This document shows, one piece after another, positions 1 to 64,000 of a stretch of 64,000 nt of DNA. This stretch comes from Fibrobacteria bacterium (GTDB taxonomy: Bacteria; Fibrobacterota; Fibrobacteria; UBA11236). The notes under the pieces are model-generated. The model worked only from the letters and a program-made list of their open reading frames with translations. It had not been told where the DNA came from and made no database searches. How positions within the stretch are numbered: position 1 is the first letter of the stretch; the number at the start of each line of letters is the position of its first letter. The translations under genes and the position numbers were made by a program. The stretch is from positions 12,449-76,448 of the forward strand of contig JAYUHW010000039.1 in assembly GCA_043766615.1 (NCBI GenBank), in the 5' to 3' direction.

Positions 1-647
1 AGCTCAAAGGATTTAATGCGTTTTCCCGTGGCCAAATCAACTTGATAAACATAAGGACCATACTCATCGGCAATAAAGGCGGACTTGCCGTCATTGGACA
101 TGCGGATGGCTTCCGGATCAAGCCTGGCATTGCTTGGATTTCCGGAAGAACCCGGCACAAATCCATCTGATCGACCCGTGAAATATTGGCGATCGGCGGT
201 ATTAATGGAGGGTATGCCGGAGGCCAGTCCAGCGCTTGAACCATAATTTAATGGGGTATCGCTATACAACAAGGTTGTGCCGGTTAGTGAAGTCGTCAGG
301 GTATAGGGCAAGCCTCCTGAGGGTCCAGCCACCAAATCCAGGCTTAGGGTTTGAATTCGGGCAATATAACTTTGGGTATTATCCACGATTGAGCCACCGC
401 TATAGGGCGTGGCATTTGGGCCCCGATCTGGCGTGGCGAGAAAGGTCGTGCCTCCGGCATAGGTCAAGCCGGATCCGATTCCGCCCAATTGGTTCGCGCC
501 TGATCCGCCTTCCAAGGTCCCGGACAATCCGGATAAATCAGCGGCTTGATCGAGGGTGCCGATAGCCATGAGGATGGGTGCTGCGAAACTGGTGGTCGCA
601 AGATGGGCCGTGGTTATTAGTCCCAGCAGTTTTATTGATTTGATCAT
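1..647 (-). CDS. partial CDS (N-terminal part, gene continues past window start): secreted Gly/Ser/Thr-rich protein, possibly phytase-like esterase family
   Basis: Manual minus-strand translation from ATG at 647..645: MIKSIKLLGLITTAHLATTSFAAP (signal-peptide-like) ...PDRGPNATPYSGG...FIADEYGPYVYQVDLATGKRIKSFEL, open to position 1. Absent from ORF track because there is no stop inside the window. Listed + ORF 236..565 is antisense to it. Confidence 0.5.
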   Translation of the reverse strand, partial: MIKSIKLLGLITTAHLATTSFAAPILMAIGTLDQAADLSGLSGTLEGGSGANQLGGIGSGLTYAGGTTFLATPDRGPNATPYSGGSIVDNTQSYIARIQTLSLDLVAGPSGGLPYTLTTSLTGTTLLYSDTPLNYGSSAGLASGIPSINTADRQYFTGRSDGFVPGSSGNPSNARLDPEAIRMSNDGKSAFIADEYGPYVYQVDLATGKRIKSFE

Positions 648-753
648 GAGGGTTTTTTCCTGATTTATTTTACAGTGATAGTCCAAACACGAGGAGGAAA
701 GTTTTGAGATAGGAAAATTAACGTTCCTTTATTTCAAATGGGTTTCATATCGA

Positions 754-2247
754 TTACCAGGATTTAAGCGCCCTTAAGCGCTGAATCTTTTTATGCTGGT
801 TCATTTCATGGTTTTCGAGAATTCTGGACAAGGTTGCGACCGCTGTTGAGAGATGGGCGCCTTTATTCAACATCACGCATTCGGCTCGCTCACCCATCAC
901 GGCATCGGTGGTTTCCGCTCTGGAATGGATGCCTTCTTTTGTCATTTTTTCAAGAACTTGAGTGGCCCAGATCACGGGTACATCCGCCGCTTCCGCCAAC
1001 CATAAAATTTCCTCTTGCATTTCCGCCAGCCTCAGATACCCTATTTCAACAGCCAAATCGCCGCGGGCAATCATCACCCCGAAGGATCCCCGTCCCGCTC
1101 CTTGGATCATGATTTCAGGAAGTTTTAGAATGGCCTGACGCGTCTCAATTTTGGCTACGATGGGTGGCGCTGATTGATTCGGTTTCAACCGGAGAGTAAT
1201 TTCTTCCTGTAAATCCGCGACATCATCAGGGGATTGGACGAAGGAGAAACCGATCACATCGGCATTCTTGGTCAAAAAGTCCAGGTCCTTGCGATCCTTG
1301 TCGGTCAAAGACCGGATGGGCAAATCCAAACCCGGAAAATTCAGACCTTTATCGGCCTTGATTCGCTTGCCTTCCGGGGGTGCATGAAAAACTCTGAGCA
1401 AGGCGCCCACGGGTTGAATTCGTTCGACTTTGCATCCTAGGGCGCCATCATCGATCCAGACTTCGGTTCCGATTTTTAAGGGAGCGAAGATTTCCTTAAC
1501 CGTGCAGGTAAAGCTCACCCCCGCGAAAGGGCTGGTATCGGTCTCACGCCTGGTCATCAATATATGGTCACCGATCGTGACGCGATCCTCAGCCTTGGTC
1601 AGAATTTTATCTGTCCTAAGTTTCGGGCCAGCCAGATCCATGAAAATTTTACAAGACCGTCCCACTTTCTTTTCAGCCTTGCGGATATTTTTGATCATGG
1701 ACGACCATTCTGCCTCATCGCCATGGGCGCAATTGATGCGCGCGAGATCCATGCCCTCTTCCAAAAGGTTAAGAACAAGATTGGAATCCTGAGCGACCTC
1801 GACAGGCAAGGTGGCCATGATCCGAACGCGCCGGTTTTTTCTTGGTGGCCCGAGAACGATTCCGGTTTCACGGCCCAGGCGATTCCAGCCTCGCAAGAAT
1901 TCTTCCACCGTCGGCCGTTCCGGGGGACGCGCACTCTTCACCAAACCTGAAAGCGTAGCCATAATCGCATCTAGATTGGAGAGGACATGGGATTCGCAAT
2001 GGCCCAGCGAGGATAAACCCATCAACATGAGGGTTGCTTGGATCTCCCTTAAATCCATCCGCCTCAGAGCGATAAAATGACCTAGGTTCATGGCGCTGGG
2101 TAAGAAGGTCGCGCGCTTGATTAAAGGCTTCCATATTTTGAACATGGCTTCGCCTTCCCTTATCACTTCCTGGCGAATATGCTCCAGTTCGGAATAGAGA
2201 GATTTATGGGCTTTTTTTCCAGCAGGTTGCGTAGCATATTTAATCAT
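754..2247 (-). CDS. pyk: pyruvate kinase (A+B domains; apparently lacks C-terminal allosteric domain; ~135 aa non-canonical N-terminal extension if the first ATG is used)
   Basis: PK signatures in translation: RIMATLPVE (N-terminal K/Mg site region), VMIARGDLAVEIG (catalytic signature), ATQVLEKMT. Protein ends about 60 aa after this, where canonical PKs carry a further ~110 aa C domain. Confidence 0.85.
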   Translation of the reverse strand: MIKYATQPAGKKAHKSLYSELEHIRQEVIREGEAMFKIWKPLIKRATFLPSAMNLGHFIALRRMDLREIQATLMLMGLSSLGHCESHVLSNLDAIMATLSGLVKSARPPERPTVEEFLRGWNRLGRETGIVLGPPRKNRRVRIMATLPVEVAQDSNLVLNLLEEGMDLARINCAHGDEAEWSSMIKNIRKAEKKVGRSCKIFMDLAGPKLRTDKILTKAEDRVTIGDHILMTRRETDTSPFAGVSFTCTVKEIFAPLKIGTEVWIDDGALGCKVERIQPVGALLRVFHAPPEGKRIKADKGLNFPGLDLPIRSLTDKDRKDLDFLTKNADVIGFSFVQSPDDVADLQEEITLRLKPNQSAPPIVAKIETRQAILKLPEIMIQGAGRGSFGVMIARGDLAVEIGYLRLAEMQEEILWLAEAADVPVIWATQVLEKMTKEGIHSRAETTDAVMGERAECVMLNKGAHLSTAVATLSRILENHEMNQHKKIQRLRALKSW

Positions 2248-2377
2248 GTGCTAAAATTTAAACCTTGGCTAAGTGGATTCAATAGTGGAACCCGGACTGG
2301 AATCCTGCATTGGCCAGGATTTAATTAAAAGAGCAAGTTAGCGTCGGCCTGAAATAAAAACGAAATAAAAATGAAAT

Positions 2378-3427
2378 TCAATCGGGCCGGTGTCTAAACA
2401 CGAGAGCGGCAACCAGGGCCGTGAAGGCCAATAACCCCAAGGCCACCACCGTGAAGCCATATTGGTGCTGGCCCATGGGGATGCCACCCACATTCATTCC
2501 AAAAAGGCCAGCGACCATATTTATTGGTAGGGCAAGAACCGTAACCATGGTTAAAGTGAACAAAGTTCGATTAGTGGCTTCATTGACTCGCGCCGAAAGT
2601 TCTTCTTGTAAAAGTTTCACCCGCTCAACCAATGAAGTCGAATCAACTACGGCTCCGGAAAATTCTTCGGCAGCTTCGCGCAGTCCTTGTAGATCTTCGC
2701 CCTTGATCCATTCCGGGGGGCGATTGAGAAGACGAAACAGGGCAGCGGGTTCCGGCGCCAGCAACCTTTGTAAACGGACCAAAACCCGGCGCAAGACCCC
2801 AAGTTCCCGTCGTTTCCCCAGTCCCCGTTCGGCCAGCAGATTATCCTCAATCGTATCGACTTTGGCCGAGGATTGGCGGACGATATCGACTAAAGCACCT
2901 GCCTGATTACGAAGTAGCTGACATAATAGATCGACCGGTGATTGGAAAAGCACTCCGGCCTTGACCATAGCGCGCAATTTATCCATCGAACGCAGGGGCT
3001 TCAACCTAGCGCTGACCAGAAGGTGCGGACCAATAAAAAGGGTGACGGTGGAAACGTCTTCGGGATCGAAGGTAAAGTCGAAAAGAATATCGTGGATCAC
3101 GGCCACCAAGGCATTGCCGTCTTGCTCCAGCCGCGTTGAGCCAGTATTATCATGTAAAATGGAATAGAACGTATCCGGTAGATCGAGGCTTGAGCGCATC
3201 CAGCGTTCGGTTCCGGCATTGGCTAACGAGAAGTGGAGCCAGGCAAAACTTTGCGAGGGAAAACCTTCGGAACGGTTCAGCCAGCCGGTAATGGATGCGA
3301 AGTCAGCCGATTCGGCGACATTGCCGGATTCAAACAGAAAGGCATGAACCAGCCCGGACCGGTCCGAACCGTATTGCGGCCCCGAGGTTTCTTTTTGGGA
3401 TGGATATTGGCTTTCATCTGGAGGCAT
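2378..3427 (-). CDS. corA: CorA/ZntB-family divalent cation transporter
   Basis: 349 aa, C-terminal two TM helices with GMN signature (LFGMNVGGIP), soluble N-terminal domain. Confidence 0.8.
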   Translation of the reverse strand: MPPDESQYPSQKETSGPQYGSDRSGLVHAFLFESGNVAESADFASITGWLNRSEGFPSQSFAWLHFSLANAGTERWMRSSLDLPDTFYSILHDNTGSTRLEQDGNALVAVIHDILFDFTFDPEDVSTVTLFIGPHLLVSARLKPLRSMDKLRAMVKAGVLFQSPVDLLCQLLRNQAGALVDIVRQSSAKVDTIEDNLLAERGLGKRRELGVLRRVLVRLQRLLAPEPAALFRLLNRPPEWIKGEDLQGLREAAEEFSGAVVDSTSLVERVKLLQEELSARVNEATNRTLFTLTMVTVLALPINMVAGLFGMNVGGIPMGQHQYGFTVVALGLLAFTALVAALVFRHRPD

Positions 3428-3496
3428 GGTTTAGAAGAATAGCAATCGAGAAGGAATGCTTTTCCAGTAAATTTCCGCAAGGCTTGAAAAATTGTT

Positions 3497-3640
3497 TCAG
3501 TTGGATTTCAGAGAAGCCAACGGAGACTGGGGCGTGTCGATGATTTCACCATTGGGCTTCCAGAATTTCGCCTGATCATCGCGATACCCATCAGTGAAAT
3601 GAATCACCGATTTAAGCTTTCCATTTGGAAACCAATCCAT
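3497..3640 (-). CDS. 47-aa orphan ORF with MORN/YwqK-like repeat sequence (likely gene remnant)
   Basis: Manual translation MDWFPNGKLKSVIHFTDGYRDDQAKFWKPNGEIIDTPQSPLASLKSN. Repeat-like YxNGK..xxxxxYxxG pattern. Below ORF-track size cut-off. Confidence 0.25.
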   Translation of the reverse strand: MDWFPNGKLKSVIHFTDGYRDDQAKFWKPNGEIIDTPQSPLASLKSN

Positions 3641-3860
3641 TTGGGCACCGAGTCTCTTTAACTTGGATTTGTTGACAGGCTATGAGGAGCAGGAAGGAGT
3701 AGAATAATATCCCCTTCGCAATAATTCTCTTTCCGGGAGTTCCAGCGAGACTCAAAGCGCAAATCATGAAACCTCCAACTTGAATCACATTTTATGCTCA
3801 ATGGGTAGGAGCCCATGCTTATCCTTGAGAATTATACCCATGGCATATTACGGTTTTTTT

Positions 3861-6095
3861 TCAATTGGGTTTCAAATGCTTTTGCTTTTCTACTATCGGG
3901 GCTGGGGTTTTCATTTCCACACTTTGATTAGTCATGCCGGGTTTTGAGGTCTTTATGAAGTCGGAGTTTTGCAGGAATCCGGATCGATGGTCCAAGGATA
4001 TAAATTCATCCTCCAGATTCACGTTCTGGGCGTTTGGATCAAGAATATGTGGGGTAACATAGATAACCAATTCTTGAGTGGAAGTATTGGCGCTTCGCCA
4101 TGAAAACAAATATCCAAGCAAAGGAATGCTGCCCAAAATTGGAACAAAGGAACGGACATTGTCTTGAGTCGAATTGAGTAAGCCCCCTAAAGCTATGGTC
4201 TCTCCATCCATGAGGCTGACATTTGTATTGATGGAGCGATTGGTTACGCGTGGTGGGGTTTCACCATCACCAACTTCCGAGGTCTTGATGGAGGGAGAAA
4301 TGGTAACATTCACCTCTCCATGCTTGGTAATCCAAGGAGTAATTTCAATGCTGATGCCATCGTCAATGGTCCGAAAGTCGTTGTTCTGAAAACCATCCTT
4401 GGTGACTGAACTGACCTTGTAGTAGGAGGTGCGACTGACCTTAAGATCCGCCTTATTCCCATTCAGGGTGGTGATCTTGGGCATGGACAATATTTTGGCT
4501 TTGCTCTTTGATTCCAAGGCCCGCAAATTCATATCGAAATTCGGGGGCTTTATTCCGATTGACGCCTGGAATCCATCCTTAGTCCATTGCCTAGTTATGC
4601 CGCTCATCGAACCGGTTATGTCGATGGATGGTTTCTGCTTGGACAAGCCATTTTCAATTCCGAATTCAGATCCTTGATTGCGATTATACTCTACGACGAT
4701 GACTTCCATCAGGACTTGCGGGGTGCTGATATCCACCTTTGCCAAAAAGGATTTTACTTGGGCGATGTCATCGGCCATGCCTGAAATGAGCACCGCATTT
4801 TGTTCCTTTATGACCTTGATATTTTCGGGTGAAATGGATTTGGGTAGAATTTTCTCGATATTTTCCGCACGAATATGTTTGAGGTATACCAGATCCGCTT
4901 CGGAAAGTGCTTGGCCAGATGGGGTATTGGGATTGCGGTCTCCAATCAGGAGTGTGCCGTTTCTTCTTAGGAAAGCGTAGCGGGTTCCCAGCAGTAAAGC
5001 GGATAAGGCATCGTCCAGTCCGACCCCTTTGAATTGTGCCGTAACATTGCCACTGATATCCCCGATCAAGGTAAAATTCATGGCGGCTTGTTCAGCGATT
5101 TGGCTGATGGCATCGGTCAGAGAGGCATTGTTTAAATTGAGTGTTACCTTGCCATCATGGACATCGATATCGGCGCGGCCCGATCCTTGTCTAGTGAACC
5201 CTTGGTTTGACCGGGGATGGCGTACGGCTCCGTTTTGATCCGTCGGATCCCCGTTCTCAACGAGGTAAACCCCGTTTTTCAACCTAACGACAAAATTATT
5301 CGCTTCCATCAAGGCCTTGAAGCCGTCAAGCGGTTCCACATCCTTTAAGTGTCCGGTCACGTGTCCCACCAAATCTTGACCAGGTACGATATTGATGCGG
5401 GTCTTTTCTACAAACTCGCGAAGAAAATCTTTTGCCGGTCGATTTTGGACATCTAGGTTCATTAATTTCTCGTGGATTTCGAGCATGCTGAACGACGTTT
5501 CCCTCGTCTTGCGGATGCGATAGACATTCCCATCCACCAGCATTTCCAAACCATGGGATCGGCAAAGTTTTTCCACCCCTTCAATAACAGGGAGATTCTC
5601 CAAGTGAATAGTCACTTTAACGTCTCCGATATCTTTATCCGGAATTAAGCTGAGCTTAAAGGCCGTAGCAATCGCTCGTAGCACATCCAAGACAGGCTCA
5701 TCAACATAATCGACATTAAGCATGGTCTCCGAGTTTTTGGCAGAGTTTTTAGTACGGTTTGCAGGGACTCGCAAACCATTTCCTGCTTTTTTTCCTTTGG
5801 CTGCATTGGCCTGATGGTTTTCTAATACTTCCTTTTCCGGTCCAGCGAGGCTGACATTACCGGTTGTTTCATCTGGACGAGGATGAGGCTGGAAGGGACG
5901 GAACCCATCGGCTCCCATTCCCGCTGCTGGCGGGGACGGATTATTCTCGGAGCTTGTAGGAGAAACAGACGTTTGGTCTTGGGGTTGAAATGCATTTGTT
6001 GGAAACGAAGCAACCGGTGCTTCATCCGCAAACAAAGGCAAGCAATAGAAGAACAAGGCAAGAAGCATCAAGGTCTTTTTCATATTGGGAGCCAA
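3861..6095 (-). CDS. secretin (GspD/PilQ family outer-membrane channel) with Pro/Ser-rich N-terminal linker
   Basis: 744 aa. Signal peptide MKKTLMLLALFFYCLPLFA, low-complexity P/S-rich region, C-terminal secretin domain (…TNVSLMDGETIALGGLL…VPILGSIPLLGYLFS). Confidence 0.8.
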   Translation of the reverse strand: MAPNMKKTLMLLALFFYCLPLFADEAPVASFPTNAFQPQDQTSVSPTSSENNPSPPAAGMGADGFRPFQPHPRPDETTGNVSLAGPEKEVLENHQANAAKGKKAGNGLRVPANRTKNSAKNSETMLNVDYVDEPVLDVLRAIATAFKLSLIPDKDIGDVKVTIHLENLPVIEGVEKLCRSHGLEMLVDGNVYRIRKTRETSFSMLEIHEKLMNLDVQNRPAKDFLREFVEKTRINIVPGQDLVGHVTGHLKDVEPLDGFKALMEANNFVVRLKNGVYLVENGDPTDQNGAVRHPRSNQGFTRQGSGRADIDVHDGKVTLNLNNASLTDAISQIAEQAAMNFTLIGDISGNVTAQFKGVGLDDALSALLLGTRYAFLRRNGTLLIGDRNPNTPSGQALSEADLVYLKHIRAENIEKILPKSISPENIKVIKEQNAVLISGMADDIAQVKSFLAKVDISTPQVLMEVIVVEYNRNQGSEFGIENGLSKQKPSIDITGSMSGITRQWTKDGFQASIGIKPPNFDMNLRALESKSKAKILSMPKITTLNGNKADLKVSRTSYYKVSSVTKDGFQNNDFRTIDDGISIEITPWITKHGEVNVTISPSIKTSEVGDGETPPRVTNRSINTNVSLMDGETIALGGLLNSTQDNVRSFVPILGSIPLLGYLFSWRSANTSTQELVIYVTPHILDPNAQNVNLEDEFISLDHRSGFLQNSDFIKTSKPGMTNQSVEMKTPAPIVEKQKHLKPN

Positions 6096-6172
6096 TTTAT
6101 CCTTTTCAATCCAAATGAAAGTTCTTTAGTTGGATGAAATAGGAGATAACTCGTCACCCATGGGAATTCATA

Positions 6173-6394
6173 TTAAGGGACCAGAAGAGCTTCCATTTCC
6201 AGGCCTTCCTCGATCATTTCCTGTATTTCCGCCCTCGATGGGATTTCCGCTCCGGTATGCTTTTCATTGACATGGGCTTCAACGGCTTCTTGATTCAAAA
6301 TGGCTTTAAGCATTTCTACCGCCGCTTCCCGGCTTTCAGCTTCAACTGGCATGATATCGCCGCAGGAACAGGTCATGGCATATTTGATAATCAT
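6173..6394 (-). CDS. DUF1059-family small protein
   Basis: 73 aa, MIIKYAMTCSCGDIMPVEAESREAAVEMLKAIL…HVNEKH pattern typical of DUF1059. Confidence 0.55.
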   Translation of the reverse strand: MIIKYAMTCSCGDIMPVEAESREAAVEMLKAILNQEAVEAHVNEKHTGAEIPSRAEIQEMIEEGLEMEALLVP

Positions 6395-6468
6395 GGTTTG
6401 CCTCCTTTAAATGCAATCCAAAATAAAACGGAATGGGGTTAGTCCCCCATTCCGAGCGTGTAAAAGGC

Positions 6469-7929
6469 CTATTTGGCCACCCGCATCATAAGTAATTGGC
6501 CGCGTTCGACCAACTCCGGATCCGGATTCACGCTATGCCCCTGCGCAACGATTAGGAAGTAATTGTAAGTGGCCGTATCGTATCCGGGCACACCTACAAA
6601 TTGATCCGTTACTTCAATCACACCAGAGGACTCCTCATCGAGATTGTGGGGAGCTGTTGCTGGAATCCCATTGTCACCGAAGCGGGCAACATCGTGGCTG
6701 GCCAAAATGGTTAGTGCATCGGTATTGGGGTTGTACTTCCATACTTTACCATTATGAGCGTTGTTGCCTGGATCCTCACAGATAATGACATTGCCCTGAG
6801 CATCAACGGTGATATTGTCCATCATCTGCATGGCTTCGGTGCCGTCCAACATGGCCTCAATGGATCCACCGGTCAAGGGGTTGGTCACATTGTCAAAGGT
6901 AAGGCGCCAGAGGCGGCTGCGAGCGATGGTTGGGCCCTGTCCGTCCTTGACTTGGTCGAACCGGTCGGTGGTGACGAAGTAGAAGCGATTGGGGTTCACG
7001 GTATCCCAGGATCCATCTTCCGGACGCATAAAATTCGTGCCTGTGGGATCGGTGGTCGGAACCAAGTTGAAGCGGGTTCCTGCCGTTGGGACAGAGTCGC
7101 GCACATCCGTGGTATATCCGGCAACTGCGATCGCCATGTTCAGGCCGCCATGCAGGCCTGCGGCTACGGGACCGGCATCCTTGGTTTTTTCAGCACCATG
7201 CACATAGAGTTTGCCTGGAGTGGTATCGTCCATGGAGATCACGATGGTGCGATCTTGAGAGACGGGGCTGGCGACGCTGTTCTCGAAAGCGATTCTTCCC
7301 AAAGCGGGCAATTCGAAGGAGGATCCGGACAATGGGCCAGAGACGATATGCCCAATGGCACGGCCGCCGGCGGTTTCCTCACCGTTCATGAAAATACGCC
7401 CATCTGAATAGCCCTTATCCGTTGCGACATTATAGAATGCGGAGGGTTTGGCCAGATCGGCTGCGCAAAAGCGATTGAATGCCGTGGTTCCCGGTGACCA
7501 AGTATCGGTGGCAGGGTTGTATAGGTAAACGGTCTTCATTTGATCCTCACCACGCAGAACTTTTAGATCGCTCTTACGTACGCGCCACCGGGAGACAAAA
7601 GCGCCGATGCTGCCATGGGCGCGGACGGTTCCCTTGGTATTGCCCAGTTCATGGTTCATCAATACGGTGATGGTGCCATCGCCATTGTCGAAGGCGCCTA
7701 GGCCATCGGGAAGACCGACCATGCGGTAATTGGTATCCGCCGCAGTGGCAGGATTGTTCTTTCGGACCACATCGCCGACGGTTAACAAGGAAGTGAATTC
7801 GACGGTTCCATTCGCTGGGGTAAGATAAGGTGTTTCGGTGCTGCTGGGACCGGTGGAGGCATGCGCACAGACTGCAAGCATCAGTCCCATAGGTAAGCCA
7901 AAGAAATACGATTTAAGGGTTTTATTCAT
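6469..7929 (-). CDS. secreted PhoX/DUF839-like beta-propeller protein (putative phosphatase family)
   Basis: 486 aa with signal peptide. Motifs FMRPEDGSWD, RLWRLTF, ICEDPGNNAH resemble PhoX-family alkaline phosphatase/DUF839. Confidence 0.55.
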   Translation of the reverse strand: MNKTLKSYFFGLPMGLMLAVCAHASTGPSSTETPYLTPANGTVEFTSLLTVGDVVRKNNPATAADTNYRMVGLPDGLGAFDNGDGTITVLMNHELGNTKGTVRAHGSIGAFVSRWRVRKSDLKVLRGEDQMKTVYLYNPATDTWSPGTTAFNRFCAADLAKPSAFYNVATDKGYSDGRIFMNGEETAGGRAIGHIVSGPLSGSSFELPALGRIAFENSVASPVSQDRTIVISMDDTTPGKLYVHGAEKTKDAGPVAAGLHGGLNMAIAVAGYTTDVRDSVPTAGTRFNLVPTTDPTGTNFMRPEDGSWDTVNPNRFYFVTTDRFDQVKDGQGPTIARSRLWRLTFDNVTNPLTGGSIEAMLDGTEAMQMMDNITVDAQGNVIICEDPGNNAHNGKVWKYNPNTDALTILASHDVARFGDNGIPATAPHNLDEESSGVIEVTDQFVGVPGYDTATYNYFLIVAQGHSVNPDPELVERGQLLMMRVAK

Positions 7930-8365
7930 GGTTTATATCCTTTTTTAGATTTTCCGAGGCAGCTTTTACTGCTGTGGATAAGAAGTTATACGAGCTTCAT
8001 TTCAATTGTATTATCGTGCTGTTTATTTTCAGGACACAGTTCGATTACAAATCTGAATAGACGCGTAGGAACATTTTTAACACTTAGTTACAGGATTTTA
8101 TTCATAATGTTTCCTCCGGAGTTTTGGACTTACTGAAAAGTGTATATCGTGATTAAAGCTGCATCCCACCCTAATTCAACATGCATTCATATTTCCGATT
8201 CGACTTTATGTCAGAGGGATAGAAAAAAAATATGAATCGAAACAAAAACGAAATATTTGGGTTGGAAATTTCATTTAATTGTAATCAAATAGAAATATAA
8301 TCTACGATTTTCTGAAACTACCGAAAGTTAAGGTTTAACAAAACCCAGCGCTGCAAGGAAAATAT

Positions 8366-9592
8366 ATGAAGTGGACACTACTGTTTTTGATCAGCTTGAA
8401 CATACCGATTTCTGAAATCCATGCCCAAGGAACATGGTATCTTCCCGGCCCCAATGGGAAGAGTATTATTCCTTATTCCGGATGTTTTATCGATGCTCAA
8501 ACGGGATTCGCAGTCAAGAATCCAAATCGACTCGATACTGCCGATGCGATCCAAAAAACTATTGATGGAGGAGCCACCTGGACATCCTTGTCCAGCGGTC
8601 CTGCTATTCCGCTACGGTCTATCCATTTTCCCCGTTATAATCTTGGATTCGTGATGGCGGCTAATGGAACAACCTTGCTCAAAACCAAAGACGGTGGAAT
8701 GCACTGGGATCGATGGGAGGCGGATCAACACTTGGATAATATCCGGTTCATGAGTGATAGCATTGGCTATGCCTTGCCCGATCGAGGTGGCTTCTTGAAG
8801 TCCGTTGACGGAGGGAAAACCTGGAAAACAATTTCCTTGGGAGGAGTGCAACCCGATTATTTTTATTTTGGCACGGAAAGAGACGGTTTTATTGTTCCCC
8901 GCAACACTAGGGTTTCTTCAGATAGCAGCCTTGCGAAAACAAAAGATGGGGGAGCGACTTGGACGTGGATCTCGGGAGTCCCAAAACTGGAAGAGATGGC
9001 CTTTCTGAATTCGGATAGTGGATTTGCCACTGGATCTCAAACCATGACCGCTAGCTCACAAAATGGCTTACCCCAAGTCATCAAGGGTGTTTACAAAACC
9101 ACGGATGGAGGCAAGACATGGAAGGTTGTACTGAGCAACCGGGTGGAAGAAACCGCCCCATTCTGGGAATACCAAAGGCCGGTCACACTCTCCTCAACTC
9201 TGGGTTATGTACTCGCCAACAAGGCAAGTAATTCCGGCCCTTCCCTAGGTTCCAGGATTATGAAAACCGAAAATGGGGGAATATCCTGGACCATCGACTA
9301 TGAAACATCGGATATGCACCTTTTCAGTCTTCAGTTTCCGGAAGTAGGAACTGGGTTTGCAAAGGGTTCTGTGGTGCTAGGAAATGCGGATTTAGATAGG
9401 GCGGTCCTGATTAGGTATAGAGTGAATCTAGTCACCTCGGTTATGCCTCAGAAACATTCATTGCCAATCTTGCGAATAGGAAAAGGAAGGTTCACCTATG
9501 GTGACCATACAGATTTTAACGCTGCGGGACGCTCCCTATCCTCGTCCACTTCATCACCCAAAGCTATACCCTTCACGGCAATAATCCCATGA
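8366..9592 (+). CDS. secreted BNR/Ycf48-like repeat protein
   Basis: 408 aa. Signal peptide, then repeated BNR-type motifs DGGATWT, DGGKTWK, DGGMHW. Confidence 0.7.
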   Translation: MKWTLLFLISLNIPISEIHAQGTWYLPGPNGKSIIPYSGCFIDAQTGFAVKNPNRLDTADAIQKTIDGGATWTSLSSGPAIPLRSIHFPRYNLGFVMAANGTTLLKTKDGGMHWDRWEADQHLDNIRFMSDSIGYALPDRGGFLKSVDGGKTWKTISLGGVQPDYFYFGTERDGFIVPRNTRVSSDSSLAKTKDGGATWTWISGVPKLEEMAFLNSDSGFATGSQTMTASSQNGLPQVIKGVYKTTDGGKTWKVVLSNRVEETAPFWEYQRPVTLSSTLGYVLANKASNSGPSLGSRIMKTENGGISWTIDYETSDMHLFSLQFPEVGTGFAKGSVVLGNADLDRAVLIRYRVNLVTSVMPQKHSLPILRIGKGRFTYGDHTDFNAAGRSLSSSTSSPKAIPFTAIIP

Positions 9593-9637
9593 CTATTGTG
9601 GCGGCCTAGGTTTGTGATTTCCAAGCTCCGAGCGGGT

Positions 9638-11473
9638 CTAAGTTGTTTTGAAAACAAAAGGTGGGCAAGCAAGCTCAATGTTCCCGGTCTCCACGTCTAG
9701 ACGGCAGGCACTCCTTCGGGCTTTTCCACTGGTGGTTTTAGGAAGCCCAAAAGGCCGAAGACAATACCAGGCTGCAAGTTGAATATCGTGTTTTTCTGAA
9801 ACTATTCCCCGGACCTTTGTCGCTAGAGCTAACCAAGTTTCGTCCGTTAGTGGCATGCGAATTTGCTCACGTTCAATTTCCGATACCAAGGCTAAGTTTT
9901 CCTGTCCATTCACGAGTATGGAAATTGCGGCAGATCCATTTTTACGAATCATGGGGTGCGATTGCTCCACGCTGCGTTCAATATCCTGAGGATAGTGATT
10001 CCGACCACGAATGATGATGAGATCCTTCATGCGGCCCGTGATGAATACTTCCTTTTTGGTTAGGAACCCAAGGTCTCCAGTGCGAAGAAAAGGACCTTCA
10101 CCGTTTGAAGTCCGGGCCTGAAATTGGGCTTCAGTTTCCATCGGCTTTCCCCAATAACCTTGGGCGATATGCGGCCCTTTGATCCAGATTTCCCCTAGCT
10201 TGTTTTCACCTTGATCCGTTTGTGTGTCGGGATCAACGATCAGAATATCTGATCCATTTGGCGCAAAGCCATTGCTGACGAAAACGGTTGCGTCCGGGTC
10301 TGATGGCATAGATGTTTCAATACGATTTTCACGAAGGGCTTTGGAAGAAATGCTTAGACGAGGTGAACTATTTTGGGCGTCACCGCCGGACGTGATCAAG
10401 GTCGTTTCCGCCAGGCCATAGCAAGGATAGAACGCGCTTTGATTGAAACCATAAGGGGAAAAGGTTTTGGAAAAAGCGTCCATGGTAAGTGCGCGGATGG
10501 GTTCAGCTCCAGTGAAGGCCAGCTTCCAGGAGGATAGATCAAGTCCTTCAGAAATTCCTTTAGCCGCTGCTTCGACGCAGAGGTCATAACCGAAGTTAGG
10601 ACCACCGCTCGTCGTGATTTTGTGTTTTGAAATGGACTGTAACCATTTTAGCGGCCTTTGTAGGAAAACCAAGGACGGCATAAGGAAGCATGGCGCACCA
10701 AGATAGAGCGGTTGCAGAAGGTTGCCGATGAGACCCATATCATGGTAAAGGGGTAACCAGCCTAGAACGCGTGTTGATTCATCATGCTTGAAATACTGTT
10801 GTATCATCCATTGGTTCTGAAGGATATTACCGTGACTGACGGCCACTCCCTTTGGCTCCGAAGTAGAACCGGAAGTGTATTGCAGAAAGGCTATGGTACT
10901 GGGTCCGATCGCGGGCCGAAGCCAACTTTCGGCCATGGAGGCATAATTGGAGGGCAAGTCCATGTCAGATCGCGACCAGGCCATCTTTTCAAGGATGGGA
11001 TGGGTAGGCAATTGTCTTTGGATTAAATGCCAAAGGGAATCGCAGGTGAGCGCCCCGGAGATTTGCGCATCCACGGCCAATCCCCGTAAATGGTCTGGTG
11101 CACGATTGGGTCGCGGAGGATAAGCAGGTACTGCGATCAGACCCGCATAAAGGCATCCAAAGAATCCGCAGACAAATTCCAGACCGGGAGGATAAAGCAG
11201 CAGGACTCGATCACCAGCCTCCAATCCCATGCGGGTCAGCATATAAACGGCCAAGGCTCGGGCACGAAGATCCAAGCCGAAATAGGAGATGGTTCCATCC
11301 AAATTTCCAGAAGGCGCCACTTCGAGTCCATCGGCCAGCCAACTATAGGCTGAACCTCTGGGATTCAAGCGGGCTCGCAGCTGTAGCAGATCCACCAAAG
11401 TCGAGGGTAACTCGGTGCGGGTGAAAGGATATTCAGACCACAAAATCAAGTTCTCCATCAGCATAGCTGACAT
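9638..11473 (-). CDS. fatty-acyl-AMP ligase (FAAL-type adenylating enzyme)
   Basis: AMP-binding motif YTSGSTSEPKGV. FAAL-like N-terminus TLVDLLQLRARLNPRGSAYSWL. Start moved to internal ATG (about 11473) to avoid about 135 nt overlap with upstream gene. ORF track gives 9638..11569. Confidence 0.85.
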   Translation of the reverse strand: MSAMLMENLILWSEYPFTRTELPSTLVDLLQLRARLNPRGSAYSWLADGLEVAPSGNLDGTISYFGLDLRARALAVYMLTRMGLEAGDRVLLLYPPGLEFVCGFFGCLYAGLIAVPAYPPRPNRAPDHLRGLAVDAQISGALTCDSLWHLIQRQLPTHPILEKMAWSRSDMDLPSNYASMAESWLRPAIGPSTIAFLQYTSGSTSEPKGVAVSHGNILQNQWMIQQYFKHDESTRVLGWLPLYHDMGLIGNLLQPLYLGAPCFLMPSLVFLQRPLKWLQSISKHKITTSGGPNFGYDLCVEAAAKGISEGLDLSSWKLAFTGAEPIRALTMDAFSKTFSPYGFNQSAFYPCYGLAETTLITSGGDAQNSSPRLSISSKALRENRIETSMPSDPDATVFVSNGFAPNGSDILIVDPDTQTDQGENKLGEIWIKGPHIAQGYWGKPMETEAQFQARTSNGEGPFLRTGDLGFLTKKEVFITGRMKDLIIIRGRNHYPQDIERSVEQSHPMIRKNGSAAISILVNGQENLALVSEIEREQIRMPLTDETWLALATKVRGIVSEKHDIQLAAWYCLRPFGLPKTTSGKARRSACRLDVETGNIELACPPFVFKTT

Positions 11474-12560
11474 GACGGAAACAGGCTTCCTGAGAAGCAG
11501 ATGGCGGGAGCCCGGGATGATTGGGGCTCGCCATAAAACGAAAAAATGCAGATTGGAGCCAATAGCCATGCCGCCTAAGATGCTTCCTCCAAGGTGACGG
11601 TTGACTGGAGGCTAGGCAATGGATGACCTGAGCTTTTTGCATTCGGAATGTGGCTTCAACGGCTTGGAGCAGGGCCGTGGTGGCATTCGGCTGGTCGGGC
11701 CGGGCTAAAAGATCCACCAGAAACCCCCGACGTAAGCCTCGCTTTTCCGCCAGGCGTGTCACCGCGTAGCCGACCAACGTCTCTCCATTGCGGGCTAACA
11801 AGATTTGGTAACTGAATCCCGGACATTTCAAAAAACGCCAGCGGAGAAATCGTCTATCTCGCTGAGTCATTAAACTCAGGCCGCGGCCAGGAACATTTGG
11901 AACAAGACCCTGGTGAACAACGCAGGCCCATAAATCATCGCATTCCTCCGGGAAGTCGGTTGCTTCCTTGATGGAAATGTCTTGATAGGTGGGTAATGAA
12001 AATCGCAGGGACAATTCCACCAGCATCCAGATGGGAGAAAAAACGGTTAGAATGGGATGCCAAACTTTGGGCCGCAGAGCTTGGATATCAAGGATCCTTG
12101 TATAAATTGCCGGCTGCCCCAAGTCCTTGCTCCCAAGATGCTTCCAAAGTGCAGCGGAAGATTTGTTTGGCATTCCGATCAATAGCTTTGGTAAATTGAC
12201 CATGGTCTTGGCGAGTGGAATGCCAATCCCGCGATGGGCCGGATGAACCAGGAAATTAAGGACGCAGAACATGGGAATTTCCTTCCCTTGCCATAGTCCC
12301 GGCGTGGGAAATGCTGAGAGGAATCCAATTACCTTACGATTGGATTCTGCGACTAGTAAAATAGGTGGTTCAGAAAAAGGATGATCTATGAGTAACCAAT
12401 TCCATCTTTCTTCAAAAGCCTGGCCCATGGATGGCCCAAAGGTTTCCGAAAACAAAGCAAGCACCGCGCCCTTGTCTGATGGACGAAATTCTCTGACCAA
12501 ACCGGAGGCTCGGGCATCGCCTGGCATGGGAGCCACCAAATCACCGAGGGTAGGATTCAC
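11433..12560 (-). CDS. GNAT-fold acyltransferase (FemAB/N-acyltransferase-like), function unknown
   Basis: 375 aa. GNAT-like core (VIGFLSAF…LVHPAHRGIGI). 4-nt ATGA overlap with upstream ACP gene. Confidence 0.6.
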   Translation of the reverse strand: MNPTLGDLVAPMPGDARASGLVREFRPSDKGAVLALFSETFGPSMGQAFEERWNWLLIDHPFSEPPILLVAESNRKVIGFLSAFPTPGLWQGKEIPMFCVLNFLVHPAHRGIGIPLAKTMVNLPKLLIGMPNKSSAALWKHLGSKDLGQPAIYTRILDIQALRPKVWHPILTVFSPIWMLVELSLRFSLPTYQDISIKEATDFPEECDDLWACVVHQGLVPNVPGRGLSLMTQRDRRFLRWRFLKCPGFSYQILLARNGETLVGYAVTRLAEKRGLRRGFLVDLLARPDQPNATTALLQAVEATFRMQKAQVIHCLASSQPSPWRKHLRRHGYWLQSAFFRFMASPNHPGLPPSASQEACFRHVSYADGELDFVV

Positions 12561-12919
12561 GTTGAGGCTGAAGTGGAAACAGAAACGGGTTTCTGATCTT
12601 GACTTGTGCCTACTGATAAACCCGCTTCAACAGCCAGTTGATCGGAAAGTTCCATGACGTTGGGAAATTCCCACATGATGGTTGGAGAAAGCTTTAGTTT
12701 CATCCAATCCTCCAAGTCGGCCGAAAATTGGACGGCCTGCATGCTGTCGAATCCAAGTTCGTTAAATGGACGGGCGGGATCCAAAGACTCAGGAGATATG
12801 GAAAGGGATTTTGCGAGGTGAGTCACAACAAAATTCCGAATATCCTCTACGTTAACAGGACCGGGTAGTCGCTTGGCTTTTGTGGTGAAAATGGCGCTGA
12901 TCTTGCCTGACAAATTCAT
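12557..12919 (-). CDS. acyl carrier protein (extended N-terminus)
   Basis: 120 aa. Phosphopantetheine attachment motif LGFDSMQAVQF. Confidence 0.8.
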   Translation of the reverse strand: MNLSGKISAIFTTKAKRLPGPVNVEDIRNFVVTHLAKSLSISPESLDPARPFNELGFDSMQAVQFSADLEDWMKLKLSPTIMWEFPNVMELSDQLAVEAGLSVGTSQDQKPVSVSTSAST

Positions 12920-12943
12920 GAGACTGCCTCTTGAGTTTAGCGG

Positions 12944-13927
12944 TTAAAGTTCAATGATACCGGCCGAGTGCTTGGCCTTGGCGATAGCGGACGGGGACGG
13001 TGTCTTTACATTCCAAACTAAGCCACAAATGCGTAAAATGCGGATCACGTCGGCGGCGAAATCGGGTTCCCACCAACGGACGCGATGGTTGGCGGAATTG
13101 GGAAAGGCATGATGATTATTCTGGAGACCTTCACCGAAAGCGACCACGGCAACAAAATAGTTATTGCAACTTCGATCACGTGTCGCAGCGGCAAAGGGAC
13201 GGGTTCCGAACATATGGCTGATTGACCCCACGAACCATAAGGCATGATCCACCAGGCATATACGCACGATGCCGCCCCAAAGCAATCCATATAGGGCGCC
13301 AATCCAATTTCCCGTTGCCATCCAAGCTATCAAGGTTGGAATGACTAAACCTAGGGACAGCCAAAGGAAGTATGTGCGGTGCATGAAAAACAAACGGCGA
13401 TCGCGAAGTAAGTCTGGTGCAAAGTGAGCCCAATTGGTGATTTCCTTTGACAGCATCCACCGGATATGTCCGTACCAAAAACCCTGCAACTCGCGCTTCC
13501 ACCCCTTTCCCTTGACCAGGTTCGGAGAATGGGGGTCCCCTGGGCCATCGCTATGGCGGTGGTGGCGGCGATGAACGGCCACCCACCAGAACAAAGGACC
13601 CTGACCGGCCATCGATCCCAATATGGCTAGGCCGATACGCATGGCCGAACTTGTTTTAAATGAGTTATGCGCAAAATGTCGGTGGAATCCCACATTGATC
13701 CCGAGCATGGTCAAGCAATAAAAGCTAATGAATAAAATAAATTCGAGATTCGAAATACCCCTGTAAAAGAGCGAAGCAATGGCGTAAACGGTAGCCAGGA
13801 ATGGGAGTGTGATCACGGTACCGGCGGTTAAAAGAATATTTCGGTGGGCCTTGGGGCTAGCAATGCTTACCGGCACTGGCCCCCGTTGGCTTACGGGGCC
13901 GGATTCTTGGATATCTACAATACTCAT
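12944..13927 (-). CDS. membrane fatty-acid desaturase (Delta9 acyl-CoA/acyl-lipid desaturase family)
   Basis: Three His boxes: HRHFAH, HRRHHRHSD, HNNHHAFP. Multiple TM segments. Confidence 0.85.
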   Translation of the reverse strand: MSIVDIQESGPVSQRGPVPVSIASPKAHRNILLTAGTVITLPFLATVYAIASLFYRGISNLEFILFISFYCLTMLGINVGFHRHFAHNSFKTSSAMRIGLAILGSMAGQGPLFWWVAVHRRHHRHSDGPGDPHSPNLVKGKGWKRELQGFWYGHIRWMLSKEITNWAHFAPDLLRDRRLFFMHRTYFLWLSLGLVIPTLIAWMATGNWIGALYGLLWGGIVRICLVDHALWFVGSISHMFGTRPFAAATRDRSCNNYFVAVVAFGEGLQNNHHAFPNSANHRVRWWEPDFAADVIRILRICGLVWNVKTPSPSAIAKAKHSAGIIEL

Positions 13928-13937
13928 AGCATAGCCT

Positions 13938-14963
13938 TCAAGTTACGTACTCGCGAACATCAGTAACTTTTGCAGCTTGGCGGCGGGCCTCAATGGCGGA
14001 AGCTGTGGGCTTTTTCAAATGATGGACTAAGCCTACAAATTGGAGACCTTTCACGATCATGCCGGAGCAATCAAGCTGCCACCATGCGAATTGGTTATCG
14101 GCGGTGGAGGGAAAGGCATGGTGATTATTATGCCAAGAACCTCCCAAAGAAGGCAGTGCAAGCCATGCGACATTTGCCGCAACACCCTTGGCAGCAAAAG
14201 GACGGCTTCCGAAAATATGGCAGGCACTGTTGACGGCCCAGACTGCATGATGAACAAGAAAAATTCGCGCCAATCCTCCCCAGATAAAACCTTCCCAAGC
14301 CCCGGCCAAAGCATTCCCTTTAAGACTATACTCCACTAGAGCTCCAATGGACGCCGGCAAAGCTAACCCCATGAAAACCCAAATACCGTAAGTTTGGTTG
14401 AGAGAGAATAACCGTCGATCCTTAAGCAAATCAAGGGCGAAGCGATTCCAATCCACTTGATCAGGCTGGATGAGCCATCCGCAATGTCCATGAAAAAATC
14501 CCCGCACTCTTCCAAGCATTCCCGGACCCATGCTTTGCGGCGAATGCGGGTCACCTTGTTCATCGCTAAAAGCATGATGCTGTCTATGCGTGGCCGCCCA
14601 GAAAAAGACTGGACCTTGAGCGGCCATGGATCCAAGGACGACAAACAGATCGCGTAAGGGCGTAGTATAAGCGCCATGTGAGATAAGTCGATGGAATCCA
14701 GCCTCAATTCCGAATAGGGTGGAAAAATAAAGAGTTCCAAGGAGCATGAATTTCCAGGGAACAAATCCTGTTAAAACAAGATCCGCTCCTGCCAAAAGGA
14801 AACCCAGGGTAGGAATCGTGATCACGGCAAGGGCAATCCGATATCGGATCCGGCTCGTATTCAGCCTATCTTGATCAGCCGCCCGTGGCTTAACGGGGCT
14901 AGTCAAGTGGGCAACAACTTGGGGTGGCGTCATGGTTGCCTTTTCAATAACCCTTGGCGTCAT
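13938..14963 (-). CDS. membrane fatty-acid desaturase (Delta9 acyl-CoA/acyl-lipid desaturase family), paralog of the neighbour
   Basis: His boxes HRLISH, HRQHHAFSD, HNNHHAFP. 10-nt spacing to downstream desaturase. Confidence 0.85.
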   Translation of the reverse strand: MTPRVIEKATMTPPQVVAHLTSPVKPRAADQDRLNTSRIRYRIALAVITIPTLGFLLAGADLVLTGFVPWKFMLLGTLYFSTLFGIEAGFHRLISHGAYTTPLRDLFVVLGSMAAQGPVFFWAATHRQHHAFSDEQGDPHSPQSMGPGMLGRVRGFFHGHCGWLIQPDQVDWNRFALDLLKDRRLFSLNQTYGIWVFMGLALPASIGALVEYSLKGNALAGAWEGFIWGGLARIFLVHHAVWAVNSACHIFGSRPFAAKGVAANVAWLALPSLGGSWHNNHHAFPSTADNQFAWWQLDCSGMIVKGLQFVGLVHHLKKPTASAIEARRQAAKVTDVREYVT

Positions 14964-15205
14964 AGGATCGAGGTCTCCGTCGATTTGACAATTAAAAATT
15001 GTCCGTAAATAGTCCCTGCTGGTCTTTGAGCGTGATTCGCCAAGGACAAAGAAGTCTTATATCTAACTCAAAATCTATTGTCGGATGTGTCTGAATTCAA
15101 ATAGAAATAGGATTGAAAATCATTTGAATACAAGGGAGGTTGAAATGAAAAGGAAATCTCTACTGTATTCAATCGAAATTAAAAGTCACCATATTTTTCT
15201 GTAAA
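14964..15205. promoter_or_regulatory. AT-rich divergent intergenic region (likely promoters for desaturase operon on minus strand and for the pseudogene on plus strand)
   Basis: 242 nt non-coding, AT-rich, between start of 13938..14963(-) and 15206(+). Confidence 0.35.
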
Positions 15206-16861
15206 ATGCTTATATCTGCAAGCGCCATTTTTGAACTAAGCCAATGGGAGTCCTTCATGAAAGTACCAAATCACTTAGTTCCAATACTTTCGGCGGCTGC
15301 AATGATTTCATGCTTTAACATTGGCGTTTTACATGCTCTACCCATAATAAATATTCCCGTTAAATTCCATACTGGCACCGTTCTCGCTGAGCCGATTGTG
15401 GTGAATACTCGGCTAAACAAGAATAGGATTTGGATTTTGAATGGGTTTACCATAGTCAAGGCGGGCGTTACTCTGACCATTGAGGCGGGCACCACCATCC
15501 AGGTCAGTACAACCAACCGTGCGACTTTGCTTGTCGATCGCGGAGCCTGGCTTATCGCTGCTGGCACAAAAGACCAGCCAATTACCTTTCGAAGTGAAAT
15601 TGGATCGGAATGCGGAACCTGGGGCGGAATAGTTCTCTTGGGCAGGGGAATCAGCAACCAAGGGGGTAACCTTCAGTACGAAGCTTTGGATTGGGCCAGA
15701 TTTGGTAACAATAATAATGACGATTCCTCCGGAGTGCTGACCTACTTGCGTCTTGATTGACTAGGATTTCCAATTGCCATTGACCGGGAATTAAATGGAA
15801 TAACTTTTTGCGCCGTGGGCCGTAGAACCGTGATTAACCATATCCAAGTTAATCGAGCAGACGACGAAGGTATGGAATTCTTTGGAGGCGCAGCTAATGC
15901 CGACCACCTTGTAGTGACCAATCAAACGGACGATGCCTTTGATATCGATCATGGTTATGGCGGCACAATTAATTATATGATTGGCATTCAAAGGACCGAA
16001 GCACCAAGACCAAGACAACCCGGCATCAGCTTGGCTTTTTAACCCGTCGGTGATTTCGGCATAGAATGCAGCAGCTCACAAGGCGGAAACAGACCCCTTT
16101 CAAACCTTCATTGGTCGTATATCACTTTGATCGACAATGGTAGGTATGATGGGGCGATTGATTTCAAGGAAGAATGCGCGGGAACCTATGAGAAAATGGT
16201 TGTCGTGGCAGGAGGAGATTCTTTAGACAGCGCATCTGGCTGGGGCTTCCGGATCCAGGGCGATCTCACTGCCGCCAATATTGCTGCGCCCACGCCCCTA
16301 TTGGAACTCAAAGATGTTTTCCTAACCGGCAAATGGAAGAAATTATATCAATTCTCAGGACTCACTGCTTGTTGTACCGAATTGGAAAACCAGATTGGAT
16401 TTCTCTCAAAAACTCTCAATGACAAGGTTAAAAATTATCCTTACGCAAGTGAAAACAGCTATGGCCTATATCAGGATTTATCACCTTCAAATCCTGATAC
16501 CATTACTATTCCCCCGGTCGATCCAAGCGTTCGCTATCTCAGTTTCCAGTCGGCGGGTGGTCGGGATTCACTGGGAGCGCCACGAATATACCGGCCTCTT
16601 GATTTCGATATGGCAATTTTCCAAAGTGCGCCGTTAAATGGACGACTCAATATCTCTGCCTGCCAGTCCTTTCTGGATGATGTGGAATACAGCTCGGTGC
16701 TTCAATCCAATATTTTGCCATGGGGAATTATTCTGTCCAATGGAGATCGGGTTTACCCTGTTCTTAGCCAGAGTGATTTCAAACTTGGTCCGGTGGGAGT
16801 CCAAAAAATACGTCTTAAATTAGTGCTCATGTTTCGTCGCGCACTGTATTACCATACTTAG
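15206..16861 (+). pseudogene. nonsense-disrupted, C-terminally truncated paralog of the N-terminal beta-helix domain of the giant protein at 56427..60056
   Basis: Three consecutive ORF-track pieces (15206..15760, 15815..16042, 16127..16861) are all in the same frame. They are joined by in-frame TGA (15758) and TAA (16040). Translation through the stops aligns with residues about 20-470 of 56427..60113 (YLRLD*LGFPIAID vs YVRLDGPGFPIAVD; LAF*PVGDF vs LPFEPVGDF). Nucleotide identity is about 90% in the spot checked. Confidence 0.75.
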
Positions 16862-17083
16862 GCCCAAAAATCCCACGCTCGCATGCCTTTCCTGATTTGT
16901 TCAGGTACAGCTACGTGCGACTTTTCTGGCCCCATATCTTGCCCTTCAAATACAGGTGTCATAACGCTCACCCTACCCACACTTCGTATTAAACTGTAAT
17001 GTCGGAACAAGCACTTAAATGATATTCCAATTCAAAAATTATTTTTTCCATTCGCGTCTCTAATACTATTGAGTGTGCTGAGT

Positions 17084-17839
17084 CTATTTAGGCTGCCGAT
17101 TCAATTGATCTACGGTATCCTTAATCGCGAGGTAGTGGAAATGCATTTCCTCGGAGGAAAGCGCGCGATCCCAGAGCTTGAGATCGTCCATGGCAGATCC
17201 AGGGGACATATACCCATTCAATCCACCATTACCATATCCATATCCGACGCGGAGTCTGAATACCAGATTGGGCAGGTAGGGCTTAGTTGGCACAGCCATC
17301 ATCTCTTCGCCGTCGATATACACCTTGTCAAATCCTGCATCGTTGAGGACTCCGGCGACAATGTGCACTGTGCCGCTTGCCAAGGCCACCGGCGAAATGC
17401 ATTCGTTCCAAATCGGGGAAATATCCTGGTTTCCGGTGGCGAATTCCAAGTTGCGATTCTCATTGAAGAAAAGCGAATAACCCCGGGCCAGGGACAGTCC
17501 CATATCGTGCCCGTAAACGTTATATTGGGCGATGAATGCACTCGCTTGGGGAACCGATACAACCGCTTCAATGGTGAGACTAGGGAAATTGAAAGCGCCT
17601 TTGGAACTGATCACTTCAGCTTCAAAGCCAGTGTCGGCGAAGCGAATGGCTTTGCCGGATACCCCCGTGATGGAAACTAACGCCTCGGGCTTTTGCAGTA
17701 TTACCAACTTATGATTGCCCGAACCTGAATCATCTGCAAAAACCCCCGCGTTGCCTGAGTCGAATGACCAATGCCCTACTGGGCCTTGTGCCCCTGCAAT
17801 TGCCCAAATCGCCAATACCAGTATGATTGAAATCCGCAT
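17084..17839 (-). CDS. secreted LamG-like (concanavalin A-like lectin/glucanase fold) protein
   Basis: Start placed at MRISIILVLAIWAIAGAQG signal peptide. Jelly-roll LamG-like sequence (…LKLWDRALSSEEM). Confidence 0.6.
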   Translation of the reverse strand: MRISIILVLAIWAIAGAQGPVGHWSFDSGNAGVFADDSGSGNHKLVILQKPEALVSITGVSGKAIRFADTGFEAEVISSKGAFNFPSLTIEAVVSVPQASAFIAQYNVYGHDMGLSLARGYSLFFNENRNLEFATGNQDISPIWNECISPVALASGTVHIVAGVLNDAGFDKVYIDGEEMMAVPTKPYLPNLVFRLRVGYGYGNGGLNGYMSPGSAMDDLKLWDRALSSEEMHFHYLAIKDTVDQLNRQPK

Positions 17840-18023
17840 GTTTGTCTCCAAATAAAAGTGAGTGTGATTAATAAATCTATTTCTATGCAGGGACAGTAAC
17901 GGTGACAAACTTGTTACCGCAAAGTTGCAATTCTAAGCAATGTGATATTAACGAAAAAGGGCTTCGATTGACCTATTCGCCGATTTAAAAAATGAAGTCC
18001 GCTCTTACCTGAGCGTCCGTGCC

Positions 18024-20021
18024 TTAATAGTCTCCACCTGGCCGCCGTGCCACCCATTCTGGCTTATCTTGTACTTGGGGCAAAGAGTCGGGGCGATCGA
18101 TTCGCAAAGGATCATCCGTAAGCGAGCGCATGAAAGCAATCAGGTCGTGCTTTTCCTTCGCCGTGAGATGCAAAGAATCGGCCGGCAAGGTTTGGTTCGG
18201 AACCTTGAGTCCCAATCCAGCGCCACCTCCGGCATCGTAGAAATCTACCACGCTCTCCAGATCCGGGAATCGCCCATTGTGCATATACGGTGCGGTCAGT
18301 GAGACATTGCGTACTGTAGGGGTCTTGAAGGCGCCTACCCAAGCCTGCGCTGGCCGAACCTTGTATCGGCCCGAATCAGAATCCAGGCGAGGTCGGCCGG
18401 TATCGGCTAGTGATCCAGCGGGCACGCCCAATACTTCGGATTCGGTTTCGCGGTAGATTGGGGGCACGGTGCCGTTGAAGGTGGGTGGGAAATGGCAGGT
18501 GCCGCAACCCGCCTTGCCCATAAATAGGTTGAAGCCGCGTTTGGCCGCGGGATTCAGGGTGTCCCGTTCGCCGCGCACATAGCGATCGAATGGGGAATTC
18601 CAACCCGCCAAGGATCGCACGTACTGGGCCAGAGCCGAAGTGATGTTCGCCTCATTAATCGGATCCGTTGCAGTCCGAGGGAAGGCCTGGGTAAAGGCGT
18701 TCACGTAGTCCGGGAGTGATTTCAATTTGGAAGCAATGGCGTTAAATGATGTGTTGAACTCGGCGGCTCCCTTCACCACATGGCCTACCTGTTCCTCCAG
18801 GATCGGCGCGCGCAAATCCCAGAACTGTGCGCGCTGATAGGCCGCGTATACAAGGCTCGGCGCGTTGCGTGCACCGCTCGGGGAAGTCGAATCGCCACCG
18901 GCCCGGAAGCCGGCGCTTTTCGACTGGTGTTCGGCATAGGCGATTTCCGGCCGATGGCAAGAGGCGCAGGCGCGTCGGTTGTCTCCTGAAAGCAGAGGAT
19001 CGAAGAAAAGTTGCCTCCCCAGCTTTTCCCCAATCACGGAGGGTTTTTCACGCAAGACTCCTTGGTAGTCGAGGGCAAAGAAATTTTTGTCTAGGAATGC
19101 CGGATCGAAAAGCCCGCGGGCAGCAAGAGAAACGGCGCGCTCGGGAATGTCGCGTTCGCGCCGAGCTCGGGATTCACCAGACAGCGGCGCTCCCCGGCCA
19201 AGCTTCAAGGCGGCGCGGGCGTGGGCCATGGCGGCGTGCAAAGGGTTTCCTTGGCGGCGGAGAAATCCGATGCGATCGAATGTGGAGAAATTCTTGGCTG
19301 ACTCAAGTTCTCGGGCCGCCACATCCAAGCGATGATCCAGGGTGGCGAAGACTCCCGGCTCGGCGGCTTCAAGTTTCCGGCGGTAGCAGGCGGGAAAGGA
19401 TCGCAAGGACCGAAGCGCGGTTCCCGACTCCGCCAAACCGCGGCCTGAAACGGGACTGTCGAAGCCGGACAGACCCAAGGTAAGCACGCGGATGACCTCA
19501 TTTTCCGCCGCCTCCCATAGCAAGGCATCTTCAACCGGGGTAAAGCGCAACAATCCCGAGAGCTGATCGGCGGTGAAGATCAAATGCGTGAGCGATAGCC
19601 CTACTGCGGCACGACTCGGAGACGCACCATAGATTTCCTTTTCTAACACTTGCAGGCCTTGCGGCGTCTCGGTTTCAATCTCCGAAGGCTCTTCATCCTC
19701 GACAATCTCGAAAGGCGCGCCATTGAAGGCCTCTAGGCATTCCGGATGCAGGGTCTCGGTGGCCGCCTCCAAACCTTTGTAGGCCATGCGCAAGGTATTC
19801 AATTCAGCCTTCAGTCGGGCGGGTCCGAAGCGGGTGCTGTCGGCATCAAGATCATGTTTCCATTTGGCGGCTTGCGTGCGGAATACGGCGATGGTGCCCA
19901 GTACCCAAGCGTTCGCGCGTTCGGTCGGGGACGAGGAGGACGAAGAGGAGGGGGAAGGGGGGACGGCTGCGAAAACGAAGGCTGCGGCGAGGGTTAAGCT
20001 CACGGGAAGAAAATGCATCAT
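18024..20021 (-). CDS. di-heme cytochrome c peroxidase family protein with about 300-aa N-terminal extension
   Basis: Two CxxCH heme motifs (CASCH, CGTCH). Signal peptide followed by poly-Ser tract. 665 aa, versus about 330-350 aa for a canonical CCP. Confidence 0.85.
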   Translation of the reverse strand: MMHFLPVSLTLAAAFVFAAVPPSPSSSSSSSPTERANAWVLGTIAVFRTQAAKWKHDLDADSTRFGPARLKAELNTLRMAYKGLEAATETLHPECLEAFNGAPFEIVEDEEPSEIETETPQGLQVLEKEIYGASPSRAAVGLSLTHLIFTADQLSGLLRFTPVEDALLWEAAENEVIRVLTLGLSGFDSPVSGRGLAESGTALRSLRSFPACYRRKLEAAEPGVFATLDHRLDVAARELESAKNFSTFDRIGFLRRQGNPLHAAMAHARAALKLGRGAPLSGESRARRERDIPERAVSLAARGLFDPAFLDKNFFALDYQGVLREKPSVIGEKLGRQLFFDPLLSGDNRRACASCHRPEIAYAEHQSKSAGFRAGGDSTSPSGARNAPSLVYAAYQRAQFWDLRAPILEEQVGHVVKGAAEFNTSFNAIASKLKSLPDYVNAFTQAFPRTATDPINEANITSALAQYVRSLAGWNSPFDRYVRGERDTLNPAAKRGFNLFMGKAGCGTCHFPPTFNGTVPPIYRETESEVLGVPAGSLADTGRPRLDSDSGRYKVRPAQAWVGAFKTPTVRNVSLTAPYMHNGRFPDLESVVDFYDAGGGAGLGLKVPNQTLPADSLHLTAKEKHDLIAFMRSLTDDPLRIDRPDSLPQVQDKPEWVARRPGGDY

Positions 20022-20044
20022 TAAAATTTAGCAATCCCATATAA

Positions 20045-20080
20045 GCGCTTTCCCCTCTCAGGTGCCTGAGATAAGGGAAA
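20045..20080 (-). terminator. stem-loop (possible terminator/attenuator) between metallophosphoesterase and peroxidase genes
   Basis: gctttccc…gggaaagc 8-bp stem with internal ctcagg/cctgag sub-stem. Weakly T-rich flank on minus strand. Confidence 0.25.
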
Positions 20081-20111
20081 GCTAGTGGCTGAAGAGGAAA
20101 CTTGGTCTTCC

Positions 20112-21263
20112 TTATGGCAAGATAACTGGAGCACCTTCTTGAGTAGTGCCGAAATGATCATTAAAGCCGAAAGGCTTGAGGATGGTTTTGCCACTCCTAT
20201 AGACTTCTACTCTGACCCAGGCATAGTAGCGGTCAGTGACGGAAAGGGTAACGTCGGTAGGCTTGGCTTCAAAAGGCGAGCCACCTGAACCAACGAGCAC
20301 CTGCCAAGCCGCACCTTTGGGCTGCATCATATTGTAGACATGTTCATGACCACAGAAATAGGTAGCGCCATAAGCTTCGATCAGATTCCAAAAAGCATCG
20401 CGGGAAACCAAATCGACATCTAAGCCGGCTGGGGAGGCTGGCAGAGTAGATGCGGCTCCATAGTAATAGGTATACGCTGGCTTATGACCAAAAACAAAAA
20501 AGTGGGTGGCACCGCGAGCCTTGGCATCGGCCAAGTCTTTGGAGAGCCAATTCGTTGGAGCATGAGCATCTTTGCCGAAGGCATCGGTATTGATAACCGT
20601 GAAGTGAGAGCCACGTAAATCAAAGCTATAGGATAGCTTGCTTTGGTTGGAAGTTATTCCGTCCAATGAGTCGCGGTTATCGCCAAAAGCAGGATTGGAA
20701 GGTAGTTCACCAAAGATGCTTTGAAAGCGTGGAGCATCCAGCATTAAATCGCCCATATTTGCGCGCCAAGCATTTTCATTCACTACTTGAGCCTTTTTAC
20801 CACCGGCCTTCCATTGCGTTTCATGATTACCGGGCACTGGGAAAATATAGGTTCCATTTTCAGGTAAATGGGAAACCATGCCTCTCCAGAAGGCATATTG
20901 CTTATAAGCGGTAACCAGGTCCGATCCAAGTATCCCATCAATCGTAGTCGTGACGGGTGGTAGTATGTCATTTCCATAGCCATGAATCATGTCACCATTG
21001 AAGAAAAGCATATTATTCTTCTGGACCGAGATTGCGATCATCATGCGAGAAACAGCTTTGGTGTTCTGCAACCAGATGGAGTCTTGTCCATAGAGCGGAG
21101 CCGTAGTAGCGTCAAAGGTGACGGGGTCCTGTCTGGAATCCCCGACGCTTGAAAAGGAAAGCACAAGTGAGTCTTCGAGTACTACGGCCGATGCCGGCTG
21201 ATAGGCTAACGATGCAACCGCTACTGCGGATGCTAATTTTAGGGCCGATTTTCTTATTTTCAT
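20112..21263 (-). CDS. secreted metallophosphoesterase (calcineurin-like)
   Basis: Motifs GDMIHG, GNHE (VPGNHETQ), GHEH (CGHEHVYN). Signal peptide. Confidence 0.8.
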   Translation of the reverse strand: MKIRKSALKLASAVAVASLAYQPASAVVLEDSLVLSFSSVGDSRQDPVTFDATTAPLYGQDSIWLQNTKAVSRMMIAISVQKNNMLFFNGDMIHGYGNDILPPVTTTIDGILGSDLVTAYKQYAFWRGMVSHLPENGTYIFPVPGNHETQWKAGGKKAQVVNENAWRANMGDLMLDAPRFQSIFGELPSNPAFGDNRDSLDGITSNQSKLSYSFDLRGSHFTVINTDAFGKDAHAPTNWLSKDLADAKARGATHFFVFGHKPAYTYYYGAASTLPASPAGLDVDLVSRDAFWNLIEAYGATYFCGHEHVYNMMQPKGAAWQVLVGSGGSPFEAKPTDVTLSVTDRYYAWVRVEVYRSGKTILKPFGFNDHFGTTQEGAPVILP

Positions 21264-21295
21264 GAGTACCTCCTGGGATGAATGGAGGTGAGAAC

Positions 21296-23386
21296 TTACC
21301 GTTTACGAAATACAATTCTATTTCGATTTGATTCCATAAGTAGATCTTGGTGAATACCGTTGATGACAAGCCTAAGATAAAACGGACTGGCCTGCCAATG
21401 GGATGGGTTAATATCAACCTTATGCATGCCGGTCGAGAGTTTGCCATTAAAGAGTGTCAAGATGTTTGTTCCGTTGAGGTTAAGAGCTTCTAACCGCACC
21501 ACTCCCGGATAGGGCAAGTTTAAAAAAACCGATCGTCCAGAAATTAAGACATTCACTAACCGGCTTTTGATACCTTGGCCAAGATCGGGCGTTTTAGTTT
21601 TCCCACTACCTACGGACATTTTCGGAATATCTCGCATCCAAACGCCGTCGCCATTAGTCCCGCAAAACAGCTGAGTTCCATTTTGTACAAGAAAACTATT
21701 GCCTGTATATTCTGGACCCAATTCAAAATTCGCCCAAATGTTCGTCTTTAACGAAGCGCGAAATACTTGGTTATAATTGGTACCTGCAAATATTTCATCG
21801 CCGATAATGACAAGTGATCGGATGCTTGAATTGGTAAAACCGTCACCCATGGTTGCCCACGTTTCCCCATGGTCGGAAGACCGAAATACATAACTATTTT
21901 CCGTACCCGCAAAAAGTCCGCTGTCTCCGGCTATCAGCACCGTCGTATGCATATCTACCAAGCCTTTGTTCACGGGAGCCCAGGTTGTTCCCATATCTAA
22001 AGATTGGTAAATCCCGAAGCCAGTTCCAGCGAAAAGTTCTGTACCCAGGGAAGCAATCGAATTGATTGCTTTTCCTTCCAGCGGACCTAGTAGGGGCAGC
22101 CAAGTTACTCCTGAATCCTTGGAACGATACCCACCCACTGCCGTACCCGCAAATAAATAGGTTCCATTTGCGCCCAAAGAAAGAATGTTCTTATTGATCA
22201 ATCCTGCATTGGCTGAAATCCATTTTGCTTCCTTTTTGAAGGAAAGATAAATGCCTTGGTCCGTTCCAGCCAAGACCATATCGTGGGTGGCCAAAAGAGT
22301 TCGAATTGCAGATGAGGGTAGCCCGTCTTCAAATTTAAGCCATGTTAATCCGCCATCCGTCGATTTTGAAATGGACTTAAAACGTCCGGCAAAAAGCAAA
22401 TCACTATCTCCGAGCATGGCGGTGATATAGGTATTGGCTAAGCCATTGTTACTCGATTGCCAAGTTACGCCGTAGTCACGCGAAAGGAAAATACCATCAT
22501 AGGTGCCAATAATCAGGGCCCCGGATATTTCTCCATAGGAGGAAACGTAGACTCGATTGGGCAATCCGGTAACTACCGGAAACCAGTTTGACCCTGAATC
22601 AGAAGAAACAAACAAGCCTATGCTCGTACCGGCAAAAAGATTGGTTCCAAGTTGGGAGAGTGAGAAAATAGAGGCATCTCCAAGGCCGGCATTCACGGAT
22701 TTCCAACTATCCCCATAGTCAGAGGAGCGGTAAACCCCAGTTCTGGTTCCTGCAAAAATTGATCCGTTTTCGCTTACAGTTAAGGATTGGACGGCGATAT
22801 CATTGGTCTTCATCCAGGTGTCGCCATTGTCGATTGATCGAAAAAGTCCTGATTCAGTCCCCGAAAAAAATCGGTTTCCCGTAATTAATAATGAGTTGAT
22901 ATGGGACATGGCCATCCCCTTGGTTAAGGGCGTCCAAGCATCCCCTTGTGTGTTGGAACGAAAAATTCCGTTGCCCGTCCCAATGTAAATTTCCGTTTGA
23001 GTCTGTCCGAAACAATAAACCGAAGAATCCGTTAAACCTGAATGAATCCTTGACCATGAATGGCCCCGGTCTTGTGACCTGAATAAACCTTTGCTGGTAC
23101 CTGAAAAAAAATACGTCCCTCTGAGGGCTAGTGAAAGTACGTATGCATTTTCCATTCCCGATTTAATCTTGCTCCAGGATTCGCCTTTATTTGAGGAGAG
23201 GTACATGCCCTTTCCGGTTCCAACGAGAATATCACCGTCACCGACGACCAAGGATGAAACATTGGCTCCCTGAGGTCCACTTGTTTGAGCCCATTCTGCG
23301 CAGCAAATGGTCGGGGAGGAAATTTGCCAAAGGCAGAGAACCAAGAGTTTGGAAAATATCTTGCCTGGATTTGATCTTGTTTTCAT
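21296..23386 (-). CDS. secreted beta-propeller (BNR/Ycf48-like repeats) protein with T9SS-type C-terminal sorting domain
   Basis: Many repeats of GTxxxGLFxSxDxGxxW. C-terminal about 80 aa resembles Por/T9SS CTD (…VRLEALNLNGTNILTLFNGKLSTGMHKVDIN…FYLRLVINGIHQ…). Start moved to MKTRSNPGKIFSKLLVLCLW signal peptide. Confidence 0.7.
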   Translation of the reverse strand: MKTRSNPGKIFSKLLVLCLWQISSPTICCAEWAQTSGPQGANVSSLVVGDGDILVGTGKGMYLSSNKGESWSKIKSGMENAYVLSLALRGTYFFSGTSKGLFRSQDRGHSWSRIHSGLTDSSVYCFGQTQTEIYIGTGNGIFRSNTQGDAWTPLTKGMAMSHINSLLITGNRFFSGTESGLFRSIDNGDTWMKTNDIAVQSLTVSENGSIFAGTRTGVYRSSDYGDSWKSVNAGLGDASIFSLSQLGTNLFAGTSIGLFVSSDSGSNWFPVVTGLPNRVYVSSYGEISGALIIGTYDGIFLSRDYGVTWQSSNNGLANTYITAMLGDSDLLFAGRFKSISKSTDGGLTWLKFEDGLPSSAIRTLLATHDMVLAGTDQGIYLSFKKEAKWISANAGLINKNILSLGANGTYLFAGTAVGGYRSKDSGVTWLPLLGPLEGKAINSIASLGTELFAGTGFGIYQSLDMGTTWAPVNKGLVDMHTTVLIAGDSGLFAGTENSYVFRSSDHGETWATMGDGFTNSSIRSLVIIGDEIFAGTNYNQVFRASLKTNIWANFELGPEYTGNSFLVQNGTQLFCGTNGDGVWMRDIPKMSVGSGKTKTPDLGQGIKSRLVNVLISGRSVFLNLPYPGVVRLEALNLNGTNILTLFNGKLSTGMHKVDINPSHWQASPFYLRLVINGIHQDLLMESNRNRIVFRKR

Positions 23387-23718
23387 GTGGCACGGAAATT
23401 TAGGCAATGTTCCTGACCTTAAAGATTTAGTTCATGTTACAAAGTGGAAGCTGAAAATTTGTTGTTGTCGAAAAATTCACACCAGAAAAAAAGTGAGGCT
23501 TGAATCAGGCTCTTGTTTTTCATCGTGTTTCAATCGTGTTAACGGCTATCACGTTACATCAATGTTTCTGAGTGTTTACGGATGTGTTGGAAAAACCTGT
23601 TTTAACCATTAAATGACGGTAGTTGGCTTTCCAACGTATTAAATCATCTGGAGGATTTTATAAAATTTACCAACAGTTATGGCAATATGCCCCAAGAAGA
23701 AAGCCTAGGCGGTAAACG

Positions 23719-25284
23719 ATGGATAGGATGGAAATTTACCTCGCTTATGCAGCCGCCTTCATTTTGGCAGGGATAGTGACCATTTTTAGTTCTCCAATCG
23801 CGATCCGGCTTGCCTTTCATTTTGGAATTTTGGATAAACCGGATCAACGGAAGGTCCACTCAAAGGCGATTCCAAGAATGGGTGGCCTAGCAATTTTTTC
23901 AGGAATATTAATCACCATCTTGATACTGAGTCTTGTTTCGCAAACCATTCGAGACCTAATAATTCCCCATCACAAACCATTTGTTTTTCTTGCGAGTGGT
24001 GCCACCTTGATGTTTATTCTTGGCTTGGTAGATGATATACGCGGCCTTTCTCCCCGGACAAAATTGGAATTTCAAATACTAGCAGGAATGTTGGCATTTT
24101 ATGGCGGATTCCAATTTCTACTTGTTCGAGGAGCAGCATCGGGAATCAGATCCAGCGAGGTTTGGACCATACTTGGAATTATTTTGACTGTCTTCTGGAC
24201 CGTGGGAACGACGAATGCCGTTAACCTCATCGATGGTCTCGATGGATTGGCTGCGGGTATTACGGGTATTGCTTTAACTTGCCTTGGGCTTATCTCAATC
24301 CTAAATCACCATCTCTCCACTGCACTCGCAGCTTTCACAATTGCAGGGGCTTCTTTTGGCTTTCTATGGCATAATCGTCATCCCGCCAAGATATTTTTAG
24401 GAGATTCAGGCAGCCTCCTATTGGGATTTCTCCTAGCAGCCCTTTCGATTGAAGGCACCCAACAAGGATCTCTTTTTGCTTCCTTGGTTGGCCCGCTTTG
24501 TCTCCTTTATATCCCGATACTCGACACCGTACTAGCCATGGTCCGAAGAAGTCAAAAAGGAGTGCCTTTCAGTTTCGCTGACAATCATCACATTCACCAT
24601 CGGCTTCTAAGGAATGGAATCCACCACCCCCATGTCGTCCTGATTCTTTGGGCAGTAACGCTGGGCGTTGGATGTATTGGACTCAGTATTCATTTTATTG
24701 AAAATTCCTACCGCTCCTTGGTAGTAAACAGCTTTGCCCTTTTCGTTTTGGCATTGACCATCCGGTACCTGGGTAATCTGGAATTGGTTGACTATTTACG
24801 TTTTGCGAGTAAAATCAATCGAAGAAAAAAAACTCCCAGAGGAAAAATAGTTTCACTCAGACGCCGGTTGCGGGAAGTTGAAAAATGTGAAACGGCTGAA
24901 TCCTTGCTTCGTAATGTCGCGCTTATAGCAGAGAGTATGGAGCTGGATTCGTTGGCTGTTTCCATGTCCCCGCGTTCAAGTGCTGAGGAGCAAGTATCTA
25001 TTTATCGCTGGGAATATTCAAAGGCAAAAAAAGCCGAATCCAAGGATTGGATCGAAAAACCGAATTTACTTGCAAATGTCCAGGCTTCCACTTTATATAG
25101 GGTTCAAATGGAATCTTATATCACAGTTGAGCTTGGACGGCAAAATTGGAAACTTCGTCGTCATAGTGAAGACGTCCAACTTTGGGCGAACTTAATTGTT
25201 GAAAAATTGGCGGAAATGAAGGCGCTGCGAATCTTTTGCCCTGGAGAATCTCCAATGACCCTTTCACTCTCACAAATCCAATGA
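23719..25284 (+). CDS. WecA/MraY-family polyprenyl-phosphate sugar-1-phosphate transferase (initiating glycosyltransferase) with about 170-aa C-terminal cytoplasmic extension
   Basis: Motif NAVNLIDGLDGLAAG. About 10 TM segments in first about 350 aa. Soluble tail 350-521. Confidence 0.85.
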   Translation: MDRMEIYLAYAAAFILAGIVTIFSSPIAIRLAFHFGILDKPDQRKVHSKAIPRMGGLAIFSGILITILILSLVSQTIRDLIIPHHKPFVFLASGATLMFILGLVDDIRGLSPRTKLEFQILAGMLAFYGGFQFLLVRGAASGIRSSEVWTILGIILTVFWTVGTTNAVNLIDGLDGLAAGITGIALTCLGLISILNHHLSTALAAFTIAGASFGFLWHNRHPAKIFLGDSGSLLLGFLLAALSIEGTQQGSLFASLVGPLCLLYIPILDTVLAMVRRSQKGVPFSFADNHHIHHRLLRNGIHHPHVVLILWAVTLGVGCIGLSIHFIENSYRSLVVNSFALFVLALTIRYLGNLELVDYLRFASKINRRKKTPRGKIVSLRRRLREVEKCETAESLLRNVALIAESMELDSLAVSMSPRSSAEEQVSIYRWEYSKAKKAESKDWIEKPNLLANVQASTLYRVQMESYITVELGRQNWKLRRHSEDVQLWANLIVEKLAEMKALRIFCPGESPMTLSLSQIQ

Positions 25285-26201
25285 ATCATATGGCTTCAGT
25301 CGATACCCCTATTTCCAAGAACCCGGCGGTGGTGGACGCCGTCAATTTTATTGTGCTTATGCCAATGCGGAATGAAATCGCCACTATTGCAACTACCCTA
25401 AAAAGTATTTGCCTACAAACGGTAAAACCGGATTTACTTTTGGTTTTGTCGGATGGCGCCACAGATGGGAGTGATATGGAGGTTGAATATTATGCAGCCC
25501 GGTATCCGTGGATTGAATTGGTCCGCTTACCGGACCGGGGTTTCGATCTGGTCGGTAAAGGGGTCGCGCAGGTTTTGAACTATGGTCTTGGCTTATTGGA
25601 ACTTCGGCCAAGCAAATTTCTCGCCAAGGTTGATGCAGATGTGGATTTGGCCCCGAACTATTTTGAACGATTAATCAATCTTTTTGAAACGCAACCCAGC
25701 TTGGGCATGGCAAGCGGGCATCCGTTTACATTTGAAGAAGGAAAGAGAATTCTTGAACGGCATGGCGACCGTTTTCCCTCAGGCACGGCTCGTATTTATC
25801 GGCGCGAGTACCTTCGACAAGTTGGAAATTGGGTGAACTCCGTAGGTTGGGATACTGTTGATATTCTGCGTATGCGTATGCAGAATTTTGAAATCAAAGT
25901 TGTCCATGATCTTGAATACCACCATATTCGGAGAATGGGCACCCGCAACGGGTATATTGACGGGATGATTCGGGATGGGAGAAACGCTTACCTTACTGGT
26001 TATGCGCCTTGGTTTCTGATTATTCGGGCTTTTTATAATTGCATTCATCGGCCTTATTTAATCAGGACAGCTTGTATGCTGGCTGGATATTTCAAAGCCA
26101 TGCTAGGCCGATTGCCACGAGTCGTCACGACAGAGGAAATGCGCTTCCACCGTCATCTTCACCGAGAACGTTTTCTGAAACTACACCCTCTACAACCATG
26201 A
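25281..26201 (+). CDS. family 2 glycosyltransferase
   Basis: GT-A features (VLSDGATDGS, DAD). ATGA start/stop overlap with upstream gene at 25281-25284. Confidence 0.75.
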   Translation: MNHMASVDTPISKNPAVVDAVNFIVLMPMRNEIATIATTLKSICLQTVKPDLLLVLSDGATDGSDMEVEYYAARYPWIELVRLPDRGFDLVGKGVAQVLNYGLGLLELRPSKFLAKVDADVDLAPNYFERLINLFETQPSLGMASGHPFTFEEGKRILERHGDRFPSGTARIYRREYLRQVGNWVNSVGWDTVDILRMRMQNFEIKVVHDLEYHHIRRMGTRNGYIDGMIRDGRNAYLTGYAPWFLIIRAFYNCIHRPYLIRTACMLAGYFKAMLGRLPRVVTTEEMRFHRHLHRERFLKLHPLQP

Positions 26202-26394
26202 TTTCCATTTTATCTTTCAACTTTAAACTGGGTTGGTTTCGTATTTCCTGTCTGGCGTCCTTTGGGATCCCCTCATCTAGGTAACTCCATAGTTACCCTA
26301 AAAACAGGATCGATACATAAAGTGTTACTTGAACCTATTCAAGAATGAGCTGGAAATCCATTTTTTCTACTCAACCTGGAGGAAATAGACATGT

Positions 26395-27185
26395 TAGCGA
26401 ATGCGAGCTTAGGCACTATCAGTAGCGGTACCCTAGCCATCCATTCAATTGGGGCGGGGTTGGCACAGGTTGATGAAATGGATCCAAAGCACTGTATCAA
26501 ACAGGTGGCTTGACTTCTCTCAAATACTGCCATAATTGTTTAGGACCTCTTCGAGGACTGGATTCCGTATGTTTTTTGGGATCGAAAAAAAGTACGCCGT
26601 TTTGGACTGCACAGGCTTTGACAAAGATGGTATTACCACTCTGCTTATGAGTATGGTAACCGGACATGGCCGAGGAACACAGATTTTGTGGAACGCGGTG
26701 GAGTAGGATAAACTCAAGGATGCTCGTAACTTCCATGAGGATGCCTTGTCTGACAAACTTCACTGTATCATCCCTCAGGATTTTCAGGTCACGATTCTTG
26801 CAGATCAGGGCTTTACGGACACTCGTCTTTTTGAATATATCCGTAGTATCGGGTTCCATTATCGCATCTGCATCAGGGAAATCTTTAAAATCGAATCCAC
26901 TGAAGGGGAGTCGCAACAGGTGTTTGTTTGGGTTTCACTCAATGCAAGAAATAAAAGCCTCATGGGGACACGCCTAACCAAAAGAAAGTTCCCAGTAGAG
27001 AATGTCCTTCTCACTTAAAAAAAGGATTTGCAGGAACCGTGGTGCATTGCCACATCCTGGCACGACCTCTCTGGACCCGATGTGTTGGAGATTTATGCCA
27101 AGAGATGGGGCGTTGAGACCGTATTCAGGGACATTAAGCAGTATCATTTATGTCGTGAGCCGCGGGAGAGGCCGTTGGATTGAAG
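26395..27185 (+). mobile_element. IS4-family (DDE_Tnp_1) transposase pseudogene / IS remnant
   Basis: Three-frame reconstruction gives …VLDCTGFDKDG… (first D), ILADQGFTD (second D), YAKRWGVETVFRDIKQ (E/K motif). Broken by stops/frameshifts and shorter than an intact transposase. Confidence 0.65.
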
Positions 27186-27572
27186 AGAATGATAAAAGGT
27201 AAGACTACAAAGAAGCGGGCCTATTCCTTATGGCGGTAAGCATGTATGTAATACTGGCTGCATCCTGGTATGCAAGCGCCAGCTACTAAGGCATTGATTG
27301 AGAAATTCCATAAACTCTTGGCGCAGCACCGTGTGTTCAAGAGAATATTCGGTATCGTGTGAGTTACCTGTATGAGGGGTTGTTTAAGGTTTGTCTTATC
27401 AAATTCGTCAAATGCTGTTTAAAATTTCTCTACACTATTTTTAATTCGGTCTGAATCCAGGAATGGCCTATATGCAGTCTAATTTGTCATTTTTTAGGAT
27501 CGGGGTACACCCTGTCTTATTTCAATATTCAAAAAAACGGATTTCTTAGTTTAAGCAAGCAAAGCCAACACC

Positions 27573-29750
27573 TTATTTATCCCTGCGTAAAATAACGACT
27601 TCGTTGCTTCCTATTGGGAAGGGCTTAGAAATATCAAGAGGCTTTCCAGCACGCCCAATGGGCCAGATTATCATCAGATTTTTGGAATTGTCTAGGGATT
27701 TTAAACTCAGTGTTTGACTTCCCGACGTGGAATTGATGAAGAGAACAATTTCTTGATTTTCAAAACTATACGCTTTGATCAGGATAGTTGGAATGTTGAA
27801 TTGATGAAAGTGGCCACGATAATTATATGAAACAGGATGGTCCGGAAAATTATACGATAAGGAACGGGCTTGTCCCAGCATGAGAAAATCCTTAGCCTCA
27901 CTCTGCCAGATAGACGCTACTTCAACAAGCACCTTCTGCAATTTTTGCCCCAGCGAGTCATAATCCGGCACCTGCATCCAAATGGCTCCAGCAGGTAAAC
28001 GACCTGCAAGCAAGTTTGTGACCTGTTGATAAATAGCCATTACCAAGTTTTCTGGGTTGCTTACTAATTGTGCATCTCCCCCATATCCCAATAAATAATC
28101 ATGATAGAGATAGCTAAATAGTGGAATGCCATCGGAACCGTTTCCCTCTCTGGGCCAGGCACCTTCCATGTATTCACGAGCGTGAACAATATCCAGGTTT
28201 GGGATGAAAAATTCCCCAGGCTCTTCTAGGGAAAGTGCTGCACCATGGGCAAAGGTTTTTTCATGTGCTTGTCGCAAAATACTAGAAAAGCCTTGCGCTA
28301 ACTTATTCGACCCGGCTAGGGGATGGCCATGGGCTACATTAAAGCAGGGTGGAACGCCACCTCCGACCACTTGATCCACCTGAATCACATCCACCTTAAG
28401 ATCCAAGGACTTTTGCACGCCATTCAGGATCTGTTCACGGGCAGCATTAGTGGCTGGACACAGAATCCATTTATGGCCGGTCCCTTCTTGCGCGATACCT
28501 AAAGTGAGTATTTTCATGTCCCTTCCAACAATTGCGCTGGCTCGCAGTGAATCCAGCATACCCTTTGGAAGCCGATAGAACGGAGCTCCAGCACGTGGAG
28601 TTTTTTCCAAAGTCGCATATAATCCCGAAAGAAAAACCATGGTCTGGTTGCCTTGGTTATGTATTAAGCCTGACATTTTACGAAATGTATCCTCGTTTGG
28701 ATAAGGCGGGAAATAGTCTGGAGCTACCCAAGGACCGTTTTTCTCCCAACTGAAAAACAAATTGGTGATGGGCATTTTTAGGGCCAGCTGGTAGGCTTCG
28801 CTCAAATGCGGAATAAACGGGGACTGGTCGACGACGGATTTTCCCTTGTCTAGTCGGATATGATTACAAAGAAAGAAGCTTGGATTGGCGATGACTCTTG
28901 GCATTCCTTTTTCTCGGATGGTTTTTCTGCACCAAAATTGTTTGATCGCCCAGTTTCGGTAAACATCTGCGGCTTCTTCCCAGCCACCCTGGAAAGGTGC
29001 TAGAACGGTTCTGTACGGCAAACTAAAAGTTGAACCATCATTACCTACCACAATATGTTCAAAAGTTGGGATGATGTGTTCATGGTAACGCATTATTCTA
29101 AAACACTTATAATAACCTGCGCTGTCAGCAGTAAAGAGCACGACCCCATCGCTCTTATTGAACCAGGCCGTCATTTGTGAACTCATCAGGCCTGGGTATT
29201 CCCAATTGCGGCTTTCCCCTTCCTTCAACTTGTTGAAGGTGTCATAAATGCGGACTCCATCAGCAATGGAAAGGACTGTCTGCAAAGGCTGCGCAGATTT
29301 TTGGATGGCGATGCCTGGATACCGGAATATACCCGGTTTTCCAACCTTGGAATCGTTCCGGAAGTTCGCATCCCAGATTAATCCACCCCTAGCAATGCCT
29401 TCCTTCGACGCCCCGTCTTTAAAGGTCCAAACCCGGCATTCAATTTGGACTTTCTGCTTTTCGTGCGAGAATAGAATTTTTATTGTGTCCTGCAATTTGC
29501 TGGCACTAATTACCCTTCCCTGGAAAGAGGTTAGGGACTCAAGCTTGCCGTTTTCCAGCCACTCCAATTGGTACAACGGAAAAGGTTCACTGGGAGTAAT
29601 CCGAAAAGTGTTGGTTGAATATTTAATGGATTGGATATGCCAAGATGGCGTGCTTTCAAAATTAATGGTGACCGGTGAGGATTCAAGTTTAAGCTCGGAT
29701 CCGATTGCATCCAAAGTCAAAACCAAGGAAAGGACAATTTCGCGTATCAT
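27573..29750 (-). CDS. large secreted hypothetical protein (possible glycoside-hydrolase-like)
   Basis: 725-aa uninterrupted ORF with N-terminal hydrophobic segment. No motif I can name with confidence. Confidence 0.5.
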   Translation of the reverse strand: MIREIVLSLVLTLDAIGSELKLESSPVTINFESTPSWHIQSIKYSTNTFRITPSEPFPLYQLEWLENGKLESLTSFQGRVISASKLQDTIKILFSHEKQKVQIECRVWTFKDGASKEGIARGGLIWDANFRNDSKVGKPGIFRYPGIAIQKSAQPLQTVLSIADGVRIYDTFNKLKEGESRNWEYPGLMSSQMTAWFNKSDGVVLFTADSAGYYKCFRIMRYHEHIIPTFEHIVVGNDGSTFSLPYRTVLAPFQGGWEEAADVYRNWAIKQFWCRKTIREKGMPRVIANPSFFLCNHIRLDKGKSVVDQSPFIPHLSEAYQLALKMPITNLFFSWEKNGPWVAPDYFPPYPNEDTFRKMSGLIHNQGNQTMVFLSGLYATLEKTPRAGAPFYRLPKGMLDSLRASAIVGRDMKILTLGIAQEGTGHKWILCPATNAAREQILNGVQKSLDLKVDVIQVDQVVGGGVPPCFNVAHGHPLAGSNKLAQGFSSILRQAHEKTFAHGAALSLEEPGEFFIPNLDIVHAREYMEGAWPREGNGSDGIPLFSYLYHDYLLGYGGDAQLVSNPENLVMAIYQQVTNLLAGRLPAGAIWMQVPDYDSLGQKLQKVLVEVASIWQSEAKDFLMLGQARSLSYNFPDHPVSYNYRGHFHQFNIPTILIKAYSFENQEIVLFINSTSGSQTLSLKSLDNSKNLMIIWPIGRAGKPLDISKPFPIGSNEVVILRRDK

Positions 29751-29834
29751 GACGGGATTTAATCTACCTGGAAGCGAGGAAGACAGTCAATATCAGGTGG
29801 ATGGGTTTCGGAAGTAGATTGGAATGAAATATAA

Positions 29835-30857
29835 ATGAAATATCTAAAATCGAAATTATTGCCTGAAACGGCTTTGGAGGTTTTTATTATGATTCGACTT
29901 TTCACCCCATTGGACTTCTTGGATTTTTACCTTCAAGCAAAATGGTCGTATTTTAAAGCAGTTTTTCGAATCTTGCACATTTCTGGAAAGAGCCGGATTT
30001 TATCGCGCTGGAATAACCATACCAATCTGCAAATTAATTGGTATGACGTTCCCTACGTTGTGAAATATGTTCAAAAAAACATAACGGGTGATGCGGAAAC
30101 CGATTATGCGACCTATTTAATAGAACGGTTTTTCAAAGGCAGGAAGAATATACGTATGCTTTCTCCCGGATGCGGGGTAGGGGTCAAGGAACTCCAATTC
30201 GCCAAAATATCAGCCTTTGAAAAAATTGATGGTTTTGATATCGCACCGACCAGAATCGGTGAAGCGCAGAAAAGGGCATTGGCTCTTGGCTTGAGCAATA
30301 CGAATTTTTTCGTGGGAGACATTTATGATCTCAAGGTTGGGGAAAAGTACGATATTCTCCTTTTTGACAGCTGCCTGCACCATTTCGACAATCTCGACTC
30401 ACTTTTGGAAAAGGTTAAATCTTATATCAAACCAGATGGCTACTTGGTAATCCTAGAGTTCACTGGTCCAAATAGATATCAATACACTACCGACCATGTC
30501 CGAAAATGTAATGAAGCTTTAAGACTGATCCCCAAAACTCACCGTGTCTTTCTCAAATCTTCCTTGGTCAAGCAAAAGATATGGGCTCCAGGATATATCC
30601 GAATGTACTTATCCGATCCTTCAGAGGGCATCCGTTCGGGAGAAATTCTTCCTGCTATTTATAGGCAATTTAATGTCGTAGAAGAGAAAAAAATAGGCGG
30701 AGATCTGTTGGCACCAGTTCTGAAAGGCACCGTGCATCACTATATCGGAAATGACGATTCCAATTCTATTTTGAACAAGCTTTTCGAATTTGAATCCAAC
30801 TACCTTAAGTCACTGACCTATGCCAATCACACCTTTGGCGTTTACTCGCCAAAGTAA
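29835..30857 (+). CDS. class I SAM-dependent methyltransferase
   Basis: Motif I LSPGCGVG. Post-I acidic residue. AT-rich gene. Confidence 0.7.
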   Translation: MKYLKSKLLPETALEVFIMIRLFTPLDFLDFYLQAKWSYFKAVFRILHISGKSRILSRWNNHTNLQINWYDVPYVVKYVQKNITGDAETDYATYLIERFFKGRKNIRMLSPGCGVGVKELQFAKISAFEKIDGFDIAPTRIGEAQKRALALGLSNTNFFVGDIYDLKVGEKYDILLFDSCLHHFDNLDSLLEKVKSYIKPDGYLVILEFTGPNRYQYTTDHVRKCNEALRLIPKTHRVFLKSSLVKQKIWAPGYIRMYLSDPSEGIRSGEILPAIYRQFNVVEEKKIGGDLLAPVLKGTVHHYIGNDDSNSILNKLFEFESNYLKSLTYANHTFGVYSPK

Positions 30858-30937
30858 TTTATATCTACCCATACACCATTCTTGCAACTTAATTGAATCT
30901 ATTATGAAGTATTTTGTAGACCCGAACCAAACGGTGC

Positions 30938-31680
30938 ATGTTAGCTTTAAACATACAGGAGGCCTTCAGTCCAAGGTTGTTTAATTCCATCCATTTTGCG
31001 ATTTTCTTTCCCACCCTCCTAATCGTGAACTTTTCCCTACCTCATCGATATCGGTTGGTTTTATTGCTTGTGGTTAGCTATTACTTTTACATGAATTGGA
31101 AGCCAGAGTATGTCCTTTTACTTTTAGGCTCCACGGGAGTCAGTTGGATCTGTGGCAATTGTTTGGAGCGAACAAAGGATATCAAAAAACGGAAATGGAT
31201 TTTTGCATCCGGGATCTCGGCATTTCTTCTGTACCTCGTTTTCTTTAAATATTGGAATTTTAGAGCCGATCAGGTGAATACTGTTTCTGGTGCATTGAAA
31301 ATTCACCAAGCATTACCTCACCACGGAATACATCTACTCATAGGAATTTATTTTTTCACCTTCCTTACCCTGAGTTACCTAATCGATGTCTACTGAGGAA
31401 CAACCCAATCCGAACGTAATTTCGGGATGTATGCCCTATACGTCACCTTTTTTCCACAGCTAGTCGTAGATGACCGCTCCGCATTAATGGTTGATCTAGT
31501 ATATAAGGATTCATCTGCGTATCCGGGTATTGCCCTAGCAGCTGCGACTGTTTTATTCGACTTTGAGATTTATTGCGATGTCGTAGGGTGCATCGATTGT
31601 CATTTCCTCGGTGGAATTGATCTTTCAAGCTCTGATATGGAGGTAACGGAACTGAAACTCGGATGCAATTGAGAAGTTCG
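30938..31680 (+). pseudogene. MBOAT (AlgI/DltB-type membrane O-acyltransferase) remnant
   Basis: 152-aa ORF matches MBOAT N-terminus (…FFPTLL…YYFYMNWKPEYVLLLLGST…GIYFFTFLTLSYLIDVY) then stops. Downstream ORF 31427..31672 carries the next conserved block in degraded form (LYVTFFPQLVVD…FEIYCD). An intact MBOAT is about 470 aa. Confidence 0.65.
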
Positions 31681-31773
31681 AGATAGTCCTGGTCATTTAC
31701 ATATCTTAAAGAGTATGTGATTCCATCAAAAGGTTTTGTGTAATTTCCCATTTAAAAAAATTAAGGAGAACAT

Positions 31774-33231
31774 ATGTCGAATTTAAGAGTACTCTCGTAT
31801 CTGAACATTCTGATATTGGCGATTGGAACATTGACCGTTTCCCACGCTTCCATTTACTATGTCAATGACATTTCCGGCAGTGATGCCAATAACGGAACGT
31901 CAACGGGTACTGCTTGGAAAACTCTTTCGAAGGTAAACTCGACGAATTTTCAAGCCAACGACAGCGTACTTTTCATTCGGGGCGGTCAATGGCGTGGGCA
32001 ACTGGTTCCCAAAAGCGGTTCGGTATCGGGACCTGTGAGCTACGCGGCTTATGGAAGCGGTACGAAACCTTTGTTTTTGGGTTCCTTGAGCAAAGCCTCT
32101 ACGGGGAATTGGGTATTTGAAGGCGTTAATATCTGGCGCTCGGCAGATACATTTTCTGTAGACATCGGAAACATCATCTTCAATAATACAACTGTATTCG
32201 GAAAGAAAAAGTGGACCCAGGGTGGCCTCATGACTCAGGGTGACTACTATTTTAAAAGAACTTCGGGCACAAGAGGGGTCGTGAGGATCTATTCTTCCTC
32301 CAATCCTGGCTCATATTATAGCGGTGTTGAGCTTGCCCAACGGATCGATATGGTCAACTTTCAAAACGTAAGTTACGCCAAATTCGAAAACCTAGCTTTG
32401 AAATATGGTGCTGCGCATGGATTCGGTGGGGGGAATACACATCACATAACCATCCGTGCTTGCGATATCTCCTATATTGGCGGAGGTGACCTCAACCAGG
32501 ATGGGACCAATATCCGCTTCGGGAATGGTATTGAGTTTTGGGGAAGCGCCCACGACAACCTTGTTGAGAGATGCCTGATTTACGAAATATATGATACCGG
32601 GCTGACCAACCAGAACCATACCACGGCGGTTAGTCAATACAATATTTACTACTTCAATAACGCTGTATATAATTGCGCCTTGGCTTCCTATGAATATTGG
32701 AACAAGCCTTCGACTTCAACTACGGCCAACATCCGATTCGAAAACAACACCTGTGCGGGCGCTGGCTCTGGGTGGGGGATTCAGCGTCCGGACTTGGCGG
32801 GCGCTCATGTTATACTCTCATACAATGAGGCTAAAACGGACTCAATCTTCATTCGAAATAACATTTTTTACAAGGCACGGGTATCTCTATTTATGCCCTC
32901 GACTTGGCGGACGACGGATAATTACGACAAACTTGTCTTAAAAAACAACCTTTACTACCAGACGTATACAAGCGACACAATCGTCTATCTTTTCTATTCG
33001 ACAGCCTATACTTCCAGCACCTTTTCCAACTATAAGTCCGCAACTGGCCAGGATTCCAATTCCATTGTTTCTGATCCCCTCTTTGTAAATGCCGCTGGCT
33101 ATGACTACCATATTACGTCTTTTTCGCCCGCAATGAACGCCGGAAATGCCATCAGTTACATCGTGAAAGATTTTGACGACCAGGCTCGGACTCCAGCCTC
33201 CAATGACATTGGCGCGGATGAATACCAATAG
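31774..33231 (+). CDS. secreted right-handed parallel beta-helix repeat protein
   Basis: Signal peptide. N-terminal YYVNDISGSDANNGTSTGTAWKTL typical of beta-helix/pectate-lyase-fold proteins. Internal repeats. Confidence 0.6.
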   Translation: MSNLRVLSYLNILILAIGTLTVSHASIYYVNDISGSDANNGTSTGTAWKTLSKVNSTNFQANDSVLFIRGGQWRGQLVPKSGSVSGPVSYAAYGSGTKPLFLGSLSKASTGNWVFEGVNIWRSADTFSVDIGNIIFNNTTVFGKKKWTQGGLMTQGDYYFKRTSGTRGVVRIYSSSNPGSYYSGVELAQRIDMVNFQNVSYAKFENLALKYGAAHGFGGGNTHHITIRACDISYIGGGDLNQDGTNIRFGNGIEFWGSAHDNLVERCLIYEIYDTGLTNQNHTTAVSQYNIYYFNNAVYNCALASYEYWNKPSTSTTANIRFENNTCAGAGSGWGIQRPDLAGAHVILSYNEAKTDSIFIRNNIFYKARVSLFMPSTWRTTDNYDKLVLKNNLYYQTYTSDTIVYLFYSTAYTSSTFSNYKSATGQDSNSIVSDPLFVNAAGYDYHITSFSPAMNAGNAISYIVKDFDDQARTPASNDIGADEYQ

Positions 33232-33746
33232 GCCAGACTGGCAAGGTAGGATGGGATAAATTTCTCATCCTGACTTAGTCAGATGCCTAATCTCTCACCA
33301 GGGGCCTTGGTTGACTATAGGAAGGTTGAAACGAAGCCTTAAGGAGCGTGTCAGGATCGCTGGGTAGCGGAAATGGGCAATGCATGGGGAACCGAACCAG
33401 AACCACGGAGAACCGAGGAGACGATCAGCTACGGTCTTACCCATCCAGGAAAAAGTAGATCCCGTTTCAAGCCTCGGAATCAAGTGGCTCGATAGCGGGA
33501 AACTCCGTGTGTGGGTATGGGTCCTTGGGGGCGTGGCGCATCCATGCATAGCCTCATCGTCCAGGTGGAGTGTTAGGATTATGGGGAAGTGGGGGACACT
33601 CAATAATCCTCCTGTTTAGATAGTAGGCCAAATTTCAGTTTCAAAATCGTTTCGTAACAGGTTCATGTCTTTACGTAATCCTACCTGTAATTATAACTTC
33701 TCCGGTTCAAAGTCGGACATTTGTAATATGCCTGAAATGAGTAGGG

Positions 33747-34943
33747 ATGAAAGTGGAAAATGCGGTCAAAAGCGAGAGCGTAAGCCAGCCCCTCAAGCCA
33801 ACTTTTGGTTTACCAAACCTTGAAAGTCACCTTCCACTTGAAGCATTGAAAGTGTGTCTCTTCACTTGTGAAAGTATCGCCACATTGCGATGCAAATGGC
33901 TCGCTATGGAAACAGTCTGCAACCATTCATTTTTCACCAGTTGGCAATGGATTTCTAGTTGGATGGAAACCATGAATGCCGAGGTGCTGCAATGTGAAGC
34001 TTGGCTGGGTGAAGTATTAGTGGGCCTTGGACTCTTTGTGGAAAAGCGCGAGCGAGGCTTGGGATTAATCCCTTTCCGAAGACTTTTCCTACATAAAACA
34101 GGTGATCGTTACCGGGATCGTATTTGCATCGAATGGAACGACCTACTTATCCATCCTGGTTTAGAAGAAATTGTGCGACGCCAGGTGGTAGCCCACCTTA
34201 TCCAAGGTCCAAAAGGGGCCGATGAAGTGGTCTTTGGTCTAACCTCCGAGGGTCATGATGCTGGCATGGTCGTTCCAGAGTTCGCTCCCCGGATAAGTTA
34301 TCCGTATCCCTCTCCCTTTGTGGATTTGATTCGAGTGCGAACAGAAGGGGGGTTCGACAATACCCTTTCCCACAAGACACGCGCCAATGTGCGTAAAAGC
34401 ATTCGTCTGGCTGAAGCCATTGGAAAAATCGAATTACAAAGCGCTGCCACAGCCGAGGAAGCCCTTGCCTTCTTCCGTGATGCCGGGCCTTTGCATATCG
34501 AACGATTCAAAGATCGAACTACTAGTCGTCAAAGCGGCTACCTCAATCCCCACTTTGTGGCATTCCACGAGTGCCTGATACCAACCGCATTTAACCATGG
34601 TAATCTTGACTTCGTAAAGGTTACAACGGGCGGGATCTTGTTGGCTTATATGTATTTCTTCGTCTACCGTAAAGTGGTTTACTTTTATCAATCGGCGATC
34701 AATTACTCCAGTCTGGAAAAAGGCCAGCCTGGTCTGATTGCCAATTACCTTTGCATCCGAAAGTTCTCGGACCAAGGCATGATCAGGTATGATTTCCTAG
34801 CTGGCGATGCCCTTTACAAAAGGGTTCTTGGTACGGATACCGCAACCCTCAGGTTTTTCAATTACCGAAAGCGCAGTCTAAAGATGGTTGCGGCGGAAAA
34901 GTATCTGAGTTGGAAGAATCGTGCTTCTACGGGAATGGAGTAG
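33747..34943 (+). CDS. FemAB/GNAT-like acyltransferase family protein
   Basis: 398 aa. C-terminal GNAT-like region (…LLAYMYFFVYRKVVYFYQSAINYSSLEKGQPGL…). Confidence 0.5.
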   Translation: MKVENAVKSESVSQPLKPTFGLPNLESHLPLEALKVCLFTCESIATLRCKWLAMETVCNHSFFTSWQWISSWMETMNAEVLQCEAWLGEVLVGLGLFVEKRERGLGLIPFRRLFLHKTGDRYRDRICIEWNDLLIHPGLEEIVRRQVVAHLIQGPKGADEVVFGLTSEGHDAGMVVPEFAPRISYPYPSPFVDLIRVRTEGGFDNTLSHKTRANVRKSIRLAEAIGKIELQSAATAEEALAFFRDAGPLHIERFKDRTTSRQSGYLNPHFVAFHECLIPTAFNHGNLDFVKVTTGGILLAYMYFFVYRKVVYFYQSAINYSSLEKGQPGLIANYLCIRKFSDQGMIRYDFLAGDALYKRVLGTDTATLRFFNYRKRSLKMVAAEKYLSWKNRASTGME

Positions 34944-35329
34944 CCAAGAATGTCATCCGGAAAATGGACGAATTACTTGGGGAGCATTTGGCCCAAAAGG
35001 ATGTAGAATTGATGTTCGAAACTTCCCATAAACCAGGCGATTCACGCCCGTCCTTTGGATACCGCAAGGTCTTGTGCGCAAGGCTATCCATCGATTGCTT
35101 ATCGTTCGCCGATTTCAATTTCCGATCTCATTCCGAAATCCTTTTGGGAATCGCCCGAATCTTGGCAAGGCTGCCTCGCAAGGTTTACGAATTATTGGTC
35201 ACTAAGTCGAAAAACCACCTTAATGCAGATGACTATCTAAAGGTCTATAACTACACTGACCCTAACCAGCCTAAGGAATTTTCCAAAGCCCGATGTTATC
35301 TCACCTTAGGTGAGAAAATGGGATTTTAA
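34910..35329 (+). pseudogene. remnant of a paralog of the acyltransferase gene 37839..39080 (N-terminus and about 215 internal aa missing)
   Basis: KMDELLGEHLAQKDVELMFETSHKPG vs KMDTMLGERLAEKGVELLFGTPNKPG. C-terminal 65 aa (HSEILLGIARILARLPRKVYELLVTKSKNHLNADDYLKVYNYTDPNQPKEFSKARCYLTLGEKMGF) closely match the C-terminus of 37839..39080. Confidence 0.6.
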
Positions 35330-35388
35330 ATTAAGATTCGTGTCCAGAAAATCCCATATCACTGATGAGGAAAAGAAAGACTGAAAGC

Positions 35389-36699
35389 ATGAGAATCCTT
35401 TATTTTAATTATCAGATTTCCTCATTCGCCTCCATCGTGCGTTCACTGGAGTATGCTAAGGGGTTAACTAACGAGGGGCATGAAGTTGCGCTTTGCTACA
35501 TACATCCCCTATTCCATCCACCGGAAACCTATTATCAACTCATCACTGCTTATGAATCACCTCTGTTAAAGGTCCGTTATCCTTCCCGTAATCCCACTGC
35601 AACTATCCAAGCCAATGACGCTCGTAAAGATCCGATTAAGGGAAAAGTCGTGGACGGGATGCCGACTTTTTGGCGTCTCGTCCGGCAAATTCTCGCTTCC
35701 ATTAAATACATACCATCGGAACTTCGTTTGGTTGGCCAGTTTCGGCCTGACATTTTGCTGGCGCGTTCGGACCCAACTATTTCAACCAGCGTAACATCAT
35801 GGTTACGTAAGCTGCCTCTCGTGCTCGAAACCGATGGGCCACTGGAAGAGCTTGACAAGTATTGGGGATTGAATTCTCGCTGGCTTCTGCTTTTGGATTC
35901 CTGGCGTGCACGCCGGGCAGATGCCTTACTTTATATCAGCGAACCTTGCCGCCAATTATGGTTGCGCAAGCGTGTCTCCAGGGAGAAGCTCTTTTATACC
36001 CCCAATGCAGCCCACCCAGATCGCTTTCGTCCCTTGGAATCCTCTGCACGGCGGAGATTGCGAGCTAAGTTTGGATTAGAGGGACGCAAGGTCATAGGAT
36101 TTTCAGGAATCCTGCGCCCCTGGCATGGTGTGGATAACTTGCTAGCGGCTGCACTTCCCATCCTTGAGGAAGATCCTGATGTGCGGATTCTCTTCATCGG
36201 CTCAAAGTACGATGCTGAGGTTCTTGAACGCTGCCATGTCCCCGAGCCCATTGGCCGAGAAAAATTGGTGTTCACGGGACCCGTCCCGTATATGCAGATG
36301 GGGGACCACATCGACTTGGCAGACTGCATCGCTTTGCCATATCCTCCATCGGATTTCTTTTACTTTTCGCCCATGAAACTTTTCGAAGGCATGTGTTTGG
36401 GCAAGGTGATGGTGGCTCCACGCATGGAGCAGATCGAGGAAATGCTCCAGGGGCTTGCTTCCCCTGTTCTCTATGATCCCGCAGAAGGGGTCACAGCCTT
36501 ACGTCGATGCCTCAAGGAAGGTTTGCGTCGCGGCCTCTCCGCACCCTTCGAAACCGTTGCCGGTGCCGATGCTCGCGCGCGAATCGAAAATGCACATACT
36601 TGGGCACATCGAGGTAAGGTCGTGGCGAAAGCCTGCGAATATGCTGCTCGACGTAATCAAGGGCAGTCGGGGGGAATCACGCAATCTATTTTGAACTGA
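35389..36699 (+). CDS. GT-B fold glycosyltransferase (GT4-like)
   Basis: About 437 aa. C-terminal FSPMKLFEGMCLGKVMVAP nucleotide-sugar binding region. Start placed at MRILYFN. ORF track begins at 35365. Confidence 0.65.
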   Translation: MRILYFNYQISSFASIVRSLEYAKGLTNEGHEVALCYIHPLFHPPETYYQLITAYESPLLKVRYPSRNPTATIQANDARKDPIKGKVVDGMPTFWRLVRQILASIKYIPSELRLVGQFRPDILLARSDPTISTSVTSWLRKLPLVLETDGPLEELDKYWGLNSRWLLLLDSWRARRADALLYISEPCRQLWLRKRVSREKLFYTPNAAHPDRFRPLESSARRRLRAKFGLEGRKVIGFSGILRPWHGVDNLLAAALPILEEDPDVRILFIGSKYDAEVLERCHVPEPIGREKLVFTGPVPYMQMGDHIDLADCIALPYPPSDFFYFSPMKLFEGMCLGKVMVAPRMEQIEEMLQGLASPVLYDPAEGVTALRRCLKEGLRRGLSAPFETVAGADARARIENAHTWAHRGKVVAKACEYAARRNQGQSGGITQSILN

Positions 36700-36779
36700 T
36701 TAGAATTTAATTTGGCGAGGAACCAGGCCTACGGTCCAGTGTCCTCTTTTACCCGGAATGTTGGGGAAAAGACACGAGG

Positions 36780-36920
36780 ACATGGTTCCAGTTTGTTTTG
36801 TTACTTCTCCTTCCCCCAGTGCACGACCAGGCGCGCCGATTCTGCCATATGGATCAGCGAAATTGCGAAATCCTGTGAATCCATTGCATTGCAGGCAGCT
36901 GGTATTTCTTAGTGTCAATT
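36780..36920 (-). pseudogene. short remnant of a CE4 (NodB) deacetylase gene related to 50807..53600 paralogs
   Basis: Within ORF 36700..37011(-): LQCNGFTGFRNFADPYG vs FLQCNGFTGFRHFAYPYG in 50807..52183 (NodB motif 3 region). Confidence 0.45.
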
Positions 36921-37334
36921 CCTTTTCTTTGAAAGTGGAAGCACTTTTATCAACTATTAGCCTAAGGACATTTGGGGTTAGGAGATAATGTGAGGCGTCC
37001 GCTACCAACACCCCATCTCCTTAATCTCTTTTCTACTCCGTACCTATTGCTTTGTTGAAAAAGAACCGGGACCTTGTAGCCTACAATACTTCTCTCTTTC
37101 TGTCGGGTTGGTATAAAGTCATCTACTGATGATATTCAGTTCCAAACAAGGAATTGTTGCATTCAACCTTTGGATGATAGTTGCCAGCAGTGAAAGGTCA
37201 CTAAGCAGAAGGGGACGAACCATGGAAATTCCCGGATTGCAGGTTTAAGGAATGATTCTCCTAAATATTAATCAATGATAAAATATTAGTTTAACTATCC
37301 TGTTTAATTATTTCAGTCGTATTCCGAAATTAGT

Positions 37335-37640
37335 TCAATCATTTCGTAACAGGAACAGGCCTTTACTTGGTCGCACGACGTGCGCGCCAGGTGTCCAAGC
37401 GCCGCATCCAGCGGGAATCCAATCCCCAGTATTAGTCGAACTCTTCCAACGGCCTATCGGTTCGAGAACCAGAGGCAGTGAGAGAAGTCGTGAAGATATG
37501 GAATTGGACAGGGTAGGGTCAGAACGCGCCATCAGAGCGTCTGGACGGAATTCATCGATCCTGCGGAGTTCCTTCGCGACGAAATTCATAGAGGCTGCAA
37601 ATTTCCGGTAGAGGCTCCTCATAGTCGGCTTCCCGTCCAC
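37335..37640 (-). pseudogene. remnant of a paralog of glycosyltransferase 35389..36699
   Basis: EFRPDALMARSDPTLSNSISSRLLSLPLVLE vs QFRPDILLARSDPTISTSVTSWLRKLPLVLE (residues about 130-160 of the intact GT). Confidence 0.55.
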
Positions 37641-37838
37641 GCTCTTTACTTCGACCGGAGCCTGGCTGGGCTTGGTAGCGCGGATGTTACTATGGGAGTT
37701 CCGCGTAACCTCATGTCCCTCATCTGCTGCTCCTTTGCCTTACTCCAAGGAACGTACGATGGAGGCGAATGAGGAAATCTGGTAATTGAAATAGAGAATC
37801 CTCATGGGTCTAGCCTTGCTTTTCCCGGGTGTCCCATG

Positions 37839-39080
37839 TTAGAACCCGAATTTCTCACCAAGAGTGTAATACCAGCGTCCTTTTGCGAATTCCTTGGACT
37901 TGCCTGGGTCGGGATAGTAAAAGACGGTCAGATAATCGTCCACGTGGAAATGATTTTCTGCTTTCGCGATCAAAAATTCGTGAACCTTTTTGGGCAAGCG
38001 TGCCAAGGCCTGACCCATTTCTTTTAAGATTTCGGAATGAGAACGGAACCCATGCCGCAGGAAGACCTCGTAACTAATGGTGTCCGCGATTCCCATGACC
38101 GTTAGGACTGGCGCACTTCGACTGGCTAGCTGCATGCAAACCCCGATCAATAGGTCGTATACACGTGCGTCCAAAGCTATGAATTCCATCAGGGCCGCAG
38201 CTTCGCAGCGATTTGGATGGATGCGCAGCACGGCCAATCCCATCAGTTTGCCACCCTGGAGCAGGCGGATCTTTTCATAAGTGTAGCCGTCACCGCCTCC
38301 GTACCTCCAATTGAGGAATTCAGCATTCCGGCAAGTACCAAACTCAATGCTCCGCATAAATTCGTTGCAGAAACCATCAATGTCTTTCGCCACAAATCTG
38401 TCGAGCTTCTCCCAGCTCCACCCGGTAGGTAAGCTATGCAAACGAAAGCGGCCAAAGTTCAGTAATCGATGGACGGCCTTACGGAGTGGGCCTTGCGGCA
38501 GCCAAAGGGCTGGAGTGAATACTTTGGATTGATAAACGCTTTTGGGGCCGTCGGCACGACGGTAGAGTCGCTTTGCGACCAAATAGCCAGGTTTGTTGGG
38601 TGTGCCAAATAGCAACTCTACACCTTTTTCTGCCAGGCGCTCTCCAAGCATTGTGTCCATTTTCCGGATGACATCATGCTTGCCGCCGCGGTAATTCTCA
38701 TTGACGATGAATTCCGTCCCCAGCGCCAATTGAGGAACGCGGCAACCTGGTATGGTGGGAAAGACAACGGCTGCCAAGTGACCGACAATGGTTTCGTCAG
38801 GCGCTAGTGCGAGGATGATGCAATCGCTGCAATCTACCGGACCCTGACGGAATTTCCAGTCCATGAAAGCGGCTCCACCGCGCGATCCCAGGTACTTGGA
38901 CTTAAATGCTAGGAGCGCTGCTTCGAATTTAGGGGTCATGAATTGAAGAGTGAGTTCAGGAGAGTCTTTGAGTGTCTCTCCAGCTACGTTTTCTATGGCT
39001 TGCATGATTTCTCCTTTCCAGCGGAAGCACGGAGCTTCCACCTCAGAACAATTTGCGGCGCAATGCGCCAGAATCTTCAA
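37839..39080 (-). CDS. GNAT/FemAB-like acyltransferase (intact copy)
   Basis: 413-aa ORF. Source of homology for remnant 34910..35329. Confidence 0.6.
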   Translation of the reverse strand: MKILAHCAANCSEVEAPCFRWKGEIMQAIENVAGETLKDSPELTLQFMTPKFEAALLAFKSKYLGSRGGAAFMDWKFRQGPVDCSDCIILALAPDETIVGHLAAVVFPTIPGCRVPQLALGTEFIVNENYRGGKHDVIRKMDTMLGERLAEKGVELLFGTPNKPGYLVAKRLYRRADGPKSVYQSKVFTPALWLPQGPLRKAVHRLLNFGRFRLHSLPTGWSWEKLDRFVAKDIDGFCNEFMRSIEFGTCRNAEFLNWRYGGGDGYTYEKIRLLQGGKLMGLAVLRIHPNRCEAAALMEFIALDARVYDLLIGVCMQLASRSAPVLTVMGIADTISYEVFLRHGFRSHSEILKEMGQALARLPKKVHEFLIAKAENHFHVDDYLTVFYYPDPGKSKEFAKGRWYYTLGEKFGF

Positions 39081-39289
39081 GCGGGAATAAACGCACGCTC
39101 AGAGTTTCCGGGGATGGCATTGCAAGGGAATTAAAGCGGGAGCGATTTGCGTTCTCGGTTAGGACGTTCTGTTCCACTTTCAACCCTGAACCTTATTCCG
39201 ACATTTCCGACATTGAAGGCGATAATCTAAAAGGCCAAGTAGGCTCACGTAAAGACATGTTTCCGTTACAGAATGGTTTTGACTTTGAA

Positions 39290-40831
39290 TTAAAATGAAT
39301 CTGAAACGTCATTTCCATCTTTTAGTCGCTCCATGGACGCCAGCATGGCTGCCGTCAAAATGATCAATCCCACGATGGCCTCCTTGCGCAAACCGACATC
39401 GTAAAGGTTGGCAAACCCGAAACCGGCGAATACGGCCATGCCGGTCAGCCCAACTGCAAAATGAAGTTCGCTTCGACCCTTCAGAATGCGGGCCGACCGA
39501 CGGATCTGTCCCCAGAGCAGGGTCAGCAGCAAGGCCAAGGCGGGCAGCCCCGTTTCGGCCGCCACCAACAAGAAGCCGTTATGGACGGGTTGCCTGATGA
39601 TATGCGTAATATGGTTCGGATCGAAGCGGATCATGCTTTCCTCGAAAGTATTAAGGCCGATTCCCAGCAGGGGATGGGAACTGATCATCTCCCAGGCCAC
39701 TAAGGCCAAGTCCATACGCGATTCGAATTCCTTCCCCTCAGTGCGGAATAAGCGCGTGAACATGGTATCGAGCACACCCGAAGCTTGCAAAACACCCACA
39801 AAGGCGACGCAGACCAAGACCAGCAAGGCTACCGACCAAAGCTTGAGTCGACGTGTACGCAGGGCCCAGATGGATATGCCCAGGGCATTGGCTGCGAAGA
39901 CCATCCATCCATTGCGGGAAAATGTCAAGACCAGGGCCACTAGGCCCGCAACCAGAAATGGTAGGGTCGCCAATCGCAACCAGAGTCTGATCCTGGCGAA
40001 AAGAATAATGAGACAGAATGCGCATGCCGCGCCAAGGTAGGCGGAAAATGTATTGCAATGACCGAGCACGCCGGTAACACGTAGAATCATTTCATTTCCA
40101 ACCATTTCCGCATCCGCGCCGGAAACGCTCCCTACTGGGATGGGTAACTGGAAATAGAGGAAGTATTGCATATAGGAAACCAGACCTTGGATAGCCAGCA
40201 CCCCAATTTGGGCCGCCAGTACTGCCCAGAATGCTTTTGGGCTGTCGAGGTAGGTGCGTAGCATCATGTACACGAGGAAATATTTCAGATATCGGAAAGC
40301 CTCGAAAGCCACGAGCAGATATTCCTCGGTATTGAAAAGGGAGAGCAGGGAGATGCATACAAATGCTACGGCAAGACTATCTGTGCGGGTCCAAGGCGGG
40401 AGTCGCTTTCGCCCTGTGCGCAAGTCCCACAACCAGAAAAGGGAAAGTAACAGGATGGGTAGATCAACCAAGAAAATCACCGGTTCAGGCGGCGCGCCTC
40501 CGAAATGCTCGGTGAGCGTGAACTTGCTCCCATGAGTCCATAAGTTGTATTGGAACCCAATCGGGATGCACAGGGAGATAAGACAGACGACCAACATCCG
40601 CCGGTCACGTACGAACGCAAGTCCCGCTAGGGCCAGATAGGCCATTCCTGTAAGCGCCAACCATTTGCCGCCCATGGAAAAAGCGCTGACTAGGCCGGTT
40701 CCCAAAACGATGGCTACCCCGGCAGGTATCCAGTAGCCCACTTCGCCGGGGTGAGCTTCAGCCCTAAGTGTCAGAAGAACCGCCGGTAAATGAATTCCGG
40801 GATGACGTCGGCCCGGCGATTGAAAAGGCAT
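39290..40831 (-). CDS. O-antigen ligase/Wzy-family polysaccharide polymerase
   Basis: About 12 TM segments with large periplasmic loop region. Start may be internal (overlaps upstream gene by about 60 nt if 40831 is used). Confidence 0.7.
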   Translation of the reverse strand: MPFQSPGRRHPGIHLPAVLLTLRAEAHPGEVGYWIPAGVAIVLGTGLVSAFSMGGKWLALTGMAYLALAGLAFVRDRRMLVVCLISLCIPIGFQYNLWTHGSKFTLTEHFGGAPPEPVIFLVDLPILLLSLFWLWDLRTGRKRLPPWTRTDSLAVAFVCISLLSLFNTEEYLLVAFEAFRYLKYFLVYMMLRTYLDSPKAFWAVLAAQIGVLAIQGLVSYMQYFLYFQLPIPVGSVSGADAEMVGNEMILRVTGVLGHCNTFSAYLGAACAFCLIILFARIRLWLRLATLPFLVAGLVALVLTFSRNGWMVFAANALGISIWALRTRRLKLWSVALLVLVCVAFVGVLQASGVLDTMFTRLFRTEGKEFESRMDLALVAWEMISSHPLLGIGLNTFEESMIRFDPNHITHIIRQPVHNGFLLVAAETGLPALALLLTLLWGQIRRSARILKGRSELHFAVGLTGMAVFAGFGFANLYDVGLRKEAIVGLIILTAAMLASMERLKDGNDVSDSF

Positions 40832-42744
40832 CCAGCCAAGTTAGTCCCATTCCGTCGGATGATGTCGGCCATACGGCCCAAGGCCTGCTTGCTAGTATGA
40901 TCATAAGACGTTACTAAAATTACATGATCAACCAAGTGAGCGAATTGCAAATACCGTGAATCCATCCAGGGGGTGCCGGCGTCGATGAGAAGATTTTGGA
41001 TCCCGGCTTCGCGCAATGATTCAAAAATACCATGGGCGTTAAATCCGCCTGCAGCTAAACTTACCGAACCGGCCGGTAAGATCAAACGGTACACGCCATA
41101 ATGTTCATCCCGCACCAAGGCCTCTTTAGATCGCGGCACGACATCCAAGCTTTTTCCATTCCTATTTGTGATATCCACCGGATCCAGGGAAACGATGGCG
41201 GTGGAACCGATTGTCGCCAGCATGCCACCCAAATGATTGCATAGCATGGTAGTGCCTACTCCGGGCGAGGGTGAAACCATGAGGATGGATCGCATTTCAG
41301 GCATGCCCGTGTTTGGCCGCACCAAACCGGCGGATACCGGAAAAAGGGCTTGTGCACATGCGGCCGATGGTCTTTCCAGAGTAGGAATTTCCCCGTTCAG
41401 GAACCGGGGTATGGAAGCGAGTACAGGCGCCTTGGCCGCTTTTTCCACATCTTCAGCGGATAGGACACGCGAAGAACCCGCATCAAGGGCGACAGCAAAC
41501 GTCGCTCCGAAAACTACTCCGAAAAAGACGCTGATGATCAGGAATGGCATCCGCTTAGGGAAGGCGGGGGCGGGATCAGCTACGGCCGGTTCAACCACGC
41601 GCGCCCCGGCTAATGCGGCTTTGTCCATCGCTTTTGATATGAGAACTTCATCCGTTTTCTCGCGATTGAGATTTGCCATTCTCTGCAATTCATTAATCTC
41701 CTGTCGGATACGATCGATTTCGACCTTATGTGCATCCAAGGAGGCTAACTCTGATCGATAGCCACTGGAAATAGCATTCCAGGTCTTAAGGCTTTTTTCC
41801 ACCCGCTGCTGGATCAGGGACCTCAGCTGGTCGATTTCCTGGGAACTGGACACGAGTTTGCGATCGTTGCCCCCATAGCGCGTAGCCAATTCTATGCGGC
41901 GCATTTCGGCATCAGTTAAGCGTCGCGACAATTCTGCCACGGCAGCATCTTCCGTTACATCTTCCAGGGTTTCTGAGGACAAGTTTCTTTTGGTAAGACT
42001 GCCTAGCAGTCGGATATGTTCTTCGGCCTGTCCTAGCTTGTCCAGCAGATTTCGTCTTTGGGCATCGACGTCGGAGATTTTGTTTCGGCTAGTGTAAGCG
42101 TTCAGCCTGTCTTCGGCTTGGCGTAGCTGATCCTGGCTCGCAGCCAGTTCCTCACGCAAGGCATCCAGTACATAGGCATTGCCATGCACCTGGATATGGT
42201 GGGTGAGGTAGGCGTCAATGAGGGCGTTGACCACGTCGCGGGCCAATTCGGGCGAGGCTCCACGCCACTTGACCGTAATAATATTGGTGCGACGGATATA
42301 ATCCACATCCACTTTGCGGCGCAACTGACTGATGGCGGCGGCTCGAGCTGGAACTTCCGGCACAAGGCCCACCTCTTTCATAACTGTACCGAGTCCCTTG
42401 AAGAAATGGTAGGCCGACCATTTGAGAAAGTGTTTTTTCTCAGGCTTATGATCGAGAGCTAGGCCACAGGTATCCACAACCTTGGCCAGCACAGGATAAC
42501 TTGTCATCAACTCTACTTCGCTGCCCACGTCCTCGGGGGAAAGCTGGATCAGGCTGGTTCGCGCGTCGCGTTCATCTGGTAAGAAGGGCTTTTTGAAACG
42601 ACTAGCCGTGAGTAAGACTGTGGCTTTAGACTGGTAGGTTGCCGGTAGGATATAGGTCAACGACATGGGAAATATGACCATGCAAATGAAGAACACCATA
42701 AAGGCGCGCTTGCGGCGGAAGAGTGTCGTTAAAATTTCCTTCAC
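40771..42744 (-). CDS. Wzc/GumC-like polysaccharide co-polymerase with C-terminal BY-kinase-like domain carrying a lysine-less Walker A
   Basis: N-terminal TM + long coiled-coil periplasmic domain + second TM. C-terminal MVSPSPGVGTT (P-loop-like, K replaced by T). Confidence 0.75.
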   Translation of the reverse strand: MKEILTTLFRRKRAFMVFFICMVIFPMSLTYILPATYQSKATVLLTASRFKKPFLPDERDARTSLIQLSPEDVGSEVELMTSYPVLAKVVDTCGLALDHKPEKKHFLKWSAYHFFKGLGTVMKEVGLVPEVPARAAAISQLRRKVDVDYIRRTNIITVKWRGASPELARDVVNALIDAYLTHHIQVHGNAYVLDALREELAASQDQLRQAEDRLNAYTSRNKISDVDAQRRNLLDKLGQAEEHIRLLGSLTKRNLSSETLEDVTEDAAVAELSRRLTDAEMRRIELATRYGGNDRKLVSSSQEIDQLRSLIQQRVEKSLKTWNAISSGYRSELASLDAHKVEIDRIRQEINELQRMANLNREKTDEVLISKAMDKAALAGARVVEPAVADPAPAFPKRMPFLIISVFFGVVFGATFAVALDAGSSRVLSAEDVEKAAKAPVLASIPRFLNGEIPTLERPSAACAQALFPVSAGLVRPNTGMPEMRSILMVSPSPGVGTTMLCNHLGGMLATIGSTAIVSLDPVDITNRNGKSLDVVPRSKEALVRDEHYGVYRLILPAGSVSLAAGGFNAHGIFESLREAGIQNLLIDAGTPWMDSRYLQFAHLVDHVILVTSYDHTSKQALGRMADIIRRNGTNLAGCLFNRRADVIPEFIYRRFF

Positions 42745-42751
42745 TCGGGCC

Positions 42752-43759
42752 TCAAGGTAAACTTAGGGATGTAGCCGGGACGCTTACGCCCACAGCGAAC
42801 GGCAGATTCTTGCGCAAATATTGGTCCACGAATAGGTTCAAATCGGTGATTGCGGAACGAGGAAGGAAGACCAGGTCACCGCCTACGAGCCTGATCTCAG
42901 TCGCTGTCATTAAATCCTTTTCCAAGTCTACTTTACTGATGATGACCTGCTTCTCGCGTCTTTGCACGAGGATGATATCCTGCAGGTGTGCGCTCGGGAG
43001 CCAGCCTTCGGCCATACCCAATGCTGCCGTAAGCGAGACGGTTCCTTCTACCGGAAAAGAGCCTGGCCTCTTTAGTTCACCAAGTACCGTTACAAATCGA
43101 GAAGAGCCAGGTGTAATGTTCACGGTCACTTCTACGCCTGGCAGGATCTTGAAGTAGGCTTGACGCAGCTCTGCATTGAATTCCTGCGGAGTAAAACCCT
43201 CCGCTCGCAGGTAACCCAGCTGGGGGAAAACCGCCTTTCCGTCCAATCCGATTGTGGCAGAGTATTCGGGTCCTTGTTTGCCGACGCTCCCCAACCCCTG
43301 CAGTACCGCGTCCAGCTTTCCGGCGAAGTGGAGCGGAACCAGAGTCACGCGGGCAGTTTGAACCATGGGCTGGTATTTTTCTTCGGCGAGGGTTTGCAAC
43401 TCCTTGAGGGTCTTGCCTCCGGCTGGCAGCGGAGCGAGGTAAGGAAAATAAATCTTCCCGTCCGGCGCAACGGTGGACACCCGTCCAAGATCGTCTCGAT
43501 CTTGGACGCTCAATTGCACTTCATCCCCAGCCTGCAATCGATAGTCTTCGGAAATACTGTCACTAAGCGATCGCATAAAGGTTACGCTAAGGCGATCTCC
43601 GGGCTGGCAGCGGTACTCGAGCCTTACGTCCCGAGCGGGCGCCTGTAAAGACATTCCTCGATATTTGGCATCGAAGGAACATCCCGCCAGAGCAGCAACC
43701 ATGCTGACCAAAACCAGTGGAAGTAATTTATTCATGGGTCCTTTTGATCTTTTTCCCAA
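42752..43759 (-). CDS. Wza-family polysaccharide export outer-membrane protein
   Basis: Lipoprotein-like signal (AGCS). Poly_export motif YRCQPGDRLSVTF. SLBB-like repeats. Confidence 0.85.
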   Translation of the reverse strand: MGKRSKGPMNKLLPLVLVSMVAALAGCSFDAKYRGMSLQAPARDVRLEYRCQPGDRLSVTFMRSLSDSISEDYRLQAGDEVQLSVQDRDDLGRVSTVAPDGKIYFPYLAPLPAGGKTLKELQTLAEEKYQPMVQTARVTLVPLHFAGKLDAVLQGLGSVGKQGPEYSATIGLDGKAVFPQLGYLRAEGFTPQEFNAELRQAYFKILPGVEVTVNITPGSSRFVTVLGELKRPGSFPVEGTVSLTAALGMAEGWLPSAHLQDIILVQRREKQVIISKVDLEKDLMTATEIRLVGGDLVFLPRSAITDLNLFVDQYLRKNLPFAVGVSVPATSLSLP

Positions 43760-44072
43760 TATTTTTTCCAGGAAGAATATCGACTACTGATGTTTCATTT
43801 GTATTTCGGAGATGTTTTTTTCAAGAAACTAGCCGATCGCAATTTACGTAGTTCTAGGTCGCCTATGGTAAACAGAAAGTTTACTGAGCATGAACTGTCG
43901 CGGAGAGTTGTGAAATATTTCTGTATTCAAAATGAAATATCCATTCGATTGTTTAGACTCTGCAATAGGATTGGAAGTAAATCGAAATATGACCGGGTGT
44001 ACACGGGGACCGAAGAAAGCCAAATTAAATTGCGATTAAATTTCGGACGGACCTGGGTCGAATGGAAAAATC
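43760..44072. promoter_or_regulatory. divergent promoter region between wza-wzc-wzy operon and deacetylase-GT-wzx operon
   Basis: 313-nt AT-rich non-coding gap between divergently oriented gene starts. Contains small inverted repeat GTAAAC-N5-GTTTAC at 43868-43884. Confidence 0.4.
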
Positions 44073-45131
44073 ATGAATGCGGTTCTTAAACGACAATTCG
44101 CAAGCCTAGTTTGGCGATTGGGTTTAATATCGGTCGCGGGTAGGATCCGAAGGGCCATCCGAGGACCACGTCTTATTGTGCTTTGTTACCATCGCATCGA
44201 TGCCAATGCATCCCTACCCGCACACTCGGCTTCTCCTGAAGCTTTTATGGAGCAGGTGAAATGGTTTGTCCATCGATTTAAAATCCTAAGCCTAGATGAT
44301 GTTTCTGGATATTTGAAAAAAAGGCTGGCCTTGCCAGGAGATTGCATCTCGCTTACTTTCGATGATGGCTATTCGGACAATTACACAACTGTGATGCCTA
44401 TTATCACACGTTTAAAATTGCCCGTTGCCTTTTTCATTTCCACGGATCCTTTACTCCGCAGAATACCTTACTGGTACGATATCCTTTGGTCACGACTCAG
44501 GAATTGGACCGGCCAGGAGCTACCGGGCACTTACCAGGGCAGATTACCAAACCATTTAAAAACGGCTTTGTACTGGGCGGTCAAGAATCCTACTAAGCTT
44601 GGCAAGCAAAAAGTTCTCAATATCGCCAAAGGCTTGAACGTATCAGAGCGAAAGCAATTACTGGACGGCTTGGAAAAAGTGCAGCGACTGGGTACCATGG
44701 ATCCGGTCTGTGAAACGATGTCGATTCAGGAAGCCAGACATGCTCTTGCACTCGGATTGATTATCGGTGGTCATACGCGCAGTCATCCTTCTCTGGCTCG
44801 GGTTTCCCCAGAAGAATGTCGGGCTGAGATCATGAATGCCTTGCAAGATTTAGCCGCTCAAGGATTTTCTCCGCGATATTTTGCCTATCCCTTTGGGGAG
44901 TCCGTAGATGTGGGCGGACTAGAGGGTTATCCTCGTCGGGTCTTAATGGAAATTCAAGGACAGAAGAGTAACGAAGGGAAAAAGATCCAAGGCGTAGAGC
45001 TCGCCTTGACTACTGAGGAGCGGGCGATTCGCCCGGGAGATGATCCGTTCTTGGTGCCTCGGAAAGTAATAACCCCGCAAAGCTTGGGACAGATTGCCCT
45101 AAAACTGGAAATGCTGGCATGGCGGAAATGA
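44073..45131 (+). CDS. CE4 (NodB-type) polysaccharide deacetylase
   Basis: Motifs TFDDGY, HTRSH, FAYPFG. Confidence 0.85.
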   Translation: MNAVLKRQFASLVWRLGLISVAGRIRRAIRGPRLIVLCYHRIDANASLPAHSASPEAFMEQVKWFVHRFKILSLDDVSGYLKKRLALPGDCISLTFDDGYSDNYTTVMPIITRLKLPVAFFISTDPLLRRIPYWYDILWSRLRNWTGQELPGTYQGRLPNHLKTALYWAVKNPTKLGKQKVLNIAKGLNVSERKQLLDGLEKVQRLGTMDPVCETMSIQEARHALALGLIIGGHTRSHPSLARVSPEECRAEIMNALQDLAAQGFSPRYFAYPFGESVDVGGLEGYPRRVLMEIQGQKSNEGKKIQGVELALTTEERAIRPGDDPFLVPRKVITPQSLGQIALKLEMLAWRK

Positions 45132-46378
45132 TTGCCTACCTTATCCATTCCTTTCCGCAATTCTCAAGCACATTCATAAATGATGAAGTAGACGAGATGC
45201 GCAGGCAGGGTGAGAAAATAGTCCTTTTTGCCGTGCAACGTCCGAGTTCTAAAGAGTACCCGCCGGATTTTAAACGCTTCGTGGATGAAACAACCTATAT
45301 CTTTCCCATTTCTAAATGGCTATTGCTTCAAAGGCATGGGCAAGCTCTTCTATGTAAACCAGTCTGTTACCTCCGGTGTTTACTGTGGATTTTGATCAAG
45401 CCGGAACTGAAGTTTCGCAACCGAATCCGAACCTTGTTTCATTTTGCTGAAGCCATTTATCTGTATCCGGAAATTCGGTTGCGCGGGTGTAAACACATCC
45501 ATGTGCATTTCCTTTTTGGCGGGGCGTCCATTGCGTATTTCATCCAAAGAATGCATGGAATGACCTATAGTGTTACTGCCCATGGCAGCGATATTTTCGT
45601 GGATAGGCTATTGCAATCGGAAAAACTGGAACAGTCCCGATTCATCCGTGTCTCCACGCGCTATAATGCCGGCTTCTTGCAGCCTCTGATGTCACCGGAA
45701 CGCCGGCAGCGACTTCAAGTGATTCCCTTTGGAATCGATAGGAGCAAGATCCCGGCCCTCGTCAAAATTCCGTCCCTTGCCTTCCATAGCTTGGTTGCCC
45801 AAGCTGAAAATGAATCAGAACCTAAAGTGCCATTGCGGCTGCTGAGTGTGGGACGCCTAATCTGGCAAAAGGCTCAGCATTTGCTCTTGGAGGCTTGCGC
45901 AGAAATTGCCAATCAAGGCTATGATTTTCATCTTCGATTGGTGGGTGAGGGGCCATTGCGGGCCGCTCTTGAAAAACAGCTTGTGGACTTGGGCCTGGAG
46001 GCTAAAGTGACTTTGGTTGGAGCCTTGCCCCAGGATGCAGTTTGGCTGGAATATCGCAAAGCCGACCTCTTTATTCTTTCCAGCATTAGTGAGGGTTCGC
46101 CCTTTGTGATTATGGAAGCCAAGGCCTGCGGATTACCCGTAATTGCCCCCGATTTGCATGGAATTCCGGAAATGATTGAGGATGGGGTGGATGGCCGGCT
46201 TTTTAAGACGGGATCTTCCAAAAATTTATCCAGGAGGATGTTGGAATTGATCAGAAATGAAACGCTTCGGCAACGAATTGGAACCACCGCAGAAATTTCA
46301 GCTGGGCAAATTGATCTCACCCGATCCGTAAATCGATTTCGGCAATTATTCCAGGACTTTCCTCAGGTCATTGGATAA
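45119..46378 (+). CDS. GT4-family glycosyltransferase
   Basis: EX7E motif EGSPFVIMEAKACGLPVIA. 13-nt overlap with upstream gene. Confidence 0.85.
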   Translation: MAEMIAYLIHSFPQFSSTFINDEVDEMRRQGEKIVLFAVQRPSSKEYPPDFKRFVDETTYIFPISKWLLLQRHGQALLCKPVCYLRCLLWILIKPELKFRNRIRTLFHFAEAIYLYPEIRLRGCKHIHVHFLFGGASIAYFIQRMHGMTYSVTAHGSDIFVDRLLQSEKLEQSRFIRVSTRYNAGFLQPLMSPERRQRLQVIPFGIDRSKIPALVKIPSLAFHSLVAQAENESEPKVPLRLLSVGRLIWQKAQHLLLEACAEIANQGYDFHLRLVGEGPLRAALEKQLVDLGLEAKVTLVGALPQDAVWLEYRKADLFILSSISEGSPFVIMEAKACGLPVIAPDLHGIPEMIEDGVDGRLFKTGSSKNLSRRMLELIRNETLRQRIGTTAEISAGQIDLTRSVNRFRQLFQDFPQVIG

Positions 46379-46403
46379 GGTTTAGGAAGCATAGGTCAGT
46401 GTT

Positions 46404-47561
46404 TTGAAACTTTTTTTCATCGTGGACAATAACGAGCCACATGCCGGGGCGGGTGGATTCTATGCCATCTATAAATTCGCCGAATTTCTGGCTCATCGTG
46501 GCCATAGCGTTTGTATCTCAGGTGTTCACGACCTAGGCTGGGTCAAGCCGGGTCCGAACTTGAAACTTAAGTTTCGGCCCAGTCTACCTCGGAAAAAACT
46601 CCTAATCGCAAAACTAGATCGGATCCTTTCACGGATATGCGATCGTTGGTGGCTGACTTTGAATATCAGACGGTTTCAACCAGAATGGATTGTAGGAGTA
46701 TTGACTTATTCCGCGATTAAGGCCGAAGCCTTAGGGCGAAATTTCCAAATCCCCGTTGCCAACTTTATTTATGAATGTCCTCCTTGGCTACAGGAGATAT
46801 GGGGAGCAAGGTACATCAGCGAAAACTCGAATCCTTTTACGATCAAGCTATGGGAGAATACGCGAAGCGCCTATTTAGGATCACGAGTTCTCTTCCCTAA
46901 TTCAGGATTATCACGGCACTATAATTCAAAGTGGCTGCAAGGTAAGGGTGTGGCCGAACCTATTCATCCAGGGATTGATCCCGAACAAATGCCCTTTCAA
47001 CCACCCGAAATGGAACCTCTAAAACTGGATCCGGAGCGCAAGCATTTGCTCTTTGTGGGGCGTCTGGTGGACAGCAAAAATGTCCATGACCTCATTGCCG
47101 CTTTCCATCGCCTGGAAACGTCTAACGTAGATCTCCATATCTGCGGCACAGGCCCTGAATTGGAACGCTTAAAAACCTTGGCTTACGGATCCAATCACAT
47201 TCACTTCCATGGTTTTGTAGCTGATCCCATCCTCTGGAGTTTGTTCCGCCAATGTCACATCGTGGTTTATCCAACCGGCTTTGAAGGCTTTGGTATGCCG
47301 CCCATGCAAGCACTGTATTTCGCCAAGCCGTGTATCGCCACCGATCTTGCCATCTTCCAAAGCGTCTTCGGAGACCGGCTGGAATATTTTCCCTTAGGCG
47401 CGATCGAGGCTTTAGCGAGTCGTATAGACCACTTGCTGCTTGATCCCGTTTATTGCCGGAAGCGCGGTGATGCAGGACGAAAATTTATCCTTGAAAATTT
47501 TACCTGGGACATTGCTGCCCAAAGAATTGAACAAAAACTTTTGGAGGCTAGTCATGATTGA
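46404..47561 (+). CDS. GT4-family glycosyltransferase (EX7E second Glu replaced by Gln)
   Basis: EGFGMPPMQALYFAKPCIATD. Confidence 0.8.
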   Translation: MKLFFIVDNNEPHAGAGGFYAIYKFAEFLAHRGHSVCISGVHDLGWVKPGPNLKLKFRPSLPRKKLLIAKLDRILSRICDRWWLTLNIRRFQPEWIVGVLTYSAIKAEALGRNFQIPVANFIYECPPWLQEIWGARYISENSNPFTIKLWENTRSAYLGSRVLFPNSGLSRHYNSKWLQGKGVAEPIHPGIDPEQMPFQPPEMEPLKLDPERKHLLFVGRLVDSKNVHDLIAAFHRLETSNVDLHICGTGPELERLKTLAYGSNHIHFHGFVADPILWSLFRQCHIVVYPTGFEGFGMPPMQALYFAKPCIATDLAIFQSVFGDRLEYFPLGAIEALASRIDHLLLDPVYCRKRGDAGRKFILENFTWDIAAQRIEQKLLEASHD

Positions 47562-48813
47562 ATCCACCGAGGCGATAAAAACATCAAAGCCGGATCTAAG
47601 GGTCCCAGCTCCCGTTACCTCGTCCCCGATCGCCGCTCCAATCACAAAATCCAATGACCGTAAATTGCGCGTGGCCGTGGTCGGAACCGTTGGGTTACCG
47701 GCCCGTTACGGAGGTTTTGAAACTTTAGCGCATTACTTGGTTGAACACTTGGGAAGCGAATTCGATTTTATCGTTTATTGCAGCGGTCCGGATTACAAGG
47801 AACGACCTAAGGATTTCTTGGGCGCGCGGTTGGTCTACTTGCCCCTGCGTGCCAATGGAGCCCAAAGTATTCCTTTCGATATCTTAAACTATATTCACGC
47901 CCTAAAAAATTGCGACTTGCTGCTTGTCTTGGGCGTATCCGGTGGATTGGCATTACCCTTGGTGCGGCTGCTTGGGAAGCCGAGTATTCTAAATATCGGT
48001 GGAATGGAATGGCAACGCAGCAAATGGGGGCGCTGGGCCAGTAGGTTCTTGCATTTATCCGAGGCTGTAGCGGTGCGTGCCGCTTCGGTTGTGGTTTCCG
48101 ATAACCAAGGTATTACCCATCACTTGAAAACCGCATATAAACGGTCCAGCACTTTAATTGAATATGGCGGAGACCAAACCACGAAACCTGAGATTACTCA
48201 AGGACTGATCAAAAAGTATCCCTTCCTCAGTCGTCCCTATGCTTTTGCTGTGGCTCGTATTCAATCCGATAATAATCCTGAACTTCTGCTTTATGCCTAT
48301 AATCAGGTTCCCGAAGTGGAGTTTGTTTTTATTGGAAATTGGAACCGTTCGGAATATGGTCGTGAATTGAAGAAGCATTACGAGGTTTTTCCGAATCTAC
48401 ATCTGCTTGAAGCCATTTATGATCCCGTGGAATTGAATGTTATTCGTGCCAATTGCGCCTATTATGTCCACGGGCATTCGGCAGGGGGAACAAATCCGGC
48501 ATTGGTCGAGGCTATGAACCTTTCCTTGCCCATTGCTTCCTACGACGTGGTCTACAATCGCGCTACTACGGAAAACCGAGTCAAGTATTTTCGGAATGTG
48601 GCTACTCTGGTGGAGTTGATACTCCAAGTCCCGCAATCGGAATGGGATAATCAGCGGGAAGTGGTAAAGGACATCGCCCATCGACGTTACCGGTGGGCAG
48701 GTATTTCCGGAAAATATGCCGAGCTTTTCAGAAAGTTCGATCCTAGGCCAAAGCTTGGAGCCGTCTCCGAGATAACGAAATCGGATGCGGCCGCTATGGA
48801 GATTACCAGGTAA
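47554..48813 (+). CDS. GT-B fold glycosyltransferase (DUF1972-type N-terminus)
   Basis: Start set at ATG 47554 preceded by GGAGG and overlapping upstream stop. KLRVAVVGTVGLPARYGGFETL N-terminal Rossmann-like. Confidence 0.75.
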   Translation: MIESTEAIKTSKPDLRVPAPVTSSPIAAPITKSNDRKLRVAVVGTVGLPARYGGFETLAHYLVEHLGSEFDFIVYCSGPDYKERPKDFLGARLVYLPLRANGAQSIPFDILNYIHALKNCDLLLVLGVSGGLALPLVRLLGKPSILNIGGMEWQRSKWGRWASRFLHLSEAVAVRAASVVVSDNQGITHHLKTAYKRSSTLIEYGGDQTTKPEITQGLIKKYPFLSRPYAFAVARIQSDNNPELLLYAYNQVPEVEFVFIGNWNRSEYGRELKKHYEVFPNLHLLEAIYDPVELNVIRANCAYYVHGHSAGGTNPALVEAMNLSLPIASYDVVYNRATTENRVKYFRNVATLVELILQVPQSEWDNQREVVKDIAHRRYRWAGISGKYAELFRKFDPRPKLGAVSEITKSDAAAMEITR

Positions 48814-48815
48814 TA

Positions 48816-50306
48816 GTGGCTGTTCGGGTTGGTAATCTCCTAGGCCATTCGGCCATTTACATGGCTGCAAACTTTCTCCAAAGGGGACTGTCGTTTTTAC
48901 TTATACCCCTTTACGCTGCCTACTTTTCCACGGCTGAATTCGGAGCCATGGATATGCTGTATCAAATGGCTATTGCTTTGGCTTTGCTAACCTCCTTTGG
49001 TCTGCCTCAAGGCTTAGTGCGTGGGTTCTATTTGGCGGGCGAATCAAAAGATCAAGATTCCGTGGACACCCAGATGCCTCTTGAGGAGCGTCGGAAATTA
49101 TTGGGCGCCTTAATTACCTTTCTGCTGCCAATCAGCCTGGTTTGCACGGGGGCTTTAGTTCTTTTTGCCGAACCGCTTTCTCATTTGCTATTTCAGAGTG
49201 AAGGCAGGTCCCAGTGGATAAGGCTAACAGCATTATTATACCTAGCCTTAGTGATGCAAGGCTTACCCCTCCAGCTTTACAAAACGGAGCAGAAGTCTCG
49301 AGCCTTTGCAGCTTGGTCCTTGACCGCGTTTAGTTTGATTGCCTTGGGGAACCTTTATTTCATTGTCGTTTTGAAAATGGGATTGCCGGGCATGCTGCTT
49401 GGGAATCTTTTGGGAGTTGGAGGCACAGCCCTGATCCTATCCCTATTGATATTGCCCAAGGCTCACTTGAATTGGGACTGGAAACGCTTGGCTCCACTTT
49501 TCGCATTTGGATTACCCATGCTTCCTAATTTGCTCAGCCGGAAAATTTTAGAAGTTGGCAATCGATATATGATTCCTCATTGGCATGGATTGTCGGAAGT
49601 AGGGATGTTTTCCATGGGGGCTAGGGTATCGAGTATTATGGATATCCTCCTGCTCGTTCCCTTTCTTTATGCCTGGCAACCTTTTTTCTATTCCTTGGCA
49701 GGAAAAGCCGATTCACCCAAAATTTTCGCTCGCGTTACCCATTATTTCTTTTTGCTTTTAACCGGAATATTTTTGGGCATGCAAGTTTTTCAGACGGCGA
49801 TCCTCCACTTTCTGGGTCGGGGAAGATATGATGAGGCAGGCCCGGTGGTTTCGCTATTGGTTCTGGCTGCCATGTTGAATGGAATCCAATATTGCGTATC
49901 AGCGGGAATCCATTTGCGCAAAAAATTGGTGACGGAAATGTGGCTCATGGCCGGGATTGCGACCGTCAACATTATGCTTAATCTTTTGCTCATTCCCAGG
50001 TTTGGCGCTCAAGGCGCCGCCGCCGCGACTGCCACGGCCTTTGGTTTTTTTCTGATCGGATCTTTTATTACCGCCCAACGAGTTTATCCCGTGCCCTATT
50101 TATGGCATCGAAGCGTTCCGATTTTTTTGTGGGCGGTTTGTGCCTATGCCGCTTTGCTGGTAATTCATTCTCTTTTGATCCGCGTTTGCCTTGTTTTGAG
50201 TTTTGCCATTGTTGGACCGATTTGGGATCTTAAGCGAAATGGCGAATTGAGTATGGCATGGAAGTTTGTTCTTGAAAAAATAGTTCGGATTCGGGCCGGT
50301 TCCTGA
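48816..50306 (+). CDS. Wzx-type oligosaccharide flippase (polysaccharide biosynthesis protein family)
   Basis: About 14 predicted TM helices. Typical Wzx N-terminus. 48816 is a GTG. Alternative ATG at about 48861. Confidence 0.75.
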   Translation: MAVRVGNLLGHSAIYMAANFLQRGLSFLLIPLYAAYFSTAEFGAMDMLYQMAIALALLTSFGLPQGLVRGFYLAGESKDQDSVDTQMPLEERRKLLGALITFLLPISLVCTGALVLFAEPLSHLLFQSEGRSQWIRLTALLYLALVMQGLPLQLYKTEQKSRAFAAWSLTAFSLIALGNLYFIVVLKMGLPGMLLGNLLGVGGTALILSLLILPKAHLNWDWKRLAPLFAFGLPMLPNLLSRKILEVGNRYMIPHWHGLSEVGMFSMGARVSSIMDILLLVPFLYAWQPFFYSLAGKADSPKIFARVTHYFFLLLTGIFLGMQVFQTAILHFLGRGRYDEAGPVVSLLVLAAMLNGIQYCVSAGIHLRKKLVTEMWLMAGIATVNIMLNLLLIPRFGAQGAAAATATAFGFFLIGSFITAQRVYPVPYLWHRSVPIFLWAVCAYAALLVIHSLLIRVCLVLSFAIVGPIWDLKRNGELSMAWKFVLEKIVRIRAGS

Positions 50307-50324
50307 GATCAAAAACTCGATTTA

Positions 50325-50801
50325 TTGAAGGCAAAGATGTTGCATTTCACTCCGGAACATTTTTTCACGGATTTTTTCAAGAACCGGGTTGGTCACTATG
50401 CAACTGCCGATATTGCGATGCCGGGCGTCGATTCTAAGGTGGACTTACGCAAATTGCCTTTTCCTGAAGCATCCTTCGATTTCGTCTATGCCTCGCATGT
50501 GCTGGAACATATCGACGAAGATGCCAAAGCCATTGCAGAAATCAGCCGAATCCCTTTGAGGAATATCATGTTCGGGCCCCGGGTCCTGACTATTTCAATC
50601 GGTACAATCCCCATTTCCAAACGGTGCAAGTCCACCACTCTTCAGATTTTCCGGAAAAGTACCAGTGTTTTATTTATGAAGATCGAAGCGTCTGGCCGAC
50701 GGCTCAATGTCCGCTATTACCCACTATGGCGGGTAGTCGGCACGAGGACATGGTACCGGTTTGCTTTGTCTCGTCGCCCTAGAGACAAAATTTCCCGGTA
50801 G
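50325..50801 (+). pseudogene. probable remnant of a SAM-dependent methyltransferase (lacks motif I; C-terminal part looks out of frame)
   Basis: Contains FDFVYASHVLEHI (methyltransferase type 11 post-I/II region) but no GxGxG upstream. Confidence 0.4.
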
Positions 50802-50806
50802 CGGAA

Positions 50807-52135
50807 TCAATAATTGGAGATTTTCTGGAATGCCTCGATGCTATAAACCTTGAGCCGCCCCTGCTGCACGAAGGTATCCACATAGGCCAAAAGCTCTTCC
50901 CAATCGGCGCGATACCATTTGTTGGAATCTAATAAGCCGCTAGCGACAATTTCGTGGACGCCAATGATACTGGCCATCCGGTTGTTCACCAAATTGAGAA
51001 TGACACTCTTAGCCATATCCAGGGTCACCCCGTTTTGTAGAAAACCAAGAACTCGTAGTCGATAAGGATCGGAAAAAGGAAGTGCTTCCCCTTCCGGCCA
51101 ACCCACTACCAAACGGGCCGTTTGGGCATTCAGTTTGACAATGGAGTCCTTGGCTAGGTCGCTTTTTCCGTAGGGGTAAGCGAAATGTCTGAAACCCGTG
51201 AATCCATTGCACTGCAGGAACCCGGCATTTCTTTTCATGGAGCGATCGGCTGAATCATTGGTCAAGCTAGTGATACTGTCATGGGTCCATAGATGGCTCC
51301 CAATAGTCCAGCCTCCACTATCTTGCAAAACTTTCAGCCTTGCCATGCCCATTTTATTAACGGCTCCTACCGAACTGCCGTTCACATAAATGTTCCCTGA
51401 AAAACCATACCTACGCATAGCTGGAACGCCATTGGTGTCGAAGTTGGCCCATTGATCATCTTCAGTAATGAAGAGCACTGCCGGCGGCAGTGGGGAAGGA
51501 TAAAAACCGAGCTCACCAAAAATCAAAGTATCATTTAATCCAGGTTTTGCGCTTAACCCAATCCGAATGCGCGAGACGGAATGGCAATCAAAACCGGGTG
51601 TGGAATTGAAAACGCGAACCGCCAGGTTTACCCGGGACCAATGTCCAGTATCAAAGAGTTGCGGGTTTCTGACCTGGTGGTGGATGGTATAAATGGCATT
51701 GTCTTCCAGTCGGATACCGCTGATGAGTTGAATTCCGAAAACTTGGACCGAAGCAAGATTCGCCATGTTGGGGGCCCAAAATTTAAGTGAGAGATTCGCA
51801 TCACTGCAAACGTTTTCGGGCGGTTCCAGAGCCTTTTCAAGGTAAGTTGTGGAATAATTGTCGCCGATTACCCTAAGCGCTTTCGGAGCCATCAGATAGT
51901 GGGCTGAATCCGATTCCAGGAGTCCGCTCCCATAAACCCTATTCCATTCAGTATTAATTGGCTTATTGAAATACGAGCGGACGTGATAGCCGACAATTCC
52001 TTTATCCTCTGGCCTAGTGGGGAGAAAATCATCCGGAAAAATATTCGGTTCCAAACAGGAAATATTGGCAAACGGACCCTGTTTAAATGCCATTACGAGC
52101 AAAAGGCCAATTAAAAAATTTGGACGAATTTTCAT
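50807..52135 (-). CDS. secreted two-domain protein: unknown N-terminal domain + CE4 deacetylase domain with TEDD variant of motif 1
   Basis: Signal peptide from ATG 52135. TEDDQW (vs TFDDG), HLWTH, FAYPYG motifs. Confidence 0.7.
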   Translation of the reverse strand: MKIRPNFLIGLLLVMAFKQGPFANISCLEPNIFPDDFLPTRPEDKGIVGYHVRSYFNKPINTEWNRVYGSGLLESDSAHYLMAPKALRVIGDNYSTTYLEKALEPPENVCSDANLSLKFWAPNMANLASVQVFGIQLISGIRLEDNAIYTIHHQVRNPQLFDTGHWSRVNLAVRVFNSTPGFDCHSVSRIRIGLSAKPGLNDTLIFGELGFYPSPLPPAVLFITEDDQWANFDTNGVPAMRRYGFSGNIYVNGSSVGAVNKMGMARLKVLQDSGGWTIGSHLWTHDSITSLTNDSADRSMKRNAGFLQCNGFTGFRHFAYPYGKSDLAKDSIVKLNAQTARLVVGWPEGEALPFSDPYRLRVLGFLQNGVTLDMAKSVILNLVNNRMASIIGVHEIVASGLLDSNKWYRADWEELLAYVDTFVQQGRLKVYSIEAFQKISNY

Positions 52136-52229
52136 AATTCTCTTAGGGTGTAAGTCATGAAAGGATTGCGACCCAAAAAACAACTGCTATAAACTAGTTC
52201 TGCTAGAACTTTTTATTGTTACAGGTGTG

Positions 52230-53600
52230 TTACCGGGATGATTCAAGGAATTCTTCTAGGCTATAAACCTTGACTTTATCCTGTTCGACCAAGGTCTGTA
52301 TATAATCCATCAAGGCTTCCCAATCCGCTTTATACCATTTCCGTCCATTTAAGGAGCCTCCGGTGACAATTTGGTGAACACCAATAATACCGGCTGTGCG
52401 GTTGTCGACCATTAGCTTGACTGCTCCTTTAGCCATCTCCAAGCTAACACCCTCTCCAAGAAAACCTAGAACACGCAGTCGGTAAGGATCGGAGAAAGGC
52501 ACGACATCACCGGCCGGCCATCCAGTGGTTAAGCGGGCGGTTTTGGTATGCATCCGCACGATTGAATCCTTGGCTCGATCGCTTCTGCCATATGGATAGG
52601 CGAAATGTTGATAGCCGGTGAATCCATTCCTGCGCAGAAATTCAGCATTCATCATCAAAGAACGTTCGGCGGAGTCATCGGTTAGGGCCGTAATACTGTC
52701 ATGAATCCAGAGATGGCTTCCAATAGTCCAACCCCCGCTGTCTTGCAGGGTCTTTAAGCGTCCCAAGTTCATTTTATTGTAAACGCCCAAGAGTCCGGCA
52801 TTCGCATAAACGGTTCCCTTGAAGCCATATTTTCGCATCGCCGGGATCGCATTGGTATCGAAGTCGGCCCATTGATCGTCTTCGGTTATGATCAAGGCTG
52901 CCTTGGCTAAGGGAGAAGGATATACAGCCAGTTCACCTAAAATGAGAGTGTCTTCAAGTCCGTTCAAGGCGCTTAGTCGTATGCGTATCCGCTTTACGGA
53001 ATTGCAGTCGAAAGTCGAGGAGATATTGAAGGCGCGAATGGCTTGATTGATGCGTGTCCAGTGCCCGGCATCAGTCAGTTGTGAATTCCGAACCTGATGT
53101 TGATAAGCATATGTCGCGCTATCCTTTAAGTCCTTACCTCCAATTAAGGTCAGTGAAAAAAGCTGAACATTGGTCAGGTTAGCTTGTGACTCGGCCCAGA
53201 ATTTAAAGGAGATATTCGCATCCCCGCACACATTTTCCGGCTTTTGAAAATTCTTTTCTATGCTATTCGATGGGTTATTTGTTCCTATGATCCGCACAGC
53301 CATTGGTGCTTGAAGAAACCGGTTCGATTCTGGTTCCAAATATCCGGATCCATAAACCATTTTCCATTCCGTTCCAATGCCCTTATTGAAATACGAGAGA
53401 ACGCGGTAGCCCTCGGTTGCACTGTCTTCGGCTAATACGGGAAGGATTTCATCTTGGGAACTTTGTTCATGAATACATGAATTCAGGATGGGTGATACCG
53501 CCAAGACCATCCCGAAAATCAGAATTCTTGCGGAGAACTCCGGTTTCCTTATGAGGTAGCAATCGACTAACTGCAAGAGCCGCGGTGCGTGATCGGTCAT
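52230..53600 (-). CDS. tandem paralog of 50807..52135 (unknown N-domain + CE4-like domain, TEDD variant)
   Basis: Collinear motifs with 50807..52135 (TEDDQWADFD, HLWIHDSITAL, FAYPYGRSD). 4-nt overlap with upstream gene. Confidence 0.7.
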   Translation of the reverse strand: MTDHAPRLLQLVDCYLIRKPEFSARILIFGMVLAVSPILNSCIHEQSSQDEILPVLAEDSATEGYRVLSYFNKGIGTEWKMVYGSGYLEPESNRFLQAPMAVRIIGTNNPSNSIEKNFQKPENVCGDANISFKFWAESQANLTNVQLFSLTLIGGKDLKDSATYAYQHQVRNSQLTDAGHWTRINQAIRAFNISSTFDCNSVKRIRIRLSALNGLEDTLILGELAVYPSPLAKAALIITEDDQWADFDTNAIPAMRKYGFKGTVYANAGLLGVYNKMNLGRLKTLQDSGGWTIGSHLWIHDSITALTDDSAERSLMMNAEFLRRNGFTGYQHFAYPYGRSDRAKDSIVRMHTKTARLTTGWPAGDVVPFSDPYRLRVLGFLGEGVSLEMAKGAVKLMVDNRTAGIIGVHQIVTGGSLNGRKWYKADWEALMDYIQTLVEQDKVKVYSLEEFLESSR

Positions 53601-55708
53601 TTGGGTGCAATGCGCAACAGCAACAATTGCCCGCCCGGCCCAGGCTTGGTTCCCTCTGGCAGGTTTTGCAATCCGGCGGCATTTTCACTGGTTATACTTC
53701 GGGCCTGAACGTTTAGTAACCATGTCCCGATTCCTAATTGATTTGATCCATCGATGAGGCCCTTGACCTCCCATTGGGTCTTGAGACCTGGTCTTAAAGT
53801 CCCAATGGAACTAGGCGCATCTACGACAGCTAATTTATCCAGCTTCCGGGCCTCCAAATTGAGCATCCAAATTGCAGGTGGACGAAGAATAGAAGCGGAT
53901 GGTTTTTCACAAATCACCATATTTCTTGTTTTTCCAATGGCGATTTTTCCAGGGTTGGTGAAACCGGTAATGGAATCGCCCGTTGCCAGAATCTCCAAGC
54001 GAGGCCCTTCGCCTTCGAGGGCGTTTTTTGGATCGAATGACAATTTGTAAATCCTTCCAAAGCGATTTTGTGAAGCCGACCCATTACCGGTGCTGGAGAA
54101 ATAGAAGGCCCCTTTTTGACTTGGGTCATAGGCGCCTTCCGCAAGCGATTCAAAGTTGAAGGAAGTGTCCTTGCCGTCTGCGCTTACCGTGCTCCAACCA
54201 TTTAGTGTAGCGGTAGAAATGTCGGCCAGTGAAAAAGGGGCATCCGGTCTGTTCCGGAGCAGGTCTACCCAGTGTCCCTGAAGTGTGCCCGAATTGAATT
54301 CAGCCTCGTTATGTTTGCCCGAGGCAGCGAAGACATAAAGCTTTCCTCCTGCCAAACCATTTTCATAAAGGGGATCCGGGGAGCGCATGTCACGTAACTT
54401 ACGTCCAATATAGAGGTAAAGTCGGCCTCTACCCGATTGGGTCTGCTCTAGCGCCATAACAACCGTTTGATTGGAATCCTGAGTCGGCACTACGGTAAGG
54501 CTCTGAAATGCCAGTTTACCGAAATCGGACAAGATAAACGCTTTATCGCCAACAATACCCAAGGTCTGCGCACCTGATGATGAAAAGTTAGATGAGGAGG
54601 AGGACGATTCTCCGGTTAAATAAATGGGTAAAGTTATACCCTCCTCCGGTCCAGCCAGAAAACCAGGACTCAAGCGATTGAAAAATCCAGGAGTAGCACT
54701 AAAGTTACCAAGAGCATGGACGGACTCGAAAGCGAAGCGACCGGAAACGATCCGATCCGTGGCCCTATCAATGGTATATTCCGAGACATAGGCACCTTTT
54801 TTGGTAGGTCCAGCGACTAAGGCATTAATTGAATCCTGGGAGCTGATTTCATGACTCATGAATAGACGGGCAGTTTGACTATCGCGAGTAGTCAAACCCA
54901 AACCATTGGGCATTCCACCCATGCGAAAGCCTTGCAAAAAATTGTCCGTCATCGGCACGCTTTCCCCCACAGTCAATAGCGGCGTAATGGCAACACCGGG
55001 TTCAACAGCTTTTAAATAAGCGGAATCATCGGTTGTCCAAGAAGTCAAACTATCTGAAGTCATTACCATGCTTGGGATGGTGTCATCCTCAACTACGACT
55101 ACTTGTTGGATGGTCCGGAACCCAATTTTGGAAATCACCAACGTATCAATAGTGGTTGCAGCCACTTTTGCAATCTGATCCAAGGGCAAGGGAACAAGTC
55201 TAAGCGGGGTCCGGTCGGTCTTTTTTCCAAAGTATGGGATTCTATGATAGTACGAGAGAGAACCGATTTGTAAACGGATACCGTAAACACCAATATGCAG
55301 TTCGTGCCGCAAACTCGACAATGGAGCGAGCCCGTAAAGACCGCGCTTTAAGTCCTCATCAACCACTCTTCCCAGTTCGTGGCCAGTGAAATCGAAAACG
55401 GTAATGCGAACGCGAGCGTGGATGGTCAAAACGTGAAACGCTAGTTTTTGCCCATCCGACTGGAACATGTCTTCTGCACGAATCTTTCTTTCCACTGAAC
55501 GACTCATGAGCTGGTATCTACCATGATCATCCGTACTAGTTGCAAAGCCATCTTGTTTAAGCTGTACGCTCACGTTTGACATTGGGTGCCCGGTGAGATC
55601 AACTATCTTGCCCACAATGCGCGAGGAAATTTTAGCGGGTTCGGAACCTAAGACGAATGACTGAATGCAGGCGGAAAGGAGTAGAAAAAAAAAGACTCTT
55701 AAATTCAT
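53597..55708 (-). CDS. secreted protein: carboxypeptidase-regulatory-like N-terminal domain + PhoX/DUF839-like region
   Basis: Signal peptide. IVGKIVDLTGHPMSNVSVQL…TDDHGRYQL (CarbopepD_reg-like). GRIYKLSF and ICEKPSAS-type motifs reminiscent of DUF839. Confidence 0.5.
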   Translation of the reverse strand: MNLRVFFFLLLSACIQSFVLGSEPAKISSRIVGKIVDLTGHPMSNVSVQLKQDGFATSTDDHGRYQLMSRSVERKIRAEDMFQSDGQKLAFHVLTIHARVRITVFDFTGHELGRVVDEDLKRGLYGLAPLSSLRHELHIGVYGIRLQIGSLSYYHRIPYFGKKTDRTPLRLVPLPLDQIAKVAATTIDTLVISKIGFRTIQQVVVVEDDTIPSMVMTSDSLTSWTTDDSAYLKAVEPGVAITPLLTVGESVPMTDNFLQGFRMGGMPNGLGLTTRDSQTARLFMSHEISSQDSINALVAGPTKKGAYVSEYTIDRATDRIVSGRFAFESVHALGNFSATPGFFNRLSPGFLAGPEEGITLPIYLTGESSSSSSNFSSSGAQTLGIVGDKAFILSDFGKLAFQSLTVVPTQDSNQTVVMALEQTQSGRGRLYLYIGRKLRDMRSPDPLYENGLAGGKLYVFAASGKHNEAEFNSGTLQGHWVDLLRNRPDAPFSLADISTATLNGWSTVSADGKDTSFNFESLAEGAYDPSQKGAFYFSSTGNGSASQNRFGRIYKLSFDPKNALEGEGPRLEILATGDSITGFTNPGKIAIGKTRNMVICEKPSASILRPPAIWMLNLEARKLDKLAVVDAPSSIGTLRPGLKTQWEVKGLIDGSNQLGIGTWLLNVQARSITSENAAGLQNLPEGTKPGPGGQLLLLRIAPK

Positions 55709-55791
55709 ATTACAAATCTCAGTTTAGAGAAAGTTTTTTTAATAAAAATTCCAAATCTATTAACTCAGCCATGAAAACAGCACAAAGGGTA

Positions 55792-56391
55792 TTACTTCGC
55801 ATCTTTTCCACCGCCTTTATGATCCTGGAAGCCCCAAATTTTGCAGCCTTCTGAGGACTCATAAATACTCCCAATGAAGGATATTTTCTCCATGAAGTGG
55901 GATGCGGGACCCCTGACCAAAATTTCAATATCACGGAGAATTTTACCGCCTCCGTCCATTTCCACTGGAGGGGTGTTTGATTTCCAGGAAATCAGTTCCA
56001 GGCTTTTACCCCCATATTTTTCCAGGCTTCGATAAAGCAATTTTCCATTGTCCATGTAATAAAATTCACGCATGAAATTCAATTGGACTTCACTGGCGTT
56101 TTTTCCTTCAGGTAATTTCTTATAGAGCGTGATCAGTTGTTCAGGGTTTGGCCCCATTAGGATCAAACCAAGGGTATCTTGAATATTGAGCCGTGCTACG
56201 GCATTTCGTAAAAGTTGATCAGGTGAATGCGCAATCCTGCCTAGGCTGGGGATGCTGTCTTCGAGAATGGCAGGGGCCAAAGGGCGGCTAGGTTTTGCCC
56301 AGACGCTTTCGGCCGAAAGAATTGACAAGACAAATAGGCAGCTTGAAAGGGGAAAAGCTCTAAAAAATTTACAGATAATTTCTTTTGACAT
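55792..56391 (-). CDS. secreted hypothetical protein
   Basis: Start at MSKEIICKFFRAFPLSSCLFVLSILSAESVWA signal peptide. No recognisable motifs. Confidence 0.5.
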   Translation of the reverse strand: MSKEIICKFFRAFPLSSCLFVLSILSAESVWAKPSRPLAPAILEDSIPSLGRIAHSPDQLLRNAVARLNIQDTLGLILMGPNPEQLITLYKKLPEGKNASEVQLNFMREFYYMDNGKLLYRSLEKYGGKSLELISWKSNTPPVEMDGGGKILRDIEILVRGPASHFMEKISFIGSIYESSEGCKIWGFQDHKGGGKDAK

Positions 56392-56426
56392 TTTCCAATA
56401 AATCCTTTCAAGCCAATTCATTCGAT

Positions 56427-59400
56427 TTAATTCCCAGTGCTAAAGACTACACGGGCAGAGCGGGACATTTTACCGTTGGATAGGCGCACGATATGGACTC
56501 CGTGCAAATTACCCATGGCAATGGAATTTTGTCCTTGCTTCAGATTCACTTCACGAGTACCCATGAAATGGCCTGACACACTCCAGATGGCTATTTTGAC
56601 CGATCCAAAACCTGAAGATTGGATGACCAAGTTCTGGCCATGGCTCGCAAAGACATGAATACCATTAAAGTCGCGAAGCGGAATGGCAATAGCCACGGGC
56701 ATTGACTTGATTACCACGACCAGTTCCGATTTTGTCTCCTTGGGATCCCGGCTATTTTTGTCCTTCGCTCTTGCGACATAAGTATAAGTTCCCGCAGCTT
56801 TTCCAGTAAGTGGAACCGTCAGGGTTCCATTTGTGCTCGTCCCCAAAACCACTCCATTAAGTGTGATTTGAATGGTATCGATTCCGTCTTGATCCGAGGC
56901 TAAGGCAACTAGACTGAAGGAACTAGGCGCATAAAGCGTGTCTGCGCCACCGCGGATGAAGCTCATAGTGGGCGCGATATTGGGAGCAGCGGCATTTACA
57001 TTTACCACCAAGGAATCGATTTTTACTAAAGGATCATTGATGTGTTTATCCTTGGCCCTGACAATATAAGTATAAGTGCCAGCGTCTAAGTTAGCCACGG
57101 GGACGACCAAATTAATCGAAGTGCCGGTGGCTAGTACTTTACCGTTCAAGAGAACTTGCAAGGAATCAATTCCATCCACATCCTCAGCGTTTGCCAATAA
57201 CTGAAAGTTGGCAGGTCCGATTAAAGTTTCCGCACCAGTGCGTATGAGCGTGACCTTGGGAGCAATATTAGCGGCTGCAGCATTCACGGTTACTATCAAG
57301 GTTTTGGTGGTCACCTTCGGATCCGTTGCATGCTTATCCTTTGCGCGGACAGTATAGGTATAAACGCCCGCAACCATCTTAGTAATTGGGACTACCAAGC
57401 TAACTGATGAGCCGCTGGCTACTACTTTGCCGTCCAAAAGAACTTGCAAGGTATCAATTCCATCCGCATCATCTGCACTGGCAACCAAGGTGAAATTGGC
57501 TGGACCGACTAGGCTATCGTTCGAGGCTAATTTCAAATCCACAGTAGGCCCTGAAGCGTTCACTAGGGCTGGAGGATCAAAGACTGTCACGGTGAGTACT
57601 TGCGTCACGGTTTTAGGGTCCGTGGCATGATTATCCGTGGCTTTAACCGTATAAGTATAGGTACCGGGCACTTTGCCGGAGATGGATACTGCAAGGCTAC
57701 CAGTATTGGATCCGCCCAAAACCGTCGTGCCTTCTAAGATCTGCAAGCTGGCAATGGCGCCATCCGGATCCGAAGCAGTGGCATTGAGGGTAAAGCCTGC
57801 TGGCGCTATGAGTGTTTCGCCAGTGCGGGTTAGGTTAACGATCGGAGCTTTATTCGGCGGAGGTACTTCAACAGAGACGATCAAGTCCTTCGAGGAGGTT
57901 TTAGGTTCGGTGGCATGGTTATCCGTCGCCTTAACCGTATAGGTATGATTACCTGCCGTTACGCCTGAAACAGGTACCGAAAGACTTCCGGTAACCGAGT
58001 TGCCCAGTACAGTTGATCCCTCAAGGATTTGTAAATTGGAAATGACTCCATCGGAATCTGAAGCTGTGGCATTGAGGGTAAAGCCTGCGGGAGCTACTAG
58101 AATAGTTTCACCGATTCGACTTAAGTTAACTACTGGAGCTTTATTAGGAGGGGGTGCTTGAACAACCACGATTAATTCTTTTGAGGAAGTTTTTTGATCC
58201 GCGTTGATATCCTTGGCTTGAACCTTATAGGTATAAATGCCTTGAGCTAGGTTTGTGACGTTAACGCCTAAGCTTCCAGTGGCATTTGAACCCAAAATCG
58301 TGCTGCCTTGAAGAATTTCCAAAGTAGCGATGCCATCCAAATCAGAGGCCGTTGCATTGAGTGTGAAGCTAGCTGGGGCAACGAGGTTATCACTTCCGGT
58401 GCGGGTTAAGTCTACCGTTGGGGCGGGATTGGCCACTACGACAACAAGATTTTGGGTTTGGGTTAAAGGATTAAGGGGATGCTTATCCTTGGCGCGCACC
58501 GTATAGGTAATTGACCCGGAGGCGGCATTGGTTACATCAAAGGAAACCGAACCCGTGGTGCTGGATGCCAGAACGGTTACTCCTTGGAGGATCTCTAAAT
58601 TTGCGATTCCTTCTGGATCCGTAGCGGTAGCGTTCAAGGTGAAGGACGCTGGTGCGCTAAGGTCGGCGCCAGTGCGAGTCAGAGTGACTACAGGTGCTCC
58701 TGCATTAGGTGGAACAGGATCGTCGCCAAGGGGGAAGTCCATAGTGCCGTCAAGGGTCCAACCCTTGTACCAGAGATCCCCATCCACGATTGCACCGGCC
58801 TTGGCTGCAATAATATCTGGATTCGAGGGTGAAAGGTCTTTGTAAAGGCCGAAGCTATGCGTAGTTGCATAGGGATAATTCTTGATCTTGGCATTCATTA
58901 CGTCCTTAACCAAATTGACTTGATTCAACGAGTCTGTACCTTTGGCGCTAAGCCCAGCGAATTCATATTGCTTTTTCCAATTGCCGGTTAAGAAAACGTC
59001 TTTTAATTCCAATGCGGGCGTAGGTGCGGTAATATTGGCCGCGGTTAAATCACCCTGGATCCGGAAACCCCAGCCGGAGGCGCTGTCTAATTTTGCGCCA
59101 CCGGCCACGATGACCATTTTCTCATAGGTTCCGGCGCATTGCTCTTTTAAGTCAACCGCACCATCATATCCACCATTGTCGATCAAGGTGAGATGCGACC
59201 AATGCAGGTTTGACAAAGGTCGGAGATCGGATTGGGAGCTACTGCATTCTATTACGAAATCACCTACGGGTTCAAAGGGCAAGGTGCTGCCGGGTTGTCT
59301 TGGTCTGGGAGCTTCCGTCCTTTGAATGCCAATCATATAATCGATAGTGCCGCTATATCCATGATCGATATCAAAGTTATCATCCGTTTGCTGGGTCACG

Positions 59401-60056
59401 ACAAGGTGGTCGGCATTGACCGATCCTCCGAACCATTCAAAGCCATCGTCGTCGCCGCGATGGACCTGTACGTGGTGCATGACGGTCTTGCTACCAACGG
59501 CGCAAAGGGTGACACCGTTCAATTCGCGGTCCACGGCAATGGGGAAGCCCGGGCCGTCGAGTCGCACATAGGTCAAAACACCCGATGAGTCGTCATTCTT
59601 GTTATTACCGAACCGGGCCCAGCCTAGCGCTTCATACTGAAGGTTTCCACCTTGGTTGCTGATACCCTTGCCCAGGAGCACGATACCACCCCAGGTTCCA
59701 CGTTCGGATCCGATTTCTCCGCGAAAGGTGATGGGCTGGTCTTTAGTGCCGGCGGCGATAAGCCAGGCTCCGCGATCGACAAGCAAAGTCGCACGGTTGG
59801 CTGTACTGGCCTGGATGGTGGTGCCTGCCTCAATGGTCAAAGTAACGCCGGCCTTGACTATGGTATAACCATTCATGATCCAAAGCGTATCTTTGGATAA
59901 GAAAGTGTTTACGGCAATGGAATCGGCGGGAATGGTTCCCTCATGTGCTTTGACGGGGATATCTTTCATTGGGAGCGCCCAAGAAAGTCCAGCGCCAAGG
60001 CTAGCTGCAAAAGCTAGCGGCTGCAGGAGGGATTTAAGGAAATTTGATTTTTTCAT
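56427..60056 (-). CDS. giant secreted protein: N-terminal parallel beta-helix (lyase/adhesin-like) domain + 7 tandem Ig-like repeats + T9SS-type C-terminal sorting domain
   Basis: Start at MKKSNFLKSLL signal peptide (ATG 60056). Repeats of about 93 aa (…LTRTGxxxLxAPAxFTLNATAxDxDGIxxLxILxG…TYTYTVxAKDxH…). C-terminal VKIAIWSVSGHFMGTREVNLKQGQNSIAMGNLHGVHIVRLSNGK resembles Por/T9SS CTD. Confidence 0.85.
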   Translation of the reverse strand: MKKSNFLKSLLQPLAFAASLGAGLSWALPMKDIPVKAHEGTIPADSIAVNTFLSKDTLWIMNGYTIVKAGVTLTIEAGTTIQASTANRATLLVDRGAWLIAAGTKDQPITFRGEIGSERGTWGGIVLLGKGISNQGGNLQYEALGWARFGNNKNDDSSGVLTYVRLDGPGFPIAVDRELNGVTLCAVGSKTVMHHVQVHRGDDDGFEWFGGSVNADHLVVTQQTDDNFDIDHGYSGTIDYMIGIQRTEAPRPRQPGSTLPFEPVGDFVIECSSSQSDLRPLSNLHWSHLTLIDNGGYDGAVDLKEQCAGTYEKMVIVAGGAKLDSASGWGFRIQGDLTAANITAPTPALELKDVFLTGNWKKQYEFAGLSAKGTDSLNQVNLVKDVMNAKIKNYPYATTHSFGLYKDLSPSNPDIIAAKAGAIVDGDLWYKGWTLDGTMDFPLGDDPVPPNAGAPVVTLTRTGADLSAPASFTLNATATDPEGIANLEILQGVTVLASSTTGSVSFDVTNAASGSITYTVRAKDKHPLNPLTQTQNLVVVVANPAPTVDLTRTGSDNLVAPASFTLNATASDLDGIATLEILQGSTILGSNATGSLGVNVTNLAQGIYTYKVQAKDINADQKTSSKELIVVVQAPPPNKAPVVNLSRIGETILVAPAGFTLNATASDSDGVISNLQILEGSTVLGNSVTGSLSVPVSGVTAGNHTYTVKATDNHATEPKTSSKDLIVSVEVPPPNKAPIVNLTRTGETLIAPAGFTLNATASDPDGAIASLQILEGTTVLGGSNTGSLAVSISGKVPGTYTYTVKATDNHATDPKTVTQVLTVTVFDPPALVNASGPTVDLKLASNDSLVGPANFTLVASADDADGIDTLQVLLDGKVVASGSSVSLVVPITKMVAGVYTYTVRAKDKHATDPKVTTKTLIVTVNAAAANIAPKVTLIRTGAETLIGPANFQLLANAEDVDGIDSLQVLLNGKVLATGTSINLVVPVANLDAGTYTYIVRAKDKHINDPLVKIDSLVVNVNAAAPNIAPTMSFIRGGADTLYAPSSFSLVALASDQDGIDTIQITLNGVVLGTSTNGTLTVPLTGKAAGTYTYVARAKDKNSRDPKETKSELVVVIKSMPVAIAIPLRDFNGIHVFASHGQNLVIQSSGFGSVKIAIWSVSGHFMGTREVNLKQGQNSIAMGNLHGVHIVRLSNGKMSRSARVVFSTGN
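56710..58660 (-). repeat. seven tandem about 280-bp coding repeats (Ig-like domain array) inside 56427..60056
   Basis: Repeat units visible in translation. Boundaries approximate. Confidence 0.7.
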
Positions 60057-60197
60057 TGTGAAGGTCTCCCATTGTTTAATTTTAATTGAATTCAGTTCGG
60101 TCACTTGGGGCACACCATTGGGGCCCGCAAAATAGGGACTGAGAGATAGGAAGCCCGTGTTACCGTCAAGCCTATTAATTGTTTCAACCGCGTTCCA

Positions 60198-63100
60198 TTA
60201 AAGTTGCCGCGAGAAATTTATTTCAATTGAGATTCCGTTTTGTTCCCGTTCTAGTGTCTGGTACCGACTTACATCGCCAAAGACCTTTTGATACTGTTCG
60301 GCTGTTACGGTATGATAGGTAAGCTTATCGTTATATTCCTTGACTCGAAATTCCTTAGACTGCAATAACCAATTCTTGACCCGCACACTCAGTTCGTTGC
60401 GCTTCCAAAAGGTGAAGCGGTGCAGGGATTCCAGGCTGGCGAATGGCTTTTCCGTGATATCCGGCACACCGCCGGTACCGGCTTTGCGGATACGCTCACC
60501 GGCTTTATTAAAGAGCACGGTATTCAGGAATACAAATGGGCCAACTTCCACCTCATGGGTCAGGGAGCCATTGATTAGATAGGGTGCTTGGCCGACCATG
60601 GCCCGGCGAAAATTTGTGTTTTGCAAAGAGTTGCTGGAGTCTTTTTGAATACGAACTTCCGATTCCATCAAAGCAAAATTTCCAGAAACTGAAAAACCCT
60701 TTAACCATGGGGTTGTAAGATTCAAACCTTCCAGTAGTCGACTTGGATTCAAGATGGCCTCGAATTCAACCCCTTTTACGTAAGCGCCATTGGCATTTTG
60801 GTAGGATTCAATTTTGTTTATATCTACAGTAGTTTCCACGGGTCTGGAAAAATCCTTGTAAAAAATAGAAGCGGAGAATGATTGTTCGTAGGGAAGATAA
60901 AGGTCGGCACGAGCATCATAGTGGAAAATTTTGGTCTTGGTCAAGTCGGGATTGCCGACTTTGGTATTCCCGCTGATATAATCCGTATAAGCGAAAAGCG
61001 TCATTTCCCGGATTTCTGGGTGGACGGCGGTTTGGGCGTATTGCCAACGTAACTTCAAGGGGCGAATCGGTTGTATCCATAATCCAATCGATGGGTAGGT
61101 ATTCCACTCCCGTGACTTTATATCAAAATCCTGTTGCCCTTCGCTGCCACCGGTATATGGCATATGCAAATTGAAATCGTACCATTCGCCTCTTAATCCT
61201 CCGTCCATGCCAATCGGCATTTTCCATAAACGTGCGGAAATGGCGTAGGCAAGGTAAGTGGCTGCCCGGATTTCGCTGGCAGCATAGGTGTCGCGATCCT
61301 TCGGCGAAGTCGCAAAATCTGAAACATTTTCCTGTATATCTAAGGCCAGCGCATCGGGAGCCCTAATTTCTTCCAGCGCCTGTCCTGTCAGGCTGCGGCG
61401 ATCGGCATCATATGAATATCGGGTGGCTTTAAAATCTCGGTTTCTCCCGTTAAATGCTAGTCCCGTACCAAAAGTCGGCAGGGAAAGGTGGGAAAAGATT
61501 TTATTTTCCAGCAGGAAGGTATCCCGAGGGGAATATTCCGGAGGAATGATTAGGTAGCTGTCTAGCCGCGCCGCAGCCGCCTTTTCGTTCAATGACTCAA
61601 AGATTCGCGTGCCCCATACATCGTCATTGTTAAAGGCTAAAGGCTGATCAACACTTACCGAACCCTGGCTATATAAGTATTGGCGGCTATCCGGGGTTTC
61701 ACCGGAGACGCTGGAAAGACCGGCGGCCCATGTGACAGAATCCACAACTCCACTCCCAACATAGGCCTCTCCACCCACCTGACTGCATACCAGACTTCTT
61801 CTATTGAACTGCAAAAGATAACGTTCTTGATAAGGACTTCTTTGGGGAATCAGGCCTCCACCTCGGGAGGCTTGATAGCTATTAGTCAAAAGGGCTTGAT
61901 CGGTACCAATATTGATGGCAAAGTTTTTCCACCACACCGACCAATCTGGGTTTTCATAACGCATATTCAGCATGCCGCTGAGCTGGGCTTCATAGGAGCC
62001 TCTATCGATCAAAGCAGTTGTACCCGGTTGCAAGATGCGCACCGAAGTAATGATAGGACCGGAATCGGTTTGCACCGTATCATAGAGCTGTACCCGATTG
62101 ACGACCATTCTTTTCAACACGGGGTGGAAAATCGTATCATTCTTAAACGCATAGGAGGCATTGACGTCCTGTTTTTCGACCAGGTTCTGGTCATACTTGT
62201 TTTTGAATCCGGCCGTAGCTAGGTAACCAAATTTTCCATCACCAGGCGCTGGATATACATTGCCGACAGAGATGGAGAAATTCGTGGGATTTTTTATGCG
62301 AGAAGTGTCGATGGAATAAACATTGGACAACTTATTGGCCAATTGAATACGTTCATCGGGAGTGAAGCCTGGCAACCCACTACTCCGGGCATCCTGAGCG
62401 GCAGCTTCACTGAAGCCTTTGGGAATGACTCCCGGGAAGCCATCAGGGAGTGAGCGGGTGCCATCATCAAAGCCCCAGAAAGTATTTCCTCCATCATAAG
62501 TCAGACGCCGGTTGCCTACCTGCCATCCAGCGGGAAGCGATTTTGGGGCCCGGCCGTTTTTCGGGGATTCCTCACGATAGGCGATCAGGTAATCGGCTGT
62601 GTCTACCCGGCCATGATAAATGTCCCCTGAGGAAAGGGATACTTTTAAGAATGCTTTTTCCGGAATTCCTTTTGTGATTAATGCAACGGATCCGCCTGCA
62701 AAATCCGGGGACAGTTCGGGTACAAATGTTTTATAGATGGCGAAACTTTCCAAAGTGCCGGCCGGAAAAAGATCCTGCGGCACCACCCGCTTATCTTTTT
62801 CGGGGGAAGGAACGGGTAAGCCATTCAAAGTCATATTTGTATAGCGCTCGCCCAAGCCTCTTACGTAAACATATTTTCCGCCTACTAGCGAGGTGCCGGT
62901 TACGCGCCGGGCGATAGCACCCGCGTCCGAATCCGTGGTCTTGGCGATTTGCTCGGCCGAAACGCCTTCCATCACCGCAGCGGATTTTTGGCGCTTGGCC
63001 AAAAGGTCTTGGGAGCTGCCGGCCTTCCTTTCCGATATTGCTTGAACCACTTGGCCTTTCAGTACCCGCCGGTCCATCTGAATTTCCAAAACGCGATCTT

Positions 63101-63581
63101 CACCTGCGACCAGCGATTCTAGCTCAATGGTCTTAGGCTCGTAACCTTTCCGGAATACGGAAAGGGTCCAGACGCCGGGGTCGATACCCATAATGCGATA
63201 TAGACCTCCTTCATCGGTATGCGCCGAAATCCGCAAAGAGTCCCGTTTAAGAACCACGGTAGCTTCGTCAATGGCTTTACCATCGTCGGAGCCAAGTACC
63301 ATGCCATGCAATACGGCGCGGCTTGCATTTACAATGTCCTTGGAGGCTATTCCCGGGCCAATAGATTTTTTCTCGTTACTGATGGACCTATTTGACGTAT
63401 CAGTTAAGCCTGTATCCTGTAGCCGAGAACCATGTGCCAGGGTATCTGCGATCAAAGAGTCTAGATTGAGAACCGGGACGAAGTTTCGATTGAAGAGGCT
63501 TTCCTGGGCTTCAGCTGGGAAGCTGAAGACTACTAGATATATAGAGTGAAGGTAAATAATGAGACTTAAGTTTCTTTTCAT
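60198..63581 (-). CDS. SusC/RagA-like TonB-dependent outer-membrane receptor with N-terminal carboxypeptidase-regulatory domain
   Basis: Start at MKRNLSLIIYLHSIYLVVFSFPAEA signal peptide. CarbopepD_reg-like segment (ATVVLKRDSL…TDEGGLYRI). Plug-domain motifs (YVYVRGLGERYTNMTLNGLPVPSPE). Long beta-barrel region. Confidence 0.8.
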   Translation of the reverse strand: MKRNLSLIIYLHSIYLVVFSFPAEAQESLFNRNFVPVLNLDSLIADTLAHGSRLQDTGLTDTSNRSISNEKKSIGPGIASKDIVNASRAVLHGMVLGSDDGKAIDEATVVLKRDSLRISAHTDEGGLYRIMGIDPGVWTLSVFRKGYEPKTIELESLVAGEDRVLEIQMDRRVLKGQVVQAISERKAGSSQDLLAKRQKSAAVMEGVSAEQIAKTTDSDAGAIARRVTGTSLVGGKYVYVRGLGERYTNMTLNGLPVPSPEKDKRVVPQDLFPAGTLESFAIYKTFVPELSPDFAGGSVALITKGIPEKAFLKVSLSSGDIYHGRVDTADYLIAYREESPKNGRAPKSLPAGWQVGNRRLTYDGGNTFWGFDDGTRSLPDGFPGVIPKGFSEAAAQDARSSGLPGFTPDERIQLANKLSNVYSIDTSRIKNPTNFSISVGNVYPAPGDGKFGYLATAGFKNKYDQNLVEKQDVNASYAFKNDTIFHPVLKRMVVNRVQLYDTVQTDSGPIITSVRILQPGTTALIDRGSYEAQLSGMLNMRYENPDWSVWWKNFAINIGTDQALLTNSYQASRGGGLIPQRSPYQERYLLQFNRRSLVCSQVGGEAYVGSGVVDSVTWAAGLSSVSGETPDSRQYLYSQGSVSVDQPLAFNNDDVWGTRIFESLNEKAAAARLDSYLIIPPEYSPRDTFLLENKIFSHLSLPTFGTGLAFNGRNRDFKATRYSYDADRRSLTGQALEEIRAPDALALDIQENVSDFATSPKDRDTYAASEIRAATYLAYAISARLWKMPIGMDGGLRGEWYDFNLHMPYTGGSEGQQDFDIKSREWNTYPSIGLWIQPIRPLKLRWQYAQTAVHPEIREMTLFAYTDYISGNTKVGNPDLTKTKIFHYDARADLYLPYEQSFSASIFYKDFSRPVETTVDINKIESYQNANGAYVKGVEFEAILNPSRLLEGLNLTTPWLKGFSVSGNFALMESEVRIQKDSSNSLQNTNFRRAMVGQAPYLINGSLTHEVEVGPFVFLNTVLFNKAGERIRKAGTGGVPDITEKPFASLESLHRFTFWKRNELSVRVKNWLLQSKEFRVKEYNDKLTYHTVTAEQYQKVFGDVSRYQTLEREQNGISIEINFSRQL

Positions 63582-63748
63582 GGCACGGAAAACGATAGGA
63601 GAAAGGATTTTCAATCCCGTTACTAATCGATTACACTGAATTTCATTATTTAGAATCAACTATCGTGCATAAAAAAAGGGACCGGAGGCCTAAACCCCCG
63701 ATCCCGAAAAATTTTCAATCAAGTGATTGCAATCAAATGATTGGCAAT

Positions 63749-64000
63749 TTAGGGTTGGGTAACCCACCATGTGGTTTCGTCGATGACCTGGTTGGTTCCA
63801 TTAATCACGAGTTTAACGCGCAAGCTATGCTTTCCGGGAGCGCCGAAGACGGCGCCAGTTTGACCGGCAGCTTTATAAACGCGATCGCCATTTCCGAGAA
63901 CGGTTGGGAATGGAAAAATGCCGGATTGGAAAACAGTGCTGACGTCTGCGCCATCCAGAAAGGCCTGGGAAGCAGCAACATTGATAGCTCCGTTTAATCC
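63749..64000 (-). CDS. partial CDS (C-terminal end; gene starts beyond window end), unknown function
   Basis: Manual minus-strand translation open from 64000 to TAA at 63751..63749: …GLNGAINVAASQAFLDGADVSTVFQSGIFPFPTVLGNGDRVYKAAGQTGAVFGAPGKHSLRVKLVINGTNQVIDETTWWVTQP*. Listed + ORF 63665..63997 is antisense to it. Confidence 0.45.
   Translation of the reverse strand, partial: GLNGAINVAASQAFLDGADVSTVFQSGIFPFPTVLGNGDRVYKAAGQTGAVFGAPGKHSLRVKLVINGTNQVIDETTWWVTQP

Follow-up and report, generated by a model that had tools for sequence, protein, structure and literature searches.

A candidate operon for thiotemplated fatty-acid tailoring with a tandem GNAT as proposed off-loader in Fibrobacteria

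Five minus-strand genes in the window, the whole 64,000-nucleotide stretch of Fibrobacteria DNA analysed here, probably constitute a thiotemplated fatty-acid tailoring operon. A fatty acyl-AMP ligase (FAAL) would adenylate a free fatty acid and load it onto a dedicated acyl carrier protein (ACP) without CoA, two membrane desaturases (DesA and DesB) would modify the ACP-bound chain, and a tandem GNAT acyltransferase would transfer the product to an amine, plausibly that of an amino sugar.

Operon layout and recurrence

All five ORFs are found where the sequence-only reading had placed them, with the close packing it described:

13938..14963, minus strand: DesA, membrane di-iron desaturase (341 aa; Pfam FA_desaturase, 7.8e-15)
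12944..13927, minus strand: DesB, membrane di-iron desaturase (327 aa; Pfam FA_desaturase, 2e-22)
12557..12919, minus strand: dedicated ACP (120 aa; Pfam PP-binding, 1e-13)
11433..12560, minus strand: tandem (double) GNAT acyltransferase, the proposed off-loader (375 aa, GTG start)
9638..11473, minus strand: FAAL (611 aa from the ATG at 11473)
14964..15205, no strand: AT-rich intergenic region of 242 nt upstream of DesA; a divergent ORF (15206-15760) lies on its other side

DesA and DesB are separated by 10 nt and DesB and the ACP gene by 24 nt, the ACP gene, including its stop codon, runs 4 nt into the GNAT gene, and the GNAT and FAAL genes share 41 nt. The longest ORF for the FAAL spans 9638-11569, and the public gene call starts at 11473. 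The 242-nt intergenic stretch is the likely promoter region; a minus-strand sigma-70 scan of it produced no convincing match, with scores at background. At the other end, a convergent gene terminates 45 nt downstream of the operon. Domain calls agree with the earlier view of a self-contained unit of FAAL, dedicated ACP, two membrane desaturases and GNAT, and the cassette encodes no PKS or NRPS, as had also been claimed.

The arrangement is far from chance, since a gene-neighbourhood search of the kind proposed in the sequence-only reading recovers the same five genes, in the order DesA-DesB-ACP-GNAT-FAAL, in at least six other independent contigs. The module is present in the window and in loci L001, L005/L013, L009 and L011, and partially in L007 and L014; GNAT identity across these loci falls to about 27-31%, and over this large divergence the five genes behave as one co-varying unit. 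No gene beyond the five is shared among the cassette loci. The cassette is rare: a single one of 185,579 species representatives has it, as do a few metagenome contigs.

Proposed loading and desaturation of the acyl chain

The ligase consists of an AMP-binding domain and a DIP2-like C-terminal domain (Pfam, 2e-63), carries the YTSGSTSEPKGV motif, and has FAAL models as its top NCBIfam matches. All of its best PDB matches are FAALs, led by 7r7e, the FAAL domain of a Picosynechococcus PCC 7002 PKS (E 3.4e-163; PMC11837247), and followed by 3kxw and FadD23/32/28. As the closest solved relative is thus an olefin-synthase FAAL domain, the loaded chain is probably long. The ACP bears its phosphopantetheine serine within LGFDSMQAV; among NCBIfam models it comes closest to PKS ACP domains, one of them the N-terminal ACP of Pks13, and it is homologous to a polyyne-cluster ACP (1.6e-12).

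DesA contains the His boxes HRLISH, HRQHHAFSD and WHNNHHAFP, and DesB contains HRHFAH, HRRHHRHSD and QNNHHAFP. The motifs quoted in the sequence-only reading are therefore present except for the third box of DesB, given there as HNNHHAFP, in which Q takes the place of the first His. This QNNHH box is common to all DesB-type sequences compared, including the second desaturase of a polyyne-type cluster on a Streptomyces sp. Mg1 plasmid, where FAAL, desaturase, desaturase, ACP, desaturase, alpha/beta hydrolase and rubredoxin genes make up the polyyne core gene content. DesB has four predicted hydrophobic segments and matches mouse SCD1 (4ymk) with an E value of 9.5e-29.

The two desaturases pair one-to-one with those of the Streptomyces cluster. 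The first Streptomyces enzyme has DesA as its reciprocal best hit (264 bits, compared with 225 for DesB), and the second has DesB (285 bits, compared with 223 for DesA). In a neighbour-joining tree whose deep nodes are weakly supported, DesA clusters with the first desaturases of Streptomyces sp. Mg1 and Pirellulales (bootstrap 83), and DesB with the second desaturases of Streptomyces sp. Mg1 and loci L097 and L099 (bootstrap 93). By sequence, DesA is thus the putative counterpart of the first JamB-like desaturase in polyyne-type clusters (CayB position), and DesB that of the second (CayC position). A lone Nostoc desaturase, encoded without a FAAL or ACP, is 45% identical to DesB, about equal to the similarity of the polyyne enzyme. 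The nearest DesB relatives (52-54% identity) were found, in all three contexts examined, in cassettes of FAAL, two desaturases and ACP, and these supply either a PKS, a further tandem GNAT or a KR/GT28 set.

The sequence-only reading had assigned the pair to the acyl-CoA/acyl-lipid Delta9 desaturases. Given relatives that adjoin FAAL and ACP genes and the pairing with polyyne-type JamB-like enzymes, the substrate is instead most likely the ACP-bound chain. Desaturation and acetylenation of ACP-bound chains by JamB are established in the literature, and DesA (HxxHH third box) and DesB (QxxHH third box) could likewise form alkynes as well as alkenes; together they would introduce two or more unsaturations, possibly including one triple bond. 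Alkyne chemistry cannot be assumed, because the whole window lacks a third (Delta12-like) desaturase, a thioesterase and a rubredoxin. In the tetrayne pathway, product formation needed the thioesterase and all three desaturases, and rubredoxin raised the yield (PMC9828172).

It is very improbable that the cassette serves lipid housekeeping, with the FAAL and ACP recycling fatty acids, the desaturases acting on membrane phospholipids and the GNAT being an unrelated acetyltransferase. Both desaturases do fall within the SCD/Delta9-type superfamily, and their relatives are named 'stearoyl-CoA desaturase' in the sources; however, they score 84 and 66 bits and miss the DesA equivalog cut-off of 400 bits, and the secondary-metabolite-like cassettes of the three DesB relatives point elsewhere. 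The rarity of the cassette, the co-variation of its genes and the physical fusion of GNAT-family domains to ACPs in other proteins also argue against such a role.

The tandem GNAT and its proposed acceptor

Pfam matches to the GNAT (Acetyltransf_1/_9, 5.7e-07 and 4.3e-06) are confined to its N-terminal part. This domain carries a conserved HPxxRGxG motif, read as the pantetheine/pyrophosphate-binding loop, and ADGELDFV lies C-terminal. The protein adopts a tandem GNAT fold like that of Eis, N-myristoyltransferase and GlcN-N-acetyltransferase, and its fold neighbours are all N-acyltransferases acting on primary amines. FeeM, OlsB and FemAB were each considered and rejected as identities. The sequence-only reading had raised a likeness to FeeM and OlsB, but Pfam and NCBIfam profile searches showed no sequence relationship to Acetyltransf_5, FeeM or OlsB. 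Nor is the protein the FemAB peptidoglycan enzyme that the same reading had named as a counter-indication; it is an Eis/N-myristoyltransferase-like tandem GNAT.

Carrier proteins recur beside this family. In most cassette loci the GNAT gene comes immediately after an ACP gene, and in fusion proteins GNAT-family domains directly follow PP-binding domains, as in P0032, with the order FAAL-ACP-(KS-AT-KR-ACP)x2-GNAT, and P0078 (KR-ACP-GNAT). Further ACP-GNAT fusions are P0141 and P0128, and P0102 is a GT2-GNAT fusion. Cassette-type members do not form a well-supported clade in the family tree (bootstrap 35). The GNAT probably transfers the carrier-bound acyl group to an amine rather than releasing it as a free acid, which retains the earlier proposal as the best reading; transfer is presumably to N rather than O. 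The tandem GNAT would thereby replace the thioesterase of polyyne clusters, taking the modified chain off the phosphopantetheine arm and joining it to a primary amine.

The acceptor is suggested by genomic context, including two further features of the window:

37839..39080, minus strand: second, divergent tandem-GNAT family member, outside the operon (family profile A2, hmmsearch E 9.3e-24)
44073..53600, no strand: part of the exopolysaccharide locus orthologous to the cassette-adjoining genes of L001 (Pfam annotation and identity)

The second GNAT, which has no Pfam or NCBIfam match, sits inside the exopolysaccharide locus, the whole of which covers about 23.7-53.7 kb. The orthologous part encodes a NodB-type deacetylase, two GT4 enzymes, a DUF1972 glycosyltransferase, a Wzx flippase and two deacetylases (456-458 aa), and identity to the L001 genes is 63% for GT4, 65% for the DUF1972 glycosyltransferase, 64% for Wzx, and 51% and 48% for the deacetylases. 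In L001, from another Fibrobacteria MAG, the cassette directly follows Wzx, encloses a deacetylase and abuts the exopolysaccharide locus; in the window, the Wzx and deacetylase orthologues lie at 46-53.7 kb, about 31 kb from the cassette. Such adjacency occurs in L001 only among the cassette loci, and the neighbourhood it shares with the window may reflect the ancestry of related genomes. The enclosed deacetylase, an orthologue of the 456-458 aa enzymes, has a lipoprotein-type signal; as a probably extracytoplasmic protein, it would be unable to provide substrate for a cytoplasmic GNAT.

In the wider family, neighbours in 62 non-cassette loci include GT2 (21), Polysacc_deac_1 (16), GT4 (13), Wzy (9) and exosortase (7). 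NodB-type deacetylases accompany GNAT-family genes in exopolysaccharide loci, often directly after the GNAT, and Polysacc_deac_1 is immediately downstream in all five non-cassette loci whose coordinates were checked. One cassette variant has glmU and glmS upstream, and another (L098) has a Gal-3-O-sulfotransferase downstream. From this context we infer an amino sugar or exopolysaccharide as acceptor more than the free lipoamino acid of the sequence-only reading. The most likely class would be a de-N-acetylated amino sugar of a poly- or oligosaccharide precursor from the regional Wzx/Wzy locus.

Close to that earlier proposal, the same core chemistry could end with the GNAT N-acylating an amino acid, a polyamine or another small free amine. 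The resulting lipoamino acid or lipoamine, unsaturated or alkynyl, would be diffusible and serve as a signal, surfactant or antibiotic. Such an outcome is unlikely, though it has points in its favour: the module is self-contained, with no acceptor-making gene conserved alongside; L005 has no glycan genes within 8 kb of its cassette; and Eis and the polyamine and aminoglycoside acetyltransferases among the fold neighbours use small amines. Acyl-ACP-dependent N-acyl amino acid synthases of the NAS/FeeM type are also known (PMC12479983), but the cassette GNAT shows no relationship to FeeM in the profile searches, its wider family resides overwhelmingly in glycan loci, and the cassette itself is in or near glycan genes in L001, the window, the glmU/glmS contig and L098. 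We give still less credence to lipidation of a lysine or an N-terminal glycine in a protein or peptide, yielding a lipoprotein or lipopeptide with an unusual unsaturated chain. N-myristoyltransferase, HlyC-type toxin acyltransferases and the RiPP lipidation enzymes KspN and PhaN offer models for it, but neither a precursor peptide nor a conserved target gene is found with the cassette, and the recurrent neighbours of the GNAT family are glycan enzymes rather than RiPP or toxin genes.

Relation to known systems

Transfer to an amino sugar would mirror the logic of Nod factors, in which a dedicated ACP carries an unusual polyunsaturated chain that is N-transferred to de-N-acetylated glucosamine. 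The Nod system comprises the NodB deacetylase, the NodA N-acyltransferase, the NodF ACP and NodE. NodB-homology deacetylases likewise accompany the GNAT family, and the amino-sugar acceptor of the Nod system would have its equivalent here. However, NodA is not a GNAT, and the Nod chain derives from a ketosynthase rather than from a FAAL and desaturases. In mycobactin synthesis, the FAAL MbtM loads the ACP MbtL, MbtN adds a double bond, and the GNAT MbtK acylates lysine N6. The mbt-2 locus, mbtK-L-M-N, was reportedly described by Krithika et al. in PNAS in 2006. It shares with the window cassette the logic of FAAL, ACP, unsaturation and GNAT transfer to an amine; however, MbtN is a flavin acyl-ACP dehydrogenase where the cassette has membrane di-iron desaturases, MbtK has a single domain and belongs to a different GNAT family, and the cassette FAAL matches the MbtM model only distantly (194 bits against a cut-off of 621). 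The four mbt gene names occur together in PMC10667711.

The two-GNAT-domain fold is shared with Eis-like tandem GNATs and N-myristoyltransferase. HfsK, a tandem GNAT of an exopolysaccharide pathway, is suggested to acylate the amines that the deacetylase HfsH uncovers (PMC5362036).

[quoted passage not shown] Like the window cassette, they combine a stand-alone FAAL and a dedicated ACP with two neighbouring JamB-like desaturase genes directly before the ACP gene. They differ in possessing the Delta12-like third desaturase, thioesterase and rubredoxin, in releasing the chain by hydrolysis rather than through a tandem GNAT transferase, and in placing the FAAL gene at the 5' rather than the 3' end of the operon. 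The terminal-alkyne cassettes jamABC and ttuABC consist of the FAAL JamA, the membrane desaturase/acetylenase JamB and the ACP JamC (PMC8406139, PMC10088813, bioRxiv 10.1101/291195). Judged by sequence, the window cassette would share their thiotemplated desaturation of a FAAL-loaded, ACP-bound chain, and it fits the operational three-domain definition of Mullins et al. It has two putatively JamB-like desaturases, whereas jamABC has one, and its chain would be handed over by a GNAT, whereas known jamABC-type cassettes pass theirs to a PKS or NRPS.

The sequence-only reading is thus partly supported overall. Its view of the five-gene arrangement as undescribed holds for the GNAT coupling, which is absent from the literature searched, but not for the FAAL-ACP-desaturase core, which is known from jamABC and polyyne clusters (PMC8406139, PMC9828172). 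The off-loader is the new part of the cassette. If our reading is true, the operon joins a known thiotemplated JamABC/polyyne core to a new GNAT off-loading step in place of hydrolysis.

Layout and conservation of the cassette

The five minus-strand ORFs of the cassette were recovered exactly where the sequence-only reading had placed them. Taken in gene order, the first two junctions are gaps of 10 and 24 nt, and the last two are overlaps of 4 and 41 nt.

Features of the cassette and its flanks
Upstream of the cassette: AT-rich intergenic region of 242 nt with a divergent ORF
13938-14963, minus strand: DesA, a membrane desaturase
12944-13927, minus strand: DesB, the second membrane desaturase
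12557-12919, minus strand: acyl carrier protein (ACP)
11433-12560, minus strand: GNAT, the 375-aa tandem acyltransferase, with a GTG start
9638-11569, minus strand: fatty acyl-AMP ligase (FAAL) ORF; the public gene call begins at 11473 and gives 611 aa
Ending 45 nt downstream of the cassette: convergent BNR-repeat gene

Pfam assigns FA_desaturase to DesA and DesB, PP-binding to the ACP and AMP-binding plus a DIP2-like C-terminal domain to the ligase, and matches the GNAT weakly at its N terminus. The motifs quoted in the sequence-only reading are present, except that the third His box of DesB is QNNHHAFP, not HNNHHAFP. Rfam and tRNA scans of the window returned no match, and a promoter and terminator scan gave signal at background level only. 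Further along, a di-haem cytochrome c peroxidase gene (CCP_MauG; 18024-20021, minus strand) lies in a segment with a GC content of 0.59 against about 0.47 in its flanks and may have been acquired horizontally.

The GNAT is the rarest part of the cassette. Word-indexed searching of 5.8 billion proteins found four sequences only, a word-indexed search with a 60-sequence GNAT alignment gave just six proteins, and a close relative occurs in just one of 185,579 species-representative genomes, that of a Fibrobacteria MAG. The co-occurrence of FAAL, ACP, GNAT and desaturase genes elsewhere, a check proposed from sequence, was found: the order DesA-DesB-ACP-GNAT-FAAL is kept in the Fibrobacteria MAG locus L001 and in the relatives' loci L005/L006/L013, L009 and L011, and recurs, interrupted by contig ends, in L007/L008/L012 and L014. 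Among loci keeping this order, GNAT identity to the window protein falls as low as 27-31%. Because the order is the same across loci and an all-against-all comparison of their flanking ORFs found no sixth conserved gene, the five genes constitute a conserved, self-contained module. The cassette is rare and carries a transferase of an uncharacterised family.

Proposed loading and desaturation of a carrier-bound chain

The ligase is, by model ranking and its closest solved structures, a fatty acyl-AMP ligase. Among NCBIfam models it scores higher with the FAAL models PRK05850 (382 bits) and PRK09192 (342 bits) than with the best CoA-ligase model (271 bits), all of these scores lying below the curated whole-protein cut-offs. 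Over its full length it aligns with the FAAL domain of a Picosynechococcus PCC 7002 PKS (PDB 7r7e, E 3.4e-163), and the next PDB matches are 3kxw, a Legionella FAAL, and the mycobacterial FadD23, FadD32 and FadD28 (PMC11837247). With a dedicated ACP gene in the same operon, the ligase is predicted to load the holo-ACP without CoA. The ACP carries the serine motif DS(M/L) and comes closest to models of PKS ACP domains, among them the N-terminal ACP of Pks13, paralleling the PKS-like affinity of polyyne ACPs reported by Kim et al.

DesA and DesB had been read from sequence as acyl-CoA/acyl-lipid Delta9 desaturases. Both are SCD-type di-iron enzymes, and DesB matches mouse SCD1 (E 9.5e-29). Against the model for the housekeeping Delta9 desaturase also named DesA (NF049918, cut-off 400 bits), the window's DesB and DesA reach 84.1 and 66.4 bits, respectively. 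The nearest relatives of DesB, 52-54% identical, come from Gemmataceae, Pirellulales and one further contig, and all three sit in cassettes with a FAAL, two desaturases and an ACP. One of these cassettes feeds a type I PKS (L097) and another is accompanied by a KR, PEMT and GT28 set (L099). In the third (L098, 1-5371) the genes run (desaturase)-desaturase-ACP-FAAL-tandem GNAT, and the next gene resembles a galactose-3-O-sulfotransferase, which hints at a sulfated glycolipid-type product.

In a protein-level search, the best plasmid matches were FAAL/ACP cassettes of Burkholderia gladioli. Strain BSR3 has two different plasmid cassettes with a FAAL, an ACP and two desaturases (L091 on bgla_4p and L092 on bgla_1p), one accompanied by a methyltransferase, an amidohydrolase and PaaI and alpha/beta hydrolases, the other by a methyltransferase, a PKS, a P450 and LuxR-type regulators; both appear distinct from the caryoynencin cluster cited for that strain. 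Also matched was a plasmid of Streptomyces sp. Mg1 encoding a FAAL, two desaturases, an ACP, a third desaturase, an alpha/beta hydrolase, a rubredoxin and a P450, an order matching what Mullins et al. define as the seven-gene polyyne core (PMC8406139).

The window's two desaturases pair off with the first two of the Mg1 cluster. In a neighbour-joining bootstrap tree, built without an outgroup because outgroup distances were saturated, and with weak deep nodes, DesA-type sequences group with the first Mg1 desaturase (bootstrap 83) and DesB-type sequences with the second (bootstrap 93). Reciprocal phmmer scores follow the same division: the first Mg1 desaturase scores 264 bits with DesA and 225 with DesB, the second 285 with DesB and 223 with DesA. 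The third His box reads GEG[LN]QNNHH in all DesB-type sequences, the second polyyne-cluster desaturase among them, and WHNNHH in all those of DesA type. The reference for these comparisons is a cluster that shares the gene content of known polyyne clusters. DesB is about equally similar to the polyyne enzyme and to a lone Nostoc desaturase.

Desaturases in the CayB and CayC positions are described as JamB-related (PMC9828172), and JamB is a desaturase/acetylenase that requires an ACP-bound substrate (PMC10088813; bioRxiv 10.1101/291195). Given the ties of tree, phmmer scores and His boxes to the polyyne-type pair, together with this requirement of JamB, DesA and DesB most plausibly belong to the JamB lineage of desaturases and depend on the ACP, instead of being the Delta9 enzymes first proposed.

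In gene content, the window conforms to the operational definition of a jamABC-type alkyne cassette, with a FAAL, a membrane desaturase and an ACP within 5.3 kb on one strand (PMC8406139). It also has, next to FAAL and ACP, the JamB-like desaturase pair that marks the polyyne core, but lacks that core's third, Delta12-like desaturase, thioesterase and rubredoxin. The third Mg1 desaturase and the thioesterase, rubredoxin and P450 of that cluster have no phmmer match (E <= 0.01) among ORFs of at least 40 aa in the 64-kb window, and none of them is conserved in the other cassette loci. The cassette enzymes would desaturate an ACP-bound chain; with the three polyyne components missing from the whole 64 kb, a triple bond is only a possible outcome.

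The tandem GNAT as a candidate off-loader

The GNAT belongs to a large, unnamed and uncharacterised family, with 6,244 matches at E <= 1e-3 and 57 at E <= 1e-30 in a profile search of 1.84 billion representatives. Pfam recognises its N-terminal part only (Acetyltransf_1/_9), and NCBIfam has no model for it. A structure model built from 60 sequences (pLDDT 90.4) has close structural neighbours that all acylate primary amines.

Structural neighbours of the GNAT model, with similarity scores
Eis-like tandem GNATs: 19-21.4
N-myristoyltransferase: 20.2
Glucosamine N-acetyltransferases: 17.8-18.4
FemX: 11.4

Like Eis-like tandem GNATs of the Acetyltransf_9 type, the protein has two GNAT domains and matches Acetyltransf_9 at its N terminus; an invariant HPxxRGxG in the N-terminal domain is read as its cofactor-binding loop. 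At 375 aa it compares with 383-409 aa for Eis-like chains, of which some 280-290 residues align, and it has no SCP2 Pfam match. In Eis and N-myristoyltransferase, the C-terminal carboxylate takes part in catalysis; the conserved DGELDF motif that ends the GNAT may be a parallel and offers a lead.

Other N-acyltransferase identities were considered. The sequence-only reading had proposed comparison with FeeM (Acetyltransf_5), OlsB and FemAB models, and the GNAT matches none of them. For a FeeM, OlsB or N-acyl amino acid synthase identity, PF13444 and related models in Pfam and NCBIfam gave no match at E <= 0.01. A FemAB peptidoglycan enzyme, the identity that would have overturned the original reading, is likewise rejected, as the protein lacks the features of FemAB/Acetyltransf_6 enzymes (HfsK and CelD type; PF02388, PF13480) and FemX scores 11.4 against 19-21.4 for Eis-like proteins. 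[quoted passage not shown]

Domain fusions within the family bear on the acyl donor. The 4122-aa protein P0032 is a FAAL-ACP-KS-AT-KR-ACP-KS-AT-KR-ACP-tandem GNAT megasynthase, a PKS with a terminal GNAT in place of a thioesterase, which suggests amide or ester release of the polyketide chain. P0078 is a KR-ACP-GNAT protein, and P0141 and P0128 are ACP-GNAT fusions; a single clade of cassette-type and ACP-fused members is not resolved in the family tree. Because these fusions mirror the ACP-then-GNAT order and 4-nt overlap of the window, they support an acyl off-loading role and argue for acyl-ACP as the probable donor. The polyyne pathway is thiotemplated, running from FAAL to a dedicated ACP and then to thioesterase release (Kim et al.), and the GNAT would stand in for that thioesterase and remove the acyl group from its carrier. 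Thiotemplated desaturation followed by GNAT off-loading is, overall, a somewhat probable model.

In its FAAL-ACP-desaturase core the cassette is of a known kind, that of jamABC and the polyyne clusters, and its overall logic resembles that of mycobactin mbtK-L-M-N as well, although the desaturation and transfer enzymes are unrelated. No description of a JamB-like desaturase pair with a tandem-GNAT off-loader was found in the literature searched, including PMC10088813, and the 2025 review of FAALs does not describe the combination or mention a GNAT (PMC11837247). The initial view that the arrangement is not a described pathway thus holds for the coupling to the GNAT, but not for the core.

Glycan context and the possible acyl acceptor

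The conserved module includes no gene for making the acceptor. Among 62 GNAT-family loci without FAAL, ACP or desaturase genes, neighbours include GT2 glycosyltransferases (21 loci), NodB-type polysaccharide deacetylases (16), GT4 glycosyltransferases (13), Wzy (9), exosortase (7) and asparagine synthase (6), with GT10, Wzx and DegT recurring at fewer loci. In the five loci checked (L016, L018, L019, L029 and L030), a NodB-type deacetylase lies directly downstream of the GNAT, 3-4 nt away, and the pair looks like an unnamed two-gene exopolysaccharide module. A GT2-GNAT fusion also exists (P0102).

The window itself contains a large Wzx/Wzy-type exopolysaccharide locus (23719-53600, about 23.7-53.7 kb). 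It encodes a WecA-like Glycos_transf_4 protein, a GT2, a DUF6259 protein, a methyltransferase, an Acetyltransf_6 (HfsK/FemAB-like) protein, several GT4, Wzy, a chain-length determinant, Wza, three Polysacc_deac_1 proteins, a DUF1972 glycosyltransferase and Wzx.

Feature within the exopolysaccharide locus
37839-39080, minus strand: another tandem GNAT of the family, divergent in sequence (profile E 9.3e-24), with no match in Pfam or NCBIfam

The deacetylase at 44073-45131 is most similar to GNAT-adjacent deacetylases elsewhere (24-26% identity, E about 1e-15 to 1e-17). Directly beyond the locus, an outer-membrane and surface gene run (53597-63659, minus strand) includes two CarboxypepD_reg proteins, one with a TonB-dependent receptor Plug domain, and a 1228-aa Big_7/Y_Y_Y/PKD-domain protein.

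In the Fibrobacteria MAG (L001), the cassette directly follows a block of GT4, DUF1972 glycosyltransferase and Wzx genes, orthologous to genes of the window locus at 63%, 65% and 64% identity, and two deacetylases are orthologous at 51% and 48%. This synteny may be inherited and not functional, because the window and the MAG are related. The L001 cassette encloses a deacetylase gene whose product has a lipoprotein-type signal and is probably extracytoplasmic. On the contig ENA ERZ1426832, a cassette variant with three desaturases has glmU-like and glmS-like genes (UDP-GlcNAc supply) directly upstream, while cassette locus L005 has no glycan genes nearby.

The glycan neighbours of the family, of L001 and of the window, with the glmU/glmS and sulfotransferase variants, favour an amino sugar among acceptors, and by this association an amino-sugar or exopolysaccharide acceptor is tentatively proposed. 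Such acylation would resemble in logic that of NodB/NodA/NodF and that proposed for HfsH and HfsK of the Caulobacter holdfast (PMC5362036). In its full form the proposal is speculative: the cassette might place a di-unsaturated or alkynyl acyl chain, amide-linked, on a de-N-acetylated amino sugar of a Wzx/Wzy exopolysaccharide or oligosaccharide.

FAAL-ACP-desaturase cassettes are a known bacterial route to alkyne and polyyne lipids, and their described exits are a thioesterase, giving the free acid, or a PKS/NRPS. To these a conserved cassette with a final transferase step would add direct amide transfer as a third exit, with possible access to enzymes that place alkyne-bearing or polyunsaturated chains on amines, useful for bio-orthogonal tagging. 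The large tandem-GNAT family adjoining deacetylases in exopolysaccharide loci suggests a mechanism, open to testing, by which bacterial surface glycans could be re-decorated with lipid or acyl groups. If the glycan proposal is true, the cassette would perform a Nod-factor-like acetyl-for-lipid swap, yielding a lipidated, possibly clickable surface glycan in Fibrobacteria-related bacteria, and, wherever exopolysaccharide loci pair a GNAT of this family with a NodB-type deacetylase, the GNAT would serve as a general N-acyl re-decoration enzyme.

Follow-up and report, generated by a model that had tools for sequence, protein, structure and literature searches.

Is a disrupted relative of a surface-protein gene an ordinary pseudogene, or a silent cassette from which the expressed gene is varied? 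Arrangements of the latter kind are known from Neisseria pilE/pilS, Borrelia vlsE/vls and the "functional pseudogenes" of Anaplasma msp2 (PMC4534519, PMC3899283, PMC2632889). The question is raised by two related genes in a 64,000-nt stretch of DNA from a Fibrobacteria bacterium (the whole of which is referred to here as the window): a plus-strand locus, A, with in-frame stop codons, and an intact gene, B, on the opposite strand. Their features are listed in Table 1, together with the end of a third gene, C.

Table 1. Features of A, B and C in the window
Feature	Position	Strand	Remarks
Intergenic region 5' of A	14964..15256	+	AT-rich; conserved SD-like motif CAATGGGAG at 15242-15250
Pseudogene A	15257..16861	+	534 codons in a single frame; signal peptide, Beta_helix_4 and tail; two nonsense codons
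Predicted signal peptide of A, MKVPNHLVPILSAAAMISCFNIGVLHA	15257..15337	+	Aligns with the B signal peptide; cleavage site predicted from sequence only
Beta-helix domain of A (PF28492, Beta_helix_4)	15338..16504	+	Paralogous to B codons ~28-416
Putative most recent gene-conversion tract	15438..15558	+	Partner 59755-59875 (-); 7 mismatches in 121 nt; 46-nt exact run at 15513-15558
In-frame stop 1, TGA	15758..15760	+	Opposite a Gly codon (GGC) of B; also in Logan contig L084
In-frame stop 2, TAA	16040..16042	+	Opposite a Glu codon (GAA) of B; also in Logan contig L084
In-frame deletion of ~23 codons in A	16499..16510	+	Removed the family-conserved linker motif AGAIVDGDLWYKGWTLPGT; from alignment with B, P0001, P0002, P0003, P0004 and P0006
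A-type C-terminal tail domain	16505..16861	+	No homology to B; orthologous to the P0001 and P0002 tails
Gene B	56427..60056	-	Intact, 1209 aa; signal peptide, Beta_helix_4, seven Big_7 Ig-like repeats, T9SS type A sorting domain
Gene C, 3' end	63752..64000	-	Cut by the window edge; C-type tail domain

Results

Architecture and upstream region of A

In a BLASTP comparison, window positions 15230-16504 (+) matched codons 1 to ~435 of 56427-60056 (-) with 73% identity over 425 aa (E = 0), confirming the paralogy proposed by the first-pass annotation. Also as annotated, B encodes Ig-like repeats (Big_7) and a T9SS C-terminal domain (TIGR04183; 26.9 bits against a cut-off of 23, residues 1140-1204), and A has neither; the T9SS type A sorting domain (TIGR04183/PF18962) was likewise absent from P0002, an intact homolog of the A type. 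The homology to B stops at 16504, and 16505-16861 encodes a different domain. The copy is thus not the truncated piece of B that it had been taken for. It also keeps an RBS-like motif, a start codon and a signal peptide, and is best described as a full-length gene of an architecture different from that of B.

A is flanked by desaturase genes (to 14963) and a LamG gene (17084-17908). The upstream region is AT-rich, as previously stated, with a GC content of 36% compared to 48% for the window. The start assigned earlier, ATG 15206, was also chosen by a gene caller (L001). It is probably wrong, since ATG 15257 follows the conserved motif CAATGGGAG and 15206 is an in-frame ATG upstream of it. The motif in A aligns with one that lies just 5' of the start codon both in B and in its ortholog from L003, so that ATG 15257 (MKVPN) is the likely start of A. 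Sigma-70-like promoter matches around A were not above chance (6 found, 4.4 +/- 1.8 expected), and neither were terminators.

The tail of A adds 118 codons of its own C-terminal domain after the beta-helix. No Pfam or NCBIfam family matched it. Alignments identified the P0001 and P0002 tails as its orthologs and the tail of gene C as a distant relative; in a tblastn search, A residues 477-541 (counted from ATG 15206) matched window positions 63997-63803 with 45% identity (E 3e-13). When A and B were run by tblastn over the whole window, the matches were confined to A, B and the tail of C. The full-length ortholog of C on L003 encodes 583 aa, consisting of a distant beta-helix protein followed by a tail. 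The architecture of beta-helix plus tail is still intact in another Fibrobacteria MAG (P0002). The A locus shares no synteny with the intact A-type genes P0001 and P0002, and positional orthology is therefore unproven.

Precomputed matches to PF28492 (Beta_helix_4) covered all 113 homologs as well as the 75-aa fragment of A encoded by 15815-16042 in L084, and the AlphaFold model of P0002 is a parallel beta-helix with a pLDDT of >90 for residues 30-450; its tail domain was modeled at low confidence, from a thin alignment. The best PDB matches of P0002 were CBA120 TSP2, GH87 glucanase, AlgE4 and Pel9A, all of them weak (TM 0.2-0.3, 8-13% identity). An acidic cluster, DDDG-E-FGG ... DD--D, is invariant in the family. 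The beta-helix genes adjoin an exopolysaccharide locus, which makes up the 40 kb between A and B, and B itself sits in a gene cluster that is conserved in other Fibrobacteria MAGs. Scanning genome contigs (GTDB representatives) with A gave no match, and scanning genome contigs with the family alignment gave only relatives at 62% identity or less. No match was obtained in two JGI metagenome contig scans or in exact-protein look-ups of a 184-aa ORF, a 244-aa ORF and the 209-aa neighbour of B.

In-frame stops and their support in independent contigs

The claim that 15206-16861 remains in one reading frame, broken only by TGA 15758-15760 and TAA 16040-16042, was borne out. Each stop had been ascribed to a single G-to-T change. 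This fits the second, which is one G-to-T step from the GAA of B; at the first, the GGA-to-TGA change had been presumed, and the corresponding codon of B is GGC.

We considered whether the stops could have arisen as errors of sequencing or consensus calling, or through a chimeric misassembly of A at the repeat that it shares with B, the gene being intact in the cell. The DNA is metagenomic, A contains a 46-nt exact repeat with B, and Logan contigs break at this repeat. However, the independent Logan contig L084 (SRR23617214) corresponds to window 15529-16915 at 100% identity, includes both stops and is recorded in 2 samples. The Logan contigs retrieved were limited to 100%-identical ones, from one named sample (SRR23617214). 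The flanks of A also matched Logan contigs at 100% on both sides. Moreover, contigs ended at 15542 and 15529, as the 46-nt exact A/B run predicts at k=31, with no sign of conflict. Further signs of decay (a deleted motif, a changed invariant Asp and an accelerated tail, described below) are independent of the stops. An artefact thus seems very improbable, and the frame of A is disrupted relative to its intact homologs B and P0002. An 11-nt direct repeat (15518, 16914) had been considered as a deletion junction behind the end at 15529; it was dropped, since the 46-nt A/B repeat at k=31 explains both 15529 and 15542. Other repeats around A were short and at chance level.

Decay of A

A has lost residues that its family retains. 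D203, invariant in 69/69 family members and in B, is replaced by Glu, and A no longer has G424, W432 and W436 (conserved residues, P0002 numbering); B has these as well as every other family-conserved residue missing from A. The linker motif is gone as well (Table 1), and tblastn with P0001, P0002, P0003 and P0006 revealed no frameshifted remnants of this motif or of the C-terminal end in the other frames. In the beta-helix, A-specific amino-acid changes outnumbered B-specific ones with each of three outgroups (35:22, 42:17 and 27:13; the 42:17 ratio, obtained with L004_B, corresponds to a chi2 of 10.6). In the tail, the ratio of A-specific to ortholog changes was 24-25 to 4-5 with P0001 (chi2 12-15) and 24:7 with P0002 (chi2 9.3), the A tail evolving ~5 times faster than its orthologs. 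Lost conserved residues and accelerated change both indicate relaxed constraint. The earlier description of A as a nonsense-disrupted pseudogene is thus supported by the stops in an independent contig, the lost linker, D203E and the accelerated change.

Related accessory paralogs are disrupted in two other Fibrobacteria MAGs. The L005 paralog has a TGG-to-TGA change at a conserved Trp and a deletion of ~75 aa; the L083 paralog has a deletion of ~50 codons with a frameshift.

Divergence between A and B

The nucleotide identity of ~90% to B reported earlier was too high. Pairwise alignment revealed 74% identity over 1248 nt and 80% over a 936-nt core, no frameshift and a mosaic of divergence, in which only 15438-15558 reached 94%. 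Differences were distributed over the three codon positions as 71/41/171, and synonymous sites were saturated (pS 0.6, dS ~1.2; dN/dS 0.17); some regions combined a pS of 0.9 with a pN of 0.03-0.06. Because of this saturation the duplication must be old. The first-pass annotation had called it recent, which is unsupported, given the dS and the presence of the beta-helix plus tail architecture in other Fibrobacteria MAGs (P0001, P0002). Through most of its history the ancestral gene evolved under purifying selection.

Probable gene conversion between A and B

The synonymous divergence of A and B is unevenly distributed. In the 15438-15558 tract, pS was 0.17, compared to 0.8-0.97 in other parts, and 20 consecutive codons capable of synonymous change were identical (p = 0.001). 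Clustering of synonymous identity was significant in permutation tests (p 0.001-0.005), with p 0.002-0.005 for the window tests. Over the same codons, pS was 0.6-0.73 between B and its ortholog L003_B and in the paralog pairs of two other genomes, and low-pS tracts sat at different positions in the pair of each genome.

Trees of the two parts of the gene disagreed. In neighbor-joining analysis the beta-helix domains grouped by genome: A with B of the window at 78% bootstrap (99.8% with L003_B included), L004_B with the L005 paralog at 99% and L006_B with P0002 at 100%, while clades by architecture received 0%. Tails grouped by type: a group of the A, P0001 and P0002 tails received 100% bootstrap support and excluded the C-type tails, even those found in the same genomes. 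We note that the clade of A and B from the window has a support of 78% only, and that within-genome clustering could alternatively arise from repeated duplication of the 5' half of B and its fusion to the tail, itself a form of recombination.

The combination of beta-helices grouping by genome, tails grouping by type and clustered A/B synonymous identity points to gene conversion between the paralogs; these patterns indicate past A/B conversion of the kind called concerted evolution. The alternative is that no conversion took place, the low-divergence block reflecting nucleotide-level selection (codon or RNA constraints) and the within-genome likeness reflecting independent, lineage-specific duplications of the B 5' half fused to the tail. 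We regard this as unlikely. The block does code for the most conserved protein segment, and the bootstrap of the window pair is modest. Nevertheless, the higher pS of the same codons in other pairs argues against a general nucleotide constraint, the low-pS tracts differ in position between genomes, and, with the tails of A, P0001 and P0002 in one group at 100% support, three separate fusions would each have needed to acquire the same foreign tail. Comparison with L003_B gave no signal as to which of the two genes was the donor in the 15438-15558 conversion. A literature search on gene conversion among Fibrobacter paralogs turned up nothing relevant.

Tests for inversion, recoding and silent-cassette features

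A further reading is that A is still used, be it by read-through or recoding of the stops, as a secreted N-terminal fragment of 167 aa, or by a homologous inversion of A and B that swaps their 5' ends. The upstream motif, the ATG and the signal peptide are intact. A and B are inverted and share the 46-nt identical run upstream of both stops, so that a crossover there would place the B promoter on the disrupted A body and the A promoter on the intact B body. Yet at 46 bp the shared sequence is of marginal length for homologous recombination, and no alternative arrangement of the intervening 40 kb was seen in the sequence data examined. Systems of the Mycoplasma vsa type and shufflons combine a site-specific recombinase with short specific inverted sites; here, recombinase and integrase families were absent from the 44 ORFs scanned across the window, which holds no invertase gene either, and the sole inverted sequence common to A and B is the coding homology itself. 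The first fragment would end within the beta-helix, and the two stops differ, with no single recoding rule to cover both. Taken together, continued use of A is hardly probable. Recoding as such was rejected: TGA stands at a Gly and TAA at a Glu position, and all other long ORFs of the window use the standard code.

The first-pass annotation had further proposed that A could be a recombination donor or acceptor for B. The part of this proposal that stands is past conversion, as seen in the mosaic synonymous divergence and the discordant trees; several features that define a programmed silent cassette were looked for and not found. We examined the latter as a reading in its own right, namely, that A functions as a silent cassette, either donor or acceptor, whose programmed, frequent and unidirectional conversion into the expressed B varies the surface protein, as in pilS/pilE, vls/vlsE and the msp2 pseudogenes. 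The conversion footprints agree with it, as do the T9SS-dependent secretion of B and the fact that the accessory paralogs of the L005 and L083 MAGs are disrupted and yet resemble the B of their own genome. However, the window contains a single extra copy. Donors of the pilS type are partial copies without promoter and RBS (PMC4534519, PMC3899283), whereas A still has its ATG and signal peptide, an RBS-like motif upstream of them and a C-terminal domain of its own. Instead of a hypervariable region between conserved flanking anchors, we found divergence spread over the domain and the most similar tract coinciding with the most conserved core. A offers little amino-acid diversity, since its differences from B are mainly synonymous (dN/dS 0.17). 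Nor are the donor segments free of stops: both lie within the exchangeable region, and their transfer would inactivate B. The saturation of dS over most of the domain implies that exchange is rare. Finally, neither A nor B has specialised cis elements such as a pilE-like G-quadruplex or direct repeats bounding the cassette (the sole G4 motif of the window is at 2797-2826), no homopolymer tracts or simple repeats for phase variation were detected in either gene, and a recombinase gene is missing from the window. A programmed cassette is thus very unlikely, and nothing in the data appears to mark A as dedicated to surface variation.

Discussion

We conclude that A is probably an old paralog of B that was inactivated recently and is now a pseudogene, with a beta-helix homogenised with that of B by ectopic gene conversion, and that no dedicated variation mechanism is involved. 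Its ancestor would have encoded a secreted protein of ~560 aa, made of a signal peptide, Beta_helix_4, the conserved linker and a tail of ~115 aa. After long purifying selection this gene acquired the two nonsense codons and lost conserved residues. As the patterns of divergence suggest, RecA-type ectopic conversion has probably acted repeatedly between the inverted copies 40 kb apart, the latest putative tract measuring ~120 bp (15438-15558). The tail, which B does not share, would have had no partner to copy from and is the part that diverged fastest.

For annotation, this means that the A locus should be recorded as a pseudogene of a Beta_helix_4 plus tail protein, not as a truncated large surface protein. 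The wider value is modest. The locus offers a clean case of domain-limited concerted evolution, repeated in three uncultured Fibrobacteria genomes, in which the copies of a shared beta-helix domain stay alike within each genome in genes that end in different C-terminal modules. This has a bearing on ortholog calling, and on the assembly of MAGs, in which contigs break at identical tracts.

One broader hypothesis is that accessory beta-helix paralogs of Fibrobacteria, often inactivated (A and the L005 and L083 paralogs), are kept as a small reservoir. Segments would pass between them and the gene for the T9SS-secreted beta-helix protein, which lies beside that for a TonB-dependent receptor, with gene conversion as one route and, in the present genome, homologous inversion at the identical 46-nt core as another. 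We consider this improbable. If true, environmental bacteria would have a low-copy, pseudogene-fed means of varying or switching a surface protein, for instance as a defence against phages or grazers. Ongoing transfer into B, of which the present data give no sign, would mean that surface variation fed by pseudogenes is not confined to host-associated pathogens.

How does A compare with known systems? The fold predicted for P0002 is that of right-handed parallel beta-helix proteins such as phage tailspikes and pectate-lyase-like and alginate-epimerase-like proteins, although the structural matches are weak. With ordinary bacterial pseudogenes of surface or secreted paralogs, A shares point nonsense mutations, motif loss, faster change and the existence of intact homologs. 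It differs from them in that copying from the intact B may partly hide the decay of its beta-helix, and in that two other MAGs have homologous accessory copies with disruptions of independent origin.

As in silent-cassette systems, A is a non-expressible copy of part of a surface-protein gene located elsewhere, and there is evidence of sequence having moved between the copies. Unlike the arrays of those systems, it is a single copy in 64 kb; unlike their donors, it is full-length, from RBS-like motif and start through signal peptide to C-terminal domain, with its stops in the shared region. A and B also lack the cis elements and the variable region between anchors of such systems, and at a dN/dS of 0.17 A has little diversity to donate.

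The duplicated tuf genes of enterobacteria are an example of concerted evolution by ectopic gene conversion. Like them, A and B are dispersed inverted paralogs with mosaic tracts of low synonymous divergence and trees that group by genome. In contrast to the tuf type, one partner is a pseudogene, most of the shared domain is saturated at synonymous sites, indicating infrequent exchange, and homogenisation is limited to the one domain that A and B have in common, their C-terminal modules being different.

Two in-frame stops interrupt a complete gene

The plus-strand stretch 15206-16861 forms a single reading frame throughout, broken by two in-frame stops. Its translation (A) is 73% identical over 425 residues, with one single-residue gap near the start, to the N-terminal ~435 residues of B, the intact paralog on the minus strand. 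The paralogy, the kept frame and the two stops described by the first-pass annotation are thus real. Besides A, tblastn across the window revealed no further copy of this part of B. The nucleotide identity, estimated by eye at ~90%, was found to be lower, at 80.2% over 936 nt by blastn (15419-16354 versus 59893-58959) and 74% over 1248 nt in an ungapped codon alignment. An identity of 94% is confined to a 121-nt block that includes a 46-nt exact run, and this block is probably the source of the earlier figure. Both stops had been attributed to G-to-T changes. This fits the TAA, which faces GAA in B, a single G-to-T step apart; the TGA faces GGC and its GGA ancestor would have to be supposed.

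Homology to B stops at 16504, and the frame of A runs 118 codons further. This tail matches, at 45% identity (E 3e-13), the C-terminus of C, a beta-helix protein whose minus-strand gene spans 63752 to beyond 64000 and is cut by the window edge. It also matches P0001 and P0002 at their C-terminal ends; these two proteins are the closest relatives of A in the databases. P0002, which is intact at 567 aa and comes from a Fibrobacterota MAG, has the architecture of A: signal peptide, beta-helix (Pfam PF28492 Beta_helix_4), conserved linker and tail. Since the CAATGGGAG motif immediately 5' of ATG 15257 recurs, conserved, in front of the start codon both in B and in the B ortholog of another Fibrobacteria assembly (L003), A probably starts at this ATG (MKVPN...), followed by a signal peptide alignable to that of B. 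A is therefore not a truncated copy, as had been proposed, but a complete gene with an architecture unlike that of B.

The tail belongs to a ~115-aa C-terminal domain (..GGxx..LYRP..LNGxLN..FLDG..NGDRVY..LRLKLVL..YW.T..) common to two protein types, which matched no Pfam or NCBIfam model. Because it takes the place of the T9SS sorting domain found in B, it may itself be a C-terminal domain for sorting or anchoring, of a type not yet described.

An assembly artefact as the origin of the stops was ruled out, since both are reproduced at 100% in the Logan contig L084, which is on record in two samples and yields the same three gene-call fragments as the window. Around the 46-nt repeat common to A and B, a k=31 graph is expected to break precisely at the observed contig ends, 15542 and 15529. 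Just 3' of A, the overlap between L084 and L002 is no more than 3 nt, as expected at k=31 if a ~57-nt sequence (16886-16942) recurs elsewhere in the sample or if the graph branches between strains. No second copy of 16886-16942 was found within the window.

Positions of features in the window and in related loci
Feature	Position (strand)	Detail
A, pseudogene	15257-16861 (+)	
A stops	15758-15760; 16040-16042	TGA; TAA
A/B block	15438-15558	121 nt
A/B exact run	15513-15558	46 nt
A/B pS	codons 61-105 from ATG 15257	0.17
A/B pS	codons 121-195 from ATG 15257	0.8-0.97
A/B pS	codons 211-345 from ATG 15257	0.3-0.5
A/B pS	codons beyond 360 from ATG 15257	0.8-0.97
Tail domain	16505-16861; 63752-63997 (-)	also tails of P0001, P0002, L003_C, L004_C, L006_C
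B	56427-60056 (-)	1209 aa
B Ig-like repeats	57043-58193 (-)	
B cluster	53597-64000 (-)	also L003 4539-15876, P0003 contig
B cluster gene 1		C, beta-helix+tail protein
B cluster gene 2		TonB-dependent-receptor-like, CarboxypepD_reg/Plug, 1153 aa
B cluster gene 3		B, T9SS beta-helix/Ig protein
B cluster gene 4		~200-aa protein, no family
B cluster gene 5		~700-aa PhoX-like protein
Exopolysaccharide or O-antigen-type locus	23719-53600	~28 kb
Deacetylase pair	50807-52183; 52230-53600 (-)	
Inverted-repeat arms	35369-35453; 37741-37825	85 nt
Lipid-type cluster	8257-14963 (-)	
Logan L001	8257-15542	SRR23617214, 100% match
Logan L084	15529-16915	SRR23617214, 100% match
Logan L002	16913-24030	SRR23617214, 100% match
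L005 accessory paralog	L005 9893-12070	MAG JBDSWM01
P0001 locus	L083 682-2234	JGI 3300079877

A was long under selection and probably decayed late

By the Nei-Gojobori method, A and B differ with pS 0.60 and pN 0.18 (dS ~1.2, dN/dS 0.17), with 71/41/171 differences at codon positions 1/2/3, and some segments combine pS of at least 0.9 with pN of 0.03-0.06. The low dN/dS and these segments indicate that A was a selected, functional gene during most of the A-B divergence; the recent duplication assumed earlier is wrong.

Decay is visible in A at several sites. The 23-residue linker motif AGAIVDGDLWYKGWTLPGT, kept in B and in the homologs P0001, P0002, P0003, P0004 and P0006, is missing; an Asp present in every one of 69 family members is replaced by Glu; the conserved G424, W432 and W436 are absent, and the C-terminal end is shorter. 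Relative-rate counts of A-specific to B-specific changes in the beta-helix were 35:22, 42:17 and 27:13 (outgroups L003_B, L004_B and P0001), and the tail carries 24-25 A-specific changes versus 4-7 in orthologs (chi2 9-15). By a rough inference, the ~20 surplus amino-acid changes in A would represent a few per cent of the A-B divergence time, which agrees with two nonsense mutations arising by chance.

Lesions were also observed in other genomes. In the L005 accessory paralog, TGA replaces the TGG codon of the conserved Trp in GxWGG and ~75 internal residues are deleted, and the P0001 locus has a ~50-codon deletion, removing the equivalent of the A/B high-identity tract, and a frameshift in its 5' part. 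The gene calls of P0002 and P0003 are intact. Accessory beta-helix copies seem prone to loss (five cases).

The beta-helix domains probably evolve in concert

At synonymous sites, A and B diverge in a mosaic pattern. Among 290 same-residue, synonymously variable codons, 20 consecutive ones are identical (p = 0.001), and window tests for clustering gave p values of 0.002-0.005. Synonymous conservation at these codons was absent in the orthologs win_B/L003_B and in paralog pairs from two further genomes, which have their own low-pS tracts at other positions. In the beta-helix tree, grouping follows genome: A and B of the window join with 78% bootstrap (99.8% with L003_B added), L004_B and the L005 paralog, both from one MAG, with 99%, and L006_B and P0002, again from one MAG, with 100%, while architecture clades received 0%. 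In the tail tree, grouping follows type, with 100% support for A, P0001 and P0002; P0002 joins the C tail of its own genome in 0% of replicates. Both mosaic and trees are most simply read as showing an old A-type gene whose beta-helix has been homogenised with that of B over and over. A and B lie in inverted orientation 40 kb apart, and a crossover within their 46-nt core, producing a 40-kb inversion with swapped 5' ends, is conceivable but unsupported.

Genomic context and putative function

Among scanned GTDB representatives, the nearest loci are in Fibrobacteria MAGs (at most 62% identity). The B cluster is conserved across Fibrobacteria MAGs. B carries seven Big_7 repeats and a T9SS type A sorting domain; its Ig-like repeats are 73-77% identical at the nucleotide level (57609-57902 versus 57897-58193; 57043-57182 versus 57331-57470) and are another possible substrate for intragenic recombination.

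The locus separating A from B encodes GT2 and GT4 glycosyltransferases, Wzy_C, a Polysacc_synt flippase (Wzx), Poly_export/SLBB (Wza-like) and Wzz/GNVR-like proteins, methyltransferases and three polysaccharide deacetylases, two of them tandem paralogs (72% nucleotide identity over 540 nt). One arm of an inverted repeat (83.5% identity) makes up the 5' end of the glycosyltransferase gene at 35365-36699, and its partner is found immediately beyond the 3' end of ORF 37839-39080 on the minus strand; the repeat may be a gene fragment or recombination relic. Directly 5' of A, the lipid-type cluster encodes a fatty acyl-AMP ligase, an acetyltransferase-like protein, an acyl carrier protein and two fatty acid desaturases.

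P0002 is modelled with confidence as a parallel beta-helix (pLDDT >90 at residues 30-450). Since its fold matches, all weak, are to tailspikes, GH87, AlgE4 and pectate lyases, and an acidic cluster is invariant in the family, an activity on glycans is no less plausible than the putative "adhesin" label.

Comparison with silent-cassette systems

In silent-cassette systems, variant DNA moves unidirectionally from silent copies, which are partial, promoterless, RBS-less and usually many, into an expression site whose variable region lies between conserved anchors (PMC3899283, PMC4534519, PMC2632889). Here, in contrast, there is one copy in the 64 kb, with full gene structure; its stops fall inside the region common with B, it has few amino-acid novelties to give B, and synonymous sites are saturated across most of the domain. 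Neither a G4 motif or repeat element at A or B nor a recombinase gene within the window was found. A role of A as a programmed donor cassette is therefore very improbable. A is a real pseudogene carrying gene-conversion footprints, of an already known kind, and A and B behave as in ordinary concerted evolution, unlike the silent-cassette class.

Follow-up and report, generated by a model that had tools for sequence, protein, structure and literature searches.

Two diverged, inverted copies of a putative polysaccharide-modification cassette with complementary gene loss in a Fibrobacteria contig

Bacterial surface-polysaccharide loci (capsule, O-antigen, EPS) contain gene remnants, and their clusters are reshuffled by recombination. 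The locus described here lies in a 64-kb stretch of a Fibrobacteria contig, hereafter the window. It resembles such loci in its predicted Wzx/Wzy-type cluster with glycosyltransferase, acetyltransferase and deacetylase genes, and in the truncated or frameshifted relics that sit at the junctions of transcription units while each function is kept in single copy. In contrast to them, its relics make up two recognisable, collinear, inverted copies of a three-gene cassette, and the scanned ORFs included no insertion sequences or transposases at the junctions.

Two other described situations invite comparison. Non-functionalisation by reciprocal gene loss leaves what we find here, one intact representative of each gene (A6, X and GT) across two cassette copies; moreover, the left-type X gene that is dead in the window is intact in its closest relative, contig L007, whose adjacent A6 is dead. 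The case departs from reciprocal loss after duplication in that the second copy may be an import and in that L007 and L012, the contigs with the complementary content, may belong to different genomes. Invertible switches (Hin/Gin-type, fimS, the Bacteroides polysaccharide promoters) share with this locus inverted repeats around a segment, in a polysaccharide locus. Those switches, however, depend on a site-specific recombinase of their own that acts on short, near-identical repeats, and what they flip is a promoter or a coding end, whereas the repeats here are gene relics of 65-77% identity, no recombinase was found among the scanned ORFs, and the intervening DNA consists of the 3' part of GT and dead gene fragments.

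The two cassette copies

When 33000-36800 was compared with 36801-40000 by blastn, six inverted matches were obtained, all of them collinear, which pair 33.6-35.9 kb (+) with 39.3-37.4 kb (-) at E values down to 7e-24. They join 33641-33720 to 39282-39203 (71% identity), 34888-34940 to 39063-39011 (74%), 34950-35042 to 38674-38582 (74%, E 6e-12), 35040-35116 to 38520-38444 (75%, E 9e-10), 35120-35491 to 38048-37703 (65%, E 7e-24) and 35649-35918 to 37641-37373 (68%, E 8e-23). The nucleotide-level collinearity on which an earlier, sequence-only reading of this DNA had staked its case is thus present. That reading had described a unit of two genes, an acyltransferase and a glycosyltransferase; the unit in fact comprises three genes plus an upstream element, in the order U, A6 (a CelD-like Acetyltransf_6 protein), X (a rare tandem-GNAT protein) and GT (a GT4 glycosyltransferase), and the right copy, too, once had an Acetyltransf_6 gene. 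In the left copy A6 and GT are intact and X has been shortened by three deletions. In the right copy X is intact, A6 has an internal deletion of ~1 kb, and GT is interrupted by a stop codon and indels and has lost its 3' part. The 64-kb window holds one intact gene each for A6, X and GTb. It is likely that the locus is a Wzx/Wzy-type polysaccharide cluster holding two tail-to-tail copies of a modification cassette; the enzyme functions named throughout are predicted from sequence.

On the left, element U_L (33610..33746, +), with a conserved core of approximately CAAAATCGTTTCGTAACAGGAACATGTCTTTAC, has homologues at 39289-39203 (-) and 37298-37366 (+) and in contigs L007 and L012, and every one of these homologies starts inside 33610-33642. 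A6_L (33747..34943, +) is an intact CelD/BcsL-like acetyltransferase of 398 aa that scores above the gathering threshold of Pfam PF13480 (80.5 bits, E 1.8e-22; cut-off 22) and aligns over its full length with orthologues at 55-76% amino acid identity; its homologues carry the JGI name CelD/BcsL family. The X pseudogene X'_L (34947..35329, +), inside the 139-aa ORF 34910-35329, retains only three blocks spread over two reading frames, is recognisable at the protein level (tblastn E 1.3e-22), lacks 327, 64 and 392 nt relative to the intact L007 gene, and has a GC content down to 44%. GT_L (35389..36699, +; 436 aa from ATG 35389) is an intact GT4-family glycosyltransferase of GTb type with a GC content of 52%. 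It exceeds the curated Pfam cut-offs for Glyco_trans_1_4, Glyco_trans_4_4 and Glyco_transf_4 (PF13692 44.7, PF13579 39.5, PF13439 37.7 bits) and is 65-72% identical in amino acids, full length, to the GTb proteins of contigs L002, L005 and L006. A decayed GNAT-like fragment followed by an intact GT, as originally read on the plus strand, is borne out.

On the right, genes for a Poly_export protein, a Wzz-like chain-length protein and a Wzy polymerase (39290..43759, -; Pfam and synteny) read towards the cassette; this region is 70.6% identical in nucleotides to contig L006 across 4.4 kb. The block 37.3-43.8 kb has 51-54% GC and a GC3 of 0.56-0.62, compared with 45-48% GC in most of the remaining cluster genes. 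This high GC fits import as well as duplication. Immediately after the Wzy stop codon lies U_R (39203..39289, -; repeats, blastn and alignment), followed by the Acetyltransf_6 remnant A6'_R (39008..39183, -), which was delimited by alignment and tblastn. In the remnant ~45 N-terminal and ~18 C-terminal codons are fused across the ~1 kb deletion: left 33634-33897 aligns to right 39289-39051 and left 34888-34956 to right 39064-38996, the A6 N-termini of L002 and L005 match 39183-39049 in tblastn, and the deletion junction sits at the microhomology TTGCG..GCAAA.

X_R (37839..39005, -) aligns over its full length with five homologues at 51-70% identity. The gene is intact, as had been said of a minus-strand GNAT-like gene, but it does not begin at 39080: its start is most likely ATG 39005, giving 388 aa, the same start as is called for the public protein P0001, and the 75 nt by which the 413-aa ORF extends further upstream are left over from the A6 3' end. 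The GT pseudogene GT'_R (37373..37825, -) extends from the start codon region to roughly codon 176-185; tblastn places GT residues 3-185 at 37823-37372 in two frames (E 2.5e-38). It has a TAA at codon 22, a 95-nt deletion and two 1-nt indels, and everything 3' of about codon 176 has been lost. The decayed GT fragment reported earlier on this strand is therefore real but larger than was claimed.

Both fragments match their intact counterparts, as had been noticed: the 139-aa ORF is 52% identical to the 413-aa ORF over 89 aa (E 2e-27) and 62% over 34 aa, and a 101-aa ORF is 52% identical to GT over 63 aa (E 1e-18), the QFRPDILLARSDPTISTSV block included. X'_L, GT'_R, A6'_R and the two spacer remnants described below, CE4' and MT', all combine homology with disabling lesions and are classed as pseudogenes. 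For annotation, this means that the 139-aa, 101-aa and 103-aa ORFs are relics, not genes, and that the 413-aa ORF should begin at 39005.

Protein X and related cassettes

X matched no Pfam family even at E <= 10, and the small ORFs were likewise without families in Pfam. A profile search with X nevertheless reaches 598 proteins, sampled members of which carry Acetyltransf_9 and Acetyltransf_1; proteins of roughly 355 aa with both domains appear at E 4e-20 and weaker. An AF2 model of X matches the double-GNAT folds of Eis, NMT and VipF (Foldseek E about 3e-9), with modest model confidence (pLDDT 64, TM about 0.4). Remote profile homology and predicted fold thus agree with the GNAT-like label first attached to X despite the missing direct Pfam hit, and they place X in what appears to be a rare, uncharacterised double-GNAT family. 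Its closest relatives by profile and fold are Eis, N-myristoyltransferase, VipF and the Acetyltransf_9 proteins; X differs from them in lacking a Pfam hit of its own and in having a C-terminal tail that is conserved and peculiar to the family (...SKEF..RWY.TLGEK.GF). A search of 5.8 billion clustered proteins gave only six close homologues, and those with names come from Fibrobacteria metagenome genomes. Elsewhere, relatives of X amounted to one species representative among GTDB genomes and three distant matches on metagenome contigs.

The comparison sequences are metagenomic contigs throughout. Within them the order A6-X(-GT) recurs in L002, L005, L006 and L013, contigs other than ours and mostly of Fibrobacteria; in L006 and L013 Wzy, A6 and X are neighbours, as in the right copy. 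In every locus examined the gene immediately upstream of X is a CelD-like acetyltransferase gene, intact or decayed, and this constant adjacency suggests that the A6 and X enzymes act together on the polymer. L007 has a decayed A6 and an intact X, and L012 has A6-GT without X, both contigs stemming from one other metagenome; members of such cassettes thus seem to be often lost. The flanks of the cassette differ among L007, L012, L002 and L005. A shared upstream context for the left copy was considered and dropped, the 485-aa protein before the left cassette not being homologous to the 473-aa protein before the L002 cassette.

Debris between the copies

The spacer begins with MT' (36716..36811, +), what is left of a methyltransferase gene, namely its final 32 codons; in amino acids it is 81% identical to the C-terminal end of the L012 methyltransferase (E 4e-15 when the spacer alone is searched, 1e-12 for the whole window). 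At the nucleotide level MT' is 85% identical to L012 3838-3922 and 75% identical to window 50694-50769.

Next to it lies CE4' (36816..37160, -), a decayed polysaccharide deacetylase gene. With CE4_458, a PF01522 protein, as query, tblastn placed residues 51-74 and 69-130 (E 9e-15), 318-340 (74% identity, E 5e-9) and 353-362 in CE4', including the FA(Y/D)PYG block; the gene has two in-frame stops and frame changes, and residues ~131-317 are deleted. A CE4 remnant between the units had been predicted at about 36780-36920, and its presence is upheld, its position and extent being those given here. With a profile of the 352-aa CE4 type, made from window 44073-45131 plus L002, L005 and L006, each of the six reading frames of the spacer had a negative bit score. 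A blastn search of the entire window with the spacer traced CE4' to the other CE4 type, at 50807-53600: CE4' is a paralogue of the CE4 gene 50807-52183, not of the one at 44073-45131.

A third, partial upstream element, U_M (37298..37372, +), adjoins the truncated end of GT'_R in direct orientation relative to U_L. Its local alignment to U_L scores 50, compared with 21.9 +/- 3.2 (maximum 37) for shuffled sequences, and it is 91.7% identical to the U of L012 over 36 nt. The presence of MT', CE4' and U_M points to several rearrangements instead of one inverted duplication. Models with one inversion, with a tandem duplication and subsequent inversion, and with a tandem-inversion duplication were tried, and each needs extra events to account for U_M and the MT'-CE4' order. 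Most probably, this debris accumulated where the two transcription units run towards each other.

U stands at the 5' edge of the cassette in its three window copies and in L007 and L012, with a different upstream context each time. Scans for sigma-70 promoters and terminators returned fewer sites than in shuffled sequence, and an Rfam search returned no match. It is conceivable, if improbable, that U (~45-140 nt) is a recombination or cassette-boundary site which shuffles polysaccharide-modification cassettes, more than a promoter, and that the orphan U_M could, in addition, start antisense transcripts that run into X_R; in a weaker version of the same idea, rare crossovers at the 26-nt identical segment of the GT 5' end would still flip 35.4-37.8 kb.

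Age and origin of the copies

The arms are 65-77% identical and share no exact match longer than 26 nt. In trees, X'_L clusters with the intact X of L007, not with X_R (bootstrap 100%), and GT_L and A6_L cluster with L012 rather than with the right copy (86% and 97%); these are crude neighbour-joining trees on p-distances of 300-435 columns, in which shared low GC could draw the window copies together. Over shared tree columns X'_L is 77% identical to L007 and 66% to X_R; in aligned nucleotide blocks the figures are 83-87% to intact L007 X and 65-73% to X_R. GT_L and GT'_R differ by 0.31/0.18/0.49 at codon positions 1/2/3, and the functional pair GT_L and L002 by 0.27/0.20/0.54; this concentration at third positions suggests that most of the divergence arose while both copies were functional. 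X_R and L007 differ by 0.20/0.14/0.52, a third-position excess indicating purifying selection on X_R, and X'_L and L007 by a nearly flat 0.23/0.17/0.29. The codon-position patterns thus point to an old split and a later inactivation. A recent in-place inverted duplication does not fit, since the copies are not each other's closest relatives and their arms are 65-77% identical; of the inverted duplication with reciprocal decay first proposed, the inverted units and the complementary decay stand.

We envisage that the two copies, whether paralogues or the result of importing one of them together with a Poly_export-Wzz-Wzy block, diverged until their nucleotide identity was about 70%, both still being functional. 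Redundancy would then have permitted loss, with exactly one intact copy retained per gene: A6 and GT on the left (+) and, on the right (-), X, as the last intact gene after Wzy. That redundancy caused the loss, and that events took this order, we infer from the patterns above.

How the right copy arose is less certain. Its arrival by horizontal transfer or homeologous replacement from a related lineage, as a Poly_export-Wzz-Wzy-U-A6-X-GT block that made the resident cassette partly redundant, is a possibility to which we give less than even weight. The GC content of 37.3-43.8 kb (51-54%, GC3 0.56-0.62, against 45-48%), a Wzy-A6-X adjacency that matches the GC-richer relatives L006 and L013, the abrupt stop of the block within GT at 37372, next to unrelated debris, and the variable flanking context of the cassette across L007, L012, L002 and L005 are all consistent with import. 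Yet the GC difference is modest, GT_L itself having 52%, the block has no flanking mobile-element genes, and X_R, A6'_R and GT'_R lie nearer to the group of window-left, L007 and L012 than to L002, L005 or L006, so that the donor would be a fairly close relative. A contig chimera, in which two strains or populations were joined in the spacer and the copies never coexist in one genome, could likewise draw on a GC difference between the sides, on the low-GC debris of the junction zone at 36.7-37.4 kb and on the metagenome assembly from which the sequence comes. We regard it as very improbable: a Logan assembly (SRR22198347, 17.8 kb) runs through the entire region and agrees with the contig at 100% identity over 25688-43496, an assembler would not confuse arms as diverged as these, and a left copy without X facing a right copy without A6 and GT fits coexistence in one genome.

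The sequence-only reading had gone further: a unit of two genes, copied in place in the opposite orientation and then subject to complementary loss, would have left repeats that can invert the segment between them and could thereby switch polysaccharide modification. The inverted collinear homology and the complementary decay in this model are both real. The GT 5' end is the best conserved part of the arms (77% over 122 nt, with the 26-nt exact match at 35413/37781), and a crossover there would in principle rejoin the intact GT body to the X_R unit. Nevertheless, the arms are 65-77% identical with exact matches <=26 nt, the phylogeny and codon-position patterns speak for an old split, and the unit has three genes. 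The minimal processing segment in E. coli, roughly 23-27 bp, likewise argues against recombination between such arms. Recombination frequency is described as dropping log-linearly up to about 15% divergence and lying near background beyond (10.1101/2020.05.13.090589; PMC4824099). Among ORFs of at least 170 aa in 12.9-56.4 kb, a Pfam scan found no recombinase or invertase, only polysaccharide-synthesis and unrelated enzymes. The NCBI contig and Logan contig L001, which probably derive from the same reads, agree on a single orientation, and the DNA between the arms is debris of other genes, not a switchable payload. Such a switch, with the in-place duplication behind it, is therefore highly unlikely, and the arrangement is probably a fixed relic.

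The locus is a case of ordinary gene-cluster evolution with nothing pointing to a new mechanism, and it illustrates neatly one course that the evolution of polysaccharide loci takes, a cassette being duplicated or imported and its redundant members then lost. A parallel case of loss of cassette members is seen in the other metagenome, in L007 and L012.

Two inverted copies of a cassette

Blastn of 33000-36800 against 36801-40000 returned six collinear inverted matches of 65-75% identity (best E 7e-24 and 8e-23), and a repeat search of the window independently recovered the same arms (repeats I1-I6). Left and right arms are 65-77% identical, with a longest exact match of 26 nt at 35413/37781. 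At the protein level, a 139-aa open reading frame (34910-35329) matches the 413-aa frame at 52% over 89 aa (E 2e-27) and 62% over 34 aa, and a 101-aa frame (37335-37640) matches the glycosyltransferase at 52% over 63 aa (E 1e-18). Thus the inverted homologous units described in the sequence-only reading are real, and its small open reading frames do match their intact counterparts. That reading had also proposed duplication of a two-gene unit; the collinear inverted copies stand, but the unit comprises three genes, A6 (Acetyltransf_6), X (tandem-GNAT) and GT (GT4 glycosyltransferase), plus an upstream element, U.

The left, plus-strand copy retains A6_L (33747-34943), which encodes a CelD/BcsL-like Acetyltransf_6 protein (PF13480, 80.5 bits) and sits just beyond the interval originally considered, and GT_L (35389-36699), a glycosyltransferase of the GT4 family in which several Pfam domains exceed their cut-offs. 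The right, minus-strand copy retains X_R (37839-39005), whose most probable start codon, ATG 39005, agrees with the public gene call and gives a protein of 388 aa. The 64-kb window as a whole contains a single intact A6, a single intact X and a single intact GT of this type. In other, mostly Fibrobacteria, contigs (L002-L006 and L013), A6 and X are likewise adjacent and co-directional, and what comes next is either a GT of this type or CE4 with three GTs.

Complementary decay and its age

The lesions bear out the claim of complementary decay. X'_L, the plus-strand X remnant, survives as three tblastn blocks in two frames (34937-35326) and, relative to the intact gene of the related metagenome contig L007, has suffered deletions of 327, 64 and 392 nt. 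GT'_R, the decayed minus-strand GT copy, is indeed present and larger than first described: tblastn places GT residues 3-185 at 37823-37372 in two frames (E 2.5e-38), with a TAA at codon 22, a 95-nt deletion, two 1-nt indels and nothing kept past about codon 176. As for the right A6, left 33634-33897 aligns with right 39289-39051, left 34888-34956 aligns with right 39064-38996, and the right-hand motif TTGCGCCGCAAAT aligns to both of these left positions. Because one right motif matches two left positions, the right A6 carries an internal deletion of about 1 kb at microhomology. Its remnant, A6'_R, confirmed by tblastn with A6 N-termini of relatives, keeps about 45 N-terminal and 18 C-terminal codons.

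The closest relative of the dead X'_L is the living X of L007 (JGI 3300082759), a contig whose own upstream A6 is internally deleted. L007 X is 83-87% identical to X'_L over two upstream blocks and 76% over the third, and 72% identical overall to X_R. In a neighbour-joining tree X'_L and L007 group with 100% bootstrap, X_R joins them, and all three stand apart from L002, L005 and L006. L012, from the same metagenome as L007, has the order methyltransferase-U-A6-GT and wholly lacks X; in trees, its GT and A6 cluster with the left window copies (bootstrap 86% and 97%), to the exclusion of the right remnants. Differences at codon positions 1/2/3 are 0.31/0.18/0.49 for GT_L against GT'_R, like functional orthologues; about 0.22/0.10/0.52 for X_R against L007, indicating purifying selection; and 0.23/0.17/0.29 for X'_L against L007, the flat pattern of neutral decay. 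Taken together, arm similarity, the L007 comparison, the trees and the codon-position patterns indicate that the split between the copies is old, that purifying selection acted while they diverged, and that inactivation came later.

The second copy may have been made by duplication in this lineage, or it may have been imported with the Poly_export-Wzz-Wzy block. GC content is 51-54% (GC3 up to 0.62) in the right cassette together with Wzy, Wzz and Poly_export (37300-43800), against 45-48% for most other cluster genes (23700-37300 and 44000-53600); decayed stretches have drifted to 43-44%. The JGI 3300082759 metagenome shows a parallel cassette split, with decayed A6 and intact X in L007 (1-2420) and A6-GT in L012 (3159-6762), where 14 nt separate A6 from GT and X is cleanly missing.

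Spacer debris and the question of inversion

We decoded the spacer between the copies by blastn against the whole window and related contigs. On the plus strand, MT' (36716-36811) preserves the 3'-terminal 32 codons of a methyltransferase gene (81% aa identity to that of L012, E 4e-15). The CE4 remnant previously placed at about 36780-36920 exists, but its coordinates shift to 36816-37160: this minus-strand CE4' is a degenerate copy of the CE4 gene found at 50807-52183. It matches residues 51-74 and 69-130 (E 9e-15) and 318-340 (E 5e-9) and is disrupted by stops, frame changes and an internal deletion. Searching the spacer with a profile of the 352-aa CE4 type gave no match. A third, partial copy of U, U_M (37298-37372, plus strand), adjoins the truncation point of GT'_R; it aligns to the left U with a score of 50 (shuffles 21.9 +/- 3.2) and shares 91.7% identity with U of L012 over 36 nt. 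With MT', CE4' and U_M side by side, the convergence zone records several events, not one.

The U core (about CAAAATCGTTTCGTAACAGGAACATGTCTTTAC) lies some 70-100 nt 5' of A6 in every cassette copy (window 33610-33674, 37298-37366 and 39203-39289; L007 549-690; L012 4169-4290). Better conserved than the surrounding coding DNA, U may be a promoter, an operator or a cassette boundary.

Another relic is the methyltransferase gene that follows the flippase (50310-50779, plus strand): its 5' part is lost, and of the 255-aa L012 protein it matches residues 74-154 and 177-255 alone, in two different frames. At 50807-53600 (minus strand) lie tandem CE4-domain paralogues of 458 and 456 aa, 56% identical to each other, with the deacetylase domain in the C-terminal half; their N-terminal 230 or so residues matched no Pfam family.

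The suggestion that the repeats could act as an inversion switch found no support. The minimal processing segment in E. coli is roughly 23-27 bp. Since recombination also falls log-linearly as divergence rises to about 15%, past which it hardly exceeds background (10.1101/2020.05.13.090589, PMC4824099), arms at 23-35% divergence with one 26-nt identical stretch are very poor recombination substrates. Scanning the ORFs of 170 aa or more between 12.9 and 56.4 kb turned up no recombinase. Over 25688-43496 the window and the Logan assembly of SRR22198347 agree at 100% identity and have the region in one and the same orientation. Promoter, terminator and Rfam scans added nothing.

Protein X and the polysaccharide locus

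X has no Pfam match even at E <= 10. Its family is very small, with only five close homologues found (six sequences, P0001-P0006, 51-100% identical) among 5.8 billion clustered proteins; NCBI names two of them, each as a hypothetical protein from a Fibrobacteria metagenome genome. A profile built from the six sequences extends to 598 remote relatives; of the 150 listed, most are about 320-400 aa long, and all 10 sampled carry Acetyltransf_9, most also Acetyltransf_1. Foldseek matched an AlphaFold model of X (pLDDT 64) to Eis, N-myristoyltransferase and VipF, all double-GNAT enzymes (E ~3e-9). The label "GNAT-like" is therefore right, through remote homology. X also carries a conserved C-terminal tail with no counterpart seen in ordinary GNATs.

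The two copies lie in a polysaccharide cluster of the Wzx/Wzy type, with a WecA-like initiating transferase, one GT2, several GT4s, a flippase, a Wzy polymerase, Wzz-like chain-length and Poly_export proteins, and CE4 deacetylases. The plus-strand unit would supply A6 and GT, read through the dead X, and the minus-strand Poly_export-Wzz-Wzy unit would supply X as its last intact gene. Because the X gene lies directly 3' of A6, intact or decayed, in every locus examined, the two are probably acyl or aminoacyl transferases working on the same sugar. That redundant cassette copies decay in complementary ways, and that polysaccharide loci hold gene relics, is already familiar; this locus is a clear new example of such decay, with its anatomy corrected. 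Minor leads are the rare X family and the conserved boundary element U.

A DUF6259 protein of about 725 aa (27573-29750, minus strand) is a conserved locus member, also found in L002, L005 and L006, with varying gene position and orientation. The di-haem cytochrome c peroxidase (CCP_MauG) gene at 18024-20021 (minus strand), with 59% GC against a window mean of 48%, may be foreign DNA.

Follow-up and report, generated by a model that had tools for sequence, protein, structure and literature searches.

Two tandem genes in a 64,000-nucleotide stretch of a Fibrobacteria contig (the window) encode paralogous two-domain proteins, copies A and B, which on balance we regard as extracytoplasmic, lipid-anchored deacetylases that edit the cell's own exopolysaccharide. 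As judged from sequence alignment, the Asp-Asp pair, the His-x3-His and the acid His of a CE4 active site are intact in both copies. In addition, at all eight loci compared (the window and seven relatives), a GT4-rich polysaccharide-synthesis cluster has its Wzx flippase and DUF1972 GT less than 5 kb from the gene, and this cluster is the only neighbor common to all of them.

Tandem paralogs and the remnant of a third copy

The features of the pair and of the third copy are as follows:

52230-53600, minus strand: copy B gene (P0001), 456 aa, with a lipobox-containing leader, a predicted jelly-roll domain and a CE4 domain
52911-53426, minus strand: N-terminal beta-sandwich of copy B (aa 59-230), galactose-binding-like/CBM-like as modeled
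52233-52910, minus strand: CE4 (NodB-fold) domain of copy B (aa 231-456)
52869-52886, minus strand: motif 1 of copy B, TEDDQW, located by translation
50807-52135 (from ATG), minus strand: copy A gene (P0002), 442 aa
51491-52006, minus strand: N-terminal beta-sandwich of copy A (aa 44-215)
50810-51490, minus strand: CE4 domain of copy A (aa 216-442), key residues as in copy B
51449-51466, minus strand: motif 1 of copy A, TEDDQW, located by translation
36817-37125 (approximate), minus strand: pseudogene remnant of a third copy, of the copy-A lineage

The initial annotation had described collinear tandem paralogs with a CE4 domain, and this description held. Both open reading frames are real and lie where it had placed them, the minus strand being an addition of the present analysis; both match PF01522, and a collinear BLASTP alignment of the proteins spans 453 aa, with 56% identical and 70% positive positions (E = 0). 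The motifs HLW(I/T)HD and FAYPYG, together with the N-terminal sequence blocks quoted in the initial annotation, were all found in both copies. An alternative TTG start at 52183 would extend copy A to 458 aa, and a promoter and terminator scan found no signal separating the two copies.

The family comprises 17 members, all from Fibrobacteria MAGs or metagenome contigs, in which TEDD is invariant; farther relatives carry FDDG. Copy A is somewhat more diverged than copy B from all relatives. Between the two copies pS was 0.76, which is saturated, and dN was 0.33, far below the saturated dS. A whole-gene dN/dS is not computable because dS is saturated, and the CE4 domain gave a ratio of approximately 0.11. 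On these sequence comparisons, the pair arose by duplication long ago and is subject to purifying selection. Pseudogene status was considered for copies A and B and rejected, since all 80 family-invariant residues are intact in both copies.

A decayed third copy had also been reported, at about 36780-36920. The remnant does exist, although it is larger than described: tblastn matched copy-A residues 35-58, 53-114 and 302-324 at 37123-36841, and the six-frame view showed 2 in-frame stops, at least 2 frameshifts and an internal deletion of about 190 codons that joins the N-domain to the motif-3 region. The best match is to copy A (LQCNGFTGFR, 74% identity in that stretch); the matches of the third copy, like those of copies A and B, are beyond chance. 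The proposal that the family expands and contracts comes down to a single ancient duplication plus a single pseudogene; copy A would later have given rise to a further duplicate that decayed, and the old tandem copies A and B would both have been kept by selection.

The CE4 domain and its motifs

Both copies scored well above the PF01522 cutoff of 23.1 bits (47.4 and 49.6 bits, at aa 233-348). The full AF2 model (pLDDT 78) matched SlCE4, CtCE4, BC1960, PdaC and ArCE4A in Foldseek, with target TM values of 0.63-0.72, as a distorted (beta/alpha) barrel. The best PDB sequence match for the CE4 domain was PplD of Streptococcus pyogenes (PDB 6DQ3), with E = 4e-6 for the family profile and 3e-14 for the superfamily profile. 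PplD shares an AYPxG-type motif 3 with copies A and B and, unlike them, is single-domain with TFDDS as motif 1. This enzyme acts on a cell-wall polysaccharide linkage sugar. In copy B numbering, the key residues are D241/D242, H296/H300, AYPYG at 334-338, R356 and H409; in a 25-sequence superfamily alignment that includes phage proteins, D241, D242, R356 and H409 show no variation, and H296 and H300 almost none.

Motif 1 of CE4 enzymes is TFDD, in which the first Asp is the catalytic base and the second a metal ligand. Here both Asp residues are invariant and a Glu (E240) takes the place of Phe in 17 of the 17 members, which, together with the 80 family-invariant residues kept in both copies, bears out the earlier view of TEDD as a family-specific variant that has been conserved, rather than a sign of decay. 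A review of CE4 enzymes gives TFDD with F-to-Y as the only exceptions (PMC5855634), and our literature search for TEDD among characterized CE4 enzymes returned no match. The Glu is, however, not exclusive to the family: in a sister group from phage-like contigs (P0020-P0031) the position is variable (E, A, V, S, N, W), and four clusters carry NEDDQW, NEDDEW, HEDDEW and HEDDQW.

Nor is the F-to-E exchange the sole change. In CE4 motif 2, H(S/T)xxH, the two His bind the metal and the S/T stabilizes the second His; the family has H296-L-W-x-H300, with canonical His spacing, Leu for S/T in all 17 members and an Asp after the second His. In motif 3, RxPY, the Arg tethers the catalytic base; here the motif reads F-A-Y-P-Y-G, in which Pro and Tyr are kept and Ala334 occupies the Arg position. 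The invariant R356, 22 residues downstream of that position, probably replaces the missing Arg and would then tether the base in the manner of PNAG deacetylases and BA0330. Motif 4, DxxD(W/Y), has no literal match; candidates are G360-W361-P-x-G-E/D365 and D371, and the loop expected to carry the motif (aa 357-383) was modeled with pLDDT below 50. Motif 5, with the consensus I(V/I)LxHD and its His as catalytic acid, appears as I-I/L-G-V-H409-Q/E, where the acid His is superfamily-invariant and Gly407 stands for the pocket Leu. That motifs 2, 3, 4 and 5 are all off the CE4 consensus counts against an editing enzyme.

With these residues, the CE4 barrel would use the standard metal-assisted acid/base mechanism to remove acetyl or some other small acyl group, the metal being held by D242, H296 and H300, with D241 as the putative base and H409 as the putative acid. 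E240, at low confidence, would face the barrel interior, a layer beneath the metal-binding Asp, and may be a second-shell carboxylate making up for the loss of the motif-2 Ser/Thr.

The N-terminal domain, the leader and viral counterparts

The N-terminal domain had been described as unknown, which did not hold. Its model (pLDDT 87) gave the HFTV1 turret head protein (at its glycan-binding domain), CBM11, CBM30 and CBM8 as top Foldseek matches (TM 0.61/0.67 against CBM11), with NDUFAF1 also matched, and its profile also matches Pfam-CBM30-positive repeats in a GH16 giant protein. Structure and profile matches identify the modeled domain (about 170 aa) as a galactose-binding-like jelly roll of the CBM11/CBM30/CIA30 fold group. 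By its fold, the jelly roll would hold a glycan chain.

Export, which the initial annotation had given as secretion, was supported, with the correction that the proteins should be called lipoproteins. As read from the family alignment, most of the 17 members have a lipobox, L-x-[GSA]-C, whose Cys is almost invariant: the lipobox is LNSC in copy B, LGSC, LSAC, LSGC, LISC or LNAC in most relatives, and degenerate (ANISC) in copy A. The Sec/lipoprotein leader would export both copies and the conserved Cys would tether them, presumably to the outer membrane. A pair of Cys residues in the N-domain (C125 and C199 in copy B) is invariant in the family and the sister group, which fits an oxidizing extracytoplasmic location.

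A homology search with the N-domain alone found its nearest sequence relatives in the sister group P0020-P0031 (425-444 aa; E = 1e-14 to 5e-5), whose contigs are called phage-like from Pfam NinG, Phage_gp49_66 and DUF5131 matches and gene layout only. These proteins share with copies A and B the architecture, the N-domain Cys pair and an H-L-W/Y-x-H-D-S/T motif 2, and differ in having a signal-peptide-like leader without a lipobox and a conserved C-terminal GGGFxPxRRxGxGR tail. Scans of IMG/VR with the family profile and two sister-group proteins gave no match, and the absence of a family member from IMG/VR viral contigs points to a cellular family. Likewise, tblastn of P0024 and its 922-aa neighbor against phage records found no match, and PHROGs scans of both copies, their neighbors and the genes of the phage-like contigs gave nothing useful.

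The two-domain architecture, which had been presented with an unknown N-terminal part, is a module already solved in the turret head protein gp31 of Haloferax tailed virus 1 (HFTV1; PDB 8QPG) and common in phage proteins. The turret head protein likewise has a jelly roll followed by a metal-site CE4 domain. Foldseek ranked it first among PDB entries (E = 2e-21 over 478 columns for the full model; 8e-9 for the N-domain), and the superfamily profile aligns both of its domains (E = 2.7e-12, profile positions 35-374); the 17-member family profile alone gave no sequence match to it. Its authors propose that it binds and deacetylates glycans (bioRxiv 10.1101/2024.12.09.627619). Unlike copies A and B, it is an archaeal-viral capsid decoration, trimeric on a stalk, with TIDD as motif 1, and has an N-terminal stalk where copies A and B have a lipoprotein leader. 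Among phage proteins, the C-terminus of Bacillus phage G gp673, the Arthrobacter Qui 'esterase', the Arthrobacter phage Gorpy gp36 'glucosaminyl deacetylase' and Gordonia minor tail proteins also combine a jelly roll with CE4, an AYPYG-type motif 3, a downstream Arg and a motif-5 His. These differ from copies A and B in their canonical motif 1 (QFDDGW, TFDDS) and motif-2 Thr, and the annotation of some of them is that of a tail component. Homology to the HFTV1 turret head protein and to these phage esterase, deacetylase and minor-tail proteins extends over the whole two-domain module.

Genomic neighborhood and proposed function

Two gene groups flank the pair:

44073-50306, plus strand: polysaccharide-synthesis genes (a canonical-TFDD CE4, two GT4 genes, a DUF1972 GT and a Wzx flippase)
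53597-63659, minus strand: upstream gene array encoding 703-aa CarboxypepD_reg, 209-aa, 1228-aa Big_7 and 1153-aa receptor-like proteins

The synthesis genes adjoin copy A and are syntenic with the loci of the relatives; because they are convergent with copy A, not co-transcribed with it, the link to them is one of neighborhood only. Synteny of the gene's position extends to genomes with orthologs of only 50-60% identity, and no phage genes occur near the pair in the window or in the 7 relatives, the neighbors being cellular envelope genes. In 4 of the 7 relatives the gene is preceded, on its own strand, by one encoding a Hepar_II_III_C lyase/epimerase-like protein; polymer-processing enzymes are typically paired in this way. 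No Hepar remnant was found in the window, and the upstream 703-aa protein, considered as the Hepar_II_III_C partner, was rejected as it gave no BLASTP match. The upstream array, on the same strand with short gaps, possibly forms an operon with copies B and A; the stop of the 703-aa gene overlaps the start of copy B by 4 nt. The 1153-aa protein has CarboxypepD_reg and Plug domains and is TonB-dependent-receptor-like, and an array of this kind on the same strand could point to uptake or catabolism in place of editing.

For an editing deacetylase, the substrate would most likely be the exopolysaccharide of the neighboring Wzx/Wzy cluster, edited once flipped or polymerized, much as PgaB, PelA or IcaB act on their polymers. 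The PNAG deacetylases PgaB and IcaB are likewise extracytoplasmic CE4 enzymes that edit the cell's own exopolysaccharide, PgaB being an outer-membrane lipoprotein, and their base-tethering Arg comes later in the sequence than motif 3 (PMC5855634). Membership of copies A and B in this group is ruled out by His spacing and motif order: PNAG deacetylases have four residues between the metal-binding His (PMC5855634), compared with three here, and a circularly permuted CE4 domain, whereas copies A and B keep the normal order 1-2-3-(4)-5. PNAG deacetylases also belong to synthase-dependent, not Wzx-dependent, pathways; PgaB has a C-terminal hydrolase-like domain and is without an N-terminal jelly roll, and the sequence match is weak. 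An NCBIfam scan of copies A and B gave no PgaB or IcaB match, only HfsH at 26 bits against a cutoff of 400.

The upstream array raises the possibility that both proteins are catabolic outer-membrane lipoproteins of a PUL-like system, which deacetylate foreign glycans such as chitin, acetylxylan or peptidoglycan fragments before cleavage and TonB-dependent import; we consider this unlikely. Both copies do end a same-strand array that starts with the receptor-like gene and continues with the Big_7 and 703-aa proteins, a receptor-like gene (72% identity) also lies near the homolog in loci L001 and L002, the neighbors of relatives include Hepar_II_III_C, Beta_helix, Laminin_G_3 and CBM_6/GSDH proteins, and a CBM joined to CE4 is a classic degradative-enzyme architecture. 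However, in L001 the receptor-like gene is divergent from the homolog, the 10-kb flanks in L003, L013, L014 and L012 do not contain it, no recognized glycoside hydrolase adjoins the gene, and the neighbor shared by all loci is the synthesis cluster. That the proteins are non-catalytic, glycan-binding or structural lipoproteins (pseudo-deacetylases) that tether or organize a polysaccharide layer, in the way that BA0330 and BA0331 lend stability to the Bacillus anthracis wall, appears distinctly improbable. The Bacillus proteins BA0330, BA0331 and BC0361 resemble our pair as paralogous lipoproteins of about 55% identity with a beta-sandwich, a CE4 domain and a later-strand Arg, and differ in being Gram-positive, experimentally inactive and equipped with an Fn3-like N-domain in place of the jelly roll. 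BA0330 and BA0331 have the full Asp-His-His triad and yet no deacetylase activity, and mutants of the catalytic Asp still complement (PMC4505593). The inactivity of such similar paralogs also counts against editing. The superfamily profile matches BA0330 (4v33, E = 3e-10) and BC0361 (4hd5, 1e-9), as does Foldseek, and motifs 2 to 5 are atypical in both our copies. On the other hand, the conservation of the putative catalytic residues from Fibrobacteria to phage would be difficult to account for in non-catalytic proteins, the acid His occupies its normal motif-5 position, unlike in BA0330, and the homologous HFTV1 protein holds Zn in its site (bioRxiv 10.1101/2024.12.09.627619).

A viral origin with a virus-related role, either as a prophage tail or receptor-destroying enzyme or as a host-captured editor of glycan receptors that blocks phage adsorption, is highly unlikely in our estimation, even though the best two-domain structural matches are viral (in BFVD, Arthrobacter phage Qui esterase at 4e-29, phage G gp673 at 4e-28 and HFTV1 gp31 at 2.5e-23), tblastn matches minor tail and glucosaminyl deacetylase genes of Gordonia and Arthrobacter phages, and the nearest N-domain relatives lie on phage-like contigs. 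Against this stand the cellular envelope neighbors in the window and all seven relatives, the conserved synteny among rather diverged orthologs, the failure of either copy to match a PHROG and of IMG/VR to yield a family member, and a lipoprotein leader in place of a virion-attachment N-terminus. It is also improbable that the covarying metal-site changes define a CE4 subtype of other specificity, exchanged between Fibrobacteria and their viruses; these changes comprise the motif-1 Glu, the motif-2 Leu, the Asp after the second His, the relocated Arg and the motif-5 Gly. Such a subtype could, for example, remove acyl groups that exceed acetyl in size, or act on a Fibrobacteria-specific polymer at a sugar that is aminated or acidic. 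If this were true, the cell would edit its polymer with the same module that viruses use to attack it.

Editing of the cell's own exopolysaccharide is the favored function. The pair departs modestly from a familiar enzyme family, and the result is for now an annotation refinement within the polysaccharide deacetylases. If active, copies A and B would be the first CE4 deacetylases in which an acidic residue takes the place of the motif-1 Phe, and a Wzx-pathway, lipoprotein-anchored addition to the few extracytoplasmic exopolysaccharide deacetylases (PgaB, IcaB, PelA, Agd3). Because both domains are homologous to those of the HFTV1 turret head and phage proteins, a recently solved viral module gains a cellular counterpart, and the pair becomes a tractable case for the direction in which such modules move between hosts and viruses.

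Two tandem CE4 lipoprotein genes and their family

Over their whole length, the proteins encoded by copy A and copy B are 56% identical (70% positives), and PF01522 scores above threshold in each (residues 233-348). The initial annotation of the two genes as tandem collinear paralogs holds, and all of the motifs and sequence blocks that it quoted were found in them. By fold, domain score and core catalytic residues, both copies belong to CE4.

Gene pair and position of motif 1
50807-52135, minus strand: copy A, complete ORF of 442 aa from ATG (458 aa from a TTG at 52183)
52230-53600, minus strand: copy B, complete ORF of 456 aa
51449-51466 (copy A) and 52869-52886 (copy B), minus strand: motif 1, TEDDQW by translation

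Synonymous sites are saturated between the two copies (pS = 0.76; dN = 0.33), while the CE4 domain alone still permits an estimate of dS and gives a dN/dS of about 0.11. Both copies are under purifying selection, and each keeps 80 of the 80 family-invariant positions. The copies pair weakly as sisters, on long branches, in a neighbour-joining tree, indicating an old duplication. Every relative is a few percent further from copy A than from copy B, and the copy A lipobox (ANISC) is degenerate. A single copy is present in each of the seven relatives with readable loci.

A decayed third copy had also been proposed. Using tblastn, residues 35-58, 53-114 and 302-324 of copy A were matched between 37123 and 36841, and two in-frame stops, at least two frameshifts and an internal deletion of about 190 codons establish this third copy, which is closer to copy A than to copy B, as a pseudogene. 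Adjoining it, an ORF at 37335-37640 (minus strand) is an inverted fragment of the GT4 glycosyltransferase gene at 35365-36699 (plus strand), with 52% identity over 63 aa; gene remnants thus cluster in the 36.7-37.84 kb interval.

Among 5.8 billion proteins searched, 17 full-length relatives were identified at 49-60% identity, the named ones all from Fibrobacteria MAGs. A second search, with the family profile, recovered these 17 with scores of at least 675 bits, the next match scoring 49 bits; of 185,579 species genomes scanned, two contain the family, both Fibrobacteria. Most members carry an L-x-[GSA]-C lipobox, the Cys of which is nearly invariant. The proteins had been described as secreted; the leader supports export, but the lipobox marks them as lipoproteins and not merely secreted proteins. 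An N-domain Cys pair (C125 and C199, copy B numbering) is invariant in the family and would be compatible with a disulfide in an extracytoplasmic protein.

Active-site motifs

Motif 1 of CE4 enzymes is TFDD, with Tyr replacing Phe in a few cases; MurNAc deacetylases are the exception to its strong conservation (PMC5855634). The motif-1 Glu is absent from characterised CE4 enzymes, and a full-text literature search that combined TEDD with polysaccharide deacetylase returned nothing. In the superfamily alignment, TEDD-[Q/E/A]-W is found throughout the Fibrobacteria family. The phage-like sister group of two-domain CE4 proteins shows Glu forms (NEDDQW, NEDDEW, HEDDEW and HEDDQW) and others (TADDQW, TVDDQW, TSDDGR, TVDDGF, TNDDND and NWDDGY), and FDDG or FDDS occurs in more distant members (P0028, P0034, P0019, phage G and Gorpy). 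Within the cellular family the Glu is therefore fixed, whereas the nearest relatives of the family show it repeatedly but without fixation. This confirms TEDD as a conserved family-specific variant, since it is invariant in the family and the 80 invariant positions are kept; these include T239-E240-D241-D242, W244, H296, W298, H300, D301, A334-Y-P-Y-G338, R356 and H409.

Four of the five CE4 motifs in the two copies depart from consensus, the motif-1 Glu being one among several linked departures. Motif 2 reads H-L-W-x-H-D and lacks the Ser/Thr to which the second His is normally hydrogen-bonded; motif 3 reads A-Y-P-Y-G, without Arg; and in motif 5, I-I-G-V-H, Gly replaces a Leu that lines the acetate pocket. 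R356, located 22 residues after motif 3, does not vary among the 25 superfamily sequences, and neither do D241, D242 and H409. A base-tethering Arg supplied from a later sequence position is known from PNAG deacetylases (PMC5855634) and from the Bacillus lipoprotein BA0330 (PMC4505593). Strand geometry would place E240 on the face of D242, one layer into the barrel, and E240 may be a second-shell carboxylate that offsets the lost motif-2 Ser/Thr. Ala or Val at this position in sister sequences indicates that such a role is not obligatory.

The N-terminal domain and viral relatives of the module

The N-domain had been called unknown, which was not borne out, as structure and profile searches point to HFTV1/CBM-type folds. 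AlphaFold predicts a beta-sandwich (pLDDT 82-93 in the full model, mean 87 for the domain alone), and Foldseek against the PDB groups the N-domain of the HFTV1 (Haloferax tailed virus 1) turret head protein with it, followed by CBM11, CBM30/44, CBM8, CBM27, CBM22 and the CIA30 assembly factor. A profile of the N-domain alone matched 16 proteins among 1.84 billion representatives: 11 of 366-444 aa with the identical two-domain build, the family's own representative, a tandem double version (P0034) and three giant proteins, in two of which the matched repeats are CBM30 per Pfam, one with a GH16 domain alongside. P0034 (815 aa, ENA contig) consists of two tandem jelly-roll + CE4 units with canonical TFDDG in both, indicating that the module duplicates as a unit.

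The two-domain architecture is already known from viruses. With the full-length model, the HFTV1 turret head protein gp31 (8QPG) was by far the best PDB match (E = 2e-21 over 478 columns; next near 1e-8), and a wider-superfamily profile covers both of its domains (E = 2.7e-12). This viral protein, galactose-binding-like at residues 57-198 and a deacetylase with a Zn site at 199-413, is proposed to bind and deacetylate host glycans (bioRxiv 10.1101/2024.12.09.627619); its motif 1 is TIDD, whereas that of the Fibrobacteria family is TEDD. Among predicted viral structures, both domains were spanned by the top matches, which were the 'esterase' of Arthrobacter phage Qui (4e-29), gp673 of Bacillus phage G (4e-28) and HFTV1 gp31 (2.5e-23), and tblastn against phage genomes recovered phage G gp673 (4e-12), Arthrobacter phage Gorpy gp36 'glucosaminyl deacetylase' and many Gordonia phage minor tail proteins. 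Two of 11 sister proteins were placed on contigs, both phage-like by their dense small ORFs and Pfam NinG, Phage_gp49_66 and DUF5131. The large genes around these two loci gave no PHROG and no phage-record matches. In sister proteins P0020-P0031 the N-terminus is signal-peptide-like, and the C-terminus is formed by a conserved basic tail, GGGFxPxRRxGxGR.

Sister-group CE4 genes on phage-like contigs
L010, 10001-11299
L011, 10001-11281

Genomic neighbourhood and proposed role

The window holds a long envelope-polysaccharide region that includes a WecA-like initiating transferase, GT2, methyltransferase, acyltransferase, several GT4 genes, Wzy, a Wzc-like protein, Wza, a canonical CE4, a DUF1972 GT and Wzx. 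Wzx and the two copies are convergent, and the copies close a same-strand array opened by a CarboxypepD_reg+Plug receptor-like gene.

Neighbouring genes in the window and in relatives
9638-14963, minus strand: AMP-binding, GNAT-like and two fatty-acid-desaturase-like genes
44073-45131, plus strand: second CE4 gene, in the synthesis cluster, with canonical LTFDDGY, HTRSH and FAYPFG
50325-50801, plus strand: 158-aa ORF between Wzx and copy A, matching the C-terminal half only of methyltransferase domains
L001 7849-9930, L012 7649-9706 and two JGI/ENA contigs: Hepar_II_III_C gene in relatives

The second CE4 protein has weak N-terminal similarity to PgaB/IcaB, and its position is kept in relatives. 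The 158-aa ORF is probably a truncated gene; in relatives the methyltransferases are full-length, and GFO_IDH_MocA and a 290-aa gene, both missing from the window, are also present. Wzx and DUF1972 genes lie less than 5 kb from the CE4 lipoprotein gene in all seven relatives, and in four of these a Hepar_II_III_C (lyase/epimerase-like) gene is directly 5' of it on the same strand. The window contains no Hepar_II_III_C gene; a non-homologous 703-aa CarboxypepD_reg protein occupies its place. In the other three (L003, L013 and L014) the CE4 lipoprotein gene is flanked by an AMP-binding/GNAT pair on one side and an ACP/desaturase set on the other, the same genes as at 9.6-15 kb in the window with ACP in addition, which suggests that acyl modification is tied to the same polysaccharide system. 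Elsewhere in the window, GC rises to 0.59 at 18001-20000 (about 0.47 otherwise), where a di-haem cytochrome c peroxidase (CCP_MauG) gene lies (18024-20021, minus strand); this could reflect foreign origin.

Three rival readings bear on these data. A catabolic surface deacetylase could be linked to a TonB-type receptor, which the receptor-like gene opening the array would favour and the Wzx and DUF1972 genes kept near the gene in every relative speak against. The copies could also be non-catalytic lipoproteins of the BA0330 type, a reading that the invariant D241, D242 and H409 speak against. A virus-related role would draw on the shared architecture; against it, IMG/VR viral contigs contained no family members. 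The observation in the initial annotation stands, and its interpretation stands in part. The most economical reading of the sequences is that copies A and B encode an exported, lipid-anchored enzyme, presumably at the outer membrane, in which the CBM-like domain would hold a glycan while the metal-dependent CE4 domain would strip acetyl groups from it. By analogy with PgaB, IcaB and PelA, which edit their own polymers, the substrate would be the polymer made by the neighbouring cluster.
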